Below, in pieces: positions 1-64,000 of a DNA stretch of 64,000 bases. The stretch spans positions 89 to 64,088 of the forward strand of contig CAZSWT010000012.1 of the NCBI GenBank assembly GCA_964611035.1, read 5' to 3'. The notes under the pieces are model-generated. The model was not told the origin of the DNA. It saw nothing but the letters and a program-made list of their open reading frames with translations, and made no database searches. Source of the DNA: an uncultured Desulfobacteraceae bacterium (GTDB lineage Bacteria > Desulfobacterota > DSM-4660 > Desulfatiglandales > B25-G16). Position 1 is the stretch's first letter; every line of letters begins with the position of its first letter. Both the position numbers and the translations under genes were made by a program.

Positions 1-604
1 TTTCTTTCGGTGAAAAAACAAGACAAACATCCAGAGGAAAGTCGCACTTTCGAGTCTCCCGCAGATCTTGTTGTTTTCTACAGATGCAATCTCGCAGCTC
101 AAACGATTTGGCTTGGAGTATTAAGGGTTTGATGTCATCATAGGGAAGAATAAACTCAGTTTTAACTGTTCCCTGCGCCGGAACAACGCGGTGCAGCGCT
201 GGCTCATAGCGCATTATCCCTTCTGCTCCGCCTTCATTCCAATATTGTTCACAAAGATGAGCCAGCTCATGGTCCATGATATCCCATTGTTCCTCGTAAA
301 AACCAACAACGAATGGAGCGAGCCGGAATCTCTTTATCCCATCTCTTTTTGTTGAGCCCCATATAATACCCTTGCCCACCATTGTCTTAAGTCTTGTCTC
401 AATTTCTTCCTGTGAGAGCTTGGACCGTTCCGCTATTGCATCGATTGCCTCACTTGTGCCAGTCATGTTACTTGCCACTAATGCTTCTTTGGGCGAAAAT
501 ATTTTCTTGAGGATCTGCAACTCAACACCAGAGGCAGTTCTCGGGAATCCTCCGGGCAGGAGATCTAAGGCATAGGCTAATTTTTTGTATGCATCAACAC
601 TCAT
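1..604 (-). CDS. Putative Fe-S cluster-binding protein; 5' part of the gene is present and the 3' end runs off the left edge (partial)
   Basis: Not in the ORF track because it has no stop in the window. Reverse-strand ATG at 604-602 is preceded by GGAG. My by-eye translation MSVDAYKKLAYALDLLPGGFPRTASGVELQILKKIF...RDCICRKQQDLRETRKCDFPLDVC stays open to position 1. The Cys-rich distal part looks like cluster ligands. It lies 16 nt downstream of the C_GCAxxG_C_C gene on the same strand. Confidence 0.5.
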   Translation of the reverse strand, partial: MSVDAYKKLAYALDLLPGGFPRTASGVELQILKKIFSPKEALVASNMTGTSEAIDAIAERSKLSQEEIETRLKTMVGKGIIWGSTKRDGIKRFRLAPFVVGFYEEQWDIMDHELAHLCEQYWNEGGAEGIMRYEPALHRVVPAQGTVKTEFILPYDDIKPLILQAKSFELRDCICRKQQDLRETRKCDFPLDVCLVFSPKE

Positions 605-620
605 CTTAATGCTCCTTATG

Positions 621-1103
621 TTATAGGGTTCCTTTATCTGCCATCTCGATACATTTATTCACTACGAACTTCAAAAAAATATCGCAGGTATTTTTCCAGC
701 CTTTGTTTTGGATAAACCGATTAAGCTCTTCTGGATTACTCCAATCACAGTTGCAGAGTTTCTTACAGTCTGTACTGCCAAATTCTTTTAAAAAGTCACT
801 ATAAAGCTCGGACACAGCATGAATGGCCTTGTTTCTTTCCTGTTCATGCTCCTCCGGGATGCCTTCTTTGCCTTGACCGCAGCGAAGGCCAATAGCTATG
901 CTACTGCCAATCAGAAGACCACATGTAGTTTGTCCAGACGAAATGGCCCCCATATATCCAGCAGTAGCCCACGAATATCCTTTTGGTGGTAAGTCCCACA
1001 TGGCCTGCAAGCCTTGCAAGCTGGCTTCAGCTCACGTATAGAGATGCATCCTTTTATATGCCTTGGTTAAAACATCCTCAAAAAAATCTAAATCTTTTAT
1101 CAT
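621..1103 (-). CDS. C_GCAxxG_C_C-family putative redox protein; candidate selenoprotein with in-frame TGA at 1034-1032
   Basis: The tracked ORF (621-1019) has TCGLLIG, STDCKKL and NTCDIF, matching the GCAxxG, C and C positions of the family. ATG at 1103-1101 with AGAGGTGA upstream reads MIKDLDFFEDVLTKAYKRMHLYT-TGA-AEASLQGLQAMW in the same frame. This places the TGA where the first conserved Cys is expected. Confidence 0.6.
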
Positions 1104-1168
1104 GATCACCTCTTTTTATTTATCCATAGAATAAAAAATTCCTTCATTGGGTTCTGGCCGCATGGAAT

Positions 1169-1456
1169 TTATTCCGTCCCCTCTTTTGTATCATTTATGT
1201 TCGGTTGGTCTTTAATGAACGAGCGAATGAGGTTTGTCCCGCTGAAGTGGTCCAGGGTAATACAGGTAATGGCTCTCTCCGGACCTAATAATGTACGTCG
1301 TATTTTGCTGTAACTCGATTTCTGTCTATAATGTGACAGGATGCGTTCTCCAAGTTCCTTCAAGTACTCAATCTTGCGAATGATCTCATTGTGTGGGGTT
1401 TTACGGAGTAGAAAAAGTATAGGAGAGAAGGGATTGTGTGTCAAAAGAAAAAACAT
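1169..1456 (-). CDS. Hypothetical protein (95 aa)
   Basis: ORF track only. I recognise no family. Confidence 0.3.
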   Translation of the reverse strand: MFFLLTHNPFSPILFLLRKTPHNEIIRKIEYLKELGERILSHYRQKSSYSKIRRTLLGPERAITCITLDHFSGTNLIRSFIKDQPNINDTKEGTE

Positions 1457-1560
1457 AAAAGTTATGTTAGTAGTAAAGGGTTGGCCTCATTTTTTAACGT
1501 AGTAATACTCAACAGATTATCTATGAAGAGGATAAGAATAAGTTAAAGGATGAGGCCAAA

Positions 1561-1752
1561 ATGCAGGCATCCTTAATGGCAGATGAGTTGATAAAACAAT
1601 TAAGTTCAGAGATTGAAAAATCCGCTCGGCAGACAATGGTAACATTGGCAGCAAGCTTTGGAGCAAAATCGGTTTTACTAGATTTCAGTAAGTCTCAGTT
1701 ATCAGAGAGAGAGGTCACTGATCTCACCCAGCAACAACTTGTGGAAGAATAG
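1561..1752 (+). CDS. Hypothetical small protein (63 aa)
   Basis: ORF with AGGATGAGG upstream of the ATG. No recognisable family. Confidence 0.3.
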   Translation: MQASLMADELIKQLSSEIEKSARQTMVTLAASFGAKSVLLDFSKSQLSEREVTDLTQQQLVEE

Positions 1753-1871
1753 TGTAGTATTGTGAGCCTAAGAGAATGTGTTGATCCCATTTATTCTATA
1801 AAAAAGGGAGGTATTTCCTTGAGATGAGGCAGGAATAAAGATTTGGCCACATGCATGGGGATAAAATGTAA

Positions 1872-1915
1872 AAGCCCCCAGGGGAATCTTTCCAGTCCCT
1901 TGGGGGCTTTTCGTT
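1872..1915 (+). terminator. Rho-independent terminator-like hairpin
   Basis: AAGCCCCCAGGGG...CCCTTGGGGGCTT stem followed by TTTTCGTT. Confidence 0.6.
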
Positions 1916-1944
1916 GCTAATTTTGTAATAACCTCTTTAATCAC

Positions 1945-1973
1945 TTGACCGGTAACATATGCTCATCTATATT
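1945..1973 (+). promoter_or_regulatory. Sigma70-like promoter for the dehydratase gene
   Basis: TTGACC (1945-1950), a 17-nt spacer, then TATATT (1968-1973). It lies ~47 nt upstream of the ATG at 2020. Confidence 0.5.
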
Positions 1974-2019
1974 TCTTTTTTTTATGAAAGGTAATTACAA
2001 TCAAACAGAGGAGGAAAAA

Positions 2020-3465
2020 ATGGCCATAAAAACAGTAGATGAATATCGAGAAAGAATTTCCAAACTGAAACCGAGGCTTTTTATAGGAGGGAAAAAGGTT
2101 GAGAAACTGGCTGATCATCCAATTACAAAGGGGGTTATTGAGGCAACAGCAAAGGTCTATGAGCTCACCCTGGATCCTCAATATGATGATATCATGACAG
2201 CAAAGTCTCATCTTACAGGTGAAACTATCAGCAGAAGCCTGCATATCCATCAGAGCACTCAAGATCTTGAGAAACGCCTGGAGATGGCCCGCTTGAGCAG
2301 CCAAAAGTTAGGGACCTGTAACTACCGCTGTCCCGGAAATGAGATGCTTCCAGTCCTGGCAGCCACAACATGGGAGATAGATAAAGATAAAGGAACGGAG
2401 TATTATAAAAGATTTACGGAATACCTCAAGCATTCCCAGAGAGAGGATTTGGTAGTGAGTGGATCTGTTACTGATACAAAGGGTGATAGGAGCAAAAGAC
2501 CCCTTGATCAGGATCCCGATTCCTATGTACATGTCGTGGAAAAAAAATCAGATGGCATTATTGTTAGCGGGGCAAAGCAGCATACTACTGCTGGATATGC
2601 AGCCGATGAAAACCTTATACTTCCTGGCCTTTCCTGCAGGAGAGGAGAAGAAGATTATGCCCTCGCATTTGCTGTACCAAATGGGTCTGAAGGAATAACA
2701 TATATAGGCCAGTACAATCCGTATAGTGTAGAAAGGGAGTATGCAGATGATATACGTTATGTAGGAAATCCTATATATGGACAGAGGGAGACATGCCTCA
2801 TAGTCCTTGATAGGGTATTTGTCCCTTGGGAGAGGGTATTCATGTGCGGTGAGATTGAATATACGCAAAAGTTTATCAGGAGATTTGCAAAGACCCACAG
2901 AATGAACTGTGGTGGTGCTTGCAAGGTAGGTTTTATGGATCTGATAATTGGGGCAACTCAGCTTATTGCAGAATATAATGGTATTTCAAAGGCATCACAT
3001 ATTGTAGATAAGATAACCAGGATGATAAAGTTAAACAATACATCACTGGCATGTGCTATTGCTGCTGCGCATATGGGAAAGGAAGAGCCAGTTGGTTCCG
3101 GTGTCTTTATGCCAGATGAAACAATGAGTAATCTTGCAAAACTAGATACCAATGATGGCTTCTGGGAGGTAATTGCCCTTGCAGGGGATATAGCAGGTGG
3201 AATAGCAGTTACTATGCCAGGTGAGATGGAGCTTGAAAACCCTGAGATAGATAAATATGTTTCTAAATATCTTAAATCTGCTGTAAGTGCGAAAAAGAGG
3301 ATGAGGATTGCAAGGTTTATCCAAAACTGGGTGGCAGGGCTTCATGGCGTTGCTACATATCAGGGTGCAGGTCCAAGCCAAAATGAGATGTTGATCCTTT
3401 ACAGGACAACAGATTTAGAGGAAAAGAAAAGGATGGCCGAGGAATTGGCTAATACATATAATTAA
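2020..3465 (+). CDS. 4-hydroxybutyryl-CoA dehydratase / vinylacetyl-CoA isomerase family protein (AbfD/HpaB superfamily)
   Basis: The N-terminus MAIKTVDEYRERISKLKPRLFIGGKKVEKLADHP is typical of the family. The CNYRC (CxxxC) motif fits the AbfD Fe-S ligands. I prefer the ATG at 2020 (GAGGAGGAAAAA upstream) over the track start at 1945. Confidence 0.75.
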   Translation: MAIKTVDEYRERISKLKPRLFIGGKKVEKLADHPITKGVIEATAKVYELTLDPQYDDIMTAKSHLTGETISRSLHIHQSTQDLEKRLEMARLSSQKLGTCNYRCPGNEMLPVLAATTWEIDKDKGTEYYKRFTEYLKHSQREDLVVSGSVTDTKGDRSKRPLDQDPDSYVHVVEKKSDGIIVSGAKQHTTAGYAADENLILPGLSCRRGEEDYALAFAVPNGSEGITYIGQYNPYSVEREYADDIRYVGNPIYGQRETCLIVLDRVFVPWERVFMCGEIEYTQKFIRRFAKTHRMNCGGACKVGFMDLIIGATQLIAEYNGISKASHIVDKITRMIKLNNTSLACAIAAAHMGKEEPVGSGVFMPDETMSNLAKLDTNDGFWEVIALAGDIAGGIAVTMPGEMELENPEIDKYVSKYLKSAVSAKKRMRIARFIQNWVAGLHGVATYQGAGPSQNEMLILYRTTDLEEKKRMAEELANTYN

Positions 3466-3561
3466 TGCTTGCTGTCGGTTGTTTGTTGTCTCTTGCAATG
3501 GACTAAGGGCCCCTGACAACTGACTTTCCATTTTTAGGTGTGAACCCAACAAACCCAAATA

Positions 3562-6500
3562 ATGTCAGACAAAAGAGATAATCTGAGTATCCTGAAGAAA
3601 GGAATAAAGGATAAGATAAGGCTTATAGATGTAACTGGCCTCACTGGCTCCGCATTGGCCTACCTATTATCCCAGCTTCTTATCGAAGTAGACCATCCTT
3701 GTTTGATGGTTTTCCCCAACTCTGAGGAGGCTGGAAAATTTTACAAAGATCTGGATTTTTTTCTTTCCAACCAGAATAATGGGCCTTCCCCAGACCTTAG
3801 GAGAATATTCTTTTTTCCTTCCTATGATATTTCACCTCTCACAGGATTAAGTCCACCAAAAGAATTGGTAAGGCAAAGGATAGAGGCACTTTATGCCCTT
3901 TCAACCTTGCGAGATGCGGTTGTTGTTACATCATTAGAGGCCATTATGAGTCGCCTTTTGCCAAAAAAGATCCTTCTTAACTCGGTTGACTATATCGCTA
4001 TTAACGAGGAGATTGACAGGGATGATTTGATAAAAAAGTTGATAAGTTTTGGTTATCTTCGAACCTCATTAGTGGAGGAGAGAGGTGATTTTGCTGTAAG
4101 AGGTGGTGTTATCGATCTATACGCGCCCTTATATGATTCAGCAGTGAGGATTGAATTCTGGGGAAACACTGTGGAATCCATAAGACTCTTTAATCCAGTC
4201 AATCAAAGATCCAAATTTGATTTGAAAGAGCTCATTATTCTGCCTGCGAATGAAATCATTCTGGGACCTTCAAACATTACAAGGGCACGATCAATGGGCA
4301 GACTTCCATCGACTTTGGAATCAGGTGGGAATTTTCCAGGGATTGAGGCATGGCTGCACCATTTCTACTCCTCTCTTGATTCCATCTTTAGCTATCTTCC
4401 CAAAGAAGGTCATATTTGCGTTACCCAATCAGATACTTTTATAGAGAGAGCCAGGCCTATCTTAGAAAAGCTTAATAACGAAACAGCAAGATTTAGGGAT
4501 GAGTGCTTAGAAAAAGGAAAACCATTTCCTCAAACTGATAATAACTTTCTCGAGATACAAGAACTGAAAGTGTCCATTGCTGGATATCAAAAAATTTCTT
4601 TTTTCGATTTTACTATCAAGAGCACTTTTAAAAAGGAGGGTCTGGCAGTCGATTTCAAGGAATCAGTAATGCCAGACATGGAATATGAATCTCGGGATAT
4701 CACTCATCCAAAGGTCTCACTCACCCCTCTCGCAGTTAAGGTTAAGACATGGATTGATGAGGGAAATCAGATTGTACTCGTATGTAGGACATCACAGCAG
4801 GCAGGACGTCTAAGGGAAATTCTGCTCAATTATCAAATCAGTGTTAAAGAAATATTCCCTGATTGGTCACGGATTAAAAGGAAAAGAGGGCTATACATCT
4901 GTTTGGGATACCTCTCTCAAGGATTGAGATTTACTGCCTCAAACCTGATCATCATTACAGAAGATGAGATCTTTGGAGAAAAAAGGGGAGGGAAAAGGAG
5001 AAAAAAAGAAGACAGGGTTCAGGCAATCCCATGGACAGGATTTAGCCAATTACAGGCAGGTGATTTGGTTGTTCACCGGGATCACGGGATCGGGCGCTAT
5101 GGCGGGCTTTTAAAGATGGAGATCAGCAGCAGAATAAGGGATTTTGTAATTATTGAATATGCGGGAAACGACAGGCTTTATATCCCGGCAGATAGGATAA
5201 ACATTATCCAGAAATATATTGGTTTAGATGAAGATAATCCTCAATTAGACAGGCTTGGTGGAAGATCATGGCCTTTAGCGAAAAAGAAGGCCAGAAGGGC
5301 AATAGAAGAGATAGCCAAAGACCTTGTTAAAATCTATGCCATGAGAAAGCTTCTCAGGGGTTTTTCCTTTTCAAAGGCAGATAATTACTATAGGGAATTT
5401 GAGGCAAACTTTGATTATGAGGAAACTCCAGATCAAATCAAGGTTATTGATGATGTGCTCTCTGATATGGAGTCAGACAGACCAATGGATCGGCTCATTT
5501 GTGGTGATGTAGGTTTTGGTAAAACAGAGGTAGCTATGAGAGCTGCTTTTAAGGCTATTATGGATGGAAAACAGGTAGCTGTTCTTTCACCTACCACCGT
5601 GTTAGCTGAGCAGCATTACCAGACTTTCTCAAAACGCTTTGATTCTTATCCTTTCAGGATTGCTGTCATGAGTCGTTTCGTTTCAAAGCCAGAGCAAAAA
5701 AAAGTAATAGGTGATTTATCTTTGGGGAAGATTGATATTATTATTGGTACCCATAGAATCCTTTCTGATGATGTTGTATTTAAAGATCTGGGCCTATTTG
5801 TGATTGATGAGGAACAGCGTTTTGGTGTTAAAGACAAGGAAAAATTAAAAAAATATCGGAATTCCGTTGATATTATTGCAATGACAGCTACACCTATTCC
5901 AAGGACCCTCCATATGTCATTGATGGGGGTCAGGGACCTGAGTATAATTAAAACCCCACCTGCTGACAGGCTCTCTATTCAGACATATGTTTCCAGATTT
6001 GATGAAGATATTATATCTCATGCAATCGAAAAGGAGTTAGAGAGGGGAGGGCAGATCTTTTTTGTCCACAATCGGGTTCAAACCATTGAGATAATGGCAG
6101 ATACATTGAGCAGGCTTGTTCCCAACGCAAGGATTGACATTGCCCATGGTCAGATGAAGGAGAGGGATTTAGAGAAGGCAATGATTAAATTCTTGGCCAG
6201 GGAGACAGATGTCCTTGTGTGCACTACCATAATAGATTCAGGTCTGGATATACCTTCAGCAAATACTATAATAATTAATAAGGTAGATCGCTTTGGCCTG
6301 GCTGAGATCTATCAGCTCAGGGGGAGAGTTGGTAGGTCTAATGTGAAGGCTTATGCATACCTCCTGGTTTCAGATGGCTCTCATTTGACACGAGATGCCC
6401 AGAAAAGACTAAAGGTCTTGATGGATTTTTCGTGCTTAGGCTCGGGAGTCAACATCGCCTTAAATGATTTAAGGATAAGAGGGGGTGGAAACATACTTGG

Positions 6501-7056
6501 TTTCTCTCAATCAGGTCATATAAAGGCTATTGGCTATGAACTATATCTAAAAATGATAGAACAGGCAATTGCGGAGCTAAAAGGAGAGGTATGGCAAGAG
6601 GAAATATTTCCTGAGATACATACTGATTTACCAGTTTTTATTCCTCACAGCTATATTGAGGAGAGTGATGTCAGGCTGGATATATACAGACGCTTATCCG
6701 CCATTAAGGGTAAACATGAATTAAAGGAGATGGTACGGGAAATAGAAGATAGGTTTGGACCCTTGCCCAAAGAGGTTGTAAACCTTATCTCTGTTATTAA
6801 GATAAAGATAGGCCTGAAGAAAATTGGCTCAACAGTGTTAGACATTAAAAATGATTATATGATCTTTTCCTTCTCTAAGGATACCCATTTATCACCATCT
6901 GACTTGATTGATTTAGTTTCCAGTCATCCGGATAATTTCTCATTCTTATCCGATCAGAAACTCAAGGTTGTGAGAGAGAAAAAGAGATCCTTTTCTACCC
7001 TTGGAGAGGCAGAGGAGATAGTAAATCAATTTGATCGCTATATCGTAAAAAATTGA
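3562..7056 (+). CDS. mfd: Transcription-repair coupling factor Mfd
   Basis: 1164 aa. Has a CarD-like segment (GDLVVHRDHGIGRYGGL), helicase motifs (GDVGFGKTEV, DEEQRFGV) and a TRCF C-terminal domain. Confidence 0.95.
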   Translation: MSDKRDNLSILKKGIKDKIRLIDVTGLTGSALAYLLSQLLIEVDHPCLMVFPNSEEAGKFYKDLDFFLSNQNNGPSPDLRRIFFFPSYDISPLTGLSPPKELVRQRIEALYALSTLRDAVVVTSLEAIMSRLLPKKILLNSVDYIAINEEIDRDDLIKKLISFGYLRTSLVEERGDFAVRGGVIDLYAPLYDSAVRIEFWGNTVESIRLFNPVNQRSKFDLKELIILPANEIILGPSNITRARSMGRLPSTLESGGNFPGIEAWLHHFYSSLDSIFSYLPKEGHICVTQSDTFIERARPILEKLNNETARFRDECLEKGKPFPQTDNNFLEIQELKVSIAGYQKISFFDFTIKSTFKKEGLAVDFKESVMPDMEYESRDITHPKVSLTPLAVKVKTWIDEGNQIVLVCRTSQQAGRLREILLNYQISVKEIFPDWSRIKRKRGLYICLGYLSQGLRFTASNLIIITEDEIFGEKRGGKRRKKEDRVQAIPWTGFSQLQAGDLVVHRDHGIGRYGGLLKMEISSRIRDFVIIEYAGNDRLYIPADRINIIQKYIGLDEDNPQLDRLGGRSWPLAKKKARRAIEEIAKDLVKIYAMRKLLRGFSFSKADNYYREFEANFDYEETPDQIKVIDDVLSDMESDRPMDRLICGDVGFGKTEVAMRAAFKAIMDGKQVAVLSPTTVLAEQHYQTFSKRFDSYPFRIAVMSRFVSKPEQKKVIGDLSLGKIDIIIGTHRILSDDVVFKDLGLFVIDEEQRFGVKDKEKLKKYRNSVDIIAMTATPIPRTLHMSLMGVRDLSIIKTPPADRLSIQTYVSRFDEDIISHAIEKELERGGQIFFVHNRVQTIEIMADTLSRLVPNARIDIAHGQMKERDLEKAMIKFLARETDVLVCTTIIDSGLDIPSANTIIINKVDRFGLAEIYQLRGRVGRSNVKAYAYLLVSDGSHLTRDAQKRLKVLMDFSCLGSGVNIALNDLRIRGGGNILGFSQSGHIKAIGYELYLKMIEQAIAELKGEVWQEEIFPEIHTDLPVFIPHSYIEESDVRLDIYRRLSAIKGKHELKEMVREIEDRFGPLPKEVVNLISVIKIKIGLKKIGSTVLDIKNDYMIFSFSKDTHLSPSDLIDLVSSHPDNFSFLSDQKLKVVREKKRSFSTLGEAEEIVNQFDRYIVKN

Positions 7057-7127
7057 TCCAAATTCTTCTTGCATTCCCCATAATGATAGTATAATTTAAA
7101 TAAATTATGTCATTTTTTATAAATTTA

Positions 7128-7251
7128 TAGTATAGGAAATCCCATTTTTTAGACAGGATAGACGGGATGTTCAGGATATAAAGAAAATAAGAAAATCTTG
7201 TTAATCGTGGTAATCCTGTCAAAAAAGTTCCGCCGAAGGCGGCTAAGTTCA
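7128..7251 (+). repeat. Structured repeat unit A (R1 family)
   Basis: TAGTATAGGAAATCCCATTTTTTAGACAGGAT...ATCCTGTCAAAAAAGTTCCGCCGAAGGCGGCTAAGTTCA. It appears identical by eye to 45008-45131. Confidence 0.85.
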
Positions 7252-7259
7252 TAGTATAG

Positions 7260-8288
7260 ACTATGATAGATTTTAGGTTGTAAGGAAGTCCCTCAAGGGT
7301 TAATAAACCCGAAGATAAAAATCTTTAAAAAGGAGGAACTTCCTATGGCAATTAAAGTAAAGAGAAGCAAGATTAATTTCAAGGGAAAAATGGTTAACAT
7401 TGGTATCGACATGCATAAAAAATCCTGGCGAATCACTGCCCTTGTTGAAGGGGATATAGTTATGGCTGTAACACTTGCCAGGCCAAACTATGATTCTTTC
7501 AAGAAATTACTGGTTCAGTTTTTAGGCAATTACGTGCGCATAGTTTACGAAGCCGGTCCTGGTGGATTCGACCTATATGACAGGCTTACAGATGATGGCG
7601 TTGAATGCATTGTTACTCCTCCGTCCTTGATCCCCACCGCGAGCGGATCTAAGGTCAAAACAGATAAAAAGGATAGTTACAAGCTGGCCAGGCTGCTTGA
7701 AAGCAATATGCTTAAGCAAGTATGGGTCCTTTCTCCTGAAGAAAGGGCTCACAGGCAGTTGGCAAGGACCAGACGGCAGATAGTTAATCATCGTTCAGAT
7801 GTCATGCGCCAGATCAAGAGCCTGCTCTTGTTTCACAGCATCGAAATCCCTTTCTCAAGTCGCCAGCAGTGGACTGGGCCTTTTACAAAATGGCTTCATG
7901 GGCTCGATCTTGGCGATGAATACCTCAACAAATCACTTGAGGCCTTGATCAAGCTTTTCGATTATCTGAGCATTGAGAAAAAGAGCCTGACCCACGAGGT
8001 CATTAAACTGGCCAGGGAAGAAAAATATGCATCAAGGGTAAAGCTCCTTAAAAGTGTACCTGGTATCGGGGCATTGAGCGCTATGGAGATCCTGGTTGAG
8101 CTTCAGGATATCGCTCGTTTTAAAACAGCCGATGAGCTTGCTGCCTACCTTGGCTTGACACCATCTCAACATTCTAGTGGAGAGCATACCAGAATGGGAC
8201 ATATAACCCATGCAGGCAATGATAGGGTAAGAACCACGCTGGTTGAATCCTCCTGGATCTTGATTGGAAAGGATCCTGAAATAAAAAA
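7260..8288 (+). mobile_element. IS110-family insertion sequence (minimal extent; the right boundary could instead be 8500)
   Basis: The flanks TAGTATAG| and |GAAATCCC rejoin to the sequence seen at the uninterrupted unit junction at 8501-8516. There is no target duplication. The element carries a DEDD-type transposase. Confidence 0.75.
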
Positions 8289-8334
8289 GAAATCCCATTT
8301 TTTAGACAGGATAGACGGGATGTTCAGGATATAA
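7345..8334 (+). CDS. IS110-family (DEDD / Transposase_20) transposase; the C-terminal 14 codons are read from the flanking repeat
   Basis: Motifs NIGIDMHKKSW, YEAGPGGFDLYDRL, KTDKKDSYKLARLL and LKSVPGIGALSAMEILVELQDIARFKTADELAAYLGLTPSQHSSGEH. The tail SHFLDRIDGMFRI* is encoded by repeat-unit sequence. Confidence 0.85.
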   Translation: MAIKVKRSKINFKGKMVNIGIDMHKKSWRITALVEGDIVMAVTLARPNYDSFKKLLVQFLGNYVRIVYEAGPGGFDLYDRLTDDGVECIVTPPSLIPTASGSKVKTDKKDSYKLARLLESNMLKQVWVLSPEERAHRQLARTRRQIVNHRSDVMRQIKSLLLFHSIEIPFSSRQQWTGPFTKWLHGLDLGDEYLNKSLEALIKLFDYLSIEKKSLTHEVIKLAREEKYASRVKLLKSVPGIGALSAMEILVELQDIARFKTADELAAYLGLTPSQHSSGEHTRMGHITHAGNDRVRTTLVESSWILIGKDPEIKKKSHFLDRIDGMFRI

Positions 8335-8500
8335 AGAAAATCTTGTTAATCGTGTTAATCCCTGGCCCAGACCTGATTTATAGGCACAAGTTCCAAAAAT
8401 TAATCTCCTGAAATATTACAGCGACAATAGCTTATTCCAAGCAAGTCGCACCAGGGCGGGCCTGTCAAAAAAGTTCCCCGACATGTCGGGGCTAAGTTCA
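8289..8500 (+). repeat. Structured repeat unit B (R1 family), interrupted by a 101-bp insert
   Basis: Same unit sequence as C, but TAATC|CTGTC is split by 8361-8461. The hairpin variant is CCCCGACATGTCGGGG. Confidence 0.8.
8361..8461 (+). repeat. Nested ~101-bp element inside unit B
   Basis: Absent from units A, C and D. A related copy in opposite orientation lies at about 16914-17018 and shares GCCCGCCCTGG(T/C)GCGAC and AATCAGGTCTGGGCCAGG ends. Confidence 0.6.
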
Positions 8501-8619
8501 TAGTATAGGAAATCCCATTTTTTAGACAGGATAGACGGGATGTTCAGGATATAAAGAAAATCTTGTTAATCGTGTTAATCCTGTCGAAAAAGTTCCCCGA
8601 CATGTCGGGGCTAAGTACA
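8501..8619 (+). repeat. Structured repeat unit C (R1 family)
   Basis: Uninterrupted unit. It lacks the TAAGAAAA duplication of A and D and carries the CCCCGACATGTCGGGG hairpin. Confidence 0.85.
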
Positions 8620-8630
8620 TCGTAACTATT

Positions 8631-8780
8631 CAGCCACCAAGGCACAAAGACCCAAAGAAGAGATAAATATTATTGAATAACGTAGTTTTCTCATTAATTT
8701 CAATCCCGATTTATCGGGATTAAAAAAGCTATAATAAAGAATAATTCTCTAATCTTGGTGTCTTGGTGCCTTTGTGGCAA
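8631..8780. repeat. MITE-like element with ~30-nt imperfect inverted arms (R2 family)
   Basis: GCCACCAAGGCACAAAGACCCAAAGA...TCTTGGTGTCTTGGTGCCTTTGTGGC flank an AT-rich core containing the hairpin AATCCCGATTTATCGGGATT. Confidence 0.6.
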
Positions 8781-8806
8781 GATACCTAAGTAGATACAAT
8801 TTACCT

Positions 8807-9775
8807 ATGATTAATATAAATATTATAAGATATTTTATTTCTCTATTTTTTTGTCTCTTTCTTCTTTTTACCTTATCAGCCTGCTCTCCCACGGCAGAAT
8901 CAAATAAAACTGTAGTTATAAGAGTAGGAGATCGAGTAGTTACCGTTGGTGAAATAAAGAGAGAAGTACGCATTGCCTCAGTTGAAAATAAAGTTCCTCA
9001 GAAGGCAGTATGGTCATCTATCAATGAGCTTATAGATAGAATTGTGGATGACTCTCTTGTGCTTGAATATGGAGAAAAAAATGGTATTTTCTTAAATGAG
9101 ATTGAATTGGAAAAGGCTATACAAAATATTGTCAAGGATTATCCAGAAAATAGCTTTAATGAAATGCTTCTATCCAGGTGTATAGATTATAATGAATGGA
9201 AAGAGAGATTCAGCGAACATCTTTTAATTAAAGAGGTTGTAAAGGAGCAAACTGCGTCTCTGCCTCCTATTTCTTACCATGCGATAAAATCTTACTATCA
9301 GGAGAGGAAGGAGGATTTCTTGCATCCTTCAAGGTCCAAATTGGTGCATGTCGTTACTAAAACGAGAAAAGAGGCTGAGGCTATTCTCGCCCGCCTTAAA
9401 GGGGGAGAAGACATAAAAGAATTAGTTAAGGAACAATCTTCGGGCTCTGGAATCTATGGAAATTATGGTATACACTGGAAAGCCAAGTATATATTTCCTT
9501 CTCCCCTACCTGATATCATATTTACAATACCTGTTGGTGAAGTGAGCAGCATCATTAAAACCCCCTACGCCTTCCACATTATAAAAGTCCTCAAAAGGGA
9601 GCCACCAGGACTAAAAGATCTTTTGGAGGTAGAGGGTGAAATAGAAAATATGCTTCTTAATAAAGCAGTGGAAAGACGATATGCAGCCTGGCTTAAAGAA
9701 TTGAGGAATAATTATCCTGTTAAAGTCAACTACACCTTGTTAGATAAACTGAGTGCTGTTAATGAGAACGACTAA
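8807..9775 (+). CDS. Parvulin-type peptidylprolyl isomerase, SurA/PrsA-like lipoprotein
   Basis: Signal peptide with lipobox (LFTLSAC) and a PPIC-type domain (YAFHIIKV). I prefer the ATG at 8807, because the track start at 8774 lies inside the R2 repeat arm. Confidence 0.7.
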   Translation: MININIIRYFISLFFCLFLLFTLSACSPTAESNKTVVIRVGDRVVTVGEIKREVRIASVENKVPQKAVWSSINELIDRIVDDSLVLEYGEKNGIFLNEIELEKAIQNIVKDYPENSFNEMLLSRCIDYNEWKERFSEHLLIKEVVKEQTASLPPISYHAIKSYYQERKEDFLHPSRSKLVHVVTKTRKEAEAILARLKGGEDIKELVKEQSSGSGIYGNYGIHWKAKYIFPSPLPDIIFTIPVGEVSSIIKTPYAFHIIKVLKREPPGLKDLLEVEGEIENMLLNKAVERRYAAWLKELRNNYPVKVNYTLLDKLSAVNEND

Positions 9776-10736
9776 ATTAATTATTCTTTTTACGCTATTG
9801 CTTATTGTATTCACGTTAGCTCCTGGGTATCTCTTGGCCGAGATAACAAATAGAATTGTAGCGAGAGTTAATAGCGATATAATTACCCTCCATGATCTCA
9901 ATACCTCAATCAAAAGGTTAACCGGATCAAGTGCAAGGGATCTGCAATTAAAAAGCGAGAAAGAATTCTATGAGATACGCCGGGCTATTTTGGATAATCT
10001 GGTTAACGAAAAGATAACAGAACAAGAAATAATTAAATTGGGAATAAAAGTAACAGCAAAGGATGTAGAGGAAGCAATTGAAAAGGTGAAAAAGGAAAAT
10101 AATTTTACACAGGAGGAGTTGATTTATAGTCTAAAGCAGAAAGGGGTAAGCCTCAAGGAATATAAAGATGAGGTAGAAAAGGAGATTGAACGTTTTCGAT
10201 TAGTAAATTATGAGGTGAAATCAAAGATAGTTATAACCGAAGAGGAGATAAAAAAATATTACCAAACACATTCAAAAGAATATACTGAGGTCTCTAAAGT
10301 GAGGCTGGAGAGGATTTTCTTAAAGGTTAGAAGTCCAAATGATAAGGAAGAGATTGCTCGCGTAAAGTCCTTAGGAGTAGAGATATTGCAGAGGCTTAAA
10401 CAAGGCCACGATTTTTCCGAGATGGCAAAGACACATTCTCAGGGCCCAGCGGGTCCAGAGGGAGGTAATCTGGGTTGGATAAAAGCGAGCCAGCTTGAAC
10501 CCATATTAAGAAAAAAAATAGATAAACTTTCAGTTGGAGAACACACTGATTTAGATTTTGCTCCATCTGGATTTCAGATAATCAGGTTAGCAGAAGAGAA
10601 AAAAGGAGGGCTAAAACCTTTTGAAGAGATCCGGGATGCAATCTATTCCAAATTATTTAAGGAAAAAGTAGAAAAAAAATATGCTACATGGTTAAATAAG
10701 CTTAGAAAGGAGTCTTTTATAAAGGTTACATTTTGA
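9753..10736 (+). CDS. SurA-like periplasmic chaperone / peptidylprolyl isomerase
   Basis: Signal peptide, a SurA N-terminal-like region (NRIVARVNSDIITLHDLN) and a parvulin domain (GGNLGWIKASQLEP). Confidence 0.75.
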   Translation: MLLMRTTKLIILFTLLLIVFTLAPGYLLAEITNRIVARVNSDIITLHDLNTSIKRLTGSSARDLQLKSEKEFYEIRRAILDNLVNEKITEQEIIKLGIKVTAKDVEEAIEKVKKENNFTQEELIYSLKQKGVSLKEYKDEVEKEIERFRLVNYEVKSKIVITEEEIKKYYQTHSKEYTEVSKVRLERIFLKVRSPNDKEEIARVKSLGVEILQRLKQGHDFSEMAKTHSQGPAGPEGGNLGWIKASQLEPILRKKIDKLSVGEHTDLDFAPSGFQIIRLAEEKKGGLKPFEEIRDAIYSKLFKEKVEKKYATWLNKLRKESFIKVTF

Positions 10737-10737
10737 T

Positions 10738-11634
10738 ATGGACAAACCTTCTCACCAAAAAAAGGAAAAGGAAATACCAGAAGATATTAGCCTTGGTATT
10801 TTTTTAAAAAAATCCAGAGAAGAGCGCCATATTGAATTAGATGAAGTAGTTGAGGCTACAAGGATACAAAGACATAATCTTGAAGCAATAGAAAATGAGG
10901 AATGGAGTAAACTGCCTTCACAGGTTTTTATTAAAGGCTTTCTAAAATCCTATGCTGAATTTTTGGGAGTGGACAAAGAAACAGTCATACATCATTACCT
11001 AAGAACCTCATCTTTTGAAAAAACTACACCAGAAGCGCTAAAGAAAACAAGACCACAATTAGCCAAACCCTATCTTATCATCATTATTCCTGTTTTGGTT
11101 CTGGCCTTTTTTGTTGCTCTTATTTATCTAAATAAACGCAATATTTCAATTACTGACAAGGCATTTCAGTACCTTGGGACACAGAGCCCTGGAGAAAAAA
11201 TGGAGGGTATAGCAGAAAAAGAGGATAACAAAGAACAAGATGAGAGAGAAAAGGAAATACTTCTATTAGAAGATGAAGTAGTGGTAGAGGAGGTGAATAA
11301 AACCACTTTAAAATCTAAACCTGTTGATGATACCATAGTTCTTGAGGATTCGACTATTCCAATGACGAAAGAAGAAGAAAAAAAACCTCTATTGCCACGG
11401 TTTATCCTTACTGCCAATGTTAAAAGCCGGACGTGGATTGCTATCAGCATCGATGATACGTCGGTTAAGGAGTACCTTTTTCAGCCAGGGCAAAGTCCTC
11501 GATGGATGGCAGAAAAGGGCTTTAATATTTTGGTAGGTAATGCAGCTGGAATTGAGTTTTTCCTCAATGGAAAGGACGTTGGCAATCTCGGTGCGAAAGG
11601 ACAGGTAGTAAGGATAACACTTCCGGAAGGATAG
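10738..11634 (+). CDS. rodZ: RodZ-like cytoskeleton protein (HTH + TM + DUF4115)
   Basis: N-terminal XRE-type HTH, one TM segment, an acidic linker and a C-terminal DUF4115-like segment (VGNAAGIEFFLNGKDVG). Confidence 0.7.
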   Translation: MDKPSHQKKEKEIPEDISLGIFLKKSREERHIELDEVVEATRIQRHNLEAIENEEWSKLPSQVFIKGFLKSYAEFLGVDKETVIHHYLRTSSFEKTTPEALKKTRPQLAKPYLIIIIPVLVLAFFVALIYLNKRNISITDKAFQYLGTQSPGEKMEGIAEKEDNKEQDEREKEILLLEDEVVVEEVNKTTLKSKPVDDTIVLEDSTIPMTKEEEKKPLLPRFILTANVKSRTWIAISIDDTSVKEYLFQPGQSPRWMAEKGFNILVGNAAGIEFFLNGKDVGNLGAKGQVVRITLPEG

Positions 11635-11678
11635 AAGAGGTGTATTTTAAAATTAAGCTGATGATCCTGGGGGATTAA

Positions 11679-12914
11679 TTGAGAAATATATATGATATTT
11701 TTAAGGAAAGAGGTTTTATTGAACAGGTAACCGACGAAAATATGCTCAGGGAGCTTTTTGAAAAACCAATTACCTGTTATATCGGTTTTGACCCAACTGC
11801 AAAAAGCCTACATGTTGGTAGCTTGCTTCCTATTATGTCCCTTGCCCACATGCAGAGAGAAGGCAATAGACCCATAGCTTTGGTCGGGGGTGGAACATCA
11901 CTTGTGGGCGATCCCAGTGGAAGGGATGAAATTAGAACTGTTATGACAAGGGAGGAGATTGATATCAATGCTGAGGGTATTAAGAGACAACTATCCCACT
12001 TTATTGATTTTAATAATGGTAAAGCCCTTATGCTCAACAATGCTGACTGGCTTGCCCCTTTAAATTACATAGATTTTTTAAGAGATATAGGTAGGCATTT
12101 CAGTGTAAACAGGATGTTGACAGCCGAAAGTTACCGCCAGAGGATGGAGACTGGCCTCAGCTTTTTAGAATTTAACTACATGCTCCTTCAGGCTTATGAC
12201 TTCTGGTATCTTTTTAAAAACTATAACTGTCTCCTGCAGATGGGAGGGAACGATCAGTGGGGGAATATTTTAGCCGGTGCTGACTTGACGAGAAGAATTG
12301 AAGGCAAAAATATCCATGGAATTACCTTTCCCTTGATTACTACTGCAGATGGTTATAAAATGGGTAAAACCCAGAAAGGTGCCGTATGGCTTGACCCTGA
12401 GTTGACATCCCCATATGAATATTACCAATACTGGGTAAACATAGATGATAGGGACGTAAAAAGATTCCTTTCTTATTTTACCTTCCTTCCTATGGATGAG
12501 ATTGAAAATCTGTCCCGTCTAAAAGATGAGAAATTACGAGAGGCAAAGGATATTTTAGCATATGAGGCCACGAAAATATGTCACGGCGAAGAGGCAGCGA
12601 ATAATGCTCAAACCTCTGCCAGACAGCTTTTCAATAAAGGCATTATTAAGGATATCGGGGCAATTCCCACATACTCTTTGACAAGAAAGGATTTAGGTGA
12701 AGGAATTGAGGCCTATATTCTTTTTCAAAAAACTGGTCTATGTAAAACGAGAGGTGAGGCAAGGAGGTTAATATCCCAGAAGGGTGCATATATAAATGGG
12801 CAAACGGTTCCATCCTTTGAAACAATAGTTGGGCCGGAAGATATCCTGAGTAATATTATTTTGTTAAGAGCAGGGAAAAAGAAATACCTTAGAGTTCGAA
12901 TTCAAGACTCATAA
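11679..12914 (+). CDS. tyrS: Tyrosine--tRNA ligase
   Basis: HVGS (HIGH) and KMGKT (KMSKS) motifs, plus a C-terminal S4-like domain. Confidence 0.95.
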   Translation: MRNIYDIFKERGFIEQVTDENMLRELFEKPITCYIGFDPTAKSLHVGSLLPIMSLAHMQREGNRPIALVGGGTSLVGDPSGRDEIRTVMTREEIDINAEGIKRQLSHFIDFNNGKALMLNNADWLAPLNYIDFLRDIGRHFSVNRMLTAESYRQRMETGLSFLEFNYMLLQAYDFWYLFKNYNCLLQMGGNDQWGNILAGADLTRRIEGKNIHGITFPLITTADGYKMGKTQKGAVWLDPELTSPYEYYQYWVNIDDRDVKRFLSYFTFLPMDEIENLSRLKDEKLREAKDILAYEATKICHGEEAANNAQTSARQLFNKGIIKDIGAIPTYSLTRKDLGEGIEAYILFQKTGLCKTRGEARRLISQKGAYINGQTVPSFETIVGPEDILSNIILLRAGKKKYLRVRIQDS

Positions 12915-12977
12915 TTTGATTAGTTTACATCCAACCGCTATAGCTCACGTTCGTCCTCAACATTTCCATCAAGGAAT

Positions 12978-13967
12978 TTGCCTAATAAGTGGAAAAAAAT
13001 GAAAAAGAAAAAAAATAAAAGTGCTCAAAAAGAAATAGATGATCTATCTATTGATTCCCAGCATGATCGCACACCTGTTTCGAAAGAGCAGGAAGGCTCT
13101 TTGGTCGCCTATGATCCTTTGCAAATGTATTTATGGGAAATGCGGAGGTATACGCTTCTTACCAAAGCTGAAGAGATAGAGCTTGCTATTAGATATAGGC
13201 AAAAAAATGATCCGGAGGCGGCCCATAAGCTTATTCTATCCAATCTAAGATTAGTGGTAAAAATCGCAATGGACTTTCATAGGTATTGGATGAAAAACCT
13301 TATGGATTTAATCCAGGAAGGAAATGTCGGGTTAATGCAGGCAGTAAAGAAATTTGATCCATACAAAGGCATTAAATTTTCCTATTATGCCTCATTTTGG
13401 ATAAAGGCCTACATCCTTAAGTTTATCATGGAGAATTGGAAGTTAGTCAAGATTGGAACCACTCAGTCTCAAAGAAAACTTTTCTTCAATCTTGCAAAGG
13501 AAAAAGAGAGATTGCTATCTTTAGGGTATGACCCTGAACCCAAACTCCTTGCAGAGCGATTAGATGTAAAAAAAGATGAAATAGTAGAGATGGCGCAGCG
13601 ATTAGGTGGCTGGGAGGTTTCTCTTGATGCACCGGTTAAAGAAGGTGCTAAGCAAGATTATGGATCTTTTCTGCCCTCTCCAGAAATGGATATAGATCAA
13701 CAGATATCTGTAAAGGAGAGAAGAGATTTGCTCCGAGAAAAATTAGAGGAATATAGGAAAACCCTTGTAGGGAAACACAGGGATATATTTGATAATAGAA
13801 TATTGACCGAAGAGCCCTTAACCCTTCAGGAGCTTGGAGATAAACATAACATTTCCAGGGAAAGAGTTCGGCAGATTCAGGACAAGATCCTTAAAAATGC
13901 CAAGAAATGGTTGGTTGCAAATATACCCAATTTTGAGGAAGATTTCTCTGACCTTTTAAATGAATAG
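12978..13967 (+). CDS. rpoH: RNA polymerase sigma-32 (RpoH-type) factor
   Basis: Sigma-70 regions 2-4 and an RpoH-box-like QRKLFFNL. The exact start is uncertain (TTG at 12978 or ATG at 12999). Confidence 0.85.
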   Translation: MPNKWKKMKKKKNKSAQKEIDDLSIDSQHDRTPVSKEQEGSLVAYDPLQMYLWEMRRYTLLTKAEEIELAIRYRQKNDPEAAHKLILSNLRLVVKIAMDFHRYWMKNLMDLIQEGNVGLMQAVKKFDPYKGIKFSYYASFWIKAYILKFIMENWKLVKIGTTQSQRKLFFNLAKEKERLLSLGYDPEPKLLAERLDVKKDEIVEMAQRLGGWEVSLDAPVKEGAKQDYGSFLPSPEMDIDQQISVKERRDLLREKLEEYRKTLVGKHRDIFDNRILTEEPLTLQELGDKHNISRERVRQIQDKILKNAKKWLVANIPNFEEDFSDLLNE

Positions 13968-14138
13968 ACAATGTCACTGGTTAGTTGTCAATAGTCCATT
14001 ATATATCTATATCGTAGGCGTTCACGGGTTCACGGTTACTCTATATCTAAGTGCTTAGTTGAAATATAGAAATCATCATCTTTGCTGGTATTTAGTTGAA
14101 TTAATTGATTCGTCTATTCATTTCAACGGACATTACCA

Positions 14139-15887
14139 ATGAATAAAGTAATTAAAAAAATATCTATCTTATCTCTGTGTGTTTCAATGACACTTGCCCT
14201 GTCGTGTGTGGGTGTAGAAGAAAAGCTTCCCTCAAAGCAAGACGCTATTCTATCAAGAGAAATTAGCGATAAAAAAGATTTTTCCCTTTATGCCTATCAA
14301 AACTATGCCTTCGCCTGTATAGCGATAACAAATGGCGATTATAATGATGCGGAAGTCTATTTAAAAGATGCCCTGAAATATGACAAAGACTCCCCATATT
14401 TACTCATGAAATTGTCTGAAGTATTGGTTGAAAACGGTAAGATGGAGGATGCCTTACATTTTGCCGAAAAGACAGCTGACCTAACCCCTGATGATAGTAA
14501 GGCACGGGAGTTCCTGGCAGAAATTTACTCTCAGCTAAAGAAATTTGACCTGGCTATATCCCAGTATAGGGAAATCCTGAAAAAGGACCCAAATAACAGG
14601 GAAGCAAGGCTTTATCTATCGACACTCTATATCAGGTTGAAAAATTATGATTATGCACTGAATGAGCTATCCATTCTCATAAAGAATGAACCTGAGCTGA
14701 CAATAGCTCATTATTATAAAGGGAGGATAAATTTAGAACTCAAAGCATATAATAAAGCACAAGAGGCATTTAATAAGGTACTTGAAATAAATCCCAGATT
14801 CCTTCCAGCCCTTTTCGATTTGGCAACCCTGTTCAATAAAACAAATAACATTGATATGGAGATAAGAACCTATAATAAAATAGTGCATTTATATCCTCAT
14901 AATATAATAGCCAGGGAAAGACTTATTGCCCTTTACTACAAAATCGGTCAAGAGAAATCTGCTGAAGAGCATATGGAAGAGATGAAAAAGATATTAGACC
15001 CTGGGGATCTAAAAAGAAAAAGACTTGGTCTGATATACCTCAAATATGGAAAATTTAGTGAGTCTATTGCGGAACTTTCATCAATAGTGTCTGCATGGCC
15101 AGATGATCAGGAGGCGAGATATTATCTAGGAGCGGCTCTGGAAGAGGATGAAGATTTTGATAAGGCCTATCAAAACCTTAATCTTATTAATCCCGATAGC
15201 AGTTATTTTATAAATGCCAGGATGCGTATGGCCTATATTTTGGAAAGACAAAAAAAACTTGATCCGGCAATAAACCTCCTCAAGGAAACCATTACTCACG
15301 GGAAGGAAAACCCTCAACTATATTTGATGTTGGCCTCACTGTACGAAATCAAAGAGGAATTTCCTAATGCGATGGATATTTTAAAGGAAGGGCTAAAATC
15401 CAACAAAAACAATACTGGCCTTCTATACAGACTTGGCATTGTATTGGATAAGTTAAAAAGAAGTGAAGAGTGCATCCAACAAATGGAAATGGTAATAAAG
15501 ATAGACCCTAAGCATGCTGACGCCCTTAACTATATTGGCTATACCTATGCTGATAAGGGTATTTATCTTGATAAGGCTGAGGAGTTAGTTAAAAAAGCTC
15601 TGCAATTTAAACCCAAGAGCGGTTATATAATTGATAGCCTGGGATGGGTTTATTTTCGGAAAGGGCTTTACGATAAGGCCCTTATTGAGTTGAAAAAGGC
15701 TATCCAATTGGCCCCTGAAGATCCTGCCATTAATGAGCATCTCGGTGATGTCTATTTCAAAAAAAAAGAGTATGAAGAGGCCTTGAAGATTTATAAAAAG
15801 GCCCTTTCTTTACAGAATGCGAATCAGGAGGTCCTTAATAAAAAAATAAAAGATGTTATGGAGCATCTGAAAGGTAATGCGCCTTGA
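14139..15887 (+). CDS. TPR-repeat lipoprotein
   Basis: Signal peptide with lipobox (LALSC), then tandem TPR-like repeats throughout. Confidence 0.8.
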   Translation: MNKVIKKISILSLCVSMTLALSCVGVEEKLPSKQDAILSREISDKKDFSLYAYQNYAFACIAITNGDYNDAEVYLKDALKYDKDSPYLLMKLSEVLVENGKMEDALHFAEKTADLTPDDSKAREFLAEIYSQLKKFDLAISQYREILKKDPNNREARLYLSTLYIRLKNYDYALNELSILIKNEPELTIAHYYKGRINLELKAYNKAQEAFNKVLEINPRFLPALFDLATLFNKTNNIDMEIRTYNKIVHLYPHNIIARERLIALYYKIGQEKSAEEHMEEMKKILDPGDLKRKRLGLIYLKYGKFSESIAELSSIVSAWPDDQEARYYLGAALEEDEDFDKAYQNLNLINPDSSYFINARMRMAYILERQKKLDPAINLLKETITHGKENPQLYLMLASLYEIKEEFPNAMDILKEGLKSNKNNTGLLYRLGIVLDKLKRSEECIQQMEMVIKIDPKHADALNYIGYTYADKGIYLDKAEELVKKALQFKPKSGYIIDSLGWVYFRKGLYDKALIELKKAIQLAPEDPAINEHLGDVYFKKKEYEEALKIYKKALSLQNANQEVLNKKIKDVMEHLKGNAP

Positions 15888-15927
15888 TATTGCGTAAAAT
15901 ATGGAACAATCTTTTATTGTATAAGTT

Positions 15928-16035
15928 TAGCCACCAAGTCTCAAAGGCACGAAGAAATCATTACGTCTCTTATTAAAAATGATATTTAAAGAATTATATA
16001 ATAATCTTGGTGACTTGGTGTCTTTGTGGCTGAAC
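15928..16035. repeat. Second copy of the R2 MITE-like element
   Basis: GCCACCAAGTCTCAAAGGCACGAAGA...TCTTGGTGACTTGGTGTCTTTGTGGC. It overlaps the annotated start of the next ORF. Confidence 0.6.
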
Positions 16036-16809
16036 TATTACCTTTTATCATCTCTGTTTATTTTTCTTTTAGCCTTTCTTTTCGGATGTGCGTCTCTTGC
16101 ACCTTTCCCGCCTGCTAAACCTTTCTCTCAACAAGAGTCTGACCGAATTATTTCCAACCTACAAGATCAAGAGGAAAAAGTATCGAGCTTTCAAGGGATT
16201 GGAAAATTAAATGTAAAGAAAGGGGAAGAAGAAATAGAGGCAAATCTTTTTGCTGTTGGAAGTAATCCTTATAAAATCAGGCTCGAAATTACTCATCCCT
16301 GGGGAAAACCACTCCTTTACATCGTAGCTGATGAAAAAAGTATTTCAGTATTATCTCTGACTGATAAGAAATTTTTCAGGGGCCCACCACATTCTTTAGA
16401 CATAAAACAGTTTTTTCTATATGGTCTCGATCTGGATTTAGCATGGAAGATATTTTCTGGTAGTGTGCCAATACTATCTGCATCAGGCGGAACAGTGAGC
16501 TTGAAGCCAAATGAAATATCTCTTTATAATAAGCAGGGTGAGATTATAGAAACGATTTCTTTTTCTTCAAAAACCCTTCTGCCTCGATCCATCTATTTTC
16601 CAAAGAAAGGATTTAGCATACTTTTTTCGGAATTTGAGGAAGGAGATTTGGGACCTCACCCCTTAAAAATAAAGGTGTTAAAGGAAAATGAAGACCAATT
16701 AGTAGTGATAAGATATAAGAGTTTTACACTGAATAAACCAGTCCCTGAAGAGATTTTCCAATTGAATCCACCCCCAAGTTTTGAGATTGTTAATCTGAAC
16801 AATAGTTGA
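15979..16809 (+). CDS. LolB/DUF4292-like outer-membrane lipoprotein
   Basis: Lipobox LFGC, then a beta-rich LolB-like body (KIRLEITHPWGKPLLYIVADEKSISV). The true start is probably downstream of 15979, because the first codons are repeat sequence. Confidence 0.55.
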   Translation: MIFKELYNNLGDLVSLWLNYYLLSSLFIFLLAFLFGCASLAPFPPAKPFSQQESDRIISNLQDQEEKVSSFQGIGKLNVKKGEEEIEANLFAVGSNPYKIRLEITHPWGKPLLYIVADEKSISVLSLTDKKFFRGPPHSLDIKQFFLYGLDLDLAWKIFSGSVPILSASGGTVSLKPNEISLYNKQGEIIETISFSSKTLLPRSIYFPKKGFSILFSEFEEGDLGPHPLKIKVLKENEDQLVVIRYKSFTLNKPVPEEIFQLNPPPSFEIVNLNNS

Positions 16810-16890
16810 TTTAGTAGTCAAAAAGTTGAGTGGTTGAATCGTTATTAACTTAGCGACTCAACTCAAAATAATCGTAATAATTCACCTGGA

Positions 16891-17040
16891 AAAATATTTT
16901 GACAGGATTACAGGCCCGCCCTGGCGCGACAGAAAAAGCTTCGTTTAGAATTAACCGTGTTAACCATTAGATACTGGGTATTGATAGCAGTTGCTGTTGT
17001 AATCAGGTCTGGGCCAGGGATAGACAAGATTTCGATCTCC
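16891..17040 (-). repeat. Degenerate R1-type unit in reverse orientation carrying the nested element
   Basis: TTTTGACAGGATTA|CAGGCCCGCCCTGGCGCGAC...AATCAGGTCTGGGCCAGG|GATAGACAAGATTT matches the reverse complement of unit B with its insert. Confidence 0.55.
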
Positions 17041-17342
17041 TCTATACTCTCTCGATTTGGTAGATCTAAATTCTAATGATCGCTTAAAAGCCCCGCTTAA
17101 TGGCGGGGGTCCCGATGAAACTTCATCGGGACCAATGTGGAGGTCCTTTAGAGGTAAATAAGCTCGCTTATTTTCTTCCCAAAGGACACTCCATATGTAA
17201 CTTTGAAGCGATACTTATAATAGGGGATCAACAGAATGAGGACAATTATCCTGTCATTCCTGTTTATCATGTCAAAAGATAGGTGAACTGTTACAAATAA
17301 TCTACGTTACCTAAAGTTAACACAACAGACACGATAAACCCA

Positions 17343-17810
17343 ATGAACACAACAAACGCAATAATGTTTGTGGCTGATAAAATGCTTGGAAAATTAGCCA
17401 AGTACTTAAGGATTATGGGATACGATACCTTTTACCAGACGAGCTATCCAGATCAGAGATTATCAGACTTGGTTAGGGAGGGAAGGATTCTTCTAACAAG
17501 AAATCATATAACTGTTAGGCAATATTCAAACTCTATCTTTGTTGACTGCGATCTGGTGAAAGATCAATTAAAGGCAGTTGATAACTCACTGAAGCTTACA
17601 CGGGATCGGAGAGACTGGTTCAGTAGGTGCCTTGTCTGTAATTCACCTCTCTCCAAGGCTGAATTAGAAGTAGCACGGCAAAATGTTCCTGATTTTGTTT
17701 TTTTTAAGGACCATGAAAGGATTTTTTTTTGCCCAATTTGCAAACGATTTTACTGGCCAGGTACTCATAGAGAACGGATGGTAGAAAGATTAACGGATTG
17801 GGGATATTGA
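17343..17810 (+). CDS. Mut7-C RNase domain protein (PIN-like + zinc ribbon)
   Basis: FVADKMLGKLAKYLRIMGYDT at the N-terminus, and CLVCNSPL...FFCPICKRFYWPGTHRERM at the C-terminus. Confidence 0.75.
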   Translation: MNTTNAIMFVADKMLGKLAKYLRIMGYDTFYQTSYPDQRLSDLVREGRILLTRNHITVRQYSNSIFVDCDLVKDQLKAVDNSLKLTRDRRDWFSRCLVCNSPLSKAELEVARQNVPDFVFFKDHERIFFCPICKRFYWPGTHRERMVERLTDWGY

Positions 17811-17814
17811 ATCA

Positions 17815-19656
17815 ATGTTCAGTAACATTATTTATATTATTATTGTATTGGTACTATTTCAGTTTAATTACCCTGTGGAGGGTCTATTCAGATCACCTAT
17901 AATCTCCGTTTTTGTTATCTTTTTACTCTGGCTCAATTTTACAATCTACTGTAGATACCGCTTCTCCAGGCTTTTGGCTTTTTATAGAGGTAATCCCACC
18001 AGTTTTGCTCAAAGCAAGGTAAGTTCTGCCTATCAATCGGCAGTCACGAAACTCTCCATTTTATCCATAATGATATTCGCCTTATTTGTTTATCTTCTCA
18101 ATCTAAAATATTGGCTTCTTAAAATCCCTGGCTTCACCACTTTTTCAATTCTGCCAAGCGCTGTGGCCATCCTTATCTTTTTTATCTTTCTTGCCACCAT
18201 CTGGTATTATGGCTATCCCGCCTATTGTGCCATCTTTCCATGTTCGGCAACAAGGTGGGTCTATGTAGTATCAAATATAAAGCTTAATTTTCCTATTATT
18301 TTTCCTTGGGCAATCCTTACCGTTTGCTATGATTTAATTGGCTTACTTGCATGGCCATCTTTAAAGAAGATCTTTGAAAATGAGATCGGACAATTTATAT
18401 TTTTTACTGTATTTCTGATTATCCTTGTAATATTCCTCCCTCCCTTTATCAAATATTGGTGGGGCTGCAGCAGCCTTCCCCAGACAGAAAAGAGAGAGAG
18501 TATAATGAATTTTCTGCGGAAGTCTGGCTTTAAATATAGAGACATATTACGGTGGCCGCTATTAGAGGGGCGGATGATGACCGCTGGTGTTATGGGTCTA
18601 CTACCAAAATTTCGGTATATCCTTGTAACGGATTCTTTATTAAACCTCCTTTCAGAGGAAGAACTCAATGCGGTGATGGCCCATGAAATAGGCCATATAA
18701 AATATAAACACATTCTTTTCTACATCTTTTTTCTCTTAGGCTATATGGCTCTCTCCATGGGCCTTTTTGATATCATTTTCTATGTAATGGCCGCTAATCC
18801 CTGGTTATTTGACTTATTACGAAGCCAAAAAGAGGTCCAGACAGGTATATTTTATTCACTCTTCTCTGTGCCTGTCATATTGAGTGTCATCCTTTACTTT
18901 CGATATATCATGGGTTTTTTTATGAGGAACTTTGAGCGTCAGGCAGATCTCTATTCAGCTAAACTCATGGGTAAACCTGAACCCACTATTATGTCGCTTG
19001 AAAAGATTGCACAGGTTAGTGGTCAAAGTCGAAATCTCCCATCCTGGCATCATTTTAGCATTGCTGAAAGAGTTGAGTGTTTGTGGAGATCCTTGCAGGA
19101 TCCTCAATTAATCAAGCGCCATTCAAGACGTTTAGCACTCTTTTTGATTGTCTTTTTCCTCCTTATTGCCTCTCTGGGATACGCACTAAATTTTAGTCCC
19201 CTAAAGAGAAATATAGAGCATATATTTCTTACACATATCTTGAATCAGCAGCTCATTGACTCCCCAGAAAATATCGAGACCTACAAAAATCTTGCATACA
19301 TCTATCAAAGAAGAGAGAACCTTTCCAAGGCCAAATGGGCATATGAAAATATCCTCAGGCTCAATCCTGATGACGGAATGGCACTTAATAACCTTGCATG
19401 GATTTTAGCTACTGCCCGGGATACAACACTTCTTGATTACCCAAAGGCACTTTTATTAGCCAAAAGGGCTGTTGGGATAGAAAACTCGCCAACCTTTTTG
19501 GATACCTTAGCTGAGGCTTACTATGTAAACGGATTGCAGGATAAGGCAATACAGACTATAAAGCAGGCATTAGAAAAGGCATCTGATAATAGGAAATATC
19601 TTGTGAGTCAATTGGAGAAATTTAAGAAAGGGGCAAAAGGGGCTCCTGGAAGCTGA
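17815..19656 (+). CDS. M48-family zinc metalloprotease, polytopic membrane protein with C-terminal TPR
   Basis: HEIGH motif (AHEIGHIKYKH), multiple TM segments and a TPR-like C-terminus. Confidence 0.8.
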   Translation: MFSNIIYIIIVLVLFQFNYPVEGLFRSPIISVFVIFLLWLNFTIYCRYRFSRLLAFYRGNPTSFAQSKVSSAYQSAVTKLSILSIMIFALFVYLLNLKYWLLKIPGFTTFSILPSAVAILIFFIFLATIWYYGYPAYCAIFPCSATRWVYVVSNIKLNFPIIFPWAILTVCYDLIGLLAWPSLKKIFENEIGQFIFFTVFLIILVIFLPPFIKYWWGCSSLPQTEKRESIMNFLRKSGFKYRDILRWPLLEGRMMTAGVMGLLPKFRYILVTDSLLNLLSEEELNAVMAHEIGHIKYKHILFYIFFLLGYMALSMGLFDIIFYVMAANPWLFDLLRSQKEVQTGIFYSLFSVPVILSVILYFRYIMGFFMRNFERQADLYSAKLMGKPEPTIMSLEKIAQVSGQSRNLPSWHHFSIAERVECLWRSLQDPQLIKRHSRRLALFLIVFFLLIASLGYALNFSPLKRNIEHIFLTHILNQQLIDSPENIETYKNLAYIYQRRENLSKAKWAYENILRLNPDDGMALNNLAWILATARDTTLLDYPKALLLAKRAVGIENSPTFLDTLAEAYYVNGLQDKAIQTIKQALEKASDNRKYLVSQLEKFKKGAKGAPGS

Positions 19657-19766
19657 ACGAAGAAGGCTTCTAAGGGAATGGGAGAGAGCAATCATCAGAA
19701 ACAGGTCTTGGATTAGGTATAGTGAAGGGGGGGATATTCCGCTAGGTCTGTAAAGTCTTTCTAATG

Positions 19767-19794
19767 TTGACAACACAAATAATTGTATGATAAT
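19767..19794 (+). promoter_or_regulatory. Putative sigma70 promoter of the vapBC module
   Basis: TTGACA (19767-19772), ~16 nt, then GATAAT (19789-19794). Confidence 0.4.
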
Positions 19795-19866
19795 ATGATA
19801 TTTGATTGATGATTTCTATTATGACTTACTATCTGGTATAAGTAAACCGAAAAACGGAGTATCATA

Positions 19867-20118
19867 ATGTCAGTTGTTACTACATCAAGCCGGGGGCAGA
19901 TCGTCATTCCCAGAGATGTGAGAAAGCAGCTTCAAATCGGTCCAGGGAAAAAGGTCCTGATCAGGGCTGAAGGGGATAGGGCAATTCTTTTCCCGCTTCC
20001 TGATGATCCTGTGGATCATTTCTGCGGTATCTTTCAGAAAGGAACATCACTTACAAAGGCACTTTTGGCCGAGCGGGGAAAGGAGCGAGCTCGTGAAGCG
20101 AAAAAGATTACTGGATAG
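19867..20118 (+). CDS. vapB: AbrB/MazE/SpoVT-family antitoxin
   Basis: SRGQIVIPRDVRKQLQI looped-hinge-helix motif. It overlaps the PIN gene. Confidence 0.8.
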   Translation: MSVVTTSSRGQIVIPRDVRKQLQIGPGKKVLIRAEGDRAILFPLPDDPVDHFCGIFQKGTSLTKALLAERGKERAREAKKITG

Positions 20119-20503
20119 CTTTGCCATGATTGTTTATTTGAATAAAGAGAAGGGTTTTGAAAAGGTACGTGATGTAATGTCTGAGGCTCAGAAATCGGGT
20201 GACCATGTTTTGATGAATGAGATAAATGTGGGGGAAGTCTATTATATTCTTTTCAGAAAAAGGGGGCCAGAAAAAGCTGACTACTTCATAGAGACAATAC
20301 TTGCATCACTACCGATTCTTACAGTCTCGAATGGTTTTGATGATGTGATTAATGCTGCAAAAATTAAGGCAGAGCATCCTCTCTCCTTTGCCGATTGTTT
20401 TGCTGTTGATACGGCCCGCAAATATAATGCCGTTATCATGACAGGGGATCCGGAATTCAAAAAGATAGATCAGCTTGTTGAAATAGAATGGCTCGATAGA
20501 TAA
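20093..20503 (+). CDS. vapC: PIN-domain toxin VapC
   Basis: A GTG start at 20093 gives VKRKRLLDSFAMIVYL (conserved Asp near the N-terminus). FADCFAVDTA and MTGDPEF are typical PIN acidic positions. Confidence 0.8.
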   Translation: MKRKRLLDSFAMIVYLNKEKGFEKVRDVMSEAQKSGDHVLMNEINVGEVYYILFRKRGPEKADYFIETILASLPILTVSNGFDDVINAAKIKAEHPLSFADCFAVDTARKYNAVIMTGDPEFKKIDQLVEIEWLDR

Positions 20504-20686
20504 CGAAGCGAGGCAGAAATTGGATGGCCTCAATGTGCATTTTTTTGCCCAACTGCTCAATTCATGCCGATGAAAATTATGAGCCATTTTTCTCAAATTG
20601 ATGTGGAATCAAAATTGGGTGAAGGAACAACATTTACGATAACTTTACCTTGTGATATATTAGCCACAGATCCTCACGGACAATGA
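20504..20686 (+). pseudogene. Remnant of a histidine kinase C-terminus (HATPase_c tail)
   Basis: IDVESKLGEGTTFTITLP matches the kinase G2-box/C-terminal strand. No upstream kinase domains are present. It abuts the vapC stop. Confidence 0.55.
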
Positions 20687-21061
20687 AGATCAAAATTGAC
20701 CAATATTTGCCGAAAGCTCTATTATCTCTCACAGAGAGCACAGGGGACACAGAGCTATTAAAAAGCGAACATACAGAAATGAAGGAGTCACTTAAAAGGC
20801 CAATGGTAATACCTTAAAGGGCAAGAATAGGCTCGCTTATTCTTGCCCGCAATGGGGGCTCTCCATTGCTTCCGATTTGAATTCATCGGATGCCCGCTAA
20901 ATGGGCCTTTTATGCGATTTTATCAATTCCATTTTAGATTCTCCACTGTGATCTCTGCCTGCCCCGTTAAATGCGAAGCATATTTAACTGGGGAGAACTC
21001 AAGCGACCAGAGGGAGCGGGCGAGGGCAATCTATAATACTATCCGTAATTGGGAGGATATT

Positions 21062-21334
21062 ATGGAACAAATCGGGATAAGAGACAAAGCGTTGCCAATA
21101 TTGAAATCTTCTATAGCTTTAAAAGAGAAGCTACTAAAAGCAAAATCGAAGAGCTACCGCAAGCGTCTAAAAATATTTGAAAAAAAACATAAAATGAAGT
21201 CTGAGCACTTCATAAAAGAGTTTAACGCCGGTAAGCTTGGTGACGATGCAGAATGGTTTGATTGGCTCTTTGTATATGAAGCATACAACAGAGTAACAGA
21301 GCAGGAAAAAATAATAGAAGGGCTTTCACTGTGA
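21062..21334 (+). CDS. Small coiled-coil protein, probable antitoxin partner of the DUF6516-like gene
   Basis: ATG at 21062 with GGGAGG upstream. It overlaps the next gene by 4 nt (GTGA). The longer track ORF (from 20843) translates repeat sequence. Confidence 0.5.
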   Translation: MEQIGIRDKALPILKSSIALKEKLLKAKSKSYRKRLKIFEKKHKMKSEHFIKEFNAGKLGDDAEWFDWLFVYEAYNRVTEQEKIIEGLSL

Positions 21335-21708
21335 CCATTCGCTATTTTGAAAAGGTCAAAAAGAGAATAGCTAAATTGGAGTGGTTAATAGAACGGAAAA
21401 GTATTGATACTGAGTATGACGAAGACGCTGATGTTGGTTACATTGGAGGGTATATAAACTTCAAGGATGGTTCCATATTTCATTTCAAAGAAATTCTATT
21501 TGGACAGAACAGGCATTATAGATTTCACTATATGGATGAGAAACACAATCTAATATCCAGATGGGATACTGCGCCGCATCACAAGAAATTGAAAACTTTT
21601 CCTTATCATGTCCATTTACCTGATGGTGTGAAAGAATGTAAACCGGTTACACTTAATGGTGTCCTTGATAGGATAGAAAGCATTGTCATTGATAGATTAG
21701 AGGAGTGA
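21331..21708 (+). CDS. DUF6516 / TumE-like toxin-family protein
   Basis: RWDTAPHHKKLKTFPYHVH matches the RWDNAPHH...FPHH.H signature as I remember it for this family. Confidence 0.5.
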   Translation: MTIRYFEKVKKRIAKLEWLIERKSIDTEYDEDADVGYIGGYINFKDGSIFHFKEILFGQNRHYRFHYMDEKHNLISRWDTAPHHKKLKTFPYHVHLPDGVKECKPVTLNGVLDRIESIVIDRLEE

Positions 21709-21739
21709 TCTCAAACCTTAGTAAAGGGTCGCGGTAGGA

Positions 21740-22024
21740 ATGCGGGTTCCCCGCACAGATCCCAAGCATGGGGTTGCTGATATTTGCGAAATGGACCTGG
21801 ATGAGATTTATTCAAAAGGTAAGCAGCAAAAAAAAGTTAAAGCCAGGAGTCTTCTTTGCTCTTGGCCTGCCTGTGCCGGCACGGCAGACAGGGCTGTCAG
21901 GGAACTGGGTATGTCGCTCACAGATCTGGCCAGGCATCTGGGAATCAGTGTTCCAGGTGTAGGGTATGCCGTGGAGAGAGGGGAGTCTATTGCACGAGAC
22001 AATAATTATCAACTGGTTGATTGA
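21740..22024 (+). pseudogene. C-terminal remnant of an IS200-like/REP-associated Y1 transposase with DnaA-C-type HTH
   Basis: KARSLLCSW...AVRELGMSLTDLARHLGISVPGVGYAVERGESIA resembles the C-terminal HTH of these proteins. The N-terminal catalytic domain is absent. Confidence 0.45.
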
Positions 22025-22112
22025 TTTACTTTGTTTTTTAAGGGCGTCCCGCTTTACGCTTTATATTGAATTTTTGCGATAAAAAGATCACCAGAAGGAG
22101 TCATTTATCTCT

Positions 22113-23573
22113 ATGAAAATAGGAAGAAATGATCCCTGCCCTTGTGGAAGCGGTAAGAAATACAAGAAGTGTTGTTTGAAGAAGGATGAATTGAAAAAAG
22201 CGATTTCACTACCCAAACGAAGGACTGCTGCGGAATCCGTGGATTCCCTCCGTGGGAAAATCATGAAGTTTATTGATATGGAGAACTTAAGGGACTATTA
22301 TCCAGCGGCCATCGACCAATATTGGAAGACACTTAGGCAGGGCCAGAACCTTCGGGCTATGGTAGAAACCGATATGATTGGTTTCACGGAGTGGTTCGTT
22401 CATGATTACGTCCTTCCTGGCTTTGGAAAGCCACTTATCACTGTCTATCTTGAAAATAATCCAAAGCTAACCAGAACGGAACTCCGGATACTGAAAGACT
22501 GGCAGGAGACCAACATCTCCGTCTATCAAATCACCCGTGTAGAAGAGAATAATGGCGTTTACTGTGAGGACATCTTTACAGACAAGGGATTCTTTATCCA
22601 CGATATCAGTATTTCAAGGTCCATAAAGCAATGGGAATTATTGATGGCCCGAAAGGTGTGGGTTTTGGACGAGTGGCAATTGTCGGCAATGGGAGCAAAA
22701 CTACCTCCTAACGAAAAAAAGGATATTTATGACTTTGTGATGGGCCATTATCTGAAGCACCTGGAATCACATCCAAATACCTCGCTTACGGATTTTCTAC
22801 AGCAAAAGGGATATCTTCTCAGACAATATGTGATTACAAAAGAAGTCGAACCCACTGAATCACCAAGGATCGTCACCAGCCATGGGGAGGAGATGGTCAT
22901 GTATGATGCGATCTACGATGTTATTGATTGTGACTTAGTGGTAGAAAAATTATCCAAGATCTCTGATTACCAAATGACGGGATACACTGAGCATAAGGAT
23001 GGTGAAGCTTTGAATTATACCTTCGATTGGCTTGAGAAAGGAGAGTCTTCTAAGCTGTTCGAAGGAAAACATCCAAAAGAAGGAATGATTTTTCAATCGT
23101 TTTTTACGGAGGGACCTGGCCATGAAAGCTATAGGGTACTGGGGAATCTTAAGTTAGGTCCCGATAGACTAAAATTATCGGCCATGGGAGAGGATAGGTT
23201 CAAAGCAGGGAAGACCGTTTTAGAAAAAAATCTAAAACCTGCAGTTAAGCATAGATTGGACAGCATACAGACCCTTGAATCGAAGTTGAGCGAAGACAGG
23301 AGGGCATCCGACACCGAAGAGATCGACCCCGAGATACAAAAGGGAATTACTAAAGATTTTTTCGATAAATACTACAGAGATTGGCTTGATTTCAAAATCC
23401 CTGCCCTTGAAGATAAGACGCCAAGGGAAGCTGCAAGGACGAAGGAGGGGAGAAGGGAGCTTGAGGAATTGCTAAGATTGTTAGAATATAGGGAACAAAG
23501 TAGGAGAGAGAATGGACAGCCCGAGTATGACATTGCTTGGATTCGCAAAGAATTAGGGATAGAGAAAAAGTAA
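22113..23573 (+). CDS. SEC-C metal-binding motif protein (486 aa), function unknown
   Basis: N-terminal [18 protein letters not shown]. The rest is unassigned. Confidence 0.7.
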
Positions 23574-23907
23574 TTTCATCTTTCAGATGTCAGAATTCGA
23601 TGTTTCTTATATGATTGTTGAGAAATCGGAATCCAAAAAACTTATGACTACCAAACGAAACCTTGAATGAAATTTAATTTGGCTGTACGATCGATTATGG
23701 CACGAAACCTGAATTTCCTACCAAAGCCAAATTATGCATAATCATGTTAAAATGTTATACTTTTTAGATCGCTGATATGTGGCAGAGTACAAACCCGAAC
23801 CAAGCTTGGATATTTTTCCGATAACACAACGTTATAAAAATTAAAGGTACTGACAAGATAGCACAACGACTCAAATTTAAAAGACATAGTATCTCTAATA
23901 GGTACAT

Positions 23908-24594
23908 GTGATGTCGGAATTTAAAAGGTGTAAAGGACTTAATCAAAAAGGTAAGAGATGTGGAGCGCAGGCTGTTAAAGGATCTGAATACTGTGTTGCT
24001 CACCAAGACCAAGCCCCTAAATCCCATATTAAGACTCCATTCTATAAAGATATTAAGTTTTTAATCCCAATAATTATAACCATATTTTTAGCCATTTATT
24101 TTGGGAGTAAAAGTGCTACAAAAAAAGGACAACAAATTACACACCAAGATCAAAATAAAACTCACAAAACATTAGATCGTATGGAAAAGAACATAAACAA
24201 AATTATCGATAACCACTCAAAAGCCTCTCAAGAATATTTAGAAGAAAAATACGGCTCTCTTCCAACTTTCTTTGGTGCAACGGATAAAGGTGCAATAGTT
24301 CCCTATGGTGGTAATCCGGCGGGTATAAATATCGATTGGAAATCTGCTTTAGTGTTAAATGTAACGCATAATGAAATAAAAATACAAATTCCAGACATAT
24401 CAATAAATACGGATAAGATTAAAGGATTGACATTCGTAAATATAAAATTTGTAATGATAAAAAAAGTCGGTTATACGATAGCACCCATCGGCGACAGAAG
24501 ATTTGAAATTAGGGCTACTGTTGTTGGAGTAGATCAAGGAATAACAGTGATTGGTTTATCAGTTGTTTTAAAATCTGGTTCTTCTCCAAATTAG
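23908..24594 (+). CDS. Hypothetical membrane-anchored protein with an N-terminal Cys/His cluster
   Basis: CKGLNQKGKRCGAQAVKGSEYCVAH, then one TM segment. The last 5 codons plus the stop are supplied by the MITE insertion. Confidence 0.45.
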   Translation: MMSEFKRCKGLNQKGKRCGAQAVKGSEYCVAHQDQAPKSHIKTPFYKDIKFLIPIIITIFLAIYFGSKSATKKGQQITHQDQNKTHKTLDRMEKNINKIIDNHSKASQEYLEEKYGSLPTFFGATDKGAIVPYGGNPAGINIDWKSALVLNVTHNEIKIQIPDISINTDKIKGLTFVNIKFVMIKKVGYTIAPIGDRRFEIRATVVGVDQGITVIGLSVVLKSGSSPN

Positions 24595-24863
24595 TTGGTA
24601 GAAAAATGATTTACCAAAATACAACATATTGAAATTAAATGTAATTTCACCATTAACCTTTTTGATTAATTAGGCCATATTGTTAGGTGATAATGTTACT
24701 CCAGAAATTAAGTATTAACAGGAAATTACTTTTATAGGCAACTGCTATGATGAGCCTGGTAGGTACCCATTATCGGAGTTGCTTTTAAAAGCTATACCTA
24801 CTGAAATCATTAATCAAATAAGATTTAAGCCTTAATCTTGACCAACTAATTTGGAGAAGATCC
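24577..24863 (+). mobile_element. 287-bp MITE, copy 1
   Basis: 23-nt terminal inverted repeats (TIRs) GG(T/A)TCTTCTCCAAATTAGTTGGT. Flanked by direct TAAAATCT (24569-24576 and 24864-24871). Confidence 0.85.
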
Positions 24864-24931
24864 TAAAATCTTAATTTAAATAATAATCCAATCTGCTATT
24901 TATCATCAAAAAAGTACCTTTTCCAAATTAC

Positions 24932-25009
24932 AGATAACTCCAACGTATTCGTAAAGTTAAAAGCGATTAAAACCTGTGATATCTAAACTCCCCGTTTGGA
25001 ATGTTACGG
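24932..25009 (+). other. attC-like site
   Basis: AGATAAC-TCCAACG...CCGTTTGGAAT-GTTACGG. About 65-70% similar to 26542-26618. Confidence 0.5.
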
Positions 25010-25209
25010 TTGCATGTATCTGCTATCTTTGGCAGGGTTTCAGCACGTTATAATGCTGCGATATCGAAACCGTATCGGAAAAACGTTAGCAATCCCAATA
25101 TGATGAGCTCATGGCAAGATATGTGGAAAACGAGTCGCTAGCCTCGAAAAATCTTGAACAGTACCCTTTCCGTTCCTAATAATAGACTGTGAAGTTCTTA
25201 CACATGCGG

Positions 25210-25215
25210 TATAAT
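25210..25215 (+). promoter_or_regulatory. Possible -10 box (TATAAT) upstream of the HEPN-like gene
   Basis: A perfect TATAAT lies 35 nt upstream of the ATG at 25250. No convincing -35. Confidence 0.3.
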
Positions 25216-25249
25216 AGTTCCATTTCGATCAAATAAAGGACCCAGGTTA

Positions 25250-26404
25250 ATGAAGGCTCAGAAGAATGAAACTTTCTTGTATGAGGTCTCTTTTTATGTA
25301 AATACGGCACATTATCTGCCAGTCTTGTGGAAACATGATCCTCTTTCTTTCCAGTGGGCGAAATTATCTGTCATTCCTTTGAAGAAATGTAGCAATCATG
25401 ATGATGAAGGTAAGGAAGGATTCGATGATGCGATCAAGACCAGCTACACCATTCCAGCCGAATCAATCAACGAAGCAATCTCTAAATCGCTAATGGTGAA
25501 CAGGTTCATCTTGAATATTGCTTCATTTTACTATTCAATTGGGTTAAACATAAAATCGCCTCCGTGCATTACTGAGTTGGATACCGGTAAAGGAGTAGTT
25601 TATGATTTCCGCCGTCTTACTTTTTCGAAAGATAACTTCTGCACAAAGATCGTCGATACATATTTCCCCTTTCTTACAGATGGGGGGGAAGGGAGCCTTA
25701 AGTTCAAATTAGATCAAATATCGTCTTATGAATATAATGAGCTTTTTGAAATTGACGATTTTCATAAAACGATCAAGACTTTTCTGGCGCTCTACAATGC
25801 TTACATTAAGGACTCAGCATTAAGAAAAAAAATAGATTTCTCACTCAATATTTTGAATGAGTCTCAGCAAATTCCGGGATTTGTATCGAGGTTTATCTTG
25901 TACTGGAGGGCCTTTCAGCAACTCGTTGAACGACCCGTTCCAACTGGTATCGTCAATGAAAAAAGTCTTCAAGAGATCATCTCGATTCTGAAGAAGCAAG
26001 AAGCCCCAAGATTATCTCAAAAAGAAATATCAAGAATCAGGGATCAGATACGTATAATTCATTCTAGGTCGAGGGCCGATCTAATAGTCGATGAGATGAG
26101 AAGTTATTTCACAGAATCTGAACAGGAACTTAGAGACATCTATACCAAGCTGGCAGAAACTCGAAATAAACTCATTCACGGTGGATACAAAGGAGAAGAA
26201 ATCCCCAATTTGTGGTTTGATACAGAGTTACTTAAATCGATTGTTCGCCAGATGGTTGGCGTGCACGTCGGTTACAAAAAAAGTGAATTGAAGATGCCAA
26301 GCCTCAAGGATTTTCGTGTAAGGTCAGCTCCGAAACCTGTAATACATATTGGTATTGGTAAGCCGGATGAGGATATTGCGAGCAAATCTCGGATTAGGAA
26401 GTGA
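25250..26404 (+). CDS. Hypothetical protein with a C-terminal HEPN-like Rx4H motif
   Basis: LAETRNKLIHGGY (R-N-K-L-I-H) sits in a helical C-terminal half. The N-terminal ~190 aa are unassigned. Confidence 0.45.
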   Translation: MKAQKNETFLYEVSFYVNTAHYLPVLWKHDPLSFQWAKLSVIPLKKCSNHDDEGKEGFDDAIKTSYTIPAESINEAISKSLMVNRFILNIASFYYSIGLNIKSPPCITELDTGKGVVYDFRRLTFSKDNFCTKIVDTYFPFLTDGGEGSLKFKLDQISSYEYNELFEIDDFHKTIKTFLALYNAYIKDSALRKKIDFSLNILNESQQIPGFVSRFILYWRAFQQLVERPVPTGIVNEKSLQEIISILKKQEAPRLSQKEISRIRDQIRIIHSRSRADLIVDEMRSYFTESEQELRDIYTKLAETRNKLIHGGYKGEEIPNLWFDTELLKSIVRQMVGVHVGYKKSELKMPSLKDFRVRSAPKPVIHIGIGKPDEDIASKSRIRK

Positions 26405-26541
26405 AACGATTCCAAGCACACCCATTCTTTGCCTAGTGTTATAATTCAGTGGAAGTGATAAATTAGGTCGCTGATCTCCATTGTTATCTCACTTTGAGAT
26501 ATCTGTTATCCACCACAGGTTTATCCCAGTTCTAAAACCTG

Positions 26542-26618
26542 AGCTATCTCCAACATATCTGAAAAATTTATAGGTCATCAAAACCTGTGCTAACCAAACT
26601 TCATTCGGAAGGTTACAG
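26542..26618 (+). other. attC-like site (degenerate 5' box)
   Basis: AGCTATC-TCCAAC...TTCGGAAG-GTTACAG. Direct-repeat partner of 24932-25009. Confidence 0.4.
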
Positions 26619-26857
26619 TTTACTGCTATAAATAGAAAGTCTCTCGCAAGTTTCCTGGCTTTTTATTACTATACGTAACATGGATAGGAGGGGTGCATAG
26701 TACTAACTGAAGTAAACCCCGATTCATAGCATATTTCAATCGTAATTCATTCAAAACAGTGGGTCGAAGATCCGCAAAAAAAATTGTAAGTTAACCTTAA
26801 AGTTCCTATCCTGAAATAGTACGATCAAATTTCAGTTGTTACACCTTAACGATATAT

Positions 26858-28825
26858 TTAGATACCCAAGTCTTTTTTAGCGGACTCCAATTGATCCTGA
26901 GCGAATTCCCATCGTGCTATCAATTCTTTTACCTTTTCTCTGATTTCACTATATTCATTCAAGAATGATGGGCTTTTATCTTTATCTGCGAAAACCGCTG
27001 GGTCTGAAAGAATTGTTTCCAGTTCTTTTTGCCTTTTTTCCGAATCAGAAATCCTCTCTTCTAATACAAGCAGTTTCTCCTGAATGGGTTTAAGAGTTTC
27101 CCTGATCAACTGGCGTTTTTCTGCCGCTTCTTTTTTCTGTGCCTTTCGAGATTTTTTATCTCCACTGGGTACTATTTGACTTTGTTTCTTATCTGAGTCT
27201 TCAGGTGAAGTCTTGGCAATTCTTTCCAGATGATCATAATATTCATTGAGATTGCCAGGGTATTCTTCAATTTCTTCACCTTGTATATCCCAGATCTTTG
27301 TTGCTAATCTGTTTACAAATGATTGGTTATGGGAAACAAATAATAATGTGCCTTTGTAATCAGTTAGGGAATCTATTAAAATTTCTGATGATATAAGATC
27401 AAGGTGATTTGTTGGTTCATCCATCAACATAAGGTTTCCGGGTTTTACAAGCAATTTCGCAAGCGATACCCTTGCCTTTTCTCCACCTGAAAGGATGCCT
27501 ATTGACTTGTCTACATCGTCACCTGAAAAGAGAAAAGCCCCACACACAGTCCTTGCAAACCCTATTGTTTCATTGGGGGTAGCCAGGCTCACTTCCTCAA
27601 CTATTGTCTTTTTAGGGTTAAGCATATCGGTGTGATGCTGGGCAAAGTAAGCCATGGTTACCTTGTGGCCCAGTGTTATCTCACCACGATCAGGTGGAAT
27701 CTCTCCTGCTATCATCCTGAGTAAAGTTGTTTTACCAGCACCGTTTGGCCCTATAATGGCTATCCTTTCACCCCTTAGTACACTGAGGTTGATGTTAGTA
27801 TAAACGATTTTATTATTAAAACCTTTTGAAACCCCTTTGATTATTACCACATCTCTCCCACTCCTAAGAATAGCAGGAAAAGAGAAATGGATGGTCTTTT
27901 GAGGACGGTAGGATTCAACGAGTTCCATTTTTTTGATTAATTTAATTTTACTTTGCGCTTGTCTCGCTTTTGAGGCCTTCGATCGGAATCTTTCAATAAA
28001 CCTCTCGGCTTCTTTTATTTTTTGTTCCTGGTTTCTGGCCTGCCGCAGACGGATCGATTTTTCTTCTTCTCTGGCTTTTAGATAAAAATCATAATTTCCG
28101 CTGTAGGTTTTCAAACCCTCTGGTTCAAAACTTATGATGCGATTTATTTGCTTATTTAAAAAATCCTTGTCATGGGATACAAGAATTATAGCGCCTTTAT
28201 ATGTTTGAAGGAATTGATCCAACCAGTGTACAGACGGGATATCAAGATGATTGGTCGGTTCATCCAGCAAGAGGAGATCAGGCGTCTGATAAAGAAGACT
28301 CCCTAATACTGTTCTCATTCTCCATCCTTCGCTCAGGGAGGAAGCGGGAATGTCAAAATCCTCGGATCGAAAACCTAAACCTGCAAGGATTTTTTCGGCC
28401 TCATGCGAAGGGAATTGCCTGTCCAGATAACTTATCTCTTGGTGGAGCTCTGCAAGCTTCCCTGCCAGTTTTAGTTGGCTGTCTTTGTTCTGGATATTTT
28501 TCAATGATTCTTCTGTCCGCATTATCTCATCTCTAAACCTCACCCTTCCTGGTATGGAATCCAGAATAGATTGGAGTATCCTGCCGGATAATGCAGTATG
28601 GACATCCTGGGGAAGGTATCCTATCCGTATTCCTTTTCTTTTCTTAATCTCTCCAGTGTCAGGAGAAATTTCGCCACCTATCAGTCTCAACAATGTTGTT
28701 TTACCTGATCCATTTGGGCCTACAAGGCCAATCCTGTCTCCAGACTCGACCTGAAGTCCTATTTCATGGAAAAGATTTTTTCCTAAAAAGGTGATGGAAA
28801 GGTTAGAGATGATTACAAGGCTCAT
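26858..28825 (-). CDS. ABC-F family ATPase (two ABC domains, C-terminal coiled coil)
   Basis: Two Walker A motifs (GPNGSGKTT, GPNGAGKTT), two LSGG signatures and no TM domain. Confidence 0.9.
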   Translation of the reverse strand: MSLVIISNLSITFLGKNLFHEIGLQVESGDRIGLVGPNGSGKTTLLRLIGGEISPDTGEIKKRKGIRIGYLPQDVHTALSGRILQSILDSIPGRVRFRDEIMRTEESLKNIQNKDSQLKLAGKLAELHQEISYLDRQFPSHEAEKILAGLGFRSEDFDIPASSLSEGWRMRTVLGSLLYQTPDLLLLDEPTNHLDIPSVHWLDQFLQTYKGAIILVSHDKDFLNKQINRIISFEPEGLKTYSGNYDFYLKAREEEKSIRLRQARNQEQKIKEAERFIERFRSKASKARQAQSKIKLIKKMELVESYRPQKTIHFSFPAILRSGRDVVIIKGVSKGFNNKIVYTNINLSVLRGERIAIIGPNGAGKTTLLRMIAGEIPPDRGEITLGHKVTMAYFAQHHTDMLNPKKTIVEEVSLATPNETIGFARTVCGAFLFSGDDVDKSIGILSGGEKARVSLAKLLVKPGNLMLMDEPTNHLDLISSEILIDSLTDYKGTLLFVSHNQSFVNRLATKIWDIQGEEIEEYPGNLNEYYDHLERIAKTSPEDSDKKQSQIVPSGDKKSRKAQKKEAAEKRQLIRETLKPIQEKLLVLEERISDSEKRQKELETILSDPAVFADKDKSPSFLNEYSEIREKVKELIARWEFAQDQLESAKKDLGI

Positions 28826-28908
28826 GAGAGATATCCGTTTCCGGGTTTGTTGAGTTTATTGTGTTTGTTGGGTTAATAACAAATGAAGACTGACAAATGA
28901 CAATATTC

Positions 28909-30357
28909 CTACTTCCGCCAGTATGCAGGGGCAAGCATAATGATAACGGTGTATATCTCAAGACGTCCGAGAATCATGCAGAAGATCAGAACCCATTTTC
29001 CCAGATCAGGAACAGGCAGATAATTGTTTACTGGTCCAACCAGACCAAATCCTGGTCCGACATTGCCTATCGTAGCAGCTACTGAGGCGAATGATGTCGG
29101 AATATCCAGCCCGATTAAGGACATAATTATTACAGCCACAATAAAAAGACCAAGATAAAGAATAAAAAATCCCCAAATGCTGTTCAATACCTCTGCTGGA
29201 ACCGGCTTGCCACCGAGCTTGATGGATCTTACAGCATGGGGATGGATAAGTCTAAAAATCTCTTGATAGCCATGTTTAGCAAGCAATATAATCCTCATAA
29301 TCTTTATTGCTCCACCAGTAGATCCTGCCATTGCCCCAATAAACATGCATAATACGATAATAATTTGCGATAGGGCTGGCCACGTTGCATAATTGGCCGT
29401 TACAAAACCAGTTGTTGTGATTATGGATGTAACCTGAAAGGCAGCGCGCCTTAATGCATGGCTGAGGGAATTATAGATAGTCCCATAGATATTAAAGGTT
29501 ACCAAACATATCAGAATAGCAAGGATAAGAAGAAAGACACGACACTCTGGATCCTTGCCAAACACCTTAAAATCTCCCTTTAAAAATTTAAAGTGGAGGG
29601 AAAAATTTATTCCAGCCAGGATCATAAAAAAGGTAATAACACCATCAAAATAGGCACTGTTATACTGAGCAATACTCGCATTCTGGGTACTAAATCCTCC
29701 GGTTGGCATGGTACAAAAGGCGTGACAGATAGAATCAAAAAGAGGCATTCCGCCGATAAGTAAAAGGCCTATCTCAAGTAGGGTGATAAATAGATACACT
29801 TTCCATAGGGTTTTAGCCGTCTCTGAGATGCGAGGTTGTAATTTATCCACTACCGGGCTTGGAATCTCAGCTTTATAAAGTTGCATCCCTCCCACTCCTA
29901 AAAAAGGGAGAATAGCAATAGAGAGCACAATAATTCCCATCCCTCCCATCCACTGGGTTTGGCTCCTCCAGAATAATATTCCCTTAGGAAGAGATTCAAT
30001 GTTGGCAAGAATAGAGGCTCCAGTAGTGGTAAAACCAGATATGGATTCAAAATAGGCATTTGTTAGGGTGCTAATTGAGCCGGAAAATAAAAAAGGCAAA
30101 GAGCCAAAAAAACCGGCAGTTAACCAACCAAAAGTAACAATTGCCATACCCTCTCTTTGGCTTAGAGAGAGATAATTAATTTTCCCGATAAGAAAAAAAA
30201 GGGTAATGCCAGTGCCTGATGTGATAATGAAGGAATAGAGTAGAGGAAAGAAGCTTCCATCGGAATAGATGAGGGAGATGGTGAGAGGCACAAGCATGGA
30301 AAGACCGAGGAAAAAATTAAGGATTCCGATCAGTCGGAAGATCTGACGAAAACGCAT
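28909..30357 (-). CDS. trkH: Trk-type potassium uptake protein TrkH
   Basis: Polytopic membrane protein with repeated GFTTTGA/ITTTGF pore-loop-like motifs. Translationally coupled to trkA. Confidence 0.9.
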   Translation of the reverse strand: MRFRQIFRLIGILNFFLGLSMLVPLTISLIYSDGSFFPLLYSFIITSGTGITLFFLIGKINYLSLSQREGMAIVTFGWLTAGFFGSLPFLFSGSISTLTNAYFESISGFTTTGASILANIESLPKGILFWRSQTQWMGGMGIIVLSIAILPFLGVGGMQLYKAEIPSPVVDKLQPRISETAKTLWKVYLFITLLEIGLLLIGGMPLFDSICHAFCTMPTGGFSTQNASIAQYNSAYFDGVITFFMILAGINFSLHFKFLKGDFKVFGKDPECRVFLLILAILICLVTFNIYGTIYNSLSHALRRAAFQVTSIITTTGFVTANYATWPALSQIIIVLCMFIGAMAGSTGGAIKIMRIILLAKHGYQEIFRLIHPHAVRSIKLGGKPVPAEVLNSIWGFFILYLGLFIVAVIIMSLIGLDIPTSFASVAATIGNVGPGFGLVGPVNNYLPVPDLGKWVLIFCMILGRLEIYTVIIMLAPAYWRK

Positions 30358-31715
30358 TAAAAGTATTCCAGTTTAACGGTAAATAATTTTTGAATCTTTG
30401 GTATAGCCCCTTTAAGGGCGAATATTATTAAATGATCATGGGGTTTGATCATATTGTGTCCTCGAGGTATGATAACCTCTTCACCTCTCACAATTGCACC
30501 AATAATTGCCTCTTTGGGGAATTTTATCTCGGATAAAGGAATATTGACAATATCAGAAGTCTCTAATGCCTCGAATTCTATGGCTTCCGCACCTTCTCCT
30601 TTGAGTGGTGCTACACATATCACTTTTCCTTTCCTAATATACTGGAGGATTGCTCTAATTGCAGAAAGCCGTGGGCTTACAACTGTGTCAATTCCAATTG
30701 CAGAGATAAGAGGAATGTAACTGAGGTTTCCTATCCTGGTTACCGTCTTTTTTGCACCGAGAGCCTTACCCAGTAAAGAAATGAGAACATTGTTTTCATC
30801 ATCGCCAGTGATTACAACCATAATATCCACATCAGCTATATTCTCCTCCAAAAGGAACTCTCGGTCTGTGCCATCGCCATTTAAAACAACTATCTTTTTA
30901 AGCTTTTCCGCCAGCTCGAGACATCTCTGGCCATCTTTCTCGATTATCTTGGTATTAATAGTCGTAGCATCAAGTGATGTTGCCAGGGCAAGGCCAGTTT
31001 CACCGCCACCAATAATGATTATCCGCCCCAATCCTTCTTCTCTAACATTCATTAGACGGAAGATACTTCCGGTGTTTTCCTTGTGGATAACACAATATAT
31101 CAAATCATTTGGTTGGATTGTATCCAGTCCACTTGGTATGATAACCTTCTCTCCCCTTACAATAACACCAACAAGGATTACATGCTCAAAATCAGTGAAC
31201 GAGGAGAGCTTTCGTCCGACTAATGGAGAGTTATCTTTTATGGTTATCCCAATGAGCTTGATTCTACCATCAGCAAAATCTATTACTTCAGATGCCTCTG
31301 GTACCTCTATAAGCCTGAGCATAGAGGAAACCATCTCAGACTGGGGATTAATAATCAGGTCAATATTTAGAAAATCCTGATTAAAGATCTCCCTGTGTTT
31401 CATATAATCTGAATTTTTTACCCGAGCTATCTTAGTGATATAATCAGTTAAATATTGAGCATAAAAGCAGGCAATTAAGTTTGATTCATCACTATCAGTA
31501 GCTGCCACGAGCATATCACTTTCCTTAATACCTGCCTCAATTAATACCGAAGGATTGGTGCCTGAGCCTAAAATAGCCTGGACGTCTATAACATTTTGAA
31601 CCTCCCTGATTTTAATAGGGTCTTTTTCAATTAAAACTACATCTTGATTTTCTTCTGATAGTCTCTGGGCAATATGAAAACCTACTTCCCCAGCGCCTAT
31701 GATAATAATTTTCAT
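30357..31715 (-). CDS. trkA: Trk system NAD-binding protein TrkA
   Basis: Two Rossmann GxGxxG motifs (IIGAGEVG, IIGGGETG) plus RCK_C domains. Confidence 0.9.
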   Translation of the reverse strand: MKIIIIGAGEVGFHIAQRLSEENQDVVLIEKDPIKIREVQNVIDVQAILGSGTNPSVLIEAGIKESDMLVAATDSDESNLIACFYAQYLTDYITKIARVKNSDYMKHREIFNQDFLNIDLIINPQSEMVSSMLRLIEVPEASEVIDFADGRIKLIGITIKDNSPLVGRKLSSFTDFEHVILVGVIVRGEKVIIPSGLDTIQPNDLIYCVIHKENTGSIFRLMNVREEGLGRIIIIGGGETGLALATSLDATTINTKIIEKDGQRCLELAEKLKKIVVLNGDGTDREFLLEENIADVDIMVVITGDDENNVLISLLGKALGAKKTVTRIGNLSYIPLISAIGIDTVVSPRLSAIRAILQYIRKGKVICVAPLKGEGAEAIEFEALETSDIVNIPLSEIKFPKEAIIGAIVRGEEVIIPRGHNMIKPHDHLIIFALKGAIPKIQKLFTVKLEYF

Positions 31716-32193
31716 TTCTTATTTTTTCCTTCACTACTAAAAAGTGCGCAGTGCATTTCTTTGTTATGCTAAAGCTATGTTGAGTTTTAAAAAAGCCCAA
31801 GCAAAAAGTCAATATATAATAAATTCTCTTTTTTTTAGAAAAATTGGTGGTAAGTGTTCACCGCTGGCAGTCGTTCGACAGGCTTACGATCTTGAGCACT
31901 GCCGAAAGATTCACCCCCGCCTGTCCCCCGATTTATCGGGGGGCGGGCAGGGTTCACCAATAAGCCAACAATGGCAATAAACCGCTTAAATAGACATATC
32001 TATTAATAGGTCAAACAATGAGTTTCTCCAGAGAAATATCTCTCTTTTCGGATAACGGATAATCCCGATAAATCGGGGTGAACGGTTGCGATTGGTTTAT
32101 ATCGTGCTGAAATATTAGGGAGTAACGTGATATGGTATCCCTTCTTGTAATAGAGAGATAAATAGAACAACTGAGAGAAGAAGGGGGATATAG

Positions 32194-33222
32194 TTAGAAC
32201 AATTTTTGTTGGGTGGCATTTTCTGTTGTTTTTGAAGTAAAGCCAAAATGGCTGTAGGCAAGCCTGGTAGCTACTCTTCCTTTTGGCGTACGATTTATGT
32301 AACCACTTTGTATCAAAAATGGTTCATAAACCTCTTCCAGTGTATCCTTTTCTTCAGACAGGGCGGCCGATAAGGTTTCAAGACCTATTGGACCTCCGTC
32401 AAACTTTTCAATTATTGTGAGCATGATTTGTCTATCCATTTTGTCCAGACCTTTTCTATCCACCTCCAAAATGTCTAAAGCCCTTTCTGCCACTGAATGT
32501 GTAATTACTCCTTCGGCCTCAATTTGTGCATAATCCCTTACCCTCTTTAGCAACCTATTCGCTATTCTCGGTGTTCCCCTTGATCTTGTTGCAATCTCAA
32601 GGGCGCCTTCTTTATCAAGCTGAATATCAAGAAGTCTTGCAGTCCTGGACACAATCTGCTGTAATTCCTCAGCCTTATAAAATTCCAACCGCGAAATAAC
32701 GCCAAACCTGTCTCTTAAAGGAGGTGTGAGCAGGCCTGTTCTTGTGGTAGCGCCAATCAAGGTAAAGGGCGGAATGGAAAGCTTCACTGTCCTGGCCGAC
32801 GGTCCTTGACCTATAATGATATCCAGTTTGTAATCCTCCAGGGCAGGGTAAAGTATTTCTTCTACTACATGATTTAGCCTATGGATTTCATCAACAAATA
32901 GAACATCCCTGGGCTCTAAGGATGTTAATATAGCTGCTAAATCACCAGGCCTATCTAAAACTGGTCCCGAGGTAGTTTTTATATTTACTCCAAGTTCATT
33001 GGCTATTATATGGGCTAGGGTCGTCTTTCCAAGACCAGGACTACCATGAAATAGAACGTGATCTAAGGCCTCTGAGCGCTCTTTTGCTGCCTCTATAAAG
33101 ATCCTGAGATTTCTTTTAATATCCTCTTGCCCAATAAACATATCCAATGTAAATGGTCTGAGGCTGATTTCCGCTGGGCGTTCATCTAAACTAGGCTTTG
33201 GATCTGTTATTTTTTCTTCCAT
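32194..33222 (-). CDS. ruvB: Holliday junction helicase RuvB
   Basis: GPPGLGKTT-like Walker A (GSPGLGKTT), DEIHRL, and a typical RuvB C-terminus. Confidence 0.95.
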
Positions 33223-33337
33223 GATTACAATGAATGTTATTAGTCAATCGTCATTTGATATCAGTAAATCACACAAATGGTCAGTCACTCTACTATTTAG
33301 CAAATGACTCGTAAAAAACAGATGACGTTGCCTGTAA

Positions 33338-33479
33338 CTAAACTTGTGCATTTTAAAGTTGGCATTTTATAAAAACTTCATGAAATATCAACAAGTTACA
33401 CCAGAATGACACTTTCTCATACTGTTAACGATTAAATTTAACAATTTCAATAGTTTATCCGATTTTCGCACAAGTTTAG
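33338..33479. mobile_element. 142-bp MITE inserted between ruvB and ruvA
   Basis: Perfect 12-nt TIR CTAAACTTGTGC / GCACAAGTTTAG. Flanked by direct CTGTAA (33332-33337 and 33480-33485). Confidence 0.7.
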
Positions 33480-33503
33480 CTGTAAGTATAATTTTTTTAT
33501 CTT

Positions 33504-34124
33504 TTACCTTAAGAGGCTTCCACTTGCCAGATTTCGTAAGGCCTCTTTCAGTAATGTGTCAAGATTTATATCATTATCATTACGTAAAACATTCTCTATA
33601 ACGATCTTAGCAGACTTACTCTGGTAGCCAAGATTAATGAGTGCTGATAACGCATCATCAAAAATCTCTTTATTCCTTATCTGCATTTTCTCTCTTGGGC
33701 GTACCTCTATACCTTCGGCGATATCAGACACCTTTTCTTTTAACTCAAGGGTTATCCTCTGAGATGTCTTTTTACCAACACCCGGAATAGCAGAAATCCT
33801 TTCAGAATCAGCACTCATAATGGCACTGAGGAGTTCCTTGATTCCAATACCTGAAAGAATGTTTAAAGCCAGTTTAGGACCGATTCCAGATATAGAGATC
33901 AGCAGCAAGAAAATTTCTTTTTCTGTCTTTGTCTGAAAGCCAAATAGTTGAAGCATATCTTCCCGGACATGTGTGTAAACATGCAGGCTTACCTTTTCCA
34001 TCTCATCCGGGAGTTGATAGAATGTAGATAAAGGAATATTAATATGATAGCCAACACCGGCTGTATCTATTACTACAGACTGAGGTCTTTTACTAAATAG
34101 TATTCCAGTTAGATGAGCTATCAT
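33504..34124 (-). CDS. ruvA: Holliday junction DNA-binding protein RuvA
   Basis: MIAHLTGIL... and GIGPKLALNILS HhH motifs. Confidence 0.95.
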   Translation of the reverse strand: MIAHLTGILFSKRPQSVVIDTAGVGYHINIPLSTFYQLPDEMEKVSLHVYTHVREDMLQLFGFQTKTEKEIFLLLISISGIGPKLALNILSGIGIKELLSAIMSADSERISAIPGVGKKTSQRITLELKEKVSDIAEGIEVRPREKMQIRNKEIFDDALSALINLGYQSKSAKIVIENVLRNDNDINLDTLLKEALRNLASGSLLR

Positions 34125-34141
34125 GTAATAGTGCCTAAAGG

Positions 34142-34627
34142 TTAATTAGTATCTTCAAACCTTACCCAGTTGTGGTGGCATATTGCTATGGCTAATGCAT
34201 CTGATGTATCTAAAGAGAATTGAATATCGAGTTTAAGGATGAGCTTAACCATGGATCTCACCTGTTCTTTTGTTGCCCTTCCATAGCCAACCACCGATTG
34301 TTTAATTTGCAAAGGGGTATACTCAAAAACCTTTAGGCCTCCCTGGATAGCTGCTATAAGAGCAGCTCCTCTTGCGTGGCCTATTTTTAAAGCGCTTTTA
34401 ACATTTTTTGCAAAAAAGATATCCTCAATAGACATTTCCTCTGGATGATAAGTCTGAATAACTTCAAGAAGGGATCTATAGATTTTATAGATTCTCTCGC
34501 TGAATGGCAAAGAATAAGGGAAAGAAATTTTGCCTGCCTCAACGTAAACCAATCTATTATCTTTCTTTTCTACTAAACCATAGCCTGTAGTTAACGAGCC
34601 GGGATCAACTCCAAGGACCAACATCAC
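34142..34627 (-). CDS. ruvC: Crossover junction endodeoxyribonuclease RuvC
   Basis: [13 protein letters not shown] at the N-terminus and [12 protein letters not shown] at the C-terminus. Confidence 0.95.
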
Positions 34628-35370
34628 CCGATGGCCTCCATAACCTCATCGGAGATGTCAAAATTGGCATATACGTGGTTTACATCTTCGTTATCTTCTA
34701 GATTTTCCATCAGGGTTAACATCTGTTGAGCATGTTTATCATCAATCTTAACAGTTGTATTGGGGATCATCGTTATCTCTGCGAATGTATAACTTATTCC
34801 TGCATTCTCAATAGCCGCTTTTACCTGTTCAAAGAAGGAAGGTTCAGTTATTACCTCAAGCTCTTTTTCATCTTCTTTGATATCATCAGCCCCAGCCTCT
34901 AAAGCCAATTCAAACAACATTTCTTCCTCTACCTCATCTTTTTGAAAAACTATAAGGCCCTTCTGAGAAAACATCCAGGCTACGCAACCTGACTCCCCTA
35001 AGTTGCCTCCTGATCTTTCAAATAGGTGCCTGACATCTGCAACGGCTCTGTTTTTGTTATCAGTCAATACCTCAATCAAAACAGCTACACCTCCTGGGCC
35101 ATATCCTTCATAGGTGACTTCTTCATAATTAGAGCCTTCTAATTCTCCGGTTCCTTTCTTAATAGCCCTTTCAATATTCTCCTTGGGCATATTTTCTGCC
35201 TTGGCTGTAGCTACAGCCACCCTTAACCTTGAGTTAGAATCTGAATCTTTTCCGCCCAGCCTTGTAGCAACAGTAATCTCCTTGATAAGTTTAGTAAAAA
35301 CCTTTCCCCTCTTAGCATCAACTGCTCCCTTTTTATGTTTTATGGAGGCCCATTTTGAATGTCCAGACAT
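34624..35370 (-). CDS. yebC: YebC/PmpR-family DNA-binding regulator
   Basis: [23 protein letters not shown], the canonical N-terminus. Confidence 0.95.
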
Positions 35371-35806
35371 TTATTACTCCCTTTTCTTGATGAAGTCGTT
35401 AAATCGTTGAGTTATTAAATTGTTTACCCCTCAACAACAGACTGCGGACAATAGCCAACTGATATCCTATGCCCAAATCTTTTTAGGTTTTTAACATAAT
35501 TAACTTTTTTTTGCCATATCAATTTAGGCATATCTTTTAAAGAGTTGAATTTTGCAAAATTTTTAAATCCTTGCCAAGTTTTTTATTTGACTTTATTATA
35601 TTTAATTGGATTAGATTAAGGCCTTGCTATTTTTTTAAGGATTTAGATTTCTGATGATCTTCAATAATTTTTTGCGGTGGCAACCTTGTTCCCCTTGGTG
35701 GACAAAATATATTGGAAGCGGCTGTATGGTGTAAGGCGGTTATTTATGGCCCCTTAATGGAGGATTTCTTAGAAGCCAAGGCATTATTAGTTCACCCAGA
35801 GGGATG

Positions 35807-35883
35807 TATATCCGAACATGGTTCGTATATACGCCTAAATTGGAAGGATATCAGAACCTATTTCGGATATAAACGAGTTATAT
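35807..35883 (+). other. Degenerate attC-like site at the head of the cassette array
   Basis: TATATCCGAA...TTCGGATATA stem followed by AACGA-GTTATAT. The 5' AAC box is missing. Confidence 0.35.
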
Positions 35884-35907
35884 GAAATAGCCCTAAGGTG
35901 AGATAAA

Positions 35908-36378
35908 ATGCTTCCAGATTTACTAAAGAGAAATTTGCGCGTTGTGATTTGTGGAACTGCTGTCGCTAATTATTCTGCAAAAGTGGGTTCATATTATGCG
36001 GGTGCCGGCAATAAATTTTGGCGAGTCCTTTTCGAGGTTGGATTAACACCCGTTATGCTGAACTCGAAAGATTATCAGAAACTGCTTAAATACGGGATCG
36101 GACTTACAGATCTGGCTAAAAATAAAGCTGGTCCCGATAGTAAGATTCCCTCTCATGCTTTCGATATTGAAAGATTCAAGAAAAAGATACAGGATTGTCG
36201 CCCGAAGGTAGTTTGTTTCAACGGCAAGAAAGCCGCTAAAATTTATCTGCGTAAAAAATATGTTGAATTTGGGTTACAGAAAGAACAGATCGAAAGTACC
36301 CATCTTTTTGTTGCACCGTCCACGTCAAGGGCGGCAAACCGCTGGTGGGATCAAAAATGGTGGCAAGAGATTTTATAA
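35908..36378 (+). CDS. mug: G/U mismatch-specific uracil-DNA glycosylase (Mug, UDG family 2)
   Basis: LRVVICGTAV...GNKFWRVLFEVGLTP parallels the E. coli Mug N-terminus as I recall it. Confidence 0.7.
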   Translation: MLPDLLKRNLRVVICGTAVANYSAKVGSYYAGAGNKFWRVLFEVGLTPVMLNSKDYQKLLKYGIGLTDLAKNKAGPDSKIPSHAFDIERFKKKIQDCRPKVVCFNGKKAAKIYLRKKYVEFGLQKEQIESTHLFVAPSTSRAANRWWDQKWWQEIL

Positions 36379-36398
36379 AGAAATGAATGGGCTACTTC

Positions 36399-36487
36399 AT
36401 ATAACACAGCATAAAAGGTTCGTGCCTTACGGCACTCACCTAAATTTTTGCTTCGCAAAAACTTCTTCGATGCTGGGAACGTTATAC
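36399..36487 (+). other. attC-like site 1
   Basis: ATATAAC-ACAGCAT...ATGCTGGGAAC-GTTATAC with two internal hairpins (GTGCC/GGCAC and TTTTTGC/GCAAAAA). Confidence 0.6.
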
Positions 36488-36516
36488 GACATAAAAATAA
36501 TTTACAGGACAAAAAG

Positions 36517-37128
36517 ATGGACGAACTAGAAGAAACGTATTCAAAACTTACCGATAATGAACTCTTGATTATGGTATACTTTGAGAGTTCAGACTATAAT
36601 GAAGAAGCGATTAAAATTGCTAAGTCAATTTTGGATAAGAGAGGATTAGGTCAACCATCAGATGAAATTTTGCAGCAGGCTAAAAACTATCATAGTCAGC
36701 TGAAGGAATCGCAAAAAGATCAATTTGCAGAAAAAATCCAATCCCGTGATGTGTTTAGATTTGGAAAATTAAAACAGGCATTTAAAGAAAAAAATTATTA
36801 TTTTATTGGTAAATTGTCGTTTTGGTTTGTAATCGGTTATGGTCTTTACTCTGGTTTAAGTATTGGCAGTGGCAGGGGAAAGTGGATTGAACTAATTCCC
36901 TTTGCAGAAACAATTAAATCAGAATGGCTATTTATCCTAGAAGTAGTTTTCAATATTGCCATCCTTGGAATATTTCCTATTATCTTTTTCATTATATATA
37001 GCCTGAAACTTTCGCAAGAACAGAGAAAAGAGCGGAGATTATCTTTGCTTATGCCGAAATATATCTTTTTCATTTATGGAATTTCGTTGTTTCTTTTTTT
37101 TGTTCTTGTTATTTTGCCAAGATTGTGA
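36517..37128 (+). CDS. Hypothetical membrane protein (cassette gene)
   Basis: I prefer the ATG at 36517, because the track start at 36448 lies inside the attC-like site. Soluble N-terminus plus 3-4 TM segments. Confidence 0.5.
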   Translation: MDELEETYSKLTDNELLIMVYFESSDYNEEAIKIAKSILDKRGLGQPSDEILQQAKNYHSQLKESQKDQFAEKIQSRDVFRFGKLKQAFKEKNYYFIGKLSFWFVIGYGLYSGLSIGSGRGKWIELIPFAETIKSEWLFILEVVFNIAILGIFPIIFFIIYSLKLSQEQRKERRLSLLMPKYIFFIYGISLFLFFVLVILPRL

Positions 37129-37138
37129 TTTTTACGTC

Positions 37139-37218
37139 GCCTAACAGCGGATAAAAGGGAAATCAAAGATTTCCCAAAATTGCCTTCGGCAATTTCTTTT
37201 ATCCGCAAAACGTTATAT
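37139..37218 (+). other. attC-like site 2
   Basis: GCCTAAC-AGCGGATAAAAG...CTTTTATCCGC-AAAAC-GTTATAT with internal hairpins GGGAAATC/GATTTCCC and AAATTGCC/GGCAATTT. Confidence 0.65.
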
Positions 37219-37251
37219 GAAATTGCTGTTAATTAAGGGAAAGGAGATATT

Positions 37252-37797
37252 ATGAACAAAAAATCTTTTTATCCATTGTTAGTAACTGGATTGGCCATCT
37301 TAGGAATGCTTACAGGGAGCTGTAGTAAAGCTCCAAATCCTAATCCAGCACCAAAGAAACCGAGTACTATGACAATTTCTGAAGGGAAAATTACCATAGA
37401 GATAAAGGCAGAAGGAGGGACTTTATATTACTTTGAGAAAAAAAGATGGGCTGCGAATGAATCCCCAGAGCTAAAAGAAAAAGATAAATTTAGATCTAAC
37501 CAAATTGAAAAATTTAAGGCAACCTATCGGGTAAATGCTGCCAATTTTAATGTAGAGATTGATAAAGAGGAAAAAACAACTGACTTGAAATGTAATATTT
37601 ATGTTAAATTTGATACCTGGTATGACTTTCACTGGTTTCTGAGGCCTCTTGGCCTTGATTTTATAGATAATCATTTTGAAAGAAGAGAAAAAGAGTTATC
37701 ATGGAAAGGGTGTTTGGATGGGGTTAAGACGACTATTCTGCTTAAATTTCCATTTAGGATTAATAATTGTCATGCACATGTCTGGCCAGCGAGATAA
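37252..37797 (+). CDS. Hypothetical lipoprotein (cassette gene)
   Basis: Signal peptide ending LTGSC. No family recognised. Confidence 0.5.
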   Translation: MNKKSFYPLLVTGLAILGMLTGSCSKAPNPNPAPKKPSTMTISEGKITIEIKAEGGTLYYFEKKRWAANESPELKEKDKFRSNQIEKFKATYRVNAANFNVEIDKEEKTTDLKCNIYVKFDTWYDFHWFLRPLGLDFIDNHFERREKELSWKGCLDGVKTTILLKFPFRINNCHAHVWPAR

Positions 37798-37799
37798 AA

Positions 37800-38030
37800 A
37801 TGATAGTAGTAAAATGTGCTCAATGCAAAGGGAAAATCTTCAAATATCAAAAGATTGGGAAAGGTCGATTATGGCACTGCTGGAAGGAGCGAATAATCGA
37901 GGATTATAGTATTAGAGATGGAAATAAAGTTAAATGCCAATGCGGTAATCTAATTGGTATTGTTGAAGGAAAATGGATTAAGATGAGGCAGCATTCTTTT
38001 ACCCACTCAGGGGCAATAACAAAAAAATAG
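37800..38030 (+). CDS. Small zinc-ribbon-like protein (76 aa)
   Basis: CAQC...CQC pairs. The ATG at 37800 lies just downstream of the lipoprotein stop. Confidence 0.4.
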   Translation: MIVVKCAQCKGKIFKYQKIGKGRLWHCWKERIIEDYSIRDGNKVKCQCGNLIGIVEGKWIKMRQHSFTHSGAITKK

Positions 38031-38039
38031 GAGGTAAAA

Positions 38040-38678
38040 ATGAAGGTCACTATTGTTTATGACAACACTGTTTACCAAAGAGGCCTCAAATCCGATTGGG
38101 GCTTTTCTTGCCTTGTAGAAGTAGAGAAGACGCCGAGAATTCTTTTTGACACGGGGACAAATGGTTCTATACTTCTTTCAAATATGCAAAAACTTAATAT
38201 CGATCCTACTTCTATCGATGAAGTTTTCATTTCCCACCCCCATTTTGATCACATTGGTGGACTTTCTGATTTCCTCCAGGTGAACAGGGAAGTCAAGATT
38301 TATATCCCCACTTCCTGTCCCAAGCCTTCTGGAGCAAAGGAGGTAGTTAGCATTGGACAGCCCCTTCAAATCCACGAAAATATCTCCTCTACTGGCGAGC
38401 TCGATGGTATAGAACAGAGCATGGCGGTCAAAATGGATAAGGGAATAGTAATGGTCGTAGGATGCTCCCACCCAAAAATGGAGCATATTCTACAGGCAGC
38501 TTCTCAATTTGGTAAAGTTTATGGTATTATAGGAGGATTGCATGGAAATAGGCCTGAATCCTTGAAGGACTTGGATTTGATTTGTGCGACCCATTGTACT
38601 CAATATAAGTCAGAGATAAAGTCTCTCTATCCGGAGAAATATATTGAAGGTGGAGCAGGAAGAGTAATTGAAATTTAA
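38040..38678 (+). CDS. MBL-fold metallo-hydrolase (COG1237-like)
   Basis: HPHFDHIGG metal motif. GGAGG upstream of the ATG. Confidence 0.8.
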   Translation: MKVTIVYDNTVYQRGLKSDWGFSCLVEVEKTPRILFDTGTNGSILLSNMQKLNIDPTSIDEVFISHPHFDHIGGLSDFLQVNREVKIYIPTSCPKPSGAKEVVSIGQPLQIHENISSTGELDGIEQSMAVKMDKGIVMVVGCSHPKMEHILQAASQFGKVYGIIGGLHGNRPESLKDLDLICATHCTQYKSEIKSLYPEKYIEGGAGRVIEI

Positions 38679-38679
38679 T

Positions 38680-39510
38680 ATGAATCTCAAAATCTTAATT
38701 TTAATCGGAATCTTAATTTTGACAGGGACAGGAATTTGTTTTTAAATTCAAGCTGAAAAAGCAACTTCGCCAGAAATTTCTATTGAATCAGAAAAAGAAG
38801 AAAAACCAGAAATAACCTTAATTTCGGTTTATGATAACTGCCAGGTAGATCCCGATCTGAAAACTGCATGGGGTTTTGGATGCGTGATAAAAACCCCTAA
38901 AGAACTAATATTGTTTGATACCGGGGGAAATTCAAAGATTTTGCTTTTCAATATGGAGAAGATGAATATCAATCCCAAATCAATTAATAAAGTAATTATT
39001 TCTCATATTCATGGAGATCGTGTGGGGGGATTAGAAGGATTTTTAGAGAAAAATAGTAATGTTACCGTCTTTATTCCAAGTTTCCTTCCTAATTCCTTTA
39101 GAGATATGATAACCAGTCAAGGAGCTGAATTTGTAGATGTTTCAGTCCCTAGAAAAATTTCTGATTTTATTTATACCACTGGAGAACTTTATGGACCTCC
39201 AAAAGAGCAATCTCTAATTATAGATTCAAAAAAGGGCTTAATAGTTATTACTGGGTGTGCTCATCCTGGAGTTGTAAATATTGTTAAAAAAGCCAAAGAA
39301 TTGATGAAAAAAGATAATGTATATCTTGTTATAGGGGGTTTTCATCATCCTCCTATAGCTGTAGTTAAAAAGTTTAGAGAACTTGGAGTAAAAAAAGTTG
39401 CACCATCTCATTGCACAGGTGATTTAGTTAGAGAGGCATTTAGAGAAGAATATAAAGAAGATTTTATAGAATACGGAGTAGGAAAAACAATTGAGATTAA
39501 AAATAATTAA
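38680..39510 (+). pseudogene. Secreted MBL-fold paralog interrupted by an in-frame TAA (38743-38745)
   Basis: ATG at 38680 gives the signal peptide MNLKILILIGILILTGTGICF, then TAA. The same frame continues IQAEK...ITLISVYDNCQVDPDLKTAWGFGCVIKTP, homologous to the N-terminus of 38040-38678 and upstream of the track's GTG at 38884. Confidence 0.6.
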
Positions 39511-39542
39511 AATGTGTTTAATATATCTTCGTTCGCACTATC

Positions 39543-39630
39543 GCCTAACAGCGGATATGAAGTTTCAGCCTTCGGCTTTCGCCCAAATACTCTCTACGCT
39601 CGGCCTTCTCATATCCGCGAACCGTTAATT
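39543..39630 (+). other. attC-like site 3
   Basis: GCCTAAC-AGCGGATATGAAG...CTTCTCATATCCGC-GAACC-GTTAATT. Same class as site 2. Confidence 0.65.
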
Positions 39631-39656
39631 GAAATGGAAGCAAAAGCAGGACAGCG

Positions 39657-40661
39657 ATGATGAACATAGATTTCATTATGACTAGGACGAAAATTTGGTG
39701 GGACGCTGCAAGGTGGTTGGCACTCCCACAATCAGCAATGGCCTGCGCCGTTGGCGGGCTCATTGCCTTCTACCATGGCAAGTTTGATCCGCTACTGTTT
39801 CTGGTCACATTCGCTGGCCTGGTGGCAGTTCATCTCGGCACGAATCTGCTGGATGACTACGCTGACTTAAAAATTGGTGGTTTTTCCATTCGAAATAAGG
39901 TTCAGCAGGCAGGCGATACTGTGCGCACTGAAAAGGCACCTTATGTCATCAACGGCACCATCAAGCTCGATCACGTACTCTACGTTTCATTAGGGCTTTT
40001 CGCACTCGGCCTGCTAGCTGGCGCTTATCTCACGGCAATATCTGGCTGGCCAGTTGCAGCTATAGCTGCCGCTGGAGCGTTCTTTTGCTTTTTCTACTCT
40101 ATGCCACCCGTAAAACTATGCTACCGCGGCATGGGAGAAGTGGCCGTAGCCTTCTCATTCGCGATGACATGTGTGGGCACTTACTACGCCGTGGCACAAA
40201 GCTTTAGTTGGGAGCCGGTTTTCATCTCGGTGCCTATCGGCATCATGGTTGGCCTGATCCTTTACGTCCATTCCATAATGGATTTTAAGCCCGACCTTGC
40301 GGTCAAAAAAAGAACCCTGGTTATGGTCCTTGGTAATCAGCAAAAGGCCATACGGTTACTGCCGCTGGCATTTGTAATAGCTTATGGTTCCATTATTGGC
40401 GGCATAGCGATGGATATCTTGCCGCTCACTACCCTTTTGACACTCCTAAGCATTCCTATGGCAATTAAGCTTGCGCAGCTTATGCGCCGGATAGGACAGG
40501 GTGATTATGAGGTCAAGCGGACTTGGTGGATGGGGCCCATGGAGAGCGGTTTAGTGGAAATAGGACAGTGGTTTATGGTTCGATGGTATCTGGCACGCAA
40601 CCTGATGGTAGCCACTACCCTGCTAATATTTGCTGCGTATATTATAGCGTTAGTCTTTTAG
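39657..40661 (+). CDS. UbiA-family (MenA-like) aromatic prenyltransferase
   Basis: 8-9 TM segments and the Asp-rich NLLDDYADLK motif. Confidence 0.8.
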   Translation: MMNIDFIMTRTKIWWDAARWLALPQSAMACAVGGLIAFYHGKFDPLLFLVTFAGLVAVHLGTNLLDDYADLKIGGFSIRNKVQQAGDTVRTEKAPYVINGTIKLDHVLYVSLGLFALGLLAGAYLTAISGWPVAAIAAAGAFFCFFYSMPPVKLCYRGMGEVAVAFSFAMTCVGTYYAVAQSFSWEPVFISVPIGIMVGLILYVHSIMDFKPDLAVKKRTLVMVLGNQQKAIRLLPLAFVIAYGSIIGGIAMDILPLTTLLTLLSIPMAIKLAQLMRRIGQGDYEVKRTWWMGPMESGLVEIGQWFMVRWYLARNLMVATTLLIFAAYIIALVF

Positions 40662-40673
40662 TGAGGAGGCCAC

Positions 40674-41588
40674 ATGTTTGAGTTAGCGCACTATGCAGCA
40701 TGGTATGCCAAGTGTCGTTTATTGGGTAAAAGGTTACCAATCCAGTCGGTTGTTTTCATCACCACACGCTGCAACTTGAAATGCAAGCACTGTATATTTG
40801 CTAAGGGCGTGGCTGAAGGCACACTTAAGGCAGAGGATTTTACCTTTTCACATGTTATGGACTTACTGAGGCAATGCTATGACGCCGGCTCACGGATGGT
40901 CACCTTTGAGGGTGGTGAGCCACTTCTCTGGCAGGATGAAGGCCTTTACTTAGAGGATCTGGTCAAAAAAGCCAATAAAATAGGCTTCCTGTCCACTAGC
41001 TACAGTACCAATGGCACTTTCCCCATTCCCAACAGCAGCGCTGACCGTATCTTTGTGAGCCTGGATGGAACGAAAGAGTTCCATGATGAAATACGGGGGG
41101 CAGGAACGTTTGACCAGGTCATGCAGAATATAGTGGAGTCTTCCTACCCTCACATCAGCGTCAATATGGTTGTGAATAATATCAATTGGAAATGTGTCCC
41201 AGATTTGATACACCTTGTAGCTGAAACGAGGAATATCAAAAGCATTTCGATCAATTTTCACACCCCTCACGTGGGGGTGGAGGATTTTTTTCTGCCCTGG
41301 GATAAACGTAAACTGGTGCTTGACCAGGTGATCAAGCTTAAGAAAGAGGGCTATACCATTGCTAACTCGCTAGAAGGTCTGAAACGCATGTACGATAACA
41401 GGTTTACCAAACGCTGTTGGATAACTAACTTTGTCTTACCTGATGGAAAACTCCACCCCCAATGTCCGGGTGCTGAAGAAGGAATCTGTGATAGGTGTGG
41501 CTATGGCATGGGTGCCGAGATGTCGGCTCTATATGATCTTGCGCCGTCTACTATTATAGAGGGGCTAAAACTGTTCTCAAAGCATTGA
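40674..41588 (+). CDS. Radical SAM enzyme, function unknown
   Basis: TTRCNLKCKHC (CxxxCxxC), a C-terminal Cys cluster CPGAEEGICDRCGYG, and GGAGG upstream of the ATG. Confidence 0.8.
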   Translation: MFELAHYAAWYAKCRLLGKRLPIQSVVFITTRCNLKCKHCIFAKGVAEGTLKAEDFTFSHVMDLLRQCYDAGSRMVTFEGGEPLLWQDEGLYLEDLVKKANKIGFLSTSYSTNGTFPIPNSSADRIFVSLDGTKEFHDEIRGAGTFDQVMQNIVESSYPHISVNMVVNNINWKCVPDLIHLVAETRNIKSISINFHTPHVGVEDFFLPWDKRKLVLDQVIKLKKEGYTIANSLEGLKRMYDNRFTKRCWITNFVLPDGKLHPQCPGAEEGICDRCGYGMGAEMSALYDLAPSTIIEGLKLFSKH

Positions 41589-41628
41589 ATAATTAACCTT
41601 TTGAAGCATGAACTCTATCTTGCACTTC

Positions 41629-41709
41629 ACTTAACACGGTGTAAAAGACTCCGCTTCGCTCCGTTCAGATTCGGCTTCGCCGAACTTCTTTTACACCCAA
41701 AACGCTATC
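41629..41709 (+). other. attC-like site 4
   Basis: ACTTAAC-AC-GGTGTAAAAGA...TCTTTTACACC-CAAAAC-GCTATCT. Perfect 11-bp stem. The 3' box has GCT instead of GTT. Confidence 0.55.
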
Positions 41710-41756
41710 TGCTATGCTTATAAATATGAAAGTATGAAAATTATGTGTTATCGTGA

Positions 41757-41882
41757 AAAGGAGGGAATATTCTGGGAGTAATCGATAAGATACGCAAAAA
41801 GGTCATCGACAAGCAGTATGAATGCACAATTCCACACTTCTTTGAAGAGATGGTGCAGTGTTTATGCCCTATAATAATTTAA
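41757..41882 (+). pseudogene. Truncated DUF4258-like toxin remnant
   Basis: The frame reads ILGVIDKIRKKVIDKQYECTIPHFFEEMVQ, then stops early. There is no ATG start. It sits in the usual toxin position upstream of a YgiT-type antitoxin. Confidence 0.35.
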
Positions 41883-41894
41883 GAGGTGATAAAA

Positions 41895-42155
41895 ATGTAT
41901 AATTATGGAAAATGCGAAATCTGTAATACTCCACTCGAGGAGAAGATTATCCAGCAGGACTTTTGGATTAAGGACAAATTGGTAGTGATTGATAAAGTTC
42001 CAGCTGGGGTATGTCCTCAATGTGGCGAAAAAATTGTCAATGCAGAGGTAGGAGAACATATCGCTGAGCTACTTAAGGACAGAACCCGTATAAATAAAGC
42101 ACCTACCATATCTGTTCCACTTATAAAGTATGAATTAGAAACCAGGGCAGTTTGA
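41895..42155 (+). CDS. YgiT-type zinc-finger protein (MqsA-like antitoxin N-domain family)
   Basis: CEICNTPL...CPQCGEK zinc ribbon. AAGAGG upstream of the ATG at 41895. Confidence 0.7.
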   Translation: MYNYGKCEICNTPLEEKIIQQDFWIKDKLVVIDKVPAGVCPQCGEKIVNAEVGEHIAELLKDRTRINKAPTISVPLIKYELETRAV

Positions 42156-42174
42156 GACTGTTTGGACGCACAGC

Positions 42175-42272
42175 AGATAACACATCATATACGCTACCCT
42201 CCGGTCCTTCGCTTGGCATTAGGGGCATTACTCCCTTTGTTTGGAAGGTCGGATATGCTGGGTACGTTATTT
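42175..42272 (+). other. attC-like site 5
   Basis: AGATAAC-ACATCATAT...GATATGCTGGGTAC-GTTATTT. Same terminal class as site 1. Confidence 0.6.
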
Positions 42273-42390
42273 GCGTTGGCCCCTATATATCAAATTAATT
42301 ATTGAAAAGGGGAAAGAGGAGATATTTAGCATGCAGGAAGGGCTGTTTGCTGAACGCTGATCGCTTACGATATTCTAAGGTAAAGCAAAC

Positions 42391-43383
42391 ATGAGGAAAG
42401 TCTCGAGATTAATTCAACAAGCCAGAGAGGTACTACAGATTGAGGCCCAAGGGGTCCTCGATTTAATTGAAAGGATAGGGCCTGAGTTTGAACAAGCTGT
42501 AGAGATGATTCTGAATAGCAAAGGAAGGGTAATTTTTACAGGAATTGGTAAATCAGGTTTAGTTGGCAGAAAGATCATGGCGACTCTCAACAGTACTGGT
42601 ACCCCCTCACTCTTTCTGCATCCAGTGGAGGCAGTTCATGGTGATCTGGGTATGGTTACAGCTGATGATATTGTTATAGCTATCTCTAACAGCGGCTATA
42701 CAAAGGAGTTAATAAATATTTTACCAATCCTGAAAAATCTTGGCATAAAGGTTATTGCCTTTTGTGGAGATCCGGAATCGCCGTTAGCAAAAGAAAGCCA
42801 TCTATTTATAGATGTAGGGGTGGAAAGAGAGGCATGTCCTTTGGGTCTCGCACCCACAACCAGCACAACTGCTGCCCTGGCCATGGGTGATGCGTTAGCT
42901 GTTGTTCTTATAAACCGCAAGCAGTTCAATAGGAAGGACTTTAAAAGGTTTCACCCAGGCGGTAGTTTGGGAGACAGGCTTTCAATCAAGATTAAAGAGG
43001 TTATGTTTACAGGAGACCGGATACCTTTAGTTGCTATAGACCAAACAGTGAGGGAGACTATCTTTGAAATCGACAAAAAAAAGTTAGGTGCATCTCTGGT
43101 TGCAGATGATGACCTTATCTTACTTGGTATTGTCACAGATGGTGATATCAGAAGAGCCCTTTTAAATTGGAAAGATATAATGGGATTAAAGGTGGAGAAG
43201 ATAATGTCAAGATCTCCAAAGATGATCGATGAAGAAAAAAAGGTATCTGAAGCAGTAACCTTAATGGAACATAATGCTATTAGTGTGTTACCCGTTGTGG
43301 ACAAATTAAAAAGAGTTAAAGGTATTGTCCATTTACATGAGCTCTTAGGGGGAAAGGAATTCAGATTAAATGGAAGCCAATAA
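42391..43383 (+). CDS. kpsF: KpsF/GutQ-family arabinose-5-phosphate isomerase (SIS + 2 CBS)
   Basis: GIGKSGLVGRKIMATLNSTGTPS SIS motif and a C-terminal CBS pair. Confidence 0.9.
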   Translation: MRKVSRLIQQAREVLQIEAQGVLDLIERIGPEFEQAVEMILNSKGRVIFTGIGKSGLVGRKIMATLNSTGTPSLFLHPVEAVHGDLGMVTADDIVIAISNSGYTKELINILPILKNLGIKVIAFCGDPESPLAKESHLFIDVGVEREACPLGLAPTTSTTAALAMGDALAVVLINRKQFNRKDFKRFHPGGSLGDRLSIKIKEVMFTGDRIPLVAIDQTVRETIFEIDKKKLGASLVADDDLILLGIVTDGDIRRALLNWKDIMGLKVEKIMSRSPKMIDEEKKVSEAVTLMEHNAISVLPVVDKLKRVKGIVHLHELLGGKEFRLNGSQ

Positions 43384-44320
43384 AACCCCTAAAGGATTGA
43401 TCGTTGATCTCATTACCCCCCTTGATGATAAGGGAGATATTGACAATGACGGTTTGGTTTCTCTTTTAAAAAAGGTTCTGCCTTATGCCGATGCAATACT
43501 CCTTGCCAGTCCCAAGATGGGTGAGGGTAGTGGTCTTAGCTTAAATCTGAAAACAGACTTACTACAAAATGCTACTACTTTTATTCAGGGAAGAATACCG
43601 ATCTTTTTTTGGATAAGTGAAGATTCAGCAGAAAATACTGAAAAGACGCTTGCTCTTCTTGAAGATCTTCTAAAATCATATAGTTATAAGGGAGAAGTTT
43701 TCTGGCTTGACTCACCACTTTATTATCATAGCAACAGGGGTCTATATGACCATTACCAGGATCTTACCTTGAATACAAAATATCCTTTTGTGCTTTATAA
43801 CGATCCAGGACTGATTAACCTTTTAGAAAGGCCTTTAAAGAGGTGTAATATACGAACAAGCATCCTTAAAAATTTGGCTGAAATAGGAAAAATCAAGGCA
43901 TTAATCTTTCGTGGCTCACTTACCAGGGTTAATAACTACCAGAAGGCCGTTAACCGTCGGCCGGATTTTAGGGTCTATGATGGAGATGAGGATAGGTTTT
44001 TAGAGTACCCAAGCATGAGTGGGGTACTTTCAATAGGGGCAAATATAGCACCAAGGATCTGGAGTAATGTAACCAGGGCCTCGCTGGGTCTGTTAGAGGA
44101 AGACAGGGAAAAAAGAGATTATCTACATCAAATCTGGGAAATGGGGAGATTGCTCAAAGATCTCAGGCAAATTTACAACCCAAACCCTGTATGGACAATT
44201 AAAAAGTCTCTGGTAGACCTCAATATTATAGGCTTTCAAGCCTGTACATCTGTAACACAGCCTTTTGTTGAAGAAGAAAACCATCTATCTGAGTTTATCT
44301 CAACTCATGCTATAGAGTAA
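43370..44320 (+). CDS. Dihydrodipicolinate synthase/N-acetylneuraminate lyase-family protein (divergent)
   Basis: Overall DapA-like TIM-barrel pattern, with a candidate Schiff-base Lys in GKIKAL. The assignment is weak. Confidence 0.45.
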   Translation: MEANKTPKGLIVDLITPLDDKGDIDNDGLVSLLKKVLPYADAILLASPKMGEGSGLSLNLKTDLLQNATTFIQGRIPIFFWISEDSAENTEKTLALLEDLLKSYSYKGEVFWLDSPLYYHSNRGLYDHYQDLTLNTKYPFVLYNDPGLINLLERPLKRCNIRTSILKNLAEIGKIKALIFRGSLTRVNNYQKAVNRRPDFRVYDGDEDRFLEYPSMSGVLSIGANIAPRIWSNVTRASLGLLEEDREKRDYLHQIWEMGRLLKDLRQIYNPNPVWTIKKSLVDLNIIGFQACTSVTQPFVEEENHLSEFISTHAIE

Positions 44321-44373
44321 TAATTCTTAATCCATCTCATTCCATGACTATGAGTGCTCCGGTCAACAATTTT

Positions 44374-44660
44374 GGATCTTCTCCAAATTAGTTGGTCAAG
44401 ATTAAGGCTTAAATCTTATTTGATTAATGATTTCAGTAGGTATAGCTTTTAAAAGCAACTCCGATAATGGGTACCTACCAGGCTCATCATAGCAGTTGCC
44501 TATAAAAGTAATTTCCTGTTAATACTTAATTTCTGGAGTAACATTATCACCTAACAATATGGCCTAATTAATCAAAAAGGTTAATGGTGAAATTACATTT
44601 AATTTCAATATGTTGTATTTTGGTAAATCATTTTTCTACCAACTAATTTGGAGAAGAACC
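44374..44660 (-). mobile_element. 287-bp MITE, copy 2 (reverse orientation)
   Basis: Reverse complement of 24577-24863, apparently identical by eye. Flanked by direct ACAATTTT (44366-44373 and 44661-44668). Confidence 0.85.
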
Positions 44661-44882
44661 ACAATTTTAAACTTTATCCTGATTGGTATTTTTACATTCA
44701 TTCATCTTTATTGTTCCAAATCCTTAACATGTTTGCAGTTGTTATTACTTGCCTTAATATTCGTAGCTTGCGTCGTAGCCGCAGCATGGGCTTGGTATGA
44801 AACGGCCGAAAATTATTATATCCATCTTACAGCAACTTATGATGAAGTAACTAAAAAAGACCATCCTAAAGAGGAGCAATAA
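44610..44882 (+). CDS. Small 2-TM hypothetical protein; the start codon and first 17 codons come from the MITE
   Basis: ORF track. The hydrophobic segments lie outside the MITE. The start is questionable. Confidence 0.3.
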   Translation: MLYFGKSFFYQLIWRRTTILNFILIGIFTFIHLYCSKSLTCLQLLLLALIFVACVVAAAWAWYETAENYYIHLTATYDEVTKKDHPKEEQ

Positions 44883-44885
44883 TTT

Positions 44886-44959
44886 GGCTAACCAATCATT
44901 TGAGTGGGACTGGTTTTATGCTGGCCGCTCCAAACCAGCCCCTAAATTCATCGTTAGGT
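44886..44959 (+). other. attC-like site 6
   Basis: GGCTAAC...CATTT(G)AG-GGGACTGGTTT...AAACCAGCCCC-CTAAAT...-GTTAGGT. It has an extrahelical G and a canonical GTTRRRY box. Confidence 0.6.
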
Positions 44960-45007
44960 GCCTACTGTCAGAACGGGTATATGTGTGCCCTGTCTCTGCT
45001 AACTTGA

Positions 45008-45131
45008 TAGTATAGGAAATCCCATTTTTTAGACAGGATAGACGGGATGTTCAGGATATAAAGAAAATAAGAAAATCTTGTTAATCGTGGTAATCCTGTC
45101 AAAAAAGTTCCGCCGAAGGCGGCTAAGTTCA
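45008..45131 (+). repeat. Structured repeat unit D (R1 family), solo copy
   Basis: Appears identical by eye to unit A (7128-7251). Confidence 0.85.
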
Positions 45132-45158
45132 AGATTAATCAATCCGGAAGCATAGAAA

Positions 45159-45455
45159 ATGGCAAAAGGATCAAAAACTCCAGCGTCTAGAAAGTGGTCA
45201 GCAAAAGTTACCCATGAGAGCTATGCACTGGATCTGGAAGAAGGTGTCTTTACCTGGAGAGATCCAAAAAGGATTGCACTGTCACTTAAGAAGTCGGCAG
45301 ATACCAGCAAGCACCGCAAGGCTCCGCCGTTTCGTTCTGCCATGTCCATGCTGGTATTCTATATTAATCGAGCAGGTAAGAATTTGGACAAGGACCAGAA
45401 GCGTATTTTGGAAAAGGCAAAGGATGAGTTGCGCAAATTATATTGTAAGGTCTGA
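45159..45455 (+). CDS. DUF3175-family protein
   Basis: 98 aa, basic, with the pattern THESYALDLEEGVFTW...SAMSMLVFYINRAGKNL as I remember for DUF3175. Confidence 0.55.
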   Translation: MAKGSKTPASRKWSAKVTHESYALDLEEGVFTWRDPKRIALSLKKSADTSKHRKAPPFRSAMSMLVFYINRAGKNLDKDQKRILEKAKDELRKLYCKV

Positions 45456-45683
45456 TAATTCTGTGCGGCTTGAATGGACCGATCATCCGAATCCATCGGC
45501 TAACATTCCGGCGAAGACGGGCAAGGTCGTGGAACTTTGAGCTTTTAACAAATTTTGGGTTTATTTGGCATTAACCAAGGCCTCTTTACCCTGCTCGCTG
45601 GTGATGGTGGACGTTCAAGTAAGCCTTCGGCAGGTGTTTCATGAATTTGACAATGTAGTCAGCCCTTGACGATAGACATTTTC

Positions 45684-45831
45684 GCCTAACAAATCGTAAC
45701 TTCTCAATAAGTTGGGGCAGCAGTTTAAAAAATGCGGCATATCATTTAAAGGAGCATGGCGGTTTTTAAAATGCTCTATCCCGCATTAAAGTAAGTGGTT
45801 TTTCAAGGTTCAGTACCTCGCAGTGTTGGCG
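45684..45831 (+). other. Long attC-like / nested-stem structure
   Basis: GCCTAAC...GTTGGCG ends enclose the nested inverted repeats AATGCGG/CCGCATT and GAGCAT/ATGCTC. Confidence 0.3.
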
Positions 45832-45970
45832 GCAAGTGACCTCTGTCGAACCCCATAGAAAAACTCTATGCTTTTATATTTGATTTTATTATAAGCGTGG
45901 TTTATAATGTACATTAACATAGATTGACGTACATGATTTTTATATTTTATATTTAAAAATGGAGTGAATT

Positions 45971-46198
45971 ATGATCACAGTTTCAGCAACAAAACTAAGA
46001 AATAATCTGTTCAATTATCTTGATAAAGTTGCAGAAGGAGAGACGGTTGTGATTCAGCGTAATAATCACGAAGTTGCACGCTTGCTTCCTTTACAAAAAC
46101 CTAACTGGCGCAATAATATGAGCATAAGGCCTAAAATACTCGTATCTTCGGATGAATTAATTAAACCCATCGAAGATATTTGGGAGGATTACGTTTGA
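45971..46198 (+). CDS. Phd/YefM-family antitoxin
   Basis: MITVSATKLRNNLFNYLDKVAEGETVVIQRNN is typical of Phd/YefM. Confidence 0.85.
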   Translation: MITVSATKLRNNLFNYLDKVAEGETVVIQRNNHEVARLLPLQKPNWRNNMSIRPKILVSSDELIKPIEDIWEDYV

Positions 46199-46593
46199 AG
46201 AAAGATTCTTATTTATTCGATACACATGCCCTTATTTTTTGGAGCAATAAAGAATCGGTATCAGATGATTTTATTATTTTCTTTGATAAGCAGGAACAAA
46301 AAGGCAATATTTTTGTGTCCTCCATTTCATTTTGGGAAATCGCTTTACTGGTTAAAAAGGGTAAAATTGAAATGAGAGATATTCATGCCTGGAAAAATGA
46401 AATACTCACCAATACCAATATTGAATTGATCGATCCAACAGCATCGGAAATGATTGATTCAACTCTCTTACCTGATCACCATAAAGATCCTTTTGATCGC
46501 TTATTGATTGCCCAGGCGTATAGTCATCAATTGTTGTTGGTGACAAAAGATATTTATATTCAAAAATACTCCATACAAACTTTTTGGATATAG
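46180..46593 (+). CDS. vapC: PIN-domain toxin VapC
   Basis: YLFDTHALIFW...SFWEIALL...DPFDRLLIAQA. Overlaps the antitoxin 3' end. Confidence 0.85.
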   Translation: MGGLRLKKDSYLFDTHALIFWSNKESVSDDFIIFFDKQEQKGNIFVSSISFWEIALLVKKGKIEMRDIHAWKNEILTNTNIELIDPTASEMIDSTLLPDHHKDPFDRLLIAQAYSHQLLLVTKDIYIQKYSIQTFWI

Positions 46594-46738
46594 AAATTTG
46601 AGATAATCTCTTTCAGTGGAGCGCAAAAAGCCGCGCCCGCTGAAGAGTATGTTAATCCAATAAACTATTATATGCTTACGTAATCTTTGCCTAGTTTGAA
46701 TATATATTAATAGGTGACTTTCAAAGAAGGAGGGCGCC

Positions 46739-47740
46739 ATGGACTTTGAATTTCATTATTATATCACAGGGATAATAGCCCGACGGGCAGGGTTCAGTGA
46801 GGATGATGCTAAGATCATTGCCTATGCCTCACAATTTGTGGACGACAATGATGTGATCCTTAATGTCACAGATCGGGAAAGCGGACAGGCTTACTCCAAC
46901 TATATCAGCCAGACAATGGACATCCTGAAACCCAAAAAGGCATTGATGCGCATCTATCCCATCTTTCACTTTGTGCCTGGATATCCCATGGCAGAGTCAG
47001 CAAGACGCGCTGACGGCAAGATGCACATCTTGAATACAACACCGGACAATGATATTGCCAATGACATGCTCTCAAGCGCATTTAAAGCCTCTACAGACAT
47101 CCGACCTTACCGTATAGGCATTGCAACCCATGCATATGTGGATACCTGGGCACACCAGAACTTTGTGGGTTTCAACGACAGCTTCAATGGAAGTATCCTG
47201 AACCCGATTCCCAATATTGGACACGCAGAAGCGAAGCACCATCCAGATTGGGTCAGCCATCGATGGGAGGATGACCGGTTAGTGGAAAGCGATATTGACA
47301 ATAATTTACGCTTTATTTCAGCATCGAAGCGATTGTTTGAAAACTACGTTGACTATCTCGGATCAGATCTCTCATGGCCTGATCTTGAAAAAGATCTGCT
47401 TTTGACCATGGGCCGCTCCAGGCGTGGCAACCAATATTATGGGCGGGAGGAGCGCTTGGAAGGCTATTCTCAGATGGCAAAGTGGCTGCCTCTTTACAAC
47501 GAAGATGATTGGTTTAATAAGGCCATAAAACAGGAGGTCCATGGACTTGAAGATTCTCAGGACGGGATTTTCGCCAAATTCACAATCTTTAAAGATCAAT
47601 ACTGGTGGAAAGAAGATGTGGGAAAGGAAGACACCCATTGGTTCAAATTCCAGGAAGCGGTTAAAGAGCATCAGGCGTTAGCCTTGGGCCCAGTAAACAA
47701 GAGGTGCAAGACTATGGGCATCGACATTCATTTGCTTTAG
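46739..47740 (+). CDS. Conserved hypothetical protein, His-rich (possible metal-dependent hydrolase)
   Basis: FHYYITGIIARRAGF...HAYVDTWAHQNF...GHAEAKHHPDW. No confident family. Confidence 0.4.
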   Translation: MDFEFHYYITGIIARRAGFSEDDAKIIAYASQFVDDNDVILNVTDRESGQAYSNYISQTMDILKPKKALMRIYPIFHFVPGYPMAESARRADGKMHILNTTPDNDIANDMLSSAFKASTDIRPYRIGIATHAYVDTWAHQNFVGFNDSFNGSILNPIPNIGHAEAKHHPDWVSHRWEDDRLVESDIDNNLRFISASKRLFENYVDYLGSDLSWPDLEKDLLLTMGRSRRGNQYYGREERLEGYSQMAKWLPLYNEDDWFNKAIKQEVHGLEDSQDGIFAKFTIFKDQYWWKEDVGKEDTHWFKFQEAVKEHQALALGPVNKRCKTMGIDIHLL

Positions 47741-47967
47741 CAAGCTATATTTATCTTTTTTAATATACGTTCTGTACGAATGTTCCATTCTTCATGGCTC
47801 CAATCTTCCTTTTTTATTTAACATGAGGGCCCAGATACCATGTTATGCGATACACCCAAGTAGGAAAAGCGGCTTCTTTTCACTTTTCCCCTCGGGAGAA
47901 TGAGCCAAGATAAGCTTCTTTTCAGCTTTGAGGTTAGAAAAATGCGAGAGCTGAAGGAGCTTTCAGA

Positions 47968-50900
47968 TTAAGTCTCTTTGATCGAATCGTTTCTTCCAAT
48001 CCCTTTAATAGAGCCGTATAAGGTGGGAACAAAGAAGGTGGTGAACAGGGCAGATACCAGCATTCCTCCAATCACCACACGGGCCAGGGGGGCATTGATC
48101 TCTGAGCCTTCCCCAAATCCAAGGGCCATGGGAACGAGTGCGAGAGACGTGGTGAGTGTGGTCATCATAATTGGACGAAGACGTCTTTTTGCCCCAATAA
48201 GGATTGCTTCCCTTAAGGGATGTTCCTTTTTTCTCAGTTTGTTGATGTAGTCAATCATGACGATTCCATTGTTAACCACGATTCCGATAAGGAGGACCCC
48301 TCCGATAAAGACAGGGATCGTAACATTCATGCGGAGAACCAATATCGCGATAATAACCCCGATAGAGGCTAAAGGTACAGTAAACATGATCACAAACGGC
48401 TCGGTGAGTGACTCAAACTGAGAGGCCATTACCATATAAACCAGGACAATTGCCAGTATGATTGCAAACAGGAGCCCTCCAAATGCCTCCCTCTGCTTCT
48501 CATATTCGCTTGCGAAATCAAGGCGAAAGTTACGTGGTAACTTCAGGTCACTGAGTCTCTCTCTGATCTCCTCAACAATGTGACCAAGATCCCGGCCCTT
48601 GATCCCTGCCATTACCGTGATCAGCCTCTCCTGATCTCTTCGCTCAATCTTTGTCGGCCCTTTCCCCTCGGTAATGGTGGCAAACCCCTTCAATGGAATG
48701 TCCTTGCCTCCTGGCCCATTAATGGATATGTTAAGGACATCCCGGAGCCTCCCACGGTCCTCCTCCCGTAATCTTACAAGGATATCAAACTCATCACCGC
48801 CTTCCCTATAGCGGGAGGCCACTGTACCCTCGATATTGGTATTAATTACCTGAAGGATTCGTGAGATCGGAAGCCCCATTGTAGCTGCCTTTGATCTGTC
48901 AATGGCTATCTTGAGCTCAGGTCGGTTGTCTTCAAGGCTTATCCTTGGATAGATAACCCCTTTCACGTGCTTTATCCTGTGTATAATCTCATTGGCAATG
49001 GTCTTTCCCTCCTTAAGATCATATCCCTTAAGGTCTATCTCAAGCCTTTCCTCGCTTCCCCCTCCAAGTATTCCTGTATACATCGATCTTCCCTCGTAAA
49101 TACGAACCTTTGCATCAGGGATGTTAGCAAACTTCGGTCTCAAGCTTGCTACGATCTCTTTTGTGGAATGCTTCCTGTCCTTTTTGTCTATCAGGTGTGC
49201 CCGAAAAAAGGCCATGTGAGACCCTCCCCCACGGCGCCAGTGGGTACCTGAACGGGCAAACATCCCTTCCATCTCCGGAACATCGCTAAGAATTATCTTC
49301 TCCGCTTCACTCGTGATACTGTCGGTGATGTCGAGCCGTGTTCCCACTGGCATCTCGATGACCCCGTTGACAATCCCCTCATCGATCTCTGGAAGGAGTT
49401 CCGTTCCAACACCCTTAATGTGAAGGGTCCAGAATGCCAGAAACAGAAGGAGGACTGATCCACCCAAGACCGTTTTCCGGTGCGTCAGAGACCACCCCAA
49501 CCCCTTCAGATATCCTTCATAGAAGCGAGCTCGAACAGCTCCTGTATCTTTCCTTTCAACCCTTAGAAACCGGGATGAGAACATAGGAATCAAGCTCAGG
49601 GCCACTACTAAAGCAGCTATTAGGGAAAAGGTGACTGTGAGGGCCATCTGCTTAAATATCACCCCCTCTATCCCCTTGAGAAAGAGCAGCGGTAGAAATA
49701 CGCAGATTGTGGTTAGAGTTGAGGCCGTGATGGCCATCCCTACCTCTTGGCTCCCCTCAAGAGCCCCTTCTATCGCACCTCTTCCCTCCTCTCGGTGGCG
49801 AAAGATGTTTTCGAGGACCACAATAGAGCTATCCAGGATCATCCCGATCCCTAGGGCCAAACCTCCCAGGGACATCATGTTGATTGTGAGCCCCATCCGA
49901 TCGAGAAGGAAGAAGGTAGCCCAGATAGCGATAGGTATGGATGCCGAAATGATGAGGGTGCTTCGAATGTTTCTGAGGAAGGCAAAGAGGACTAATATCG
50001 CCAGGATCCCCCCTATGAAGGCGACCTGTTTGACTTGCTGTATGGATTTCCTGATAAAGTCTGCTGTATCAAGAACAACAGAAAAGGTAACTCCTTCAGG
50101 AAGGTCGCTCTTGAGCCTGGGAAGAATTGTTAAAACCCGGTTAGAGACCTGGACGGTGTTGCTTCCCGACCTTTTCCTTACAGCCACCATCACACCACGC
50201 TCACCGTTAATCCTCAGGTGTCTGCGGAGCTCCTTAAACCCGTCCCTCACATCAGCCACGTGCTTCAAGTAGATAGGCCTACCCTGTCTGGTGGCAACAA
50301 TAATATTCTCTATATCTTTCAGGCTTGAGAATTCTCCTAAGGGACGAATCAACCACTCTCTTCTCCCTGTCTCGAGACGCCCTCCTGGAAGTGAAAGGCT
50401 TTCTCCCTTAAGGATTGTGACCAAGGCATCGATGGATAGACCGATGGAGCGAAGTTTCCCTCTGTTGACTTCCACCTGGATTTCTCTCTCTAAGCCTCCC
50501 CATATATCAACGGCCGCCACACCTTCTATTTGTTCGATATCGTACTTGATCCGGTCGTCGGCCAAATCCCTCAGCCTGGAAGGATGGAGTGGGCCTCGCA
50601 GAGAAATGAAAAGGATGGGACGATTTGAAGGGTCGTATTTATAGAGATATGGGTCCTCTGCATCTTCCGGCAGAAAACGGCGCACCCGATCGAGCTGCTC
50701 TCGGATATCGTTGGCCGCCTCCGCCAGGTCCGTTCCCCAGTTAAAATCGACTGTTACAGTGGAGGCATCCTCAGCGGAAGTGGAGCGAATCTCCTTGACA
50801 TTTTCTATGGTGCTGACCCTTTTTTCGATAGTCTCGGTGATGAGCCTCTCGACTTCCTGGGGCCCGGCTCCCTCATATTCAGTATAAATGGTAATGGCTG

Positions 50901-51027
50901 GATAGGTTATATCCGGTAAGATATCAATTGGAAGGCGTAGCAGAGAGATGGATCCAAAGATCAAGATAGCCAGGAAAAACATCGATGTAGTGATTGGTCT
51001 TCGAACAGCCAGATTCGAGAGGTTCAT
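47968..51027 (-). CDS. RND efflux transporter permease (AcrB/HAE1-like)
   Basis: 1019 aa, with 12 TM segments and two large periplasmic loops. The N-terminus AVRRPITTSMFFLAILIFG is typical. Confidence 0.9.
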   Translation of the reverse strand: MNLSNLAVRRPITTSMFFLAILIFGSISLLRLPIDILPDITYPAITIYTEYEGAGPQEVERLITETIEKRVSTIENVKEIRSTSAEDASTVTVDFNWGTDLAEAANDIREQLDRVRRFLPEDAEDPYLYKYDPSNRPILFISLRGPLHPSRLRDLADDRIKYDIEQIEGVAAVDIWGGLEREIQVEVNRGKLRSIGLSIDALVTILKGESLSLPGGRLETGRREWLIRPLGEFSSLKDIENIIVATRQGRPIYLKHVADVRDGFKELRRHLRINGERGVMVAVRKRSGSNTVQVSNRVLTILPRLKSDLPEGVTFSVVLDTADFIRKSIQQVKQVAFIGGILAILVLFAFLRNIRSTLIISASIPIAIWATFFLLDRMGLTINMMSLGGLALGIGMILDSSIVVLENIFRHREEGRGAIEGALEGSQEVGMAITASTLTTICVFLPLLFLKGIEGVIFKQMALTVTFSLIAALVVALSLIPMFSSRFLRVERKDTGAVRARFYEGYLKGLGWSLTHRKTVLGGSVLLLFLAFWTLHIKGVGTELLPEIDEGIVNGVIEMPVGTRLDITDSITSEAEKIILSDVPEMEGMFARSGTHWRRGGGSHMAFFRAHLIDKKDRKHSTKEIVASLRPKFANIPDAKVRIYEGRSMYTGILGGGSEERLEIDLKGYDLKEGKTIANEIIHRIKHVKGVIYPRISLEDNRPELKIAIDRSKAATMGLPISRILQVINTNIEGTVASRYREGGDEFDILVRLREEDRGRLRDVLNISINGPGGKDIPLKGFATITEGKGPTKIERRDQERLITVMAGIKGRDLGHIVEEIRERLSDLKLPRNFRLDFASEYEKQREAFGGLLFAIILAIVLVYMVMASQFESLTEPFVIMFTVPLASIGVIIAILVLRMNVTIPVFIGGVLLIGIVVNNGIVMIDYINKLRKKEHPLREAILIGAKRRLRPIMMTTLTTSLALVPMALGFGEGSEINAPLARVVIGGMLVSALFTTFFVPTLYGSIKGIGRNDSIKET

Positions 51028-52337
51028 GGGTTTTTTTGTCTCCGTATAACCCTCATGGGCATCATATCCTTTAATTCATATTGACCTGCTACTATAACCT
51101 CTTCACCTTCTTGCAATCCCGTCAAAACCTCCACGTATCTTTCTCCCTCAAGTCCAAGACTGATTTCCCTGAGCGATGCCCTGCTATTTTCGTGCACAAA
51201 TACCCTTGTATGGCCACTTTCCCTTATCAGGGAATCTTTTAGTAGCAAAAGAACTCCATTTCGCCTTTGTACAACGAGATTTACCCTGGCAAACATCCCT
51301 GGCTTTAATCGGTGATCTTTATTGCCCACCTGGATTTCAATGTCGGCCATTCTGCTTTCAGGGTCGACAGTAGGGCTGATGCGTGACAATTCGCCCCGAA
51401 AAACCTGTTTTCGATAGGCATCTACAGATATCTCAGATATGGCCCCAACCCTGAGCTGAGCGAGCTCACTCTCCACCACCTGAACAAGGACCTTTACCAT
51501 ATCCATGGCTACAATCCTCACGATTGGAGCAGTTGTGCTTACAAAGGCGCCTTGGTCTAAAAATCTCTTGCTGATAATCCCGCTAATGGGGGCACGAATC
51601 GTTGTATTCTTTAGATGTATCTGGGCGAGTCTCAGTGCAGCCTCTGCTTGACGGATCTGGGCCAGAAGTGCATCGCGGTCCTCCTGCCTTGCTCCTTTTC
51701 TCAACAAGGTCAATTTTTCCTTTGCCGACCTGTATTCCGCCTCACTAAGGGTGACCTGCAACATGGCCTCATCCAGGCGCTGTTGAGAGATAAAATCCCT
51801 TTCTTTAAGGTTTTTCAGCCTCATATAATTATCAAGGCTGGTTTCCCAACTGGCCTTGGTTTGACGGACCAGCTGCTCAGACTGGGTAATCTCCTCCGGT
51901 CGAGCACCGGTTTCCATCTGAGCCCATCTTGCACGAAGTACATCAAGGGCAGCTTGGGCCTCCTGTAGCTGCGCCTCCTTCTCCTCCCTCTCAACCATGG
52001 CAACAACCTGATCTGCCTTTATCCTATCTCCCTGCTCCACCTGGATTTTCTCCAGGATGCCTGAGACCTTGGATAATACATCTACCATTGCTTCAGAAAC
52101 AATAGTTCCAGTCAGATGCAGCCTGCGATCAATAGAGCCACAATGAAGCGAGACAGTTTCTACAGGAATCTGTCTTTTGCGGTTCTGCGCTGTAGAAGAA
52201 TTTGCCTCAATCTCCTTTTTAGGGCCTGTCTGTGTTAAATAAAAAGCGAGCCCGATGAATAGTACCATTACTATAAGGATCAGTGCTTTCTTCACCTCTT
52301 TCTCTCCTCCATCTTCAGATCCACCATCTTTCTGCAA
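51024..52337 (-). CDS. RND efflux periplasmic adaptor (MFP/HlyD family)
   Basis: Membrane anchor, coiled-coil hairpin, and barrel-sandwich and beta-barrel regions. The likely real start is GTG at 52295, preceded by GGAGGAG. Confidence 0.85.
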   Translation of the reverse strand: MQKDGGSEDGGEKEVKKALILIVMVLFIGLAFYLTQTGPKKEIEANSSTAQNRKRQIPVETVSLHCGSIDRRLHLTGTIVSEAMVDVLSKVSGILEKIQVEQGDRIKADQVVAMVEREEKEAQLQEAQAALDVLRARWAQMETGARPEEITQSEQLVRQTKASWETSLDNYMRLKNLKERDFISQQRLDEAMLQVTLSEAEYRSAKEKLTLLRKGARQEDRDALLAQIRQAEAALRLAQIHLKNTTIRAPISGIISKRFLDQGAFVSTTAPIVRIVAMDMVKVLVQVVESELAQLRVGAISEISVDAYRKQVFRGELSRISPTVDPESRMADIEIQVGNKDHRLKPGMFARVNLVVQRRNGVLLLLKDSLIRESGHTRVFVHENSRASLREISLGLEGERYVEVLTGLQEGEEVIVAGQYELKDMMPMRVIRRQKNP

Positions 52338-52614
52338 TTACCCATTGGGATATTCACAAAGAATGGCCTCAAACTATTGATAGTTATTGATAGAGACCCT
52401 AATAAATTTCAATTTATAGGAATTCTAATTAATCTAACATACCAAATAAGAATAATTAATCATAGAAGGGCACCCCATGGCAACACAATTAAAGAGACAC
52501 AAAAGTAATTTCAAAAGAAAAATGGTTGCCAATGGGTGTAAGCTCTGAGGATTTGTGACCTTATAGTGCAAGACACAAGCTCTGCTTTCGGCTTACATGT
52601 TGGTATACAGAAGG

Positions 52615-52654
52615 AATCTCCAATGGCGTGAAAAACTCCGCGCCATTGGAGATT
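52615..52654 (-). terminator. Hairpin downstream of the permease gene
   Basis: 14-bp perfect inverted repeat AATCTCCAATGGCG/CGCCATTGGAGATT. The tail is only moderately U-rich. Confidence 0.4.
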
Positions 52655-52686
52655 AGAAAACACGATTGGACCAATCTATACTTAAA

Positions 52687-54033
52687 TTATGCAAGATACC
52701 TGTCACGCGGCCATTCCGCTATGAGTTTATCCACTTCCTCCTTTTTGGAACGATAGCCCGTGAAGTAGAAAAGGCTACCAATTGCAAGCCAAATAGCTGA
52801 ATAGATCAGGGCCTTGGGACCCTGTAGAATCAGGAAATAAATGGAAATGATAATACCAGCCACTGGCACTATGGCCTTCCATCCGCTCAGCTTCATTGGT
52901 GCCTTTTTAAAGAGATCGGACTGAGTTTTTGGTGCCATAAGAACTGCAACGTGCGTTATGATCCAGTTATATAGAAACATGGCCACAACGATTTCAGCAA
53001 CCAATTGTATCGATCCTGAAATAATCAGAAAAACTGCAATGGCAGCAGTAAGGATCAATGAATTACCCGGCACCCCATATTTATTAAGAGCAGTAAAGGC
53101 CTTTGGAAGGATTTTATCGCGTGATGTCCCGAAAAGGATTCGTGTTCCAACTGTTTGCTCAGCATTATGGGAAGATAAAATAGCAGCCCATGCAACCAGG
53201 ATAATGAAGGTAACCCCAAATGCCCCCATATATTTACTCGCAACCGTTGCATAAGGAGCATCAGATGCAGCGAATTCCTTCCAGGGAATAACAGCCGTGC
53301 ATACGAATGCGGAGACAATATACAGGATTGCTGGCACTAATATGCCCAGGGTAACTCCCCATGTGATCGTTCTTGCTGGGTCTTTGGCCTCTTCACCCAG
53401 ATCAGCAGCCAATGTCAGACCAGCATAGGCAAAGATAAGAAGAGATGCTCCTTTTAAAACCCCTGAAAACCCCATGGGTGTTCCCATAGCAATATATTCT
53501 GAGTTCATCTGGGGTAATCCGAGAATGATAAAAATTAACAGGCCCGCAACCATGAAGAGAAACAGTATGTTCTGAATGACCTTGACTGTCTTGATCCCCA
53601 ACCAATTTATGATAAAAAAGACAATGGTAACAATAACCCCACCTACCAGGATATTGAGTTTTGTCTCAAGCCCTGGAAGCGCATTCACATACATGATAAA
53701 GGCCTTTGCCGTGATTGCTACAGGGCCTATCAGCGCCAGCCACATTGCCCATCCGGATAAAAATCCGGCATAATTAGAGACAACTCTTGTCGGATAGACA
53801 TAGCTTTCTCCGCCTTCCACAGGATACATGAGATTAAGCATAATCGTGCTCAAACCAACCAGTATAACCGGAATAGCACCGATGGCATAAGATAACCATG
53901 TCAAGGCACCTGCAGACTTTGCTGCGATTCCAGTAATGACGAATACACCGGCGCCAATAACAATGCCAGCGGTAATCGCCGTTACACTCAAAACCCCAAG
54001 TTCCTTTCTCAAATGTTTTTCATCGTTTGCCAT
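52687..54033 (-). CDS. APC-family amino acid permease
   Basis: 448 aa with 12 predicted TM segments. The N-terminal LGVLSVTAITAGIVIGAGVF is typical. Confidence 0.85.
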   Translation of the reverse strand: MANDEKHLRKELGVLSVTAITAGIVIGAGVFVITGIAAKSAGALTWLSYAIGAIPVILVGLSTIMLNLMYPVEGGESYVYPTRVVSNYAGFLSGWAMWLALIGPVAITAKAFIMYVNALPGLETKLNILVGGVIVTIVFFIINWLGIKTVKVIQNILFLFMVAGLLIFIILGLPQMNSEYIAMGTPMGFSGVLKGASLLIFAYAGLTLAADLGEEAKDPARTITWGVTLGILVPAILYIVSAFVCTAVIPWKEFAASDAPYATVASKYMGAFGVTFIILVAWAAILSSHNAEQTVGTRILFGTSRDKILPKAFTALNKYGVPGNSLILTAAIAVFLIISGSIQLVAEIVVAMFLYNWIITHVAVLMAPKTQSDLFKKAPMKLSGWKAIVPVAGIIISIYFLILQGPKALIYSAIWLAIGSLFYFTGYRSKKEEVDKLIAEWPRDRYLA

Positions 54034-54076
54034 AAGATCCCCCTTTTATAGTTATTAGTTTAATTGTGATTATTCA

Positions 54077-54973
54077 TTATGGAACTTCCACAATCATACC
54101 GGTATGTAAAGGTGAAAAGCGATCCTTAAAGGTATTGTATAGCTCTACCTGAGCTCTAAACCCAGTACAATGACCGGCATAAACCCTATCAGGATCAAAT
54201 TCTTTTAGCGCCTTGGCAGTTTTTTTGATCCTGCTTTCAGAAGCTTCAATAAGGTGGAAGCCACCAATAATCCCATAAATTTTTTCTGTATCGGTTAATT
54301 TTACTGCCTGTCTGGTAATATTTACAATCCCGGCATGACTACATCCTGTAACAATAACCAGCCCTTTTCCTTTAATATTTGTAACAACAGAGATGTCATC
54401 CAGCATAGGGTCTGTTTTAACCTCGCCGTTATCGATAGTAAAGAGATTTATCCCGACTTCTTCGAAATCTGTTACTCTTTCAACTTCTCCAGTTGTAATA
54501 AGGCCTGGCATTATTTCTAAAGGATCTTTGGTTAAATACAGGGAGCCACCAGAGGCCTCGATATCTGTCTTTTTGTCTCCATCCATAACGCCAACATGTC
54601 TCAAGTAGGGATCAGTAATAAAATTGAGACGGAATATATCTGGATGAGCTATAATAGGGAGGTCTTTCTTGCCTATTTCCTTGATTATTGTTCCCAGGCC
54701 CTGAGTATGATCATAGTGACAGTGCGTTAAAACAACGGCATCTATGCAAGAAAGGCTGATCTGCATCATGTTAATATTTTCGAGCAATGCGGTAGGATTC
54801 TGAGCAACATCAACGAGTACATTTTTCTTAATACCATCTCTTTCTGTAGTAAGGAGAAATGAAACGCCGTGCTGTCCCAAATAAGGGGATTCATATGCCA
54901 CGGTATCTTCTGCAATGACTGTAAGCTTGAGTTTGCTTAATTTGCCTCTGCTGAACATAGGGTACCTCGGCAT
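54077..54973 (-). CDS. MBL-fold metallo-hydrolase (COG1237-like), third paralog in the window
   Basis: THCHYDHTQG motif. Same overall pattern as 38040-38678. Confidence 0.8.
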   Translation of the reverse strand: MPRYPMFSRGKLSKLKLTVIAEDTVAYESPYLGQHGVSFLLTTERDGIKKNVLVDVAQNPTALLENINMMQISLSCIDAVVLTHCHYDHTQGLGTIIKEIGKKDLPIIAHPDIFRLNFITDPYLRHVGVMDGDKKTDIEASGGSLYLTKDPLEIMPGLITTGEVERVTDFEEVGINLFTIDNGEVKTDPMLDDISVVTNIKGKGLVIVTGCSHAGIVNITRQAVKLTDTEKIYGIIGGFHLIEASESRIKKTAKALKEFDPDRVYAGHCTGFRAQVELYNTFKDRFSPLHTGMIVEVP

Positions 54974-55443
54974 GGGTTTTTTAAGGCATTAAACTCCCTT
55001 AAGGAAGGTGTGGATAGCTATAAGAGAAAAAAACTAATTTGTCAAGGGGAAAGCCATAGCTGTGTAAGACCTTGGTGAATATATGGGAAATAGACGGCTG
55101 CTTTTCAAGGGAAAAAGCCATTTCAAGAAATGGTGGCTGATTTGATGCTGTTGCTGGAGTAGTTTGTGTAGACGGTAATATATGCTGAAAAAGACCTTAT
55201 GTAAGAAATAAATCTTTCTCATGATTGTGCTGCCTTTAAGTTAGCTATATATTTGATATAGAAAGAGGGGAGGGTATCATCGAAGATTTGAGAAAAAATC
55301 TATTGACAAATAACAATAAAAAAAATAATGATAAAATATAGTAGTTTCTCATCGACGCACCTAACAGAGGGTTTAGAATGACTTTCAAACTCTCCCTTCA
55401 ACATTTTATCTTTTATTTCCCTAATCTTTTATAGGAGGTAGCC

Positions 55444-55941
55444 ATGAAAGTACTGGTAGTAGATCCCCTAAAATGTTCAGGGGGTAAATCATGCGAGCTT
55501 GCCTGCTCCTTTGAACAAACAGGTAAGTTTAACATTGCAGATTCACGGATAAAGATACACTTCTTTCCCGAACAGATCAATTTCACGCCAACTGTCTGCA
55601 TGCAGTGCAGGGATGCGTACTGTGTGCAGGTATGCCCTACAGGTGCTTTAAGCAGGCGTAAAGAAGATGGCGTTGTGTACCTTGACCAGAATAAATGTAT
55701 CGGGTGTAAACAGTGTATTGTTGCCTGCCCATGGGGATCTGTGAAACTTGATCACGCTGGGGAGACACTGATTAAGTGCGACACGTGTGGGGGGGATCCG
55801 GCATGCGTAAAAGTTTGTACCTCCGGTGCCCTCAAATTTGTTGAAGCAGATGAGGCTGTGCTTTCAAAGCAAAGAAACACAGCAGAAAAGTACATGAAAA
55901 TTGCTGAACAAATGGCAAAAGGGGGTGATGTAAATGCTTAA
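55444..55941 (+). CDS. 4Fe-4S polyferredoxin-type electron-transfer subunit (AorA-like)
   Basis: Four CxxCxxCxxxCP-type clusters. Overlaps the AOR gene by 8 nt. Confidence 0.85.
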   Translation: MKVLVVDPLKCSGGKSCELACSFEQTGKFNIADSRIKIHFFPEQINFTPTVCMQCRDAYCVQVCPTGALSRRKEDGVVYLDQNKCIGCKQCIVACPWGSVKLDHAGETLIKCDTCGGDPACVKVCTSGALKFVEADEAVLSKQRNTAEKYMKIAEQMAKGGDVNA

Positions 55942-57742
55942 AGGCTTTAACGGAGTAATACTTCGAATAAATCTGACAAAAAAGGAAGTACAGAGAGAGG
56001 AAATCAATGAAGAATGGGCGAAGCTTTTTATAGGCGGCAGAGGGTATGGTGAAAAGATAATCTATGAGGAAGTCGATCCAAAAATTGACCCTTTATCTGA
56101 AGAAAATAAGGTAGTTATTGCTACCGGTCCTATCGTTGGGACCACGGCTCCGGCCTCCGGAAGAATCATGGTTATCACCAAGGGCCCGCTCAATAATACC
56201 CTCGCCTGCTCCAATGCCGGCGGATATTTTGGAATCGAACTCAAGATGGCGGGCTATGATATGATTATCCTCGAGGGAAAGGCCCCTGAGCCCGTGTATC
56301 TCTGGATTGACAATGATGAGGTTGATATCAGAAGCGCCAAGGATATGTGGGGGAAGACAACAATCGAGACAGATAAAGTATTGAGAGAAAATACCCATAT
56401 CGAAGCCAAGACCATGGAAATTGGTCCTGCAGGGGAAAAACTGTCCAAAATATCCGGTGTTATGTTTGATGGTCATCGGGCATCAGGCAGGACCGGCGTG
56501 GGTGCAGTGGTAGGAAGCAAAAATTTCAAAGGAATCGCTGTGAGGGGTACAAAGGGGGTTGAGGTAGCAGATGTAGAAGGATTCAAAGAGGCAGTAAAGA
56601 ATGCCTACGGCAAGTTAGCTGCCCATCCCGTTGCATCTGAAGGTCTTCCCACCTATGGTACTGCTGTGTTGATGAATATATTGAATAATGTTGGCTCCCT
56701 GCCCACGAAAAATGCCCAAGACGCATATTTCCCAAACGCAGATAATATATCCGGTGAGGCAATGGTGAAAAAAACATTGATAAGAAAGAAAGGATGTGGA
56801 GGCTGCCCCATTGACTGTGGAAGGGTAACCGAGATTAGAGAGGGAAAATACAAGGGAGATCACGGAGAAGGCCCGGAATATGAGACAGCCTGGTCAATGG
56901 GGGCAATGTGCGGCGTTGATGATATCAATGCAGTTACCAAGGCCCATTATCTCTGCGATGAGTACGGGCTTGATGGGATATCCGCGGGCGTGACCATTGC
57001 CTGTGCAATGGAACTGTATGAGAAGGGATACATGCCAAAAGAGGACGCCCCATTCCCGATAAGGTTTGGTGACGGCGATGCTGTTGTTGAGCTTGTAAAA
57101 CTCATGGGCACAAGAGAAGGATTCGGGAATCTACTTTCTGAAGGTTCTTACAGACTTGCTGAACACTACGGGCACCCTGAACTTTCAATGAGCGTTAAGA
57201 AACAGGAAATTGCGGCCTATGACCCGAGAGGGGTCAAAGGTATCGGCCTTGAATATGCCACGTCAAATAGGGGCGCATGCCACGTACGAGGCTACACCAT
57301 CGCACCAGAAGTATTGGGCACGCCCATACAGGTTGATAGACTCGCCTATGAAGGCAAAGCTGACTTGGTAAAACTCTTTCAGGACTTGACCGCTGCCGTT
57401 GATGCATCCGGAGCCTGCCTGTTTACGACGTTTGGTATGGAGGCGGCCAATTACGCAGAACTTGTCACGACAGCAACCGGGATTCCCTACGATGAGAAAA
57501 ACCTTCTCCTTGCCGGGGAAAGGATCTGGAATCTTGAGAGGCTCTTCAATTTAAAAGCTGGACTCACCACAGAGGATGATACCCTGCCAAAGAGGTTCAT
57601 TGATGAACCAATCCCATCCGGGCCATCAAAGGGTGAGGTGAACGAGCTCCCTAAAATGCTTCCGGAGTACTACAAGGTGAGAGGATGGGATTCTGAGGGG
57701 AGGCCAACTGACGATAAACTTACGGAGTTAAGCCTGAAGTAA
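55934..57742 (+). CDS. Aldehyde:ferredoxin oxidoreductase family (tungstopterin) catalytic subunit
   Basis: AOR N-terminal domain (GFNGVILRINLT), CGGCPIDCG cluster ligands and an AOR C-terminal domain. Confidence 0.9.
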   Translation: MLKGFNGVILRINLTKKEVQREEINEEWAKLFIGGRGYGEKIIYEEVDPKIDPLSEENKVVIATGPIVGTTAPASGRIMVITKGPLNNTLACSNAGGYFGIELKMAGYDMIILEGKAPEPVYLWIDNDEVDIRSAKDMWGKTTIETDKVLRENTHIEAKTMEIGPAGEKLSKISGVMFDGHRASGRTGVGAVVGSKNFKGIAVRGTKGVEVADVEGFKEAVKNAYGKLAAHPVASEGLPTYGTAVLMNILNNVGSLPTKNAQDAYFPNADNISGEAMVKKTLIRKKGCGGCPIDCGRVTEIREGKYKGDHGEGPEYETAWSMGAMCGVDDINAVTKAHYLCDEYGLDGISAGVTIACAMELYEKGYMPKEDAPFPIRFGDGDAVVELVKLMGTREGFGNLLSEGSYRLAEHYGHPELSMSVKKQEIAAYDPRGVKGIGLEYATSNRGACHVRGYTIAPEVLGTPIQVDRLAYEGKADLVKLFQDLTAAVDASGACLFTTFGMEAANYAELVTTATGIPYDEKNLLLAGERIWNLERLFNLKAGLTTEDDTLPKRFIDEPIPSGPSKGEVNELPKMLPEYYKVRGWDSEGRPTDDKLTELSLK

Positions 57743-57784
57743 AAAAGAACGCTTGCTGTAGATTCCTACGAACAGGAGACTTCT

Positions 57785-58993
57785 ATGAAATACCTTATCA
57801 TTGGAGGCAGTATCGCAGGGCTCTCGTGTGCACGAAAGATACGAGAGCTCGAGAAAGACTCCGACGTTGTTATTCTCTCCGAGGAGGAGAGAGCCTACGC
57901 AAAGATGGCCCTCCCGTATCTCCTTGCGGGAGAAAGGGATATATGGCTTGACGTGCCAGCAGGTGTGGAGTTTCTCGGCAATAAAAAAGTGACAAATATC
58001 TCTCCAGACGAGAAGAAGGTCATTACAGAACAAGGGGAGGATTTTATTTTTGACAAACTCCTTGTAGCCTCTGGAGCGGGGGCGGCAGTTTCCGAATTCA
58101 AGGGAAGCGCCTCTCCCGCTGTATTTACCGTGAGAAACCTTTCTGATATCCAGGGTATACAAAACAGATTGAAGAAGGCACGCCAAAAAAAAGTTATCAT
58201 CTCCGGCGCCGGCCTTGTGAGCATGGAAATGGGGGATGCAGTGCAAAAAATTGGCTTCACGCCTCTATTTCTCATATCGTCTCAGAAGGTATTCTCCATG
58301 ATACTTGATGATGCAGGAAGCGAGGTTATGACCGAGGATCTGAAAGAAAAGGGAGCAGAGATCAACTTAGGTGAGACCATTAAGGAGATCGAAACGAGAG
58401 ACGAGGAAGTACTTGTTGAGACACAATCAGGAAAGAAATTCACCGGGGATGTGGTAATCATTGGAAAAGGAGCAACTCCGAACACCGCATTTCTGGCATC
58501 TTCGGGAATCGAAATTGATCGTGGAGTGATCGTAAATAATTTCCTTGAAACAAACAAAAAAGGGATTTTCGCTGCTGGTGACGTGTGTCAGGGATATGAC
58601 ATGGTGTATGAAGAAAAAAGGGTAAATGCCCTGTGGCCTGTGGCGATTGAACAGGGTGAGCATGCGGCAATGAACATGACCCATTTCAGAATTCCGTATA
58701 AAGGAAGTGTGGCCAGGAATATCGTGACTGCCTTTGGAAATACGATTTTCACTGCTGGGCTTTCGAGGGGCAATGAATTAGAAACCTATCAACGGAGAGA
58801 AAAGAAACGCTACTCGAAGATTGTAGTAAGGGATGGTTGCCTTGTGGGGGCCATATTTATCAATGTGGATATTGATCCAGGAGCCTACCTCTTTGCAATA
58901 GAAAGAAAGGCAGAGGTTTCTGGACTTAAAGACGTTATGCTCTTAGGTTCCCTCTCTTACACTCACCTTTTTCCTTTCCTCAGAGGGGCGTAA
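57785..58993 (+). CDS. FAD/NAD(P)-dependent pyridine nucleotide-disulfide oxidoreductase (AorC-like)
   Basis: Two Rossmann motifs (IIGGSIAGLS, ISGAGLVSME) and GDV near the FAD site. Confidence 0.8.
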   Translation: MKYLIIGGSIAGLSCARKIRELEKDSDVVILSEEERAYAKMALPYLLAGERDIWLDVPAGVEFLGNKKVTNISPDEKKVITEQGEDFIFDKLLVASGAGAAVSEFKGSASPAVFTVRNLSDIQGIQNRLKKARQKKVIISGAGLVSMEMGDAVQKIGFTPLFLISSQKVFSMILDDAGSEVMTEDLKEKGAEINLGETIKEIETRDEEVLVETQSGKKFTGDVVIIGKGATPNTAFLASSGIEIDRGVIVNNFLETNKKGIFAAGDVCQGYDMVYEEKRVNALWPVAIEQGEHAAMNMTHFRIPYKGSVARNIVTAFGNTIFTAGLSRGNELETYQRREKKRYSKIVVRDGCLVGAIFINVDIDPGAYLFAIERKAEVSGLKDVMLLGSLSYTHLFPFLRGA

Positions 58994-59270
58994 TCCAACC
59001 GGGCAGGCGCTCTTTGGCCTTGATACCCTTCTCGCGAAATTCTCCTTCAAGACCCGCCAGGTAAGTTTCTATTTGCTTCGTCTGCCTCTCGAGTTCTTCC
59101 TGGTACCTTTCCATGTAATTACCCTCTGACTCCAAGGCACTAGGGTGAAGCTCCACCACCTGCAGGAAAATCACTCTTGCATTATAATGATGGGCCAGTT
59201 CTTCAAGGTGAGGTAATATCCTCTCCGCTCGTTTCGACCCATCTAATGGGGCCAATATAGTATTATACAT
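58980..59270 (-). pseudogene. Universal stress protein (UspA family), C-terminally truncated
   Basis: MYNTILAPLDGSKRAERIL...ARVIFLQVVE is a typical Usp N-terminal half with a GGGAGG RBS. It ends after ~97 aa without the G-x2-G-x9-G(S/T) region. Its 3' end overlaps the convergent oxidoreductase gene. Confidence 0.5.
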
Positions 59271-59337
59271 TGTATTACTAACCTCCCAAGTCACTAAATG
59301 GAATGTTTGTTGCCTAAGGTGAACCAGGGATGATCTC

Positions 59338-60387
59338 TTAATCCTTTCTTATCTCTGTTACATTTAAATACTCTTGCACCAGTTGCTCCCACAAGACTAT
59401 CTTATCTGCATCATCTTTCGTCAAAAGGGGCTCTATGTTTTCGATTTGCTTCGCTGTTTGGTAGGTGTCAAGGGGCACTGAAAGCAATGGAACATTGCGT
59501 TCTGATGCCTTTGAGATAATATTTTGTGGTGGCAAAATGTTGCCCGTCAGAATAATTCCGGCGGTATCTGTTTCCAAAGCAGCGAGTATCATGTCACTTC
59601 GATCACCGCCAGTTATTACAACCTTGTTTCCCTCATGAAAGCCCGGAGTGCTTAGCGCGGTGCTCGGGGACATAGCCCCGATGAGAATAGTCTTTACTGT
59701 ATTACGCAACCCTCCTTCACCGGTAATGACTTTTGCCAGTAGTCGTTCCGCAAGGTAGTTAACCGAGAAATGTGTTAGTTCTTCACGAGATGGGATTATC
59801 CCAATAACTTTAATTCCCATATCCATTATCCCAGGAAGGTATATGTCCTTGAAATCCTGTACGTCACGCACCTTGTTTACAATGACACCCCCAAAATTGA
59901 TATTGGTCATATGAAGGCACTTTTTGAAAAGGTTGATGTCATCTAAAATTGTGTCATCATCACCGCTGATAACAATGAGCAGCTTACCATCGATAAATTG
60001 TGCCAGTGAGATTGCATCAAGATTCACCGATATACCGTATCCGATGTCTTTTCCACCTTCGACAAACACTGTGGCTTTATCTTTTCCTATCTTAGATATT
60101 ACTTCATGAAGTTTCTTTTTTATGCTTTCTGTGTCGTACATGTATCTTAGCTTGGAGGGATCAAAGCCGATACTCATCTCCTCAGGGTTTTCTTCAAGAT
60201 TGAAAATGTGAGTGATGAGTGCAGAATCATAATCCCATAATCGCTTTTTTCGGTAGAATAGTCGATCGCCAAAGGGCTTCATGTACCCTATCTTTTCATG
60301 CAATGCCTTTGCGATTCCCACAATCACACTGGTCTTGCCAGCATTTTTTCGCATTGATGCGACCACTATTTTTTTCATCTGTGTCAC
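59338..60387 (-). CDS. P-loop + DRTGG domain protein (resembles the N-terminal regulatory part of phosphotransacetylase, no PTA catalytic domain)
   Basis: N-terminal KNAGKTSV P-loop. DRTGG-like VITGGDRSDMILAALETDTAGIILTG. Confidence 0.7.
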   Translation of the reverse strand: MTQMKKIVVASMRKNAGKTSVIVGIAKALHEKIGYMKPFGDRLFYRKKRLWDYDSALITHIFNLEENPEEMSIGFDPSKLRYMYDTESIKKKLHEVISKIGKDKATVFVEGGKDIGYGISVNLDAISLAQFIDGKLLIVISGDDDTILDDINLFKKCLHMTNINFGGVIVNKVRDVQDFKDIYLPGIMDMGIKVIGIIPSREELTHFSVNYLAERLLAKVITGEGGLRNTVKTILIGAMSPSTALSTPGFHEGNKVVITGGDRSDMILAALETDTAGIILTGNILPPQNIISKASERNVPLLSVPLDTYQTAKQIENIEPLLTKDDADKIVLWEQLVQEYLNVTEIRKD

Positions 60388-62495
60388 CTCTCACCCTTTA
60401 ATAGTAAAATCCTTACATCCAAGGCCTTTACCCCCTCTCCCTCTTCATAGGCTACAAGGGGGTTGATCTCTATATCAGAGATTGCCTCGCACCTCTTTAT
60501 GATCGTGCCCAACTTGATGATGGTATCCATGATTCCATCAATATCCTTTTTCTTTTCTCCCCGTACCCCTAAAAGCAGGGGATATGATCTCACTTCCTTT
60601 ATCATATTTGTTATTTCGTGATGGTTCAGGGGAAAGGCGCGGAAGGATATATCCTTCATGACCTCAACATAGATGCCACCCAATCCAAACATCACGATGG
60701 GACCAAAGATCTTATCTCTTCTCGCACCGATGATTAATTCTGTACCAGGCCGGGCCATCTCCAAAACATCCACTCCTTCAATCTTGGCATTCGGATTATA
60801 CGTCCTGCAGCTTTGCATGATCGCCTGATAGGCATCAATTACTTCATTGCTATTTTCTAAATCCAAGGCAACACCACCAGCATCGCTCTTGTGAATGATA
60901 TCCTTGGAGGCAATCTTCATGACCACAGGGTATCCAATTTCCCCTGAGTACTGTACCGCCTCATCCAGGGTTCGCGCAACCCGACTTTGGGGAGCTGGAA
61001 TTCCTGCGGCCTTCATGATAGCCTGAGCCTCATGTGCGAGGAGGAAATGTCGTTTATCCTCTCGTGCCTTTCTGACAATCTCTTCTATTGCCTTTTTTGG
61101 TATATCAGCAAGTGCAATTTCTTCTGATCGATTCGCCAGGTAATTGTAATACCTATACATCGCACCCAAACATGATACACTCTCGTAGGCCCCTCCATAC
61201 ACGGGATGCCCGCTCCCATGGTAGCTGTTTATGCAGTTTTGCACTTTATCCCCTCCAAGGCAGGAAAATAGTATCGGTTTCCCCTTTTCTTTATATTGCG
61301 GATAGTATTTCTTGATTAACTCAGGCATGTTTTCAGAGTCAAAAACTGCTACCTCGCTCAAAAGTGTGATGACCGCATCTATGTCATCGTTGCGAAGCGC
61401 CACATTGAGAGCGCTGTCGAACTCTGTGGTGGTTGCTTGCCCGGTCAGGTCAATAGGGTTTTTTGTAGAGCCAAAATCAGGAACTACGCCTGAAAAAATC
61501 CCGTTAAGAGCAGGAAGGTCGTCATAGAGCTTTACCCCATACTTTTCACAGGCATCGGCAGTCATTACACCTATTCCACCGCCATTGGTGATGATTACTG
61601 TATGTTCCCCCTTTGGCATTGGATTGTTTGAAAGGAACTTACACCAATCAAAAGCATCCCGTATGTCCTCAGCTCGTAAGACGCCATATTGTCTTACAAG
61701 TGCATCAAATACCTCATCTGCCCCTGCCAGTGACCCTGTGTGTGACGCTGCAGCAATGGCCCCTTTCGCAGAGCGTCCGGATTTGATCACAACAACGGGC
61801 TTTTTCTTCGTTGTCTCATTAAGCGCCTTAATTAATCGTTCACCCTCTTTCACACCTTCTACATAGATCAAGATTATTTTTGTCTGATCGTGGGTGATTA
61901 GATAGTCCAGGAGTTCTGATTCATCAATATCGGCCTTATTGCCCACTGAAACCATTGCTGATAAGCCGATATTCTCCACGGCGGTTTTACCGATCATAGA
62001 TGCCCCGAGGGCCCCACTCTGTGTGATAATTGCAACATTTCCCGCTATCACATCTCTGGTGCCAAACGTGGCATTTAGCGATGCCTTCGCAGAATATACC
62101 CCGAAGATGTTTGGCCCCAAAATCCGTACACCGTGTTCACGAGCATATGCGGTAATTTTTTTCTCCTCTGTAATGTTTCCAACCTCTGAAAATCCTGATG
62201 TTATGATAAGGGCTGTCTTTACTCTTTTTTTGGCGCATTTCCTTACTGCATCGAACACAAACCTTGCGGGAATGACGATGCACGCCAGATCAATAGCGGC
62301 ATTTACATCTTCGAGATCCTTGAATGCCGGATGTCCAAGCATTTCACCGCTGCGAGGATTTATGGGGTATACTTTACCCCTATAACCACCGAGTATGATG
62401 TTTTCTAAAACCTTGTACCCTATTTTGCTTGTGTCCAGTGATGCGCCGATTACTGCAATTGATTGCGGCTCAAAAAGGTATTTCATGTCTGTCAT
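60384..62495 (-). CDS. ADP-forming acyl/acetyl-CoA synthetase (fused alpha/beta; CoA-binding + ATP-grasp)
   Basis: FEPQSIAVIGAS...KVYPINP CoA-binding N-terminus, a succinyl-CoA-synthetase-like flavodoxin domain and a C-terminal ATP-grasp. Confidence 0.85.
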   Translation of the reverse strand: MTDMKYLFEPQSIAVIGASLDTSKIGYKVLENIILGGYRGKVYPINPRSGEMLGHPAFKDLEDVNAAIDLACIVIPARFVFDAVRKCAKKRVKTALIITSGFSEVGNITEEKKITAYAREHGVRILGPNIFGVYSAKASLNATFGTRDVIAGNVAIITQSGALGASMIGKTAVENIGLSAMVSVGNKADIDESELLDYLITHDQTKIILIYVEGVKEGERLIKALNETTKKKPVVVIKSGRSAKGAIAAASHTGSLAGADEVFDALVRQYGVLRAEDIRDAFDWCKFLSNNPMPKGEHTVIITNGGGIGVMTADACEKYGVKLYDDLPALNGIFSGVVPDFGSTKNPIDLTGQATTTEFDSALNVALRNDDIDAVITLLSEVAVFDSENMPELIKKYYPQYKEKGKPILFSCLGGDKVQNCINSYHGSGHPVYGGAYESVSCLGAMYRYYNYLANRSEEIALADIPKKAIEEIVRKAREDKRHFLLAHEAQAIMKAAGIPAPQSRVARTLDEAVQYSGEIGYPVVMKIASKDIIHKSDAGGVALDLENSNEVIDAYQAIMQSCRTYNPNAKIEGVDVLEMARPGTELIIGARRDKIFGPIVMFGLGGIYVEVMKDISFRAFPLNHHEITNMIKEVRSYPLLLGVRGEKKKDIDGIMDTIIKLGTIIKRCEAISDIEINPLVAYEEGEGVKALDVRILLLKGER

Positions 62496-62501
62496 TTCAA
62501 T

Positions 62502-64000
62502 CTACCCCCTGAACATCATCTGCAATTCATATACACCAGAGTCAATTCTCCTTTGCATATCAAAGCCCATCTTTTCAAATACATGAAGCATTGGCTTGTT
62601 CTCTGCCAGTACCTCTGCGGTAAAGCCAAGAAGGCCCTGTCTCTGTGCCAGATAGGTGAGATACCTGAGCAATTCTGAGCCAATATCTCTGTTTTGGTAC
62701 GTATCCTTTACCGCGAATGCCACCTCTGCGGTATGAGTGGACTCAAATATGCTATACTGCCCCACGCCCACAATCTCCTCTGTCTCTTCGGTTTGTATCA
62801 CTGCGAGGATCACCATCTCATTGGAGTAGTCAATAACGACAAACTCCTGCAATCGCTCGTGGGGCATGTCCTTCCGGACAGACATGAACCTGCGATAGAG
62901 GCTCTGGTCTGAAAGGGAATAGAAGAAATCCTTGAGGAGGTCTTCGTCGCTAATTTTCACAGGCCTCAACAGGATCTCAAATCCCTTTTTTGTGGTCCTA
63001 TAGATCTCAAGGGATTCCGGGTATTCTCCTTTCTTTCCGGGTATAAAGGCCTGGTCTTTGTAAATGAGGTTGCGTTTTTTTGCCTCCTCTATAAGCCATG
63101 ATCTAAATTTTGGATGTGCAATGGAGATTAATGCCATTGCCCGTTCCCTGATGTTCTTTCCATGAAGATAGGACATCCCATACTCTGTTACTACATATTG
63201 CACATCGCACCTATTAAGTGTGGAGCCAGACCCCTCTATAAGAAAGGGGACAATTCTTGAGACCTTCCCTTGCTGTGCTGTAGAGGGAAGAACAAGGATC
63301 GTTTTACCCTTTGGTGCCAATGCCGCTCCTCTCATGAAATTTGCCTGCCCCCCTACGCCACTGTAAAATTGCATTCCGAGAGAATCCGCCGTTGTCTGCC
63401 CTGTCAGGTCGATTGCCAGCGCAGTGTTGATGGCTGTCATGTGTTCCTGGCGGGCGATAACCAGGGGATTATTGGTGTAGTCAACCGTTCTGAATTCTAT
63501 CGAAGGATTATCATGGATATATTCATAGGTTTCCTTTGTGCCCATACAGAAGGTTGCCACTGTTTTCCCACGGTTAAGGGTTTTTTTGGAATTGTCAATC
63601 ACACCTTTTTTCATCAATTCTACGATACCGTGGGGCAACAGCTCCGTGTGAACACCCAGATGTTGTTTCTCGCCAAGACTGAGTAAAATACCATCGGTAA
63701 TGTCTCCATAGCCAACCTGAATAGTATCGCCATCCTGAATGAGGCGCGACATATAGGTGCCAATTCGCCGGCCAATCTCAGGGTCAGCATGGGTATGGTA
63801 CTCCAAAATGGGTTCATCATAAGGGATGATAAAATTTACATCATCTACATGGATAACGCCGTCTCCAGGGACCCGTGGCATATGGGCATTTACCTGAGCC
63901 ACAACCAGTGGGGAAACCTCTGTGGCCGCTTTTACCATATCGACACTCACCCCTAAATTCATGTACCCATGCCTGTCTGGCGGTGATGTCTGTATAAGGG
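62502..64000 (-). CDS. Acetyl-CoA hydrolase/transferase family domain fused to a C-terminal GNAT acetyltransferase (5' end off-window)
   Basis: The frame stays open to position 64000 upstream of the track's Met. The transferase C-terminal domain is followed by a GNAT fold (QNRDIGSELLRYLTYLAQRQGLLGFTAEVLAENKPMLHVFEKMGF). Confidence 0.75.
   Translation of the reverse strand, partial: LIQTSPPDRHGYMNLGVSVDMVKAATEVSPLVVAQVNAHMPRVPGDGVIHVDDVNFIIPYDEPILEYHTHADPEIGRRIGTYMSRLIQDGDTIQVGYGDITDGILLSLGEKQHLGVHTELLPHGIVELMKKGVIDNSKKTLNRGKTVATFCMGTKETYEYIHDNPSIEFRTVDYTNNPLVIARQEHMTAINTALAIDLTGQTTADSLGMQFYSGVGGQANFMRGAALAPKGKTILVLPSTAQQGKVSRIVPFLIEGSGSTLNRCDVQYVVTEYGMSYLHGKNIRERAMALISIAHPKFRSWLIEEAKKRNLIYKDQAFIPGKKGEYPESLEIYRTTKKGFEILLRPVKISDEDLLKDFFYSLSDQSLYRRFMSVRKDMPHERLQEFVVIDYSNEMVILAVIQTEETEEIVGVGQYSIFESTHTAEVAFAVKDTYQNRDIGSELLRYLTYLAQRQGLLGFTAEVLAENKPMLHVFEKMGFDMQRRIDSGVYELQMMFRG

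Follow-up and report, generated by a model that had tools for sequence, protein, structure and literature searches.

Described systems closest to the locus

IntI integrases are defined by an additional domain, I2, which binds extrahelical bases and is thought to be essential for recombination of folded sites. The arrays known as CALINs (2016, IntegronFinder) have no integrase nearby. They consist of co-oriented cassettes in which an imperfect palindrome with AAC...GTT cores comes after each group of ORFs, the bottom strand is preferred for folding, hybrid R' boxes form at cassette boundaries, and the cargo includes toxin-antitoxin (TA) modules and genes of unknown function. All of this also describes the locus treated here, which lies in a 64-kb stretch of DNA (the window) from a Desulfobacterales genome. 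The sites, however, differ from those of CALINs: the R''-L'' spacer measures 1 nt rather than ~5, extrahelical bases are missing, a 4-nt bulge is found on the R' side only, the three-way tip is conserved in sequence, and a canonical attC model and a model of the window's site family are blind to each other's sites.

Three other systems invite comparison. Sedentary chromosomal integrons, such as that of Vibrio with VchIntIA and VCR sites (PDB 2A3V), have long arrays of similar sites and a tyrosine recombinase at the array end, either divergent or, as in the Treponema-type "inverted" integrons, co-oriented. Loci related to the window share these traits, and VchIntIA is their recombinases' nearest solved homologue, but those recombinases lack I2 and the window has no recombinase at all. 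Xer/dif systems and IMEXs (CTX-phi with its folded ssDNA attP; the single-recombinase systems XerS/difSL, XerH, XerA) likewise stack in tandem and use a recombinase of similar size (NF040815, XerA-type); the hairpin of the present family may mimic a duplex core site, and the Patescibacteria gene sits amid housekeeping genes beside a presumed site. Here, though, the arrays are made of gene cassettes (0.5-2.4 kb) that each carry a site, an integron trait, and one recombinase clade is horizontally mobile with a dedicated attI-like site. Finally, the pdif modules of Acinetobacter plasmids are small modules between tyrosine-recombinase sites that are shuffled among replicons, but pdif is a 28-bp XerC/XerD duplex in alternating orientation, whereas here the sites form hairpins of 74-98 nt that follow one another in direct orientation.

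Judged from sequence, the window locus is probably (at about 0.72) a decaying orphan fragment of an integron-like system that is not canonical; no published description of this system was found in the literature. Its site family is widespread, distinct from classical integron attC, and apparently undescribed.

A strain-specific insertion between yebC and kpsF

DNA comparison with relatives delimits an insertion of ~6.75 kb (~35.63-42.37 kb) within the yebC-kpsF spacer. Within it lie an attI-like element, five gene cassettes in one orientation, and the truncated start of a sixth. The surroundings are as follows.

34624-35370, minus strand: yebC (Pfam TACO1/YebC), left core flank, with 92-94% DNA identity and synteny to relatives L226 and L227
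35381-35630: what is left of the ancestral spacer between yebC and kpsF; the stretch that aligns to the L226 and L227 spacers is limited to 35561-35619/35630
35631-35794: left junction DNA, strain specific, with no homology to relatives or array loci
35795-35888, plus strand: attI-like element, with palindromes at 35807-35831 and 35847-35871, a linker between them, spacer AACGA, and core GTTATAT at 35877-35883
42267-42370, plus strand: truncated start of the sixth cassette (ribosome-binding site and 9-codon ORF) and right junction
42391-44320, plus strand: core genes kpsF (42391-43383) and a DHDPS-like gene (43370-44320), which adjoin yebC in relatives
44354-47991, plus strand: second strain-specific region, with a 90-aa ORF, DUF3175, Phd/PIN, and DUF6765

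In relatives at 92-94% DNA identity yebC and kpsF are contiguous and sites are absent, so the array is a strain-specific insertion. Homology to the relatives restarts at 42371-42376, to the right of the insertion, and both junctions fall outside the sites. Upstream of yebC, ruvC, ruvA, and ruvB continue. A promoter-like TTGCCA-17-TATTAT lies at 35571-35599, but the scan gave no more matches than shuffled sequence. The left junction DNA yielded no convincing recombinase remnant.

Where does the array end? The initial annotation carried it to 46657, with a site after every gene group. This description holds up to 42272, and there the array stops. kpsF and the DHDPS-like gene were considered as cargo and rejected: their homologues form a graded series from 99% down to 78% identity, with named sources in the Desulfobacteraceae, Deltaproteobacteria, or Thermodesulfobacteriota, and this series together with their adjacency to yebC in relatives marks them as core. 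The three sites proposed farther on (44886-44959, 45684-45831, and 46602-46657) have no model match, no homologues, and fold z values of only -1.8 to -2.8. The second strain-specific region, in which these three proposed sites lie, takes the place of the opp operon of L226-L228.

The cassettes

35878-36481, plus strand: cassette 1, uracil-DNA glycosylase superfamily gene (35908-36378; Pfam UDG) and site s1
36482-37212, plus strand: cassette 2, 203-aa protein (36517-37128; initially annotated as membrane protein, no Pfam match) and s2
37213-39624, plus strand: cassette 3, four ORFs and s3, probably fused cassettes
37252-37797, plus strand: cassette 3, 181-aa protein (initially annotated as lipoprotein, no Pfam match)
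37803-38030, plus strand: cassette 3, 75-aa ORF
38040-38678, plus strand: cassette 3, MBL-fold protein (Pfam)
38680-39510, plus strand: cassette 3, second MBL-fold protein (Pfam), with TAA at 38743-38745
39625-41703, plus strand: cassette 4, UbiA prenyltransferase (39657-40661), radical SAM protein (40674-41588; both Pfam), and s4
41704-42266, plus strand: cassette 5, toxin remnant (41772-41882), MqsA-like antitoxin (41895-42155), and s5

Copies of the MBL and MqsA cassettes also lie in other arrays, beside different neighbours. The MBL part of cassette 3 (38030-39557) has 74-79% DNA identity with cassettes of L161, L130, and L146, and cassette 5 has 82% with a cassette lying between sites in L124 and L163. 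Cassette 4 has a GC content of 0.48 against 0.40 for core DNA.

Marks of decay are 3-fold. (i) The core of s4 is mutated. (ii) The toxin gene of cassette 5 has suffered a deletion; its remnant has lost ~175 bp internally and its TTG start has become CTG, while in L124 and L163 the ORF upstream of the antitoxin, putatively the toxin, has its full length. (iii) The second MBL gene carries a nonsense codon where the copy in L130 is intact. The window array is best read as an orphan fossil, mobile only if a recombinase acts in trans.

The site family

The sites that close the cassettes are 74-98 nt long and belong to one conserved family. In the list, R1 is a covariance model built from 48 metagenome copies and R3 a broader one; neither includes window sequence, and the E-values are approximate (shortened calibration).

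36399-36487, plus strand: s1, R1 E=1e-7, R3 E=4e-12
37139-37218, plus strand: s2, R1 E=3e-24, R3 E=1e-19
39543-39630, plus strand: s3, R1 E=1e-13, R3 E=3e-12
41629-41710, plus strand: s4, R1 E=7e-8, R3 E=3e-9, core GCTA in place of GTTA
42175-42272, plus strand: s5, R3 E=3e-3 (22.5 bits, borderline)

All nine stretches quoted in the initial annotation read as given, yet strict RYYYAAC and GTTRRRY boxes occur together in none of them. Five of the six proposed main sites, s1-s5, form one co-oriented family by R1 and R3; the sixth (44886-44959) drops out. R3 found no match in 1.29 Mb of control loci. The s1 subfamily is also present in L122, L128, L117, L169, and L115, and BLAST homologues of s5 lie within the arrays of L118 and L114. 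The DNA fold of s2 has z=-7.5.

An exact-pattern scan gave more than 120 metagenome contigs with the site pattern among the matches listed. The related loci were fetched with a pattern from s2 and s3 and are therefore biased toward that subfamily. Their arrays reach 7-16 co-oriented sites, each directly past one or more ORFs. In the folded bottom strand the R box (TAACG paired with TGTTA) is invariant, only the 5' side carries a bulge, which is T-rich and 4 nt long, the stem of 11 bp covaries and has no extrahelical bases, and the tip is branched; the spacers have a 1-nt/5-nt geometry. In the family alignment 97% of cells form pairs, versus 83% after shuffling and ~45% with partners slid, and both sides change in 330 cells versus 76 in shuffles. 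Covariation is seen at 11/11 stem pairs and never in the R box. In 114/126 sites the bottom strand folds more stably than the top strand (p=5e-20), and its conserved G-T pairs become A-C mismatches in the mRNA-sense strand. Neighbouring sites also fit each other: the 3 nt past GTTA of one site and the 3 nt ahead of TAAC of the next have a mean complementarity of 2.14/3, against 1.13 within a single site and 1.12 when pairs are drawn at random, and 0/2000 random sets reach 2.14. Covarying stems, bottom-strand folding, boundary complementarity, and shared cassettes suggest that the sites are attC-like.

Might these be structured repeats of the REP or MITE kind, or transcription terminators, with no role in cassette exchange? 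The hairpins do lie directly past stop codons, and a terminator scan catches some inner hairpins. But no T tract comes after the main stem, terminator-like matches are no commoner than in shuffles, the G-T pairs are on the antisense strand, and neither the complementarity of neighbours nor the shared cassettes would be expected. Palindromes spread genome-wide in both orientations were named at the outset as a sign of REP-like elements; in the window s1-s5 share one orientation within 6 of the 64 kb, and the rest of the window has no match at E<0.01 save s2 on the opposite strand. This explanation is extremely unlikely.

Homologous recombination between similar repeats could likewise shuffle arrays with no site-specific recombinase at all. 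A presence/absence difference between L220 and L221 lies between 195-nt repeats that are 98-100% identical and could have arisen in this way. As a general account it is very unlikely, for it leaves several things hard to explain: the invariance of the R box between stems that covary, the precise 3-nt complementarity of neighbours, cassettes common to arrays with unlike sites, and the stereotyped recombinase gene and attI-like site at array ends.

A classical CALIN, with ordinary attC sites, a canonical I2-bearing IntI elsewhere, and short recombinases nearby by coincidence, is another proposal, close to that of the initial annotation. AAC/GTT cores, hairpins, placement at ORF 3' ends, and TA-module cargo all agree with it, and arrays of the CALIN kind with no intI close by are common (Cury 2016, PMC4889954). 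Much of the original description survives: the cassettes are promoter poor, lack an integrase, and end in AAC/GTT hairpins; their absence from close relatives and the recurrence of two of them in other arrays also fit. The classical attC identity is not supported. A canonical surrogate model (R2), built from only 13 class 1 cassette sites, recovers, over eight class 1 integron loci, all attC, also those of cassettes outside its training set (E 1e-5 to 4e-12), but none of s1-s6, and R3 matches no class 1 attC. The 1-nt spacer and the lack of extrahelical bases point the same way, as do the recombinases described below, and the proposal is unlikely. The term CALIN fits the layout of the window array but does not by itself place it among the classical integrons.

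Under the preferred reading, a non-canonical integron-like system, the sites would be recombined as folded single strands in the manner of attC, the strands being exchanged within the invariant CGTTA core at a presumed cleavage position and on a presumed strand. The enzyme would be an IntI/Xer-like tyrosine recombinase without I2 rather than a classical IntI.

Recombinases and the attI-like element

No recombinase gene occurs anywhere in the 64-kb window, which extends the earlier statement that the array has no integrase. Elsewhere, such arrays adjoin IntI-like tyrosine recombinases without I2 (Patescibacteria, Nitrospirota, Thermodesulfobacteriota). Genes or fragments of this kind are found in 9/80 loci picked by site pattern alone (L101, L106, L110, L114, L159, L160, L164, L166, L177). 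Conversely, sites lie on the expected side in 6/7 loci picked by recombinase homology alone; the seventh is cut off, yet carries the attI-like element. Over these 87 loci, canonical IntI was found in none, versus I2-less enzymes in stereotyped positions in 16. A canonical IntI may possibly lie elsewhere in array-bearing genomes or in the window's own genome.

Compared with IntI1, the recombinases are short of ~42 residues (roughly 187-234). The NCBIfam model that matches them best is NF040815; TIGR02249, the model for integron integrases, matched two stretches below its cutoff. Among solved structures VchIntIA (2A3V) is nearest, followed by XerA and, far behind, XerD. The enzymes that flank the arrays fall into two clades. 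One, in Patescibacteria, is a chromosomal type of ~278 aa, divergent from the array. The other, of 350-400 aa, has spread horizontally among Nitrospirota, Thermodesulfobacteriota, and other phyla; its gene has the same orientation as the array, and the attI-like element comes directly after it. The best 120 homologues of this longer type have 59-74% identity and carry source names from Nitrospirota, Thermodesulfobacteriota, Acidobacteriota, WOR-3, and Micrarchaeota, and decayed copies also occur within arrays.

The element at 35807-35883 had been listed as a weak candidate site. It is not a site of the family, having no 5' TAAC box and no significant R3 match (E=8.7), but it is conserved, at ~71-78% identity, in 11 other loci (L108, L168, L117, L166, L164, L100, L114, L159, L102, L224, L225); L223 matched only the L114 copy. 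It lies immediately 3' of the recombinase gene in 7/7 loci with a co-oriented gene. By these comparisons it looks like a conserved element distinct from s1-s5 and resembling attI.

Is a dedicated integrase needed? The arrays might instead be minimal IMEX-like stacks that use a housekeeping single-Xer/dif system, the hairpin standing in for a dif duplex as it does in CTX-phi; no dedicated integron platform would exist, and the window copy would be a transferred piece of a stack. The Patescibacteria enzyme is encoded among housekeeping genes (RF-1/PrmC, SmpB/IF3, FtsK/RecA) and could be the chromosomal Xer instead of a dedicated integrase, the attI-like element is made of dif-like palindromes, the "Cand" subgroup has been treated as Xer substitutes (Smyshlyaev 2021), and ssDNA IMEXs have been proposed in the origin of integrons (Escudero 2020). 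The 350-400-aa clade, however, spans several phyla, travels with an attI-like site, and leaves decayed copies in arrays, unlike a housekeeping Xer, which makes this alternative quite unlikely. It shares its mechanism with the integron-like system favoured here, and the status of the enzyme is the sole difference.

The sites of the array

Are the repeated sites of this window attC sites, as the initial annotation proposed? All the stretches quoted there are found in the window sequence as given. Numbered along the plus strand, the features at issue are:

35807-35883: element s0, putatively attI-like
36399-36487: site s1, ending cassette 1
37139-37218: site s2, ending cassette 2
39543-39630: site s3, ending cassette 3
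41629-41710: site s4, ending cassette 4
42175-42272: site s5, ending cassette 5

A strict search for RYYYAAC...GTTRRRY was dropped as a site finder, its single match being unrelated, and a crude scan for perfect stems picked up s2 and s3 only. An exact pattern built on the ends common to s2 and s3 matched at least 120 metagenome contigs. Forty-eight non-redundant metagenome copies, with no window sequence included, gave an alignment (A1) and a covariance model (R1). R1 matches s2 (E=3e-24), s3 (1e-13), s4 (7e-8), and s1 (1e-7), the bottom strand being the window minus strand in all, and nothing else in the 64 kb below E=0.01. A broader model (R3), made from 123 array sites, also detects s5 (E=3e-3). 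Its controls, 80 yebC neighbourhoods and eight class 1 integron loci totalling 1.29 Mb, contain zero matches at E<=1. Three further sites of the initial annotation, at 44886 (s6), 45684 (s7), and 46602 (s8), gain no support from two models or from BLAST against 87 loci. The 48 copies selected by the pattern share an 80-nt consensus with a mean column identity of 69%. Family-wide (alignments A1 and A2), sequence conservation is high for an attC-like element, and the bottom-strand motif GAAGTT(hairpin)AATTTGGG, at a three-way junction, belongs to the conserved part.

Folded as single-stranded DNA, s1, s2, and s3 share one bottom-strand structure: the TAAC(G)/(T)GTTA box, then a bulge of 4 nt and a perfect stem of 10 to 11 bp. 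Fold z values are -5.0 for s1, -7.5 for s2, and only -1.4 for s3. TAAC...GTTA is invariant throughout the family (s4 has GCTA), and strict RYYYAAC and GTTRRRY occur together in no window site. Among 150 aligned copies, pairing extends to 97% of cells; shuffles give 83% and slid partners ~45%. Double changes number 330, with 76 expected. Covariation is found in 11 of 11 stem pairs, the R box being invariant in sequence. Of the two strands, the bottom one is the stabler at 114 of 126 sites (by 2.06 kcal/mol on average; p=5e-20). Might the hairpins act as RNA or as terminators? Two G-T pairs conserved on the bottom strand would be A-C mismatches in the mRNA-sense strand, which argues against either role.

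To describe the canonical controls briefly, an IntI1 query 100% identical to the annotated protein pulled out class 1 integrons, and 13 attC sites extracted from them were the basis of a surrogate canonical attC model (R2). All 13 share the layout R''(7), 5 nt, L''(3), extrahelical base, L''(5-6)...L', 5-6 nt, R'(7), which is the textbook attC layout. R2 finds all the attCs in eight plasmid loci, those of unused cassettes too, with E values of 1e-5 to 4e-12. At the window sites it is silent, its best match in the window (E=1.4) lying at another position, and the attC identity assigned initially is not borne out by this surrogate. Site s6 has canonical-looking spacers (5/5), yet it also fails R2. 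In s1 to s5 and 123 relatives, spacer'' (R'' to stem) is 1 nt and spacer' (stem to R') is 5 nt; in the class 1 attCs the spacers are 5 nt and 5 to 6 nt. The 11-bp consensus stem is continuous, and the check for extrahelical bases suggested by the initial annotation finds none on the L-box '' arm of the family consensus. In the attC definition of Ghaly 2021, two spacers of ~5 to 6 nt form an unpaired central spacer. Because the field's definition demands two such spacers and extrahelical bases, while this family has 1-nt and 5-nt spacers and no extrahelical bases, the s1 to s5 family is, by its predicted anatomy, not canonical attC.

Two other kinds of element were considered. Dispersed repeats of the REP/BIME type, expected in both orientations irrespective of gene ends, fit poorly with copies that, of the 64 kb of this genome examined, are confined to one 6-kb block in one orientation, and close relatives hold no copy. 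Xer/dif and pdif modules have 28-bp duplex sites with two arms, a 6- to 8-bp spacer, and alternating orientation, whereas the sites here are hairpins of 74 to 98 nt in direct orientation. Dif-like palindromes are present in the attI-like element only.

Cassettes and the attI-like element

The element at 35807-35883 was initially listed as a weak site. It is indeed conserved, with homologues at eleven other loci, but it has no 5' TAAC box. Instead, tandem palindromes (TATATCCGAAC..GTTCGTATATA and GATATCAGAAC..TTCGGATATA) are followed by AACGA and then GTTATAT. In 7 of 7 loci with a co-oriented recombinase gene (L114, L159, L164, L166, L223, L224, and L225), the element stands directly 3' of the recombinase and ahead of the cassettes. 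We read it as a putative attI-like site.

What would mark the cassettes as mobile units? If they can be circularised and are exchanged inside the invariant core, the bases after one core should complement those before the next. The 3 nt after GTTA do complement the 3 nt before TAAC of the next site, with a mean of 2.14 of 3 and perfect matches in 40 of 85 pairs; the controls are 1.13 within the same site and 1.12 for random pairs, and the observed mean was reached in 0 of 2,000 random sets. Within the window, all seven positions of ATATAAC, the R'' of s1, are complemented by the GTTATAT of the attI-like element, and the s3/s4 and s4/s5 boundaries each match at 6 of 7. Cassettes are also shared between loci. 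The cassette with two metallo-beta-lactamase (MBL)-fold genes has 74 to 79% DNA identity to cassettes of L161, L130, and L146, and the MqsA module has an 82% identical counterpart in L124 and L163. Both are bounded elsewhere by other sites and have different neighbours there. Promoter and terminator scans gave the same counts as in shuffled sequence, and for that reason no Pc promoter is claimed.

An insertion between yebC and kpsF

The window, with a GC content of 41%, matches JGI metagenome contig Ga0315541_1000195, and the same arrangement occurs in fifteen contigs of related samples. Contigs of the same strain show no array polymorphism, every one having the same array. Rfam and tRNA scans of the window found nothing. 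The genes around and within the array are:

Left of the array, minus strand: ruvB, ruvA, ruvC, yebC
Plus strand, first: a gene of the UDG superfamily, then a 203-aa protein (no Pfam match; a membrane protein in the initial annotation)
Plus strand, second: a 181-aa protein (no Pfam match; a lipoprotein in the initial annotation), then a 75-aa ORF
Plus strand, third: two MBL-fold genes, then UbiA and a radical SAM gene
Plus strand, fourth: an MqsA-like gene, then a SIS-CBS gene (kpsF) and a DHDPS-like gene
Plus strand, fifth: a 90-aa ORF, DUF3175, Phd/PIN, and DUF6765, with acrB next, convergent

Where does the array end? Reference genomes chosen by YebC were of no use for delimiting it. The product is 70 to 73% identical (protein) to those of Desulfobacteraceae and Desulfobacterales MAGs, the nearest available, and synteny stops beyond yebC-ruvCAB. 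After this route had failed, the limits were set via homologues of kpsF. Homologues of its product fall off gradually in identity, from 99 to 78%, and their source names (where given) are Desulfobacteraceae, Deltaproteobacteria, or Thermodesulfobacteriota; kpsF is for this reason taken to be a core gene. Three relatives (L226 to L228) have the order trkH-trkA-ruvBAC-yebC, a spacer of 554 to 893 bp, kpsF, the DHDPS-like gene, oppABCDF, and acrB, with no R3 site. By BLASTN, window 26674-35380 and 42376-44353 align to L226 at 92 to 94% identity. Judged by this adjacency and alignment, the array is a ~6.75-kb insertion, at about 35631-42370, in the yebC-kpsF spacer. The kpsF and DHDPS-like genes are core genes rather than cargo and sit beside yebC in the relatives. 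The array closes on the right with a truncated cassette start, and both insertion junctions lie outside any site. GC contents of the cassettes range from 0.33 to 0.48, compared with 0.40 in core DNA.

The window copy, on the evidence of its sequence, is orphaned and decaying. Site s4 carries its GCTA core. Before the MqsA-like gene, the ORF at 41772-41882 (a putative toxin) has a start codon changed from TTG to CTG and an internal deletion of ~175 bp; it is full length in the L124 cassette, and the predicted MqsA-like antitoxin is left orphaned. The second MBL-fold gene (38680-39510) has an in-frame TAA at 38743-38745, just past the signal peptide; the corresponding codon of L130 specifies alanine. 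This gene would be either a pseudogene or one that re-initiates without export. Precomputed Pfam annotation matches both MBL proteins to Anti-Pycsar Apyc1, a match not reproduced by hmmscan here. Cassette 3 is likely a fusion of formerly separate cassettes.

Recombinases beside related arrays

With five clustered sites and no tyrosine recombinase anywhere in the 64 kb, the window has a CALIN layout. Matches to a recombinase or intI remnant in 35371-35806 are at chance level; one of them, RWQPCSPWWT against RWHPDKKYWS, has E=0.17 in a 540-bp database, and no remnant is claimed. What about the related loci? Nine of 80 loci picked by the site pattern alone have related recombinase genes or fragments (L101, L106, L110, L114, L159, L160, L164, L166, and L177), and canonical IntI is found in 0 of 80. 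An intI with the additional, IntI-specific I2 domain is absent beside the array in the window, and the adjoining recombinases of related loci are without I2. They align well to IntI1, including the C-terminal SPLD motif, with ~42 residues of the IntI-specific domain missing. They pass NF040815 ("site-specific tyrosine recombinase/integron integrase") at 238 to 248 bits (cutoff, 220), while TIGR02249, the integron-integrase model, matches in two pieces below its cutoff. The closest solved relative is VchIntIA (2e-44), followed by XerA (about 1e-40) and XerD (1e-26).

The recombinases form two clades. Clade 1 enzymes, of about 278 aa, are typical of Patescibacteria and lie amid housekeeping genes, with a divergent array beginning about 170 bp upstream; one such locus (L220) has at least 16 sites. 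Clade 2 enzymes (350 to 400 aa) carry an N-terminal extension. Their best 120 homologues are 59 to 74% identical and have the source names Nitrospirota, Thermodesulfobacteriota, Acidobacteriota, WOR-3, and Micrarchaeota. Here the recombinase is co-oriented with the array and is followed by the attI-like element and then the cassettes.

Deleted or fragmentary copies of the 350- to 400-aa recombinase are found in L159 (4664-4984) and L160 (550-879), both internally deleted, and in L110 (8087-8206); the L159 copy adjoins the attI-like element. Such copies show that arrays have lost their recombinase repeatedly.

L220 (1-9921) and L221 (2238-2806), from two samples, have an identical Patescibacteria recombinase and downstream genes. 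They differ by 9.1 kb of array, roughly 15 cassettes, bounded by directly repeated sites, and part immediately past ...GCGCGTT. Taking this deletion as proof of site-specific recombination was rejected, since the repeats are 195 nt long and homologous recombination between them explains it equally well.

A possible integron-like branch

How might such sites recombine? Their anatomy, covariation, strand bias, boundary signature, cassette sharing, insertion polymorphism, and position beside I2-less recombinases are observed; the mechanism is a proposal. The folded bottom strand would offer an R-box duplex and a stem duplex with a one-sided bulge between them. A recombinase dimer could bind both, and exchange would take place in CGTTA, with the attI-like duplex or a second hairpin as the partner, much as in integrons. 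In VchIntIA, the I2 domain binds extrahelical bases (2A3V literature, as summarised in PMC7790495). We infer that sites without such bases match enzymes without the domain that binds them. The Patescibacteria enzyme may double as the chromosomal Xer; the cassettes would then be minimal elements similar to IMEX, which fits the scenario of integron origins in Escudero et al. 2020.

We consider it slightly less than an even chance (about 45%) that the window holds a stray fragment of a distinct, widespread, hitherto undescribed integron-like branch, combining sites without extrahelical bases with IntI-nearest enzymes without I2. Its recombinases would either never have acquired the I2 helix or have lost it. 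One clade would be chromosomal in Patescibacteria and the other horizontal, in Nitrospirota, Thermodesulfobacteriota, Acidobacteriota, WOR-3, and DPANN archaea.

Why would this matter? Integron integrases are defined by the I2 or additional domain, which is held to be required for capturing cassettes and for recombining single strands (Messier & Roy 2001; MacDonald 2006; both as cited in PMC7790495 and PMC9668308). Escudero et al. 2020 noted a "lack of intermediates" for reconstructing the origin of integrons from Xer-like enzymes. Cury 2016 (PMC4889954), from the complete genomes then available, explicitly discounted as IntI the recombinases without I2 that lie near attC sites, and Smyshlyaev 2021 grouped "Cand" recombinases as Xer-like, with no mention of arrays. 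In the literature searched (most subscription journals lie outside it), neither such arrays nor integron-like integrases lacking I2 are described. The large arrays display all the comparative signs of attC-type recombination. The IntI-like enzymes beside them nevertheless have no I2, and the bases to which I2 binds are missing from the sites. If the branch is real, single-strand cassette recombination needs no I2, and these systems are natural "intermediates" between Xer/IMEX recombination and integrons. Confirmation would allow direct tests of how integrons arose, using natural proteins and sites. It would also bring to light a pool of cassettes, in Patescibacteria and several other phyla, which present tools may classify as nothing or as CALINs, and would yield a new covariance model suitable for IntegronFinder. 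For the window's own genome, the element is a decaying passenger of modest consequence.

Other features of the window

A second, separate strain-specific region, window 44354-47991, comprises the 90-aa ORF, DUF3175, the Phd/PIN toxin-antitoxin, and DUF6765. It stands in place of the oppABCDF operon, which relatives have between the DHDPS-like gene and acrB, and s6 to s8 fall within it. The acrB block (47992-50950 and beyond) has 76 to 80% DNA identity to L226 and L227, compared with 92 to 94% in the flanking core; either a recombination tract or the replacement of an efflux operon may account for this. At 17491-17520, inside the ORF at 17343-17810, a short palindrome (GCCTAACAGTT...GTTAGAA) gives weak R1 and R2 matches (E, 1 to 6) and is probably due to chance. 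The 384-aa ORF at 25250-26404 weakly matches an Apea-like HEPN domain (E=6e-4, short of the Pfam cutoff), and an IS110-family transposase gene (DEDD_Tnp_IS110 and Transposase_20) lies at 7345-8334.

Follow-up and report, generated by a model that had tools for sequence, protein, structure and literature searches.

Among the described prenyltransferases, MenA and UBIAD1 are the closest to the first of the two proteins considered here, a UbiA-family protein which shares with them the fold, the number of transmembrane (TM) helices, both Asp-rich motifs and the central Y..G.GE, and for which they provide the best sequence and structure matches. It differs from MenA, however, in reaching at most 123 bits against MenA cut-offs of 102-555, in having a conserved C-terminal extension (WWMGPME...WFMIRWYLARN) with an extra helix, and in that a radical SAM (rSAM) gene usually comes after its own, which is not, to our knowledge, a feature of MenA.

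The association of an rSAM enzyme with a UbiA-family prenyltransferase is itself known from two other settings. In the futalosine route to menaquinone, a quinone route of anaerobes, rSAM enzymes (MqnE, MqnC) act upstream of a UbiA-type prenyltransferase (MqnP), although this pathway needs many more genes than the only two conserved in the present pair, whose rSAM is also smaller. In the archaeal combination of DGGGPS with Tes/GDGT-MAS or GrsA/B, the UbiA-family enzyme makes the lipid and the rSAM enzyme then modifies its isoprenoid chains; Tes, however, has about 500 aa and further clusters, whereas the rSAM of the pair is much below the score demanded by the Tes model and has 304 aa. The latter also resembles SkfB, SuiB, CteB, BtrN, MoaA and the uncharacterised PTO1314 family (TIGR03961), which likewise combine a partial TIM barrel with a C-terminal Cys-rich domain, but set against the SPASM/twitch enzymes it has one predicted four-Cys cluster only and is devoid of the peptide-binding RRE domain.

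Finally, the array in which the pair is found is similar to those of integron cassettes and CALINs, given its RYYYAAC...GTTRRRY cores, paired L boxes and unpaired spacer, the presence of sites of 80-100 nt directly 3' of co-oriented ORFs, and the recurrence of a cassette in another array. Most integron cassettes carry one ORF, whereas the present one carries a two-gene operon and an attC of its own with a GCT core, and no intI was found in the 64 kb of the window, i.e., the whole stretch of DNA that was analysed.

attC sites and mobility of the cassette

The five attC sites of the array (Table 1) score 69-89 bits with a covariance model which, being trained on these five sites of a single array, is narrow, and which found no further attC in its scan of the 64 kb. 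This model took over from a first attC scanner, based on AAC/GTT and arm complementarity, which was dropped because it proved unspecific, matching shuffled sequences as often as the window. In the alignment of the sites, 90.5% of the cells pair, as against 48% at most when the partners are slid, and none of 500 shuffles attained the observed values. The L boxes present compensatory changes on both sides in 7 of 11 pairs, and the imperfect L''/L' inverted repeats of an attC hairpin were found together with an unpaired spacer, which has 5 nt and occurs on the 3' side only.

Table 1. Coordinates (window positions) of the array, the cassette and its genes
Feature	Position	Strand	Remarks
Candidate promoter TTGCCA-17-TATTAT	35571..35599	+	5' of array; consensus scan
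Whole attC array	35877..42272	+	five attC, all cassettes co-oriented; CALIN-like
R' half-site GTTATAT	35877-35883		array start
attC site A	36398-36487		
attC site B	37138-37218		
attC site C	39542..39630	+	R'' GCCTAAC 39543-39549, R' GTTAATT 39624-39630; CM R1 88.5 bits
Two-gene UbiA-rSAM cassette	39625..41704	+	2,080 nt, integron-type; attC site at each end
UbiA-superfamily prenyltransferase, MenA/UBIAD1 clade	39657..40661	+	334 aa ORF, NLLDDYADLK; nine predicted TM
Radical SAM enzyme	40674..41588	+	304 aa; CNLKCKHC and CPGAEEGICDRCGYG
attC site D (cassette's own)	41628..41710	+	R'' ACTTAAC 41629-41635, R' core GCTATCT 41704-41710
attC site E	42174-42272		

Site C closes the previous cassette, and its G/TT is the start of the UbiA-rSAM cassette; its L and R boxes are paired, with covariation, and it has a 17-nt identity to site B. 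Site D reaches 71.8 bits (CM R1) with a DNA fold z of -3.05, and 14 of 17 bases at the start of the cassette are complementary to its R'' end. Inverse R'' and R' cores (RYYYAAC, GTTRRRY) are present in both sites, with a one-base departure from GTT in the R' of site D, where the homologous attC of a second copy of the cassette, in the locus L098, reads GTTGTCT. The attC-like flanks that the first-pass annotation had proposed are thus borne out by the scores, the pairing and the compensatory changes, and the segment that it delimited (39631-41709) falls within a few bases of the exact cassette.

The L098 copy, found on another contig and in a different array, has 86% nucleotide identity and homology over window positions 39619-41727, with attC sites on both sides in either array; it is preceded by other upstream cassettes, and its own attC sites were detected independently, with model scores of 47.9 and 55.2 bits. 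Given its presence in this different array, the cassette moves as a unit, and the attC at both ends, together with this recurrence between attC sites, upholds the earlier proposal of one two-gene cassette. In the close relatives L096 and L097, whose RuvB proteins are 97% and 94% identical to that of the host, no array exists between yebC and kpsF, and it is this empty site, rather than the GC content alone, that proves the foreign origin.

The cassette had been described as relatively G+C-rich, which holds as a local contrast, since its GC is 0.476 (0.497 in the UbiA gene and 0.460 in the rSAM gene, with GC3 of 0.54 and 0.52) as against 0.31-0.41 in the neighbouring cassette genes. The value lies, however, inside the range of the genome: the window averages 0.41 (sd 0.037, in windows of cassette size), 7.6% of the same-size windows equal or exceed the cassette, and core genes such as those of AcrB (0.49) and an aldehyde:ferredoxin oxidoreductase (0.48) match it. 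As core genes reach an equal GC, this measure alone was not taken as proof of foreign origin. In the comparison of GC and codon usage that had been suggested, the GC is within the window-gene range, and by synonymous codon usage the UbiA gene departs furthest from the norm among the 47 ORFs, with the rSAM gene in 7th place. The closest homologues of the pair are from Dehalococcoidales, in which the GC of the pair equals that of its flanks; in the window host and in L007 the pair exceeds the host (in the window, 0.48 against 0.41). The source was probably a Dehalococcoidales-like lineage.

A search for a complete integron, with intI, attI and Pc beside the array, found none, and no integrase was detected among those ORFs of the window that were scanned with Pfam. 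As the flanks are yebC-ruvCAB and kpsF, the array was placed with the attC clusters that have no integrase (CALIN-like). The candidate promoter falls in 35561-35630, the sole intergenic patch shared with the empty-site relatives, and may possibly drive the co-oriented cassettes and kpsF, as judged from its match to the consensus. The cassette would move by attC recombination with an integrase encoded elsewhere, but this copy may no longer be mobile, given that the window has no integrase and that the core of the attC belonging to the cassette reads GCT. With the same narrow model, the surroundings of the pair showed no attC in 32 loci from genomes and 8 from metagenomes, and none was found in the empty-site relatives, so that elsewhere the pair is found in ordinary chromosomal DNA; the plasmid and phage collections yielded no close homologue. 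Overall, it is very probable that a mobile cassette with a conserved pair was acquired horizontally, and that it sits in an array which a Desulfobacteraceae-like chromosome has taken up between yebC and kpsF.

Conservation of the pair

Of the 80 species genomes that match best, at least 72 have the UbiA gene upstream of the rSAM gene and on its strand, while 8 of the 80 loci have no adjacent UbiA. These genomes belong to several phyla (among others Chloroflexota, Bacteroidota, Planctomycetota, Firmicutes, delta- and betaproteobacteria, and Kapaibacterium), and the answer to the question of whether the two genes co-occur elsewhere, which the first-pass annotation had raised, is a clear yes. The pairing holds down to 37% identity, the pairwise identities of the two proteins correlate with r = 0.91, and the nearest relative of both is L010. 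No third gene is conserved in the neighbourhoods of the pair in the best 80 genomes. Among the long homologues that were checked, no UbiA-rSAM fusion was found, the fusions being instead with multiple rSAM, glycosyltransferase or oxidoreductase domains. A search of the literature and of curated models returned no paper or curated family for the pair, in agreement with the earlier remark that it is not a recognised pathway.

It is barely credible, given these data, that two unrelated genes are adjacent by chance and that their GC reflects ordinary gene-to-gene variation. A cassette GC inside the range of the window genes is what such a reading expects, but it is already contradicted by the pairing, by the co-divergence of the proteins and by the recurrence of the whole cassette in L098, and the array is, in addition, missing in the close relatives.

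The neighbouring cassettes encode MBL-fold proteins (with a precomputed match to the Anti-Pycsar protein Apyc1), a UDG-family gene and a TA-like cassette, and this conflict-like company would fit an anti-phage or conflict module, in which the molecule made by a viperin-like rSAM would be toxic or chain-terminating and the role of effector or immunity factor would fall to the membrane protein. The rSAM does match the pVip models of PADLOC at 48 bits, but this is a generic similarity of the rSAM core (42.6 bits against 180 for viperin_w_prok), and PADLOC returned no match for the UbiA protein. The pair also sits mostly among housekeeping genes, is kept by a Candidatus Azobacteroides MAG (endosymbiont-type), and has no phage or plasmid copies in the collections searched, which makes a role in conflict very improbable.

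The two enzymes and their possible substrates

Both ORFs were found with the motifs attributed to them in the first-pass annotation, and both exceed their Pfam gathering scores. The UbiA protein, of which the database copy P0121 begins at the second ATG (39660) and has 333 aa, reaches 97 bits with PF01040 (UbiA) against 34.2. It presents the two Asp-rich motifs of the superfamily, N62xxD65D66xxD69 and D208xxxD212, of which N62, D65, D66, D69, D208 and D212 show little or no variation across 29 sequences, and the AF2 model (pLDDT 88.7) has nine long helices, as in the helical fold of about nine TM of the superfamily, and matches UBIAD1, DGGGPS and ApUbiA. The best NCBIfam matches are all MenA models, at up to 123 bits, and the closest solved structure is UBIAD1 (8djk, E 6e-16), also the top Foldseek match, so that the description as MenA-like is sustained. 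As it is under every curated cut-off (123 bits against 277 for NF004749, 51 against 102 for TIGR00751), it is not a MenA equivalog.

The rSAM gene comes directly after the UbiA gene, as had been noted, with 12 nt between the UbiA stop and the rSAM ATG, which is preceded by GAGGAGG. Its protein reaches 65.2 bits with PF04055 (Radical_SAM) against a gathering score of 29.5, with all three Cys of the C33xxxC37xxC40 motif (CX3CX2C) invariant, and the AF2 model (pLDDT 94.8) has the rSAM fold with its partial TIM barrel. The four conserved C-terminal Cys (C248, C264, C272 and C275), together with the nearest folds, which are those of SPASM/twitch enzymes, suggest that it belongs to the SPASM/twitch group with one four-Cys, twitch-like auxiliary cluster; the Pfam scan of the protein gave no SPASM match. 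The N-terminal helix was tested for amphipathicity as a membrane anchor and is not amphipathic (muH 0.12), so there is no sign of membrane docking in the rSAM itself. Some JGI annotations name the protein 'Fe-coproporphyrin III synthase'.

The earlier view of the rSAM as unassigned stands, since it fails every family cut-off examined: the best NCBIfam match is PTO1314 (75 bits against 306), with lower scores for MoaA (58 against 325), NirJ (56 against 515), Tes (43.8 against 450) and the prokaryotic viperin model already mentioned, and a Bacteroidales orthologue reaches 25.9 bits against 225 for HpnH. The nearest relatives are mixed, including peptide maturases, Tes, viperin, MoaA, NirJ and AhbC, and the top Foldseek matches are SuiB, SkfB, CteB, GDGT-MAS, viperin and MoaA, with TMq of 0.65 at most.

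These relatives admit more than one substrate. The product may be a non-quinone isoprenoid lipid, with the rSAM acting on unactivated carbons of the prenyl tail, as in Tes/GDGT-MAS, GrsA/B and HpnH, so as to couple two carbons, close a ring or add an adenosyl group. Among solved structures, GDGT-MAS (7tol) comes second in sequence similarity to the rSAM (54 bits) and is also one of its top Foldseek matches, the Tes model also responds, and the structures that best match the UbiA model include those of DGGGPS (TMq 0.67-0.68). The Tes and HpnH scores are, however, far under the cut-offs, and the sequence of the UbiA protein is like MenA and UBIAD1 rather than DGGGPS, which leaves this lipid distinctly unlikely.

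A tetrapyrrole substrate, in which the UbiA protein would esterify or alkylate a heme- or chlorophyllide-like molecule (cf. ChlG and heme O synthase) and the rSAM would modify side chains in the manner of AhbC, AhbD or NirJ, is quite improbable. It would account for the 43-56 bits of the rSAM with the NirJ, AhbC and AhbD models, for the JGI labels, and for chlorophyll synthase being the second solved relative of the UbiA protein, but ChlG reaches only 22-25 bits, as against up to 123 for MenA, and no heme O synthase match was returned. In a sister rSAM clade, a HemN-like protein resembling ChuW/HutW always comes next, which would favour a tetrapyrrole, but HemN-like enzymes also methylate menaquinone, and this hint therefore cuts both ways.

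Proposed function and its significance

Given that the strong matches of the UbiA protein are all MenA or UBIAD1, and that the YxGxGE-type motif of these enzymes is kept, the leaning is towards a quinone: in anaerobes, the most likely role of the pair is to make or to tailor a membrane lipid resembling a prenylated naphthoquinone, by an inferred chemistry. The acceptor may nevertheless not be a naphthoquinol, as both proteins are under all curated cut-offs. The explanation of the locus as a whole, an acquired integron-type cassette with a co-inherited two-enzyme operon for a quinone-like lipid, is given a probability of roughly 0.55.

With a polyprenyl diphosphate as donor, the prenyltransferase would join a polyprenyl chain to an aromatic, naphthoquinol-like acceptor on the cytoplasmic side of the membrane, and the rSAM would then abstract a hydrogen from the prenylated lipid or its immediate precursor, with the fully ligated auxiliary cluster as a possible electron conduit. 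The tailoring would be oxygen-independent, through dehydrogenation, decarboxylation, cyclisation or C-C coupling, and would yield, in strict anaerobes, a membrane lipid akin to a modified isoprenoid quinone. This specific quinone-tailoring chemistry is put forward tentatively. As only ubiquitous precursors would be needed, the module may work as a plug-in.

The reverse order, in which the rSAM would first build or reshape an aromatic head group from a common metabolite, like MqnE and MqnC, and the UbiA protein would then prenylate it, is compatible with a two-gene module that works across phyla and must use ubiquitous precursors, and it has in its favour that the known quinone pathways place the rSAM before the UbiA-type prenyltransferase. 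The UbiA gene is, however, usually the first in order, MqnC and MqnE are not among the best 25 NCBIfam families for the rSAM, and a lone small twitch rSAM would hardly make a bicyclic head group, so that this order appears unlikely.

Returning to the tailoring of a prenylated quinone-like lipid, a wider and more doubtful version is that the pair specifies a class of isoprenoid quinone or redox lipid which has not been described before, tailored by radical chemistry without oxygen and used by strict anaerobes. Its users would include Dehalococcoidales, Bacteroidales of the gut and of termites, and Planctomycetes of the rumen, and it would be simple enough to pass between phyla as a two-gene plug-in, including as an integron cassette, and possibly into the archaeon-like genome L007. 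Desulfobacteraceae are known to make menaquinone, and the benefit of the cassette to this host is for that reason unexplained.

Both superfamilies are known, and what stands out is the tight, co-evolving UbiA-rSAM pairing, of which no description was found and which extends over anaerobes of several phyla, the abundant Bacteroidales of the gut among them. Its function is directly testable, as the pair is small and no other conserved gene is needed. What the integron cassette carries here is not one accessory gene but an entire biosynthetic operon of two enzymes, and if the pair makes a new membrane quinone or lipid, this would represent a new component for anaerobic electron transport or membrane biology, and the known reactions of radical SAM enzymes would gain one with a lipid as substrate.

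The attC array and its insertion site

The UbiA-rSAM cassette, which joins a UbiA prenyltransferase-family gene to a radical SAM gene (rSAM), belongs to an array whose features are listed in the table. The five flanking repeats of this array (sites A to E), described as attC-like in the first-pass annotation, are attC sites as judged from their sequence and predicted pairing. They share TAAC...GTTA cores, an 11-bp L-box stem and a one-sided, 5-nt unpaired spacer, and in their alignment 90.5% of the cells pair, against at most 48% when the partners are slid. Compensatory changes occur at seven of the 11 L-box pairs, and no shuffle equals either figure. A covariance model trained on these five sites scores them at 69-89 bits with no other match in the 64 kb. 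Of 17 nt at the start of the cassette, 14 can pair with the R'' end of its own attC, and in the first cassette the corresponding complementarity is 94% over 17 nt (35877-35893 with 36389-36405), which is the footprint that would be expected of a circularisable cassette. None of the window ORFs examined with Pfam encodes an integrase, and the array counts as a CALIN-like attC cluster, one that lacks an integrase.

Coordinates of the array features in the window
Feature	Position	Strand	Remarks
First cassette	35877-36487		
Uracil-DNA-glycosylase-superfamily (UDG) gene	35908-36378		first cassette; PF03167, 61 bits
attC A	36398-36487	+	directly 3' of co-oriented ORF
attC B	37138-37218	+	directly 3' of co-oriented ORF
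Lipoprotein-like ORF	37252-37797	co-oriented	between attC B and C
Small Zn-ribbon ORF	~37800-38030	co-oriented	between attC B and C
MBL-fold protein	38040-38678	co-oriented	between attC B and C
MBL-fold protein	38884-39510	co-oriented	between attC B and C
attC C	39542-39630	+	directly 3' of co-oriented ORF
UbiA-rSAM cassette	39625-41704		
UbiA-family ORF	39657-40661	+	334 aa; database copy from second ATG, 333 aa
Radical SAM ORF	40674-41588	+	304 aa
attC D	41628-41710	+	the cassette's own; R' core 41704-41710 is GCTATCT where GTT is expected
Last cassette	41711-42272		
YgiT/MqsA-type zinc-finger antitoxin-like gene	41886-42155		last cassette; TIGR03831, 46 bits
attC E	42174-42272	+	directly 3' of co-oriented ORF

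The inverted repeat at 35807-35871, upstream of the first cassette, resembles a degenerate attC half without the R'' core. Between attC B and C (37219-39541) there are four co-oriented ORFs with no attC among them, and for both MBL proteins the precomputed Pfam lists PF23023 (Anti-Pycsar Apyc1), while our own scan returned only Lactamase_B-type families. The last cassette, in which a short ORF (~41773-41880) precedes the antitoxin-like gene, is probably a toxin-antitoxin cassette. Elsewhere, an IS110-family transposase (7345-8334; PF01548 and PF02371) lies in an otherwise housekeeping region (mfd, surA-like, sigma factor), and a 29-nt inverted repeat (44368-44396 and 44638-44666; 93% complementary, arms 241 nt apart) follows a DHDPS-like gene.

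The array is flanked by yebC-ruvCAB and kpsF. The host RuvB, which is 96% identical to a protein of a "Desulfobacteraceae bacterium", places the organism among Desulfobacteraceae-like Thermodesulfobacteriota. In two contigs with RuvB 97% and 94% identical, the array is missing and yebC adjoins kpsF across a gap of about 580 nt; homology to these contigs ends at 35380 and restarts at 42371, except for one patch (35561-35630). Given this empty site in close relatives, the entire array is accessory DNA in this lineage. The patch, the sole intergenic segment conserved with these relatives, contains a promoter-like TTGCCA-17-TATTAT (35571-35599) directed into the array. It may once have served kpsF and drive the cassettes today.

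A second copy of the two genes was found in L098, a 3,083-nt contig of a Logan sequencing-run assembly, with 86% nucleotide identity over 39619-41727. On the upstream side, the homology starts at the attC R' core; downstream, it runs some 17-23 nt past the corresponding core. The upstream cassettes are unlike those of the window. The covariance model, whose training set did not include this contig, finds three attC sites here (46.5-55.2 bits), two of which bracket the gene pair, and the homologue of site D has an intact GTTGTCT core. This copy is direct comparative evidence that the pair is one mobile cassette, moving as a unit, as had been proposed, and that the GCT of site D is a later change. 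The window copy may no longer be excisable alone, possibly being fused to the following toxin-antitoxin-like cassette. The pair was not found in plasmid and phage collections.

The two genes and their base composition

Both ORFs and all the motifs first reported for them (NLLDDYADLK, CNLKCKHC and CPGAEEGICDRCGYG) were found, and the Pfam families agree (UbiA, 97 bits; Radical_SAM, 65 bits). Only 12 nt separate the stop of the first ORF from the ATG of the second, which is preceded by a GAGGAGG ribosome-binding site.

The claim of a relatively G+C-rich cassette stood in part. The GC content of the cassette is 0.476 (UbiA gene 0.497, rSAM gene 0.460; GC3 0.54 and 0.52), which exceeds that of the adjacent cassette genes (0.31-0.41) and the window mean (0.41), but remains within the window's range, given that 7.6% of windows of equal size are as rich or richer and that the core genes for AcrB and aldehyde:ferredoxin oxidoreductase reach 0.48-0.49. 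The local contrast is therefore real, but GC by itself is weak evidence of foreign origin. When 47 ORFs are ranked by how atypical their synonymous codon usage is, the UbiA gene comes first and the rSAM gene seventh.

The likeness of the UbiA protein to MenA was upheld as a likeness, in that its top matches are all MenA models (up to 123 bits), every one under its cut-off. Among solved structures, human UBIAD1 is the nearest to it (E 6e-16; also the first Foldseek match). The residues N62, D65, D66, D69, D208 and D212 and the Y..G.GE motif are conserved or invariant, and a C-terminal extension specific to this family (WWMGPME...WFMIRWYLARN) contributes the final helix.

Neither protein reached a curated family, and rSAM remains, as first described, unassigned; among curated models, the highest score is that of PTO1314, an uncharacterised family (75 bits, cut-off 306). 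AlphaFold models rSAM with high confidence (pLDDT 94.8), and its structural resemblance to the SPASM/twitch enzymes SuiB, SkfB and CteB, as well as to GDGT-MAS, viperin and MoaA, goes no higher than TMq 0.65. C33, C37 and C40 are invariant, as are C264, C272 and C275 in the C-terminal region, where C248 is present in at least 90% of sequences. These four auxiliary cysteines suggest a fully ligated, electron-relaying cluster, as in twitch dehydrogenases, by analogy with BtrN and anSME. No sign of membrane binding was found within rSAM itself, whose N-terminal helix is aromatic-rich yet not amphipathic.

Recurrence of the gene pair

Homologues were scanned in one genome per species, and the best 80 loci (41-83% identity to rSAM) were taken. 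Of these, 72 have a UbiA homologue upstream in the same orientation, 71 of them within about 400 nt, so the pair does recur across genomes, well outside integrons; in seven loci none occurs over 2 kb or more, and the last lies on a contig too short for a verdict. The pairing is still seen at 37% identity, and not at ≤31%. Over 71 pairs of orthologues, the two proteins diverge in step (r = 0.91 between their pairwise identities), and the nearest relative is the same for both window proteins. The two enzymes are thus strictly co-inherited, with catalytic motifs intact, and these figures contradict the rival explanation of a chance adjacency. No third conserved gene surrounds the pair, no other family being common to more than six of the 80 loci.

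The hosts among these loci are Dehalococcoidales and other Chloroflexota (the nearest), many Bacteroidales (including Tannerella, Dysgonomonas, Prevotella, Paludibacter, Candidatus Symbiothrix and Candidatus Azobacteroides), Thermoguttaceae and other Planctomycetes, Lachnospiraceae, Adiutrix-like deltaproteobacteria, Zoogloeaceae and Kapaibacterium. The rSAM family is of modest size and widespread, its profile giving 233 clusters (50% identity) at E ≤1e-30 among 1.84 billion representatives.

In the Dehalococcoidales and Chloroflexota loci, two of which have LutB/C-like genes downstream in common, the GC of the pair equals that of its flanks (0.46-0.55 vs 0.47-0.52). It exceeds that of the host in the window (0.48 vs 0.41) and in L007 (0.46 vs 0.38), a 3.05-Mb contig in which the pair (8748-10915; 59-67% identity) follows a tRNA-Leu(CAG) gene at a distance of about 140 nt. 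The simplest reading would be a Dehalococcoidales-like donor. The flanking Pfam families of L007 (DUF1616, HTH_45 and PheRS B5) are presumably archaea-associated, and this copy may represent a cross-domain transfer.

Proposed function and related modules

In the mechanism proposed here, the MenA-like enzyme would prenylate a naphthoquinol-like acceptor, and rSAM would tailor this prenylated lipid, or its precursor, without oxygen. This quinone-tailoring version is held tentatively, at a probability of roughly 0.35-0.4, its rivals being that rSAM synthesises the head group, or that it performs tail chemistry of the Tes, Grs or HpnH type.

A tetrapyrrole substrate is a further rival, which draws on a sister rSAM clade (~33% identity; mostly human-gut and other metagenome contigs, e.g., L115, 7980-10155) that is never paired with UbiA. 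In each of 14 loci, the next gene encodes a HemN-like protein of 417 aa, a class C radical SAM enzyme nearest to ChuW/HutW-type models (163 bits vs 400; PRK08629, 195 vs 355), although this neighbour fits menaquinone chemistry equally and is thus not decisive. No description of this two-gene module was found. Among more distant relatives, P0437, P0458, P0463 and P0500 (850-1,300 aa) have radical SAM domains in tandem (two to four), to which a glycosyltransferase (GT2) or oxidoreductase (GFO_IDH_MocA) domain is fused.

A defence module is unlikely, given that the neighbours of the pair are usually housekeeping genes, that PADLOC gives no match for the UbiA protein, and that the likeness of rSAM to viperin is no more than generic.

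A full-text literature search found no paper on the UbiA-rSAM pairing. UbiA-type and radical SAM enzymes are already joined in the futalosine pathway, archaeal tetraether lipids and bacteriochlorophyll, and for this reason the pair does not open a new category; the type of combination is known, and its novelty is not established. Finally, the first-pass annotation described a real finding and its overall reading is supported, the pair being a well-defined, testable lead, with two genes, no further requirement evident and a broad distribution.
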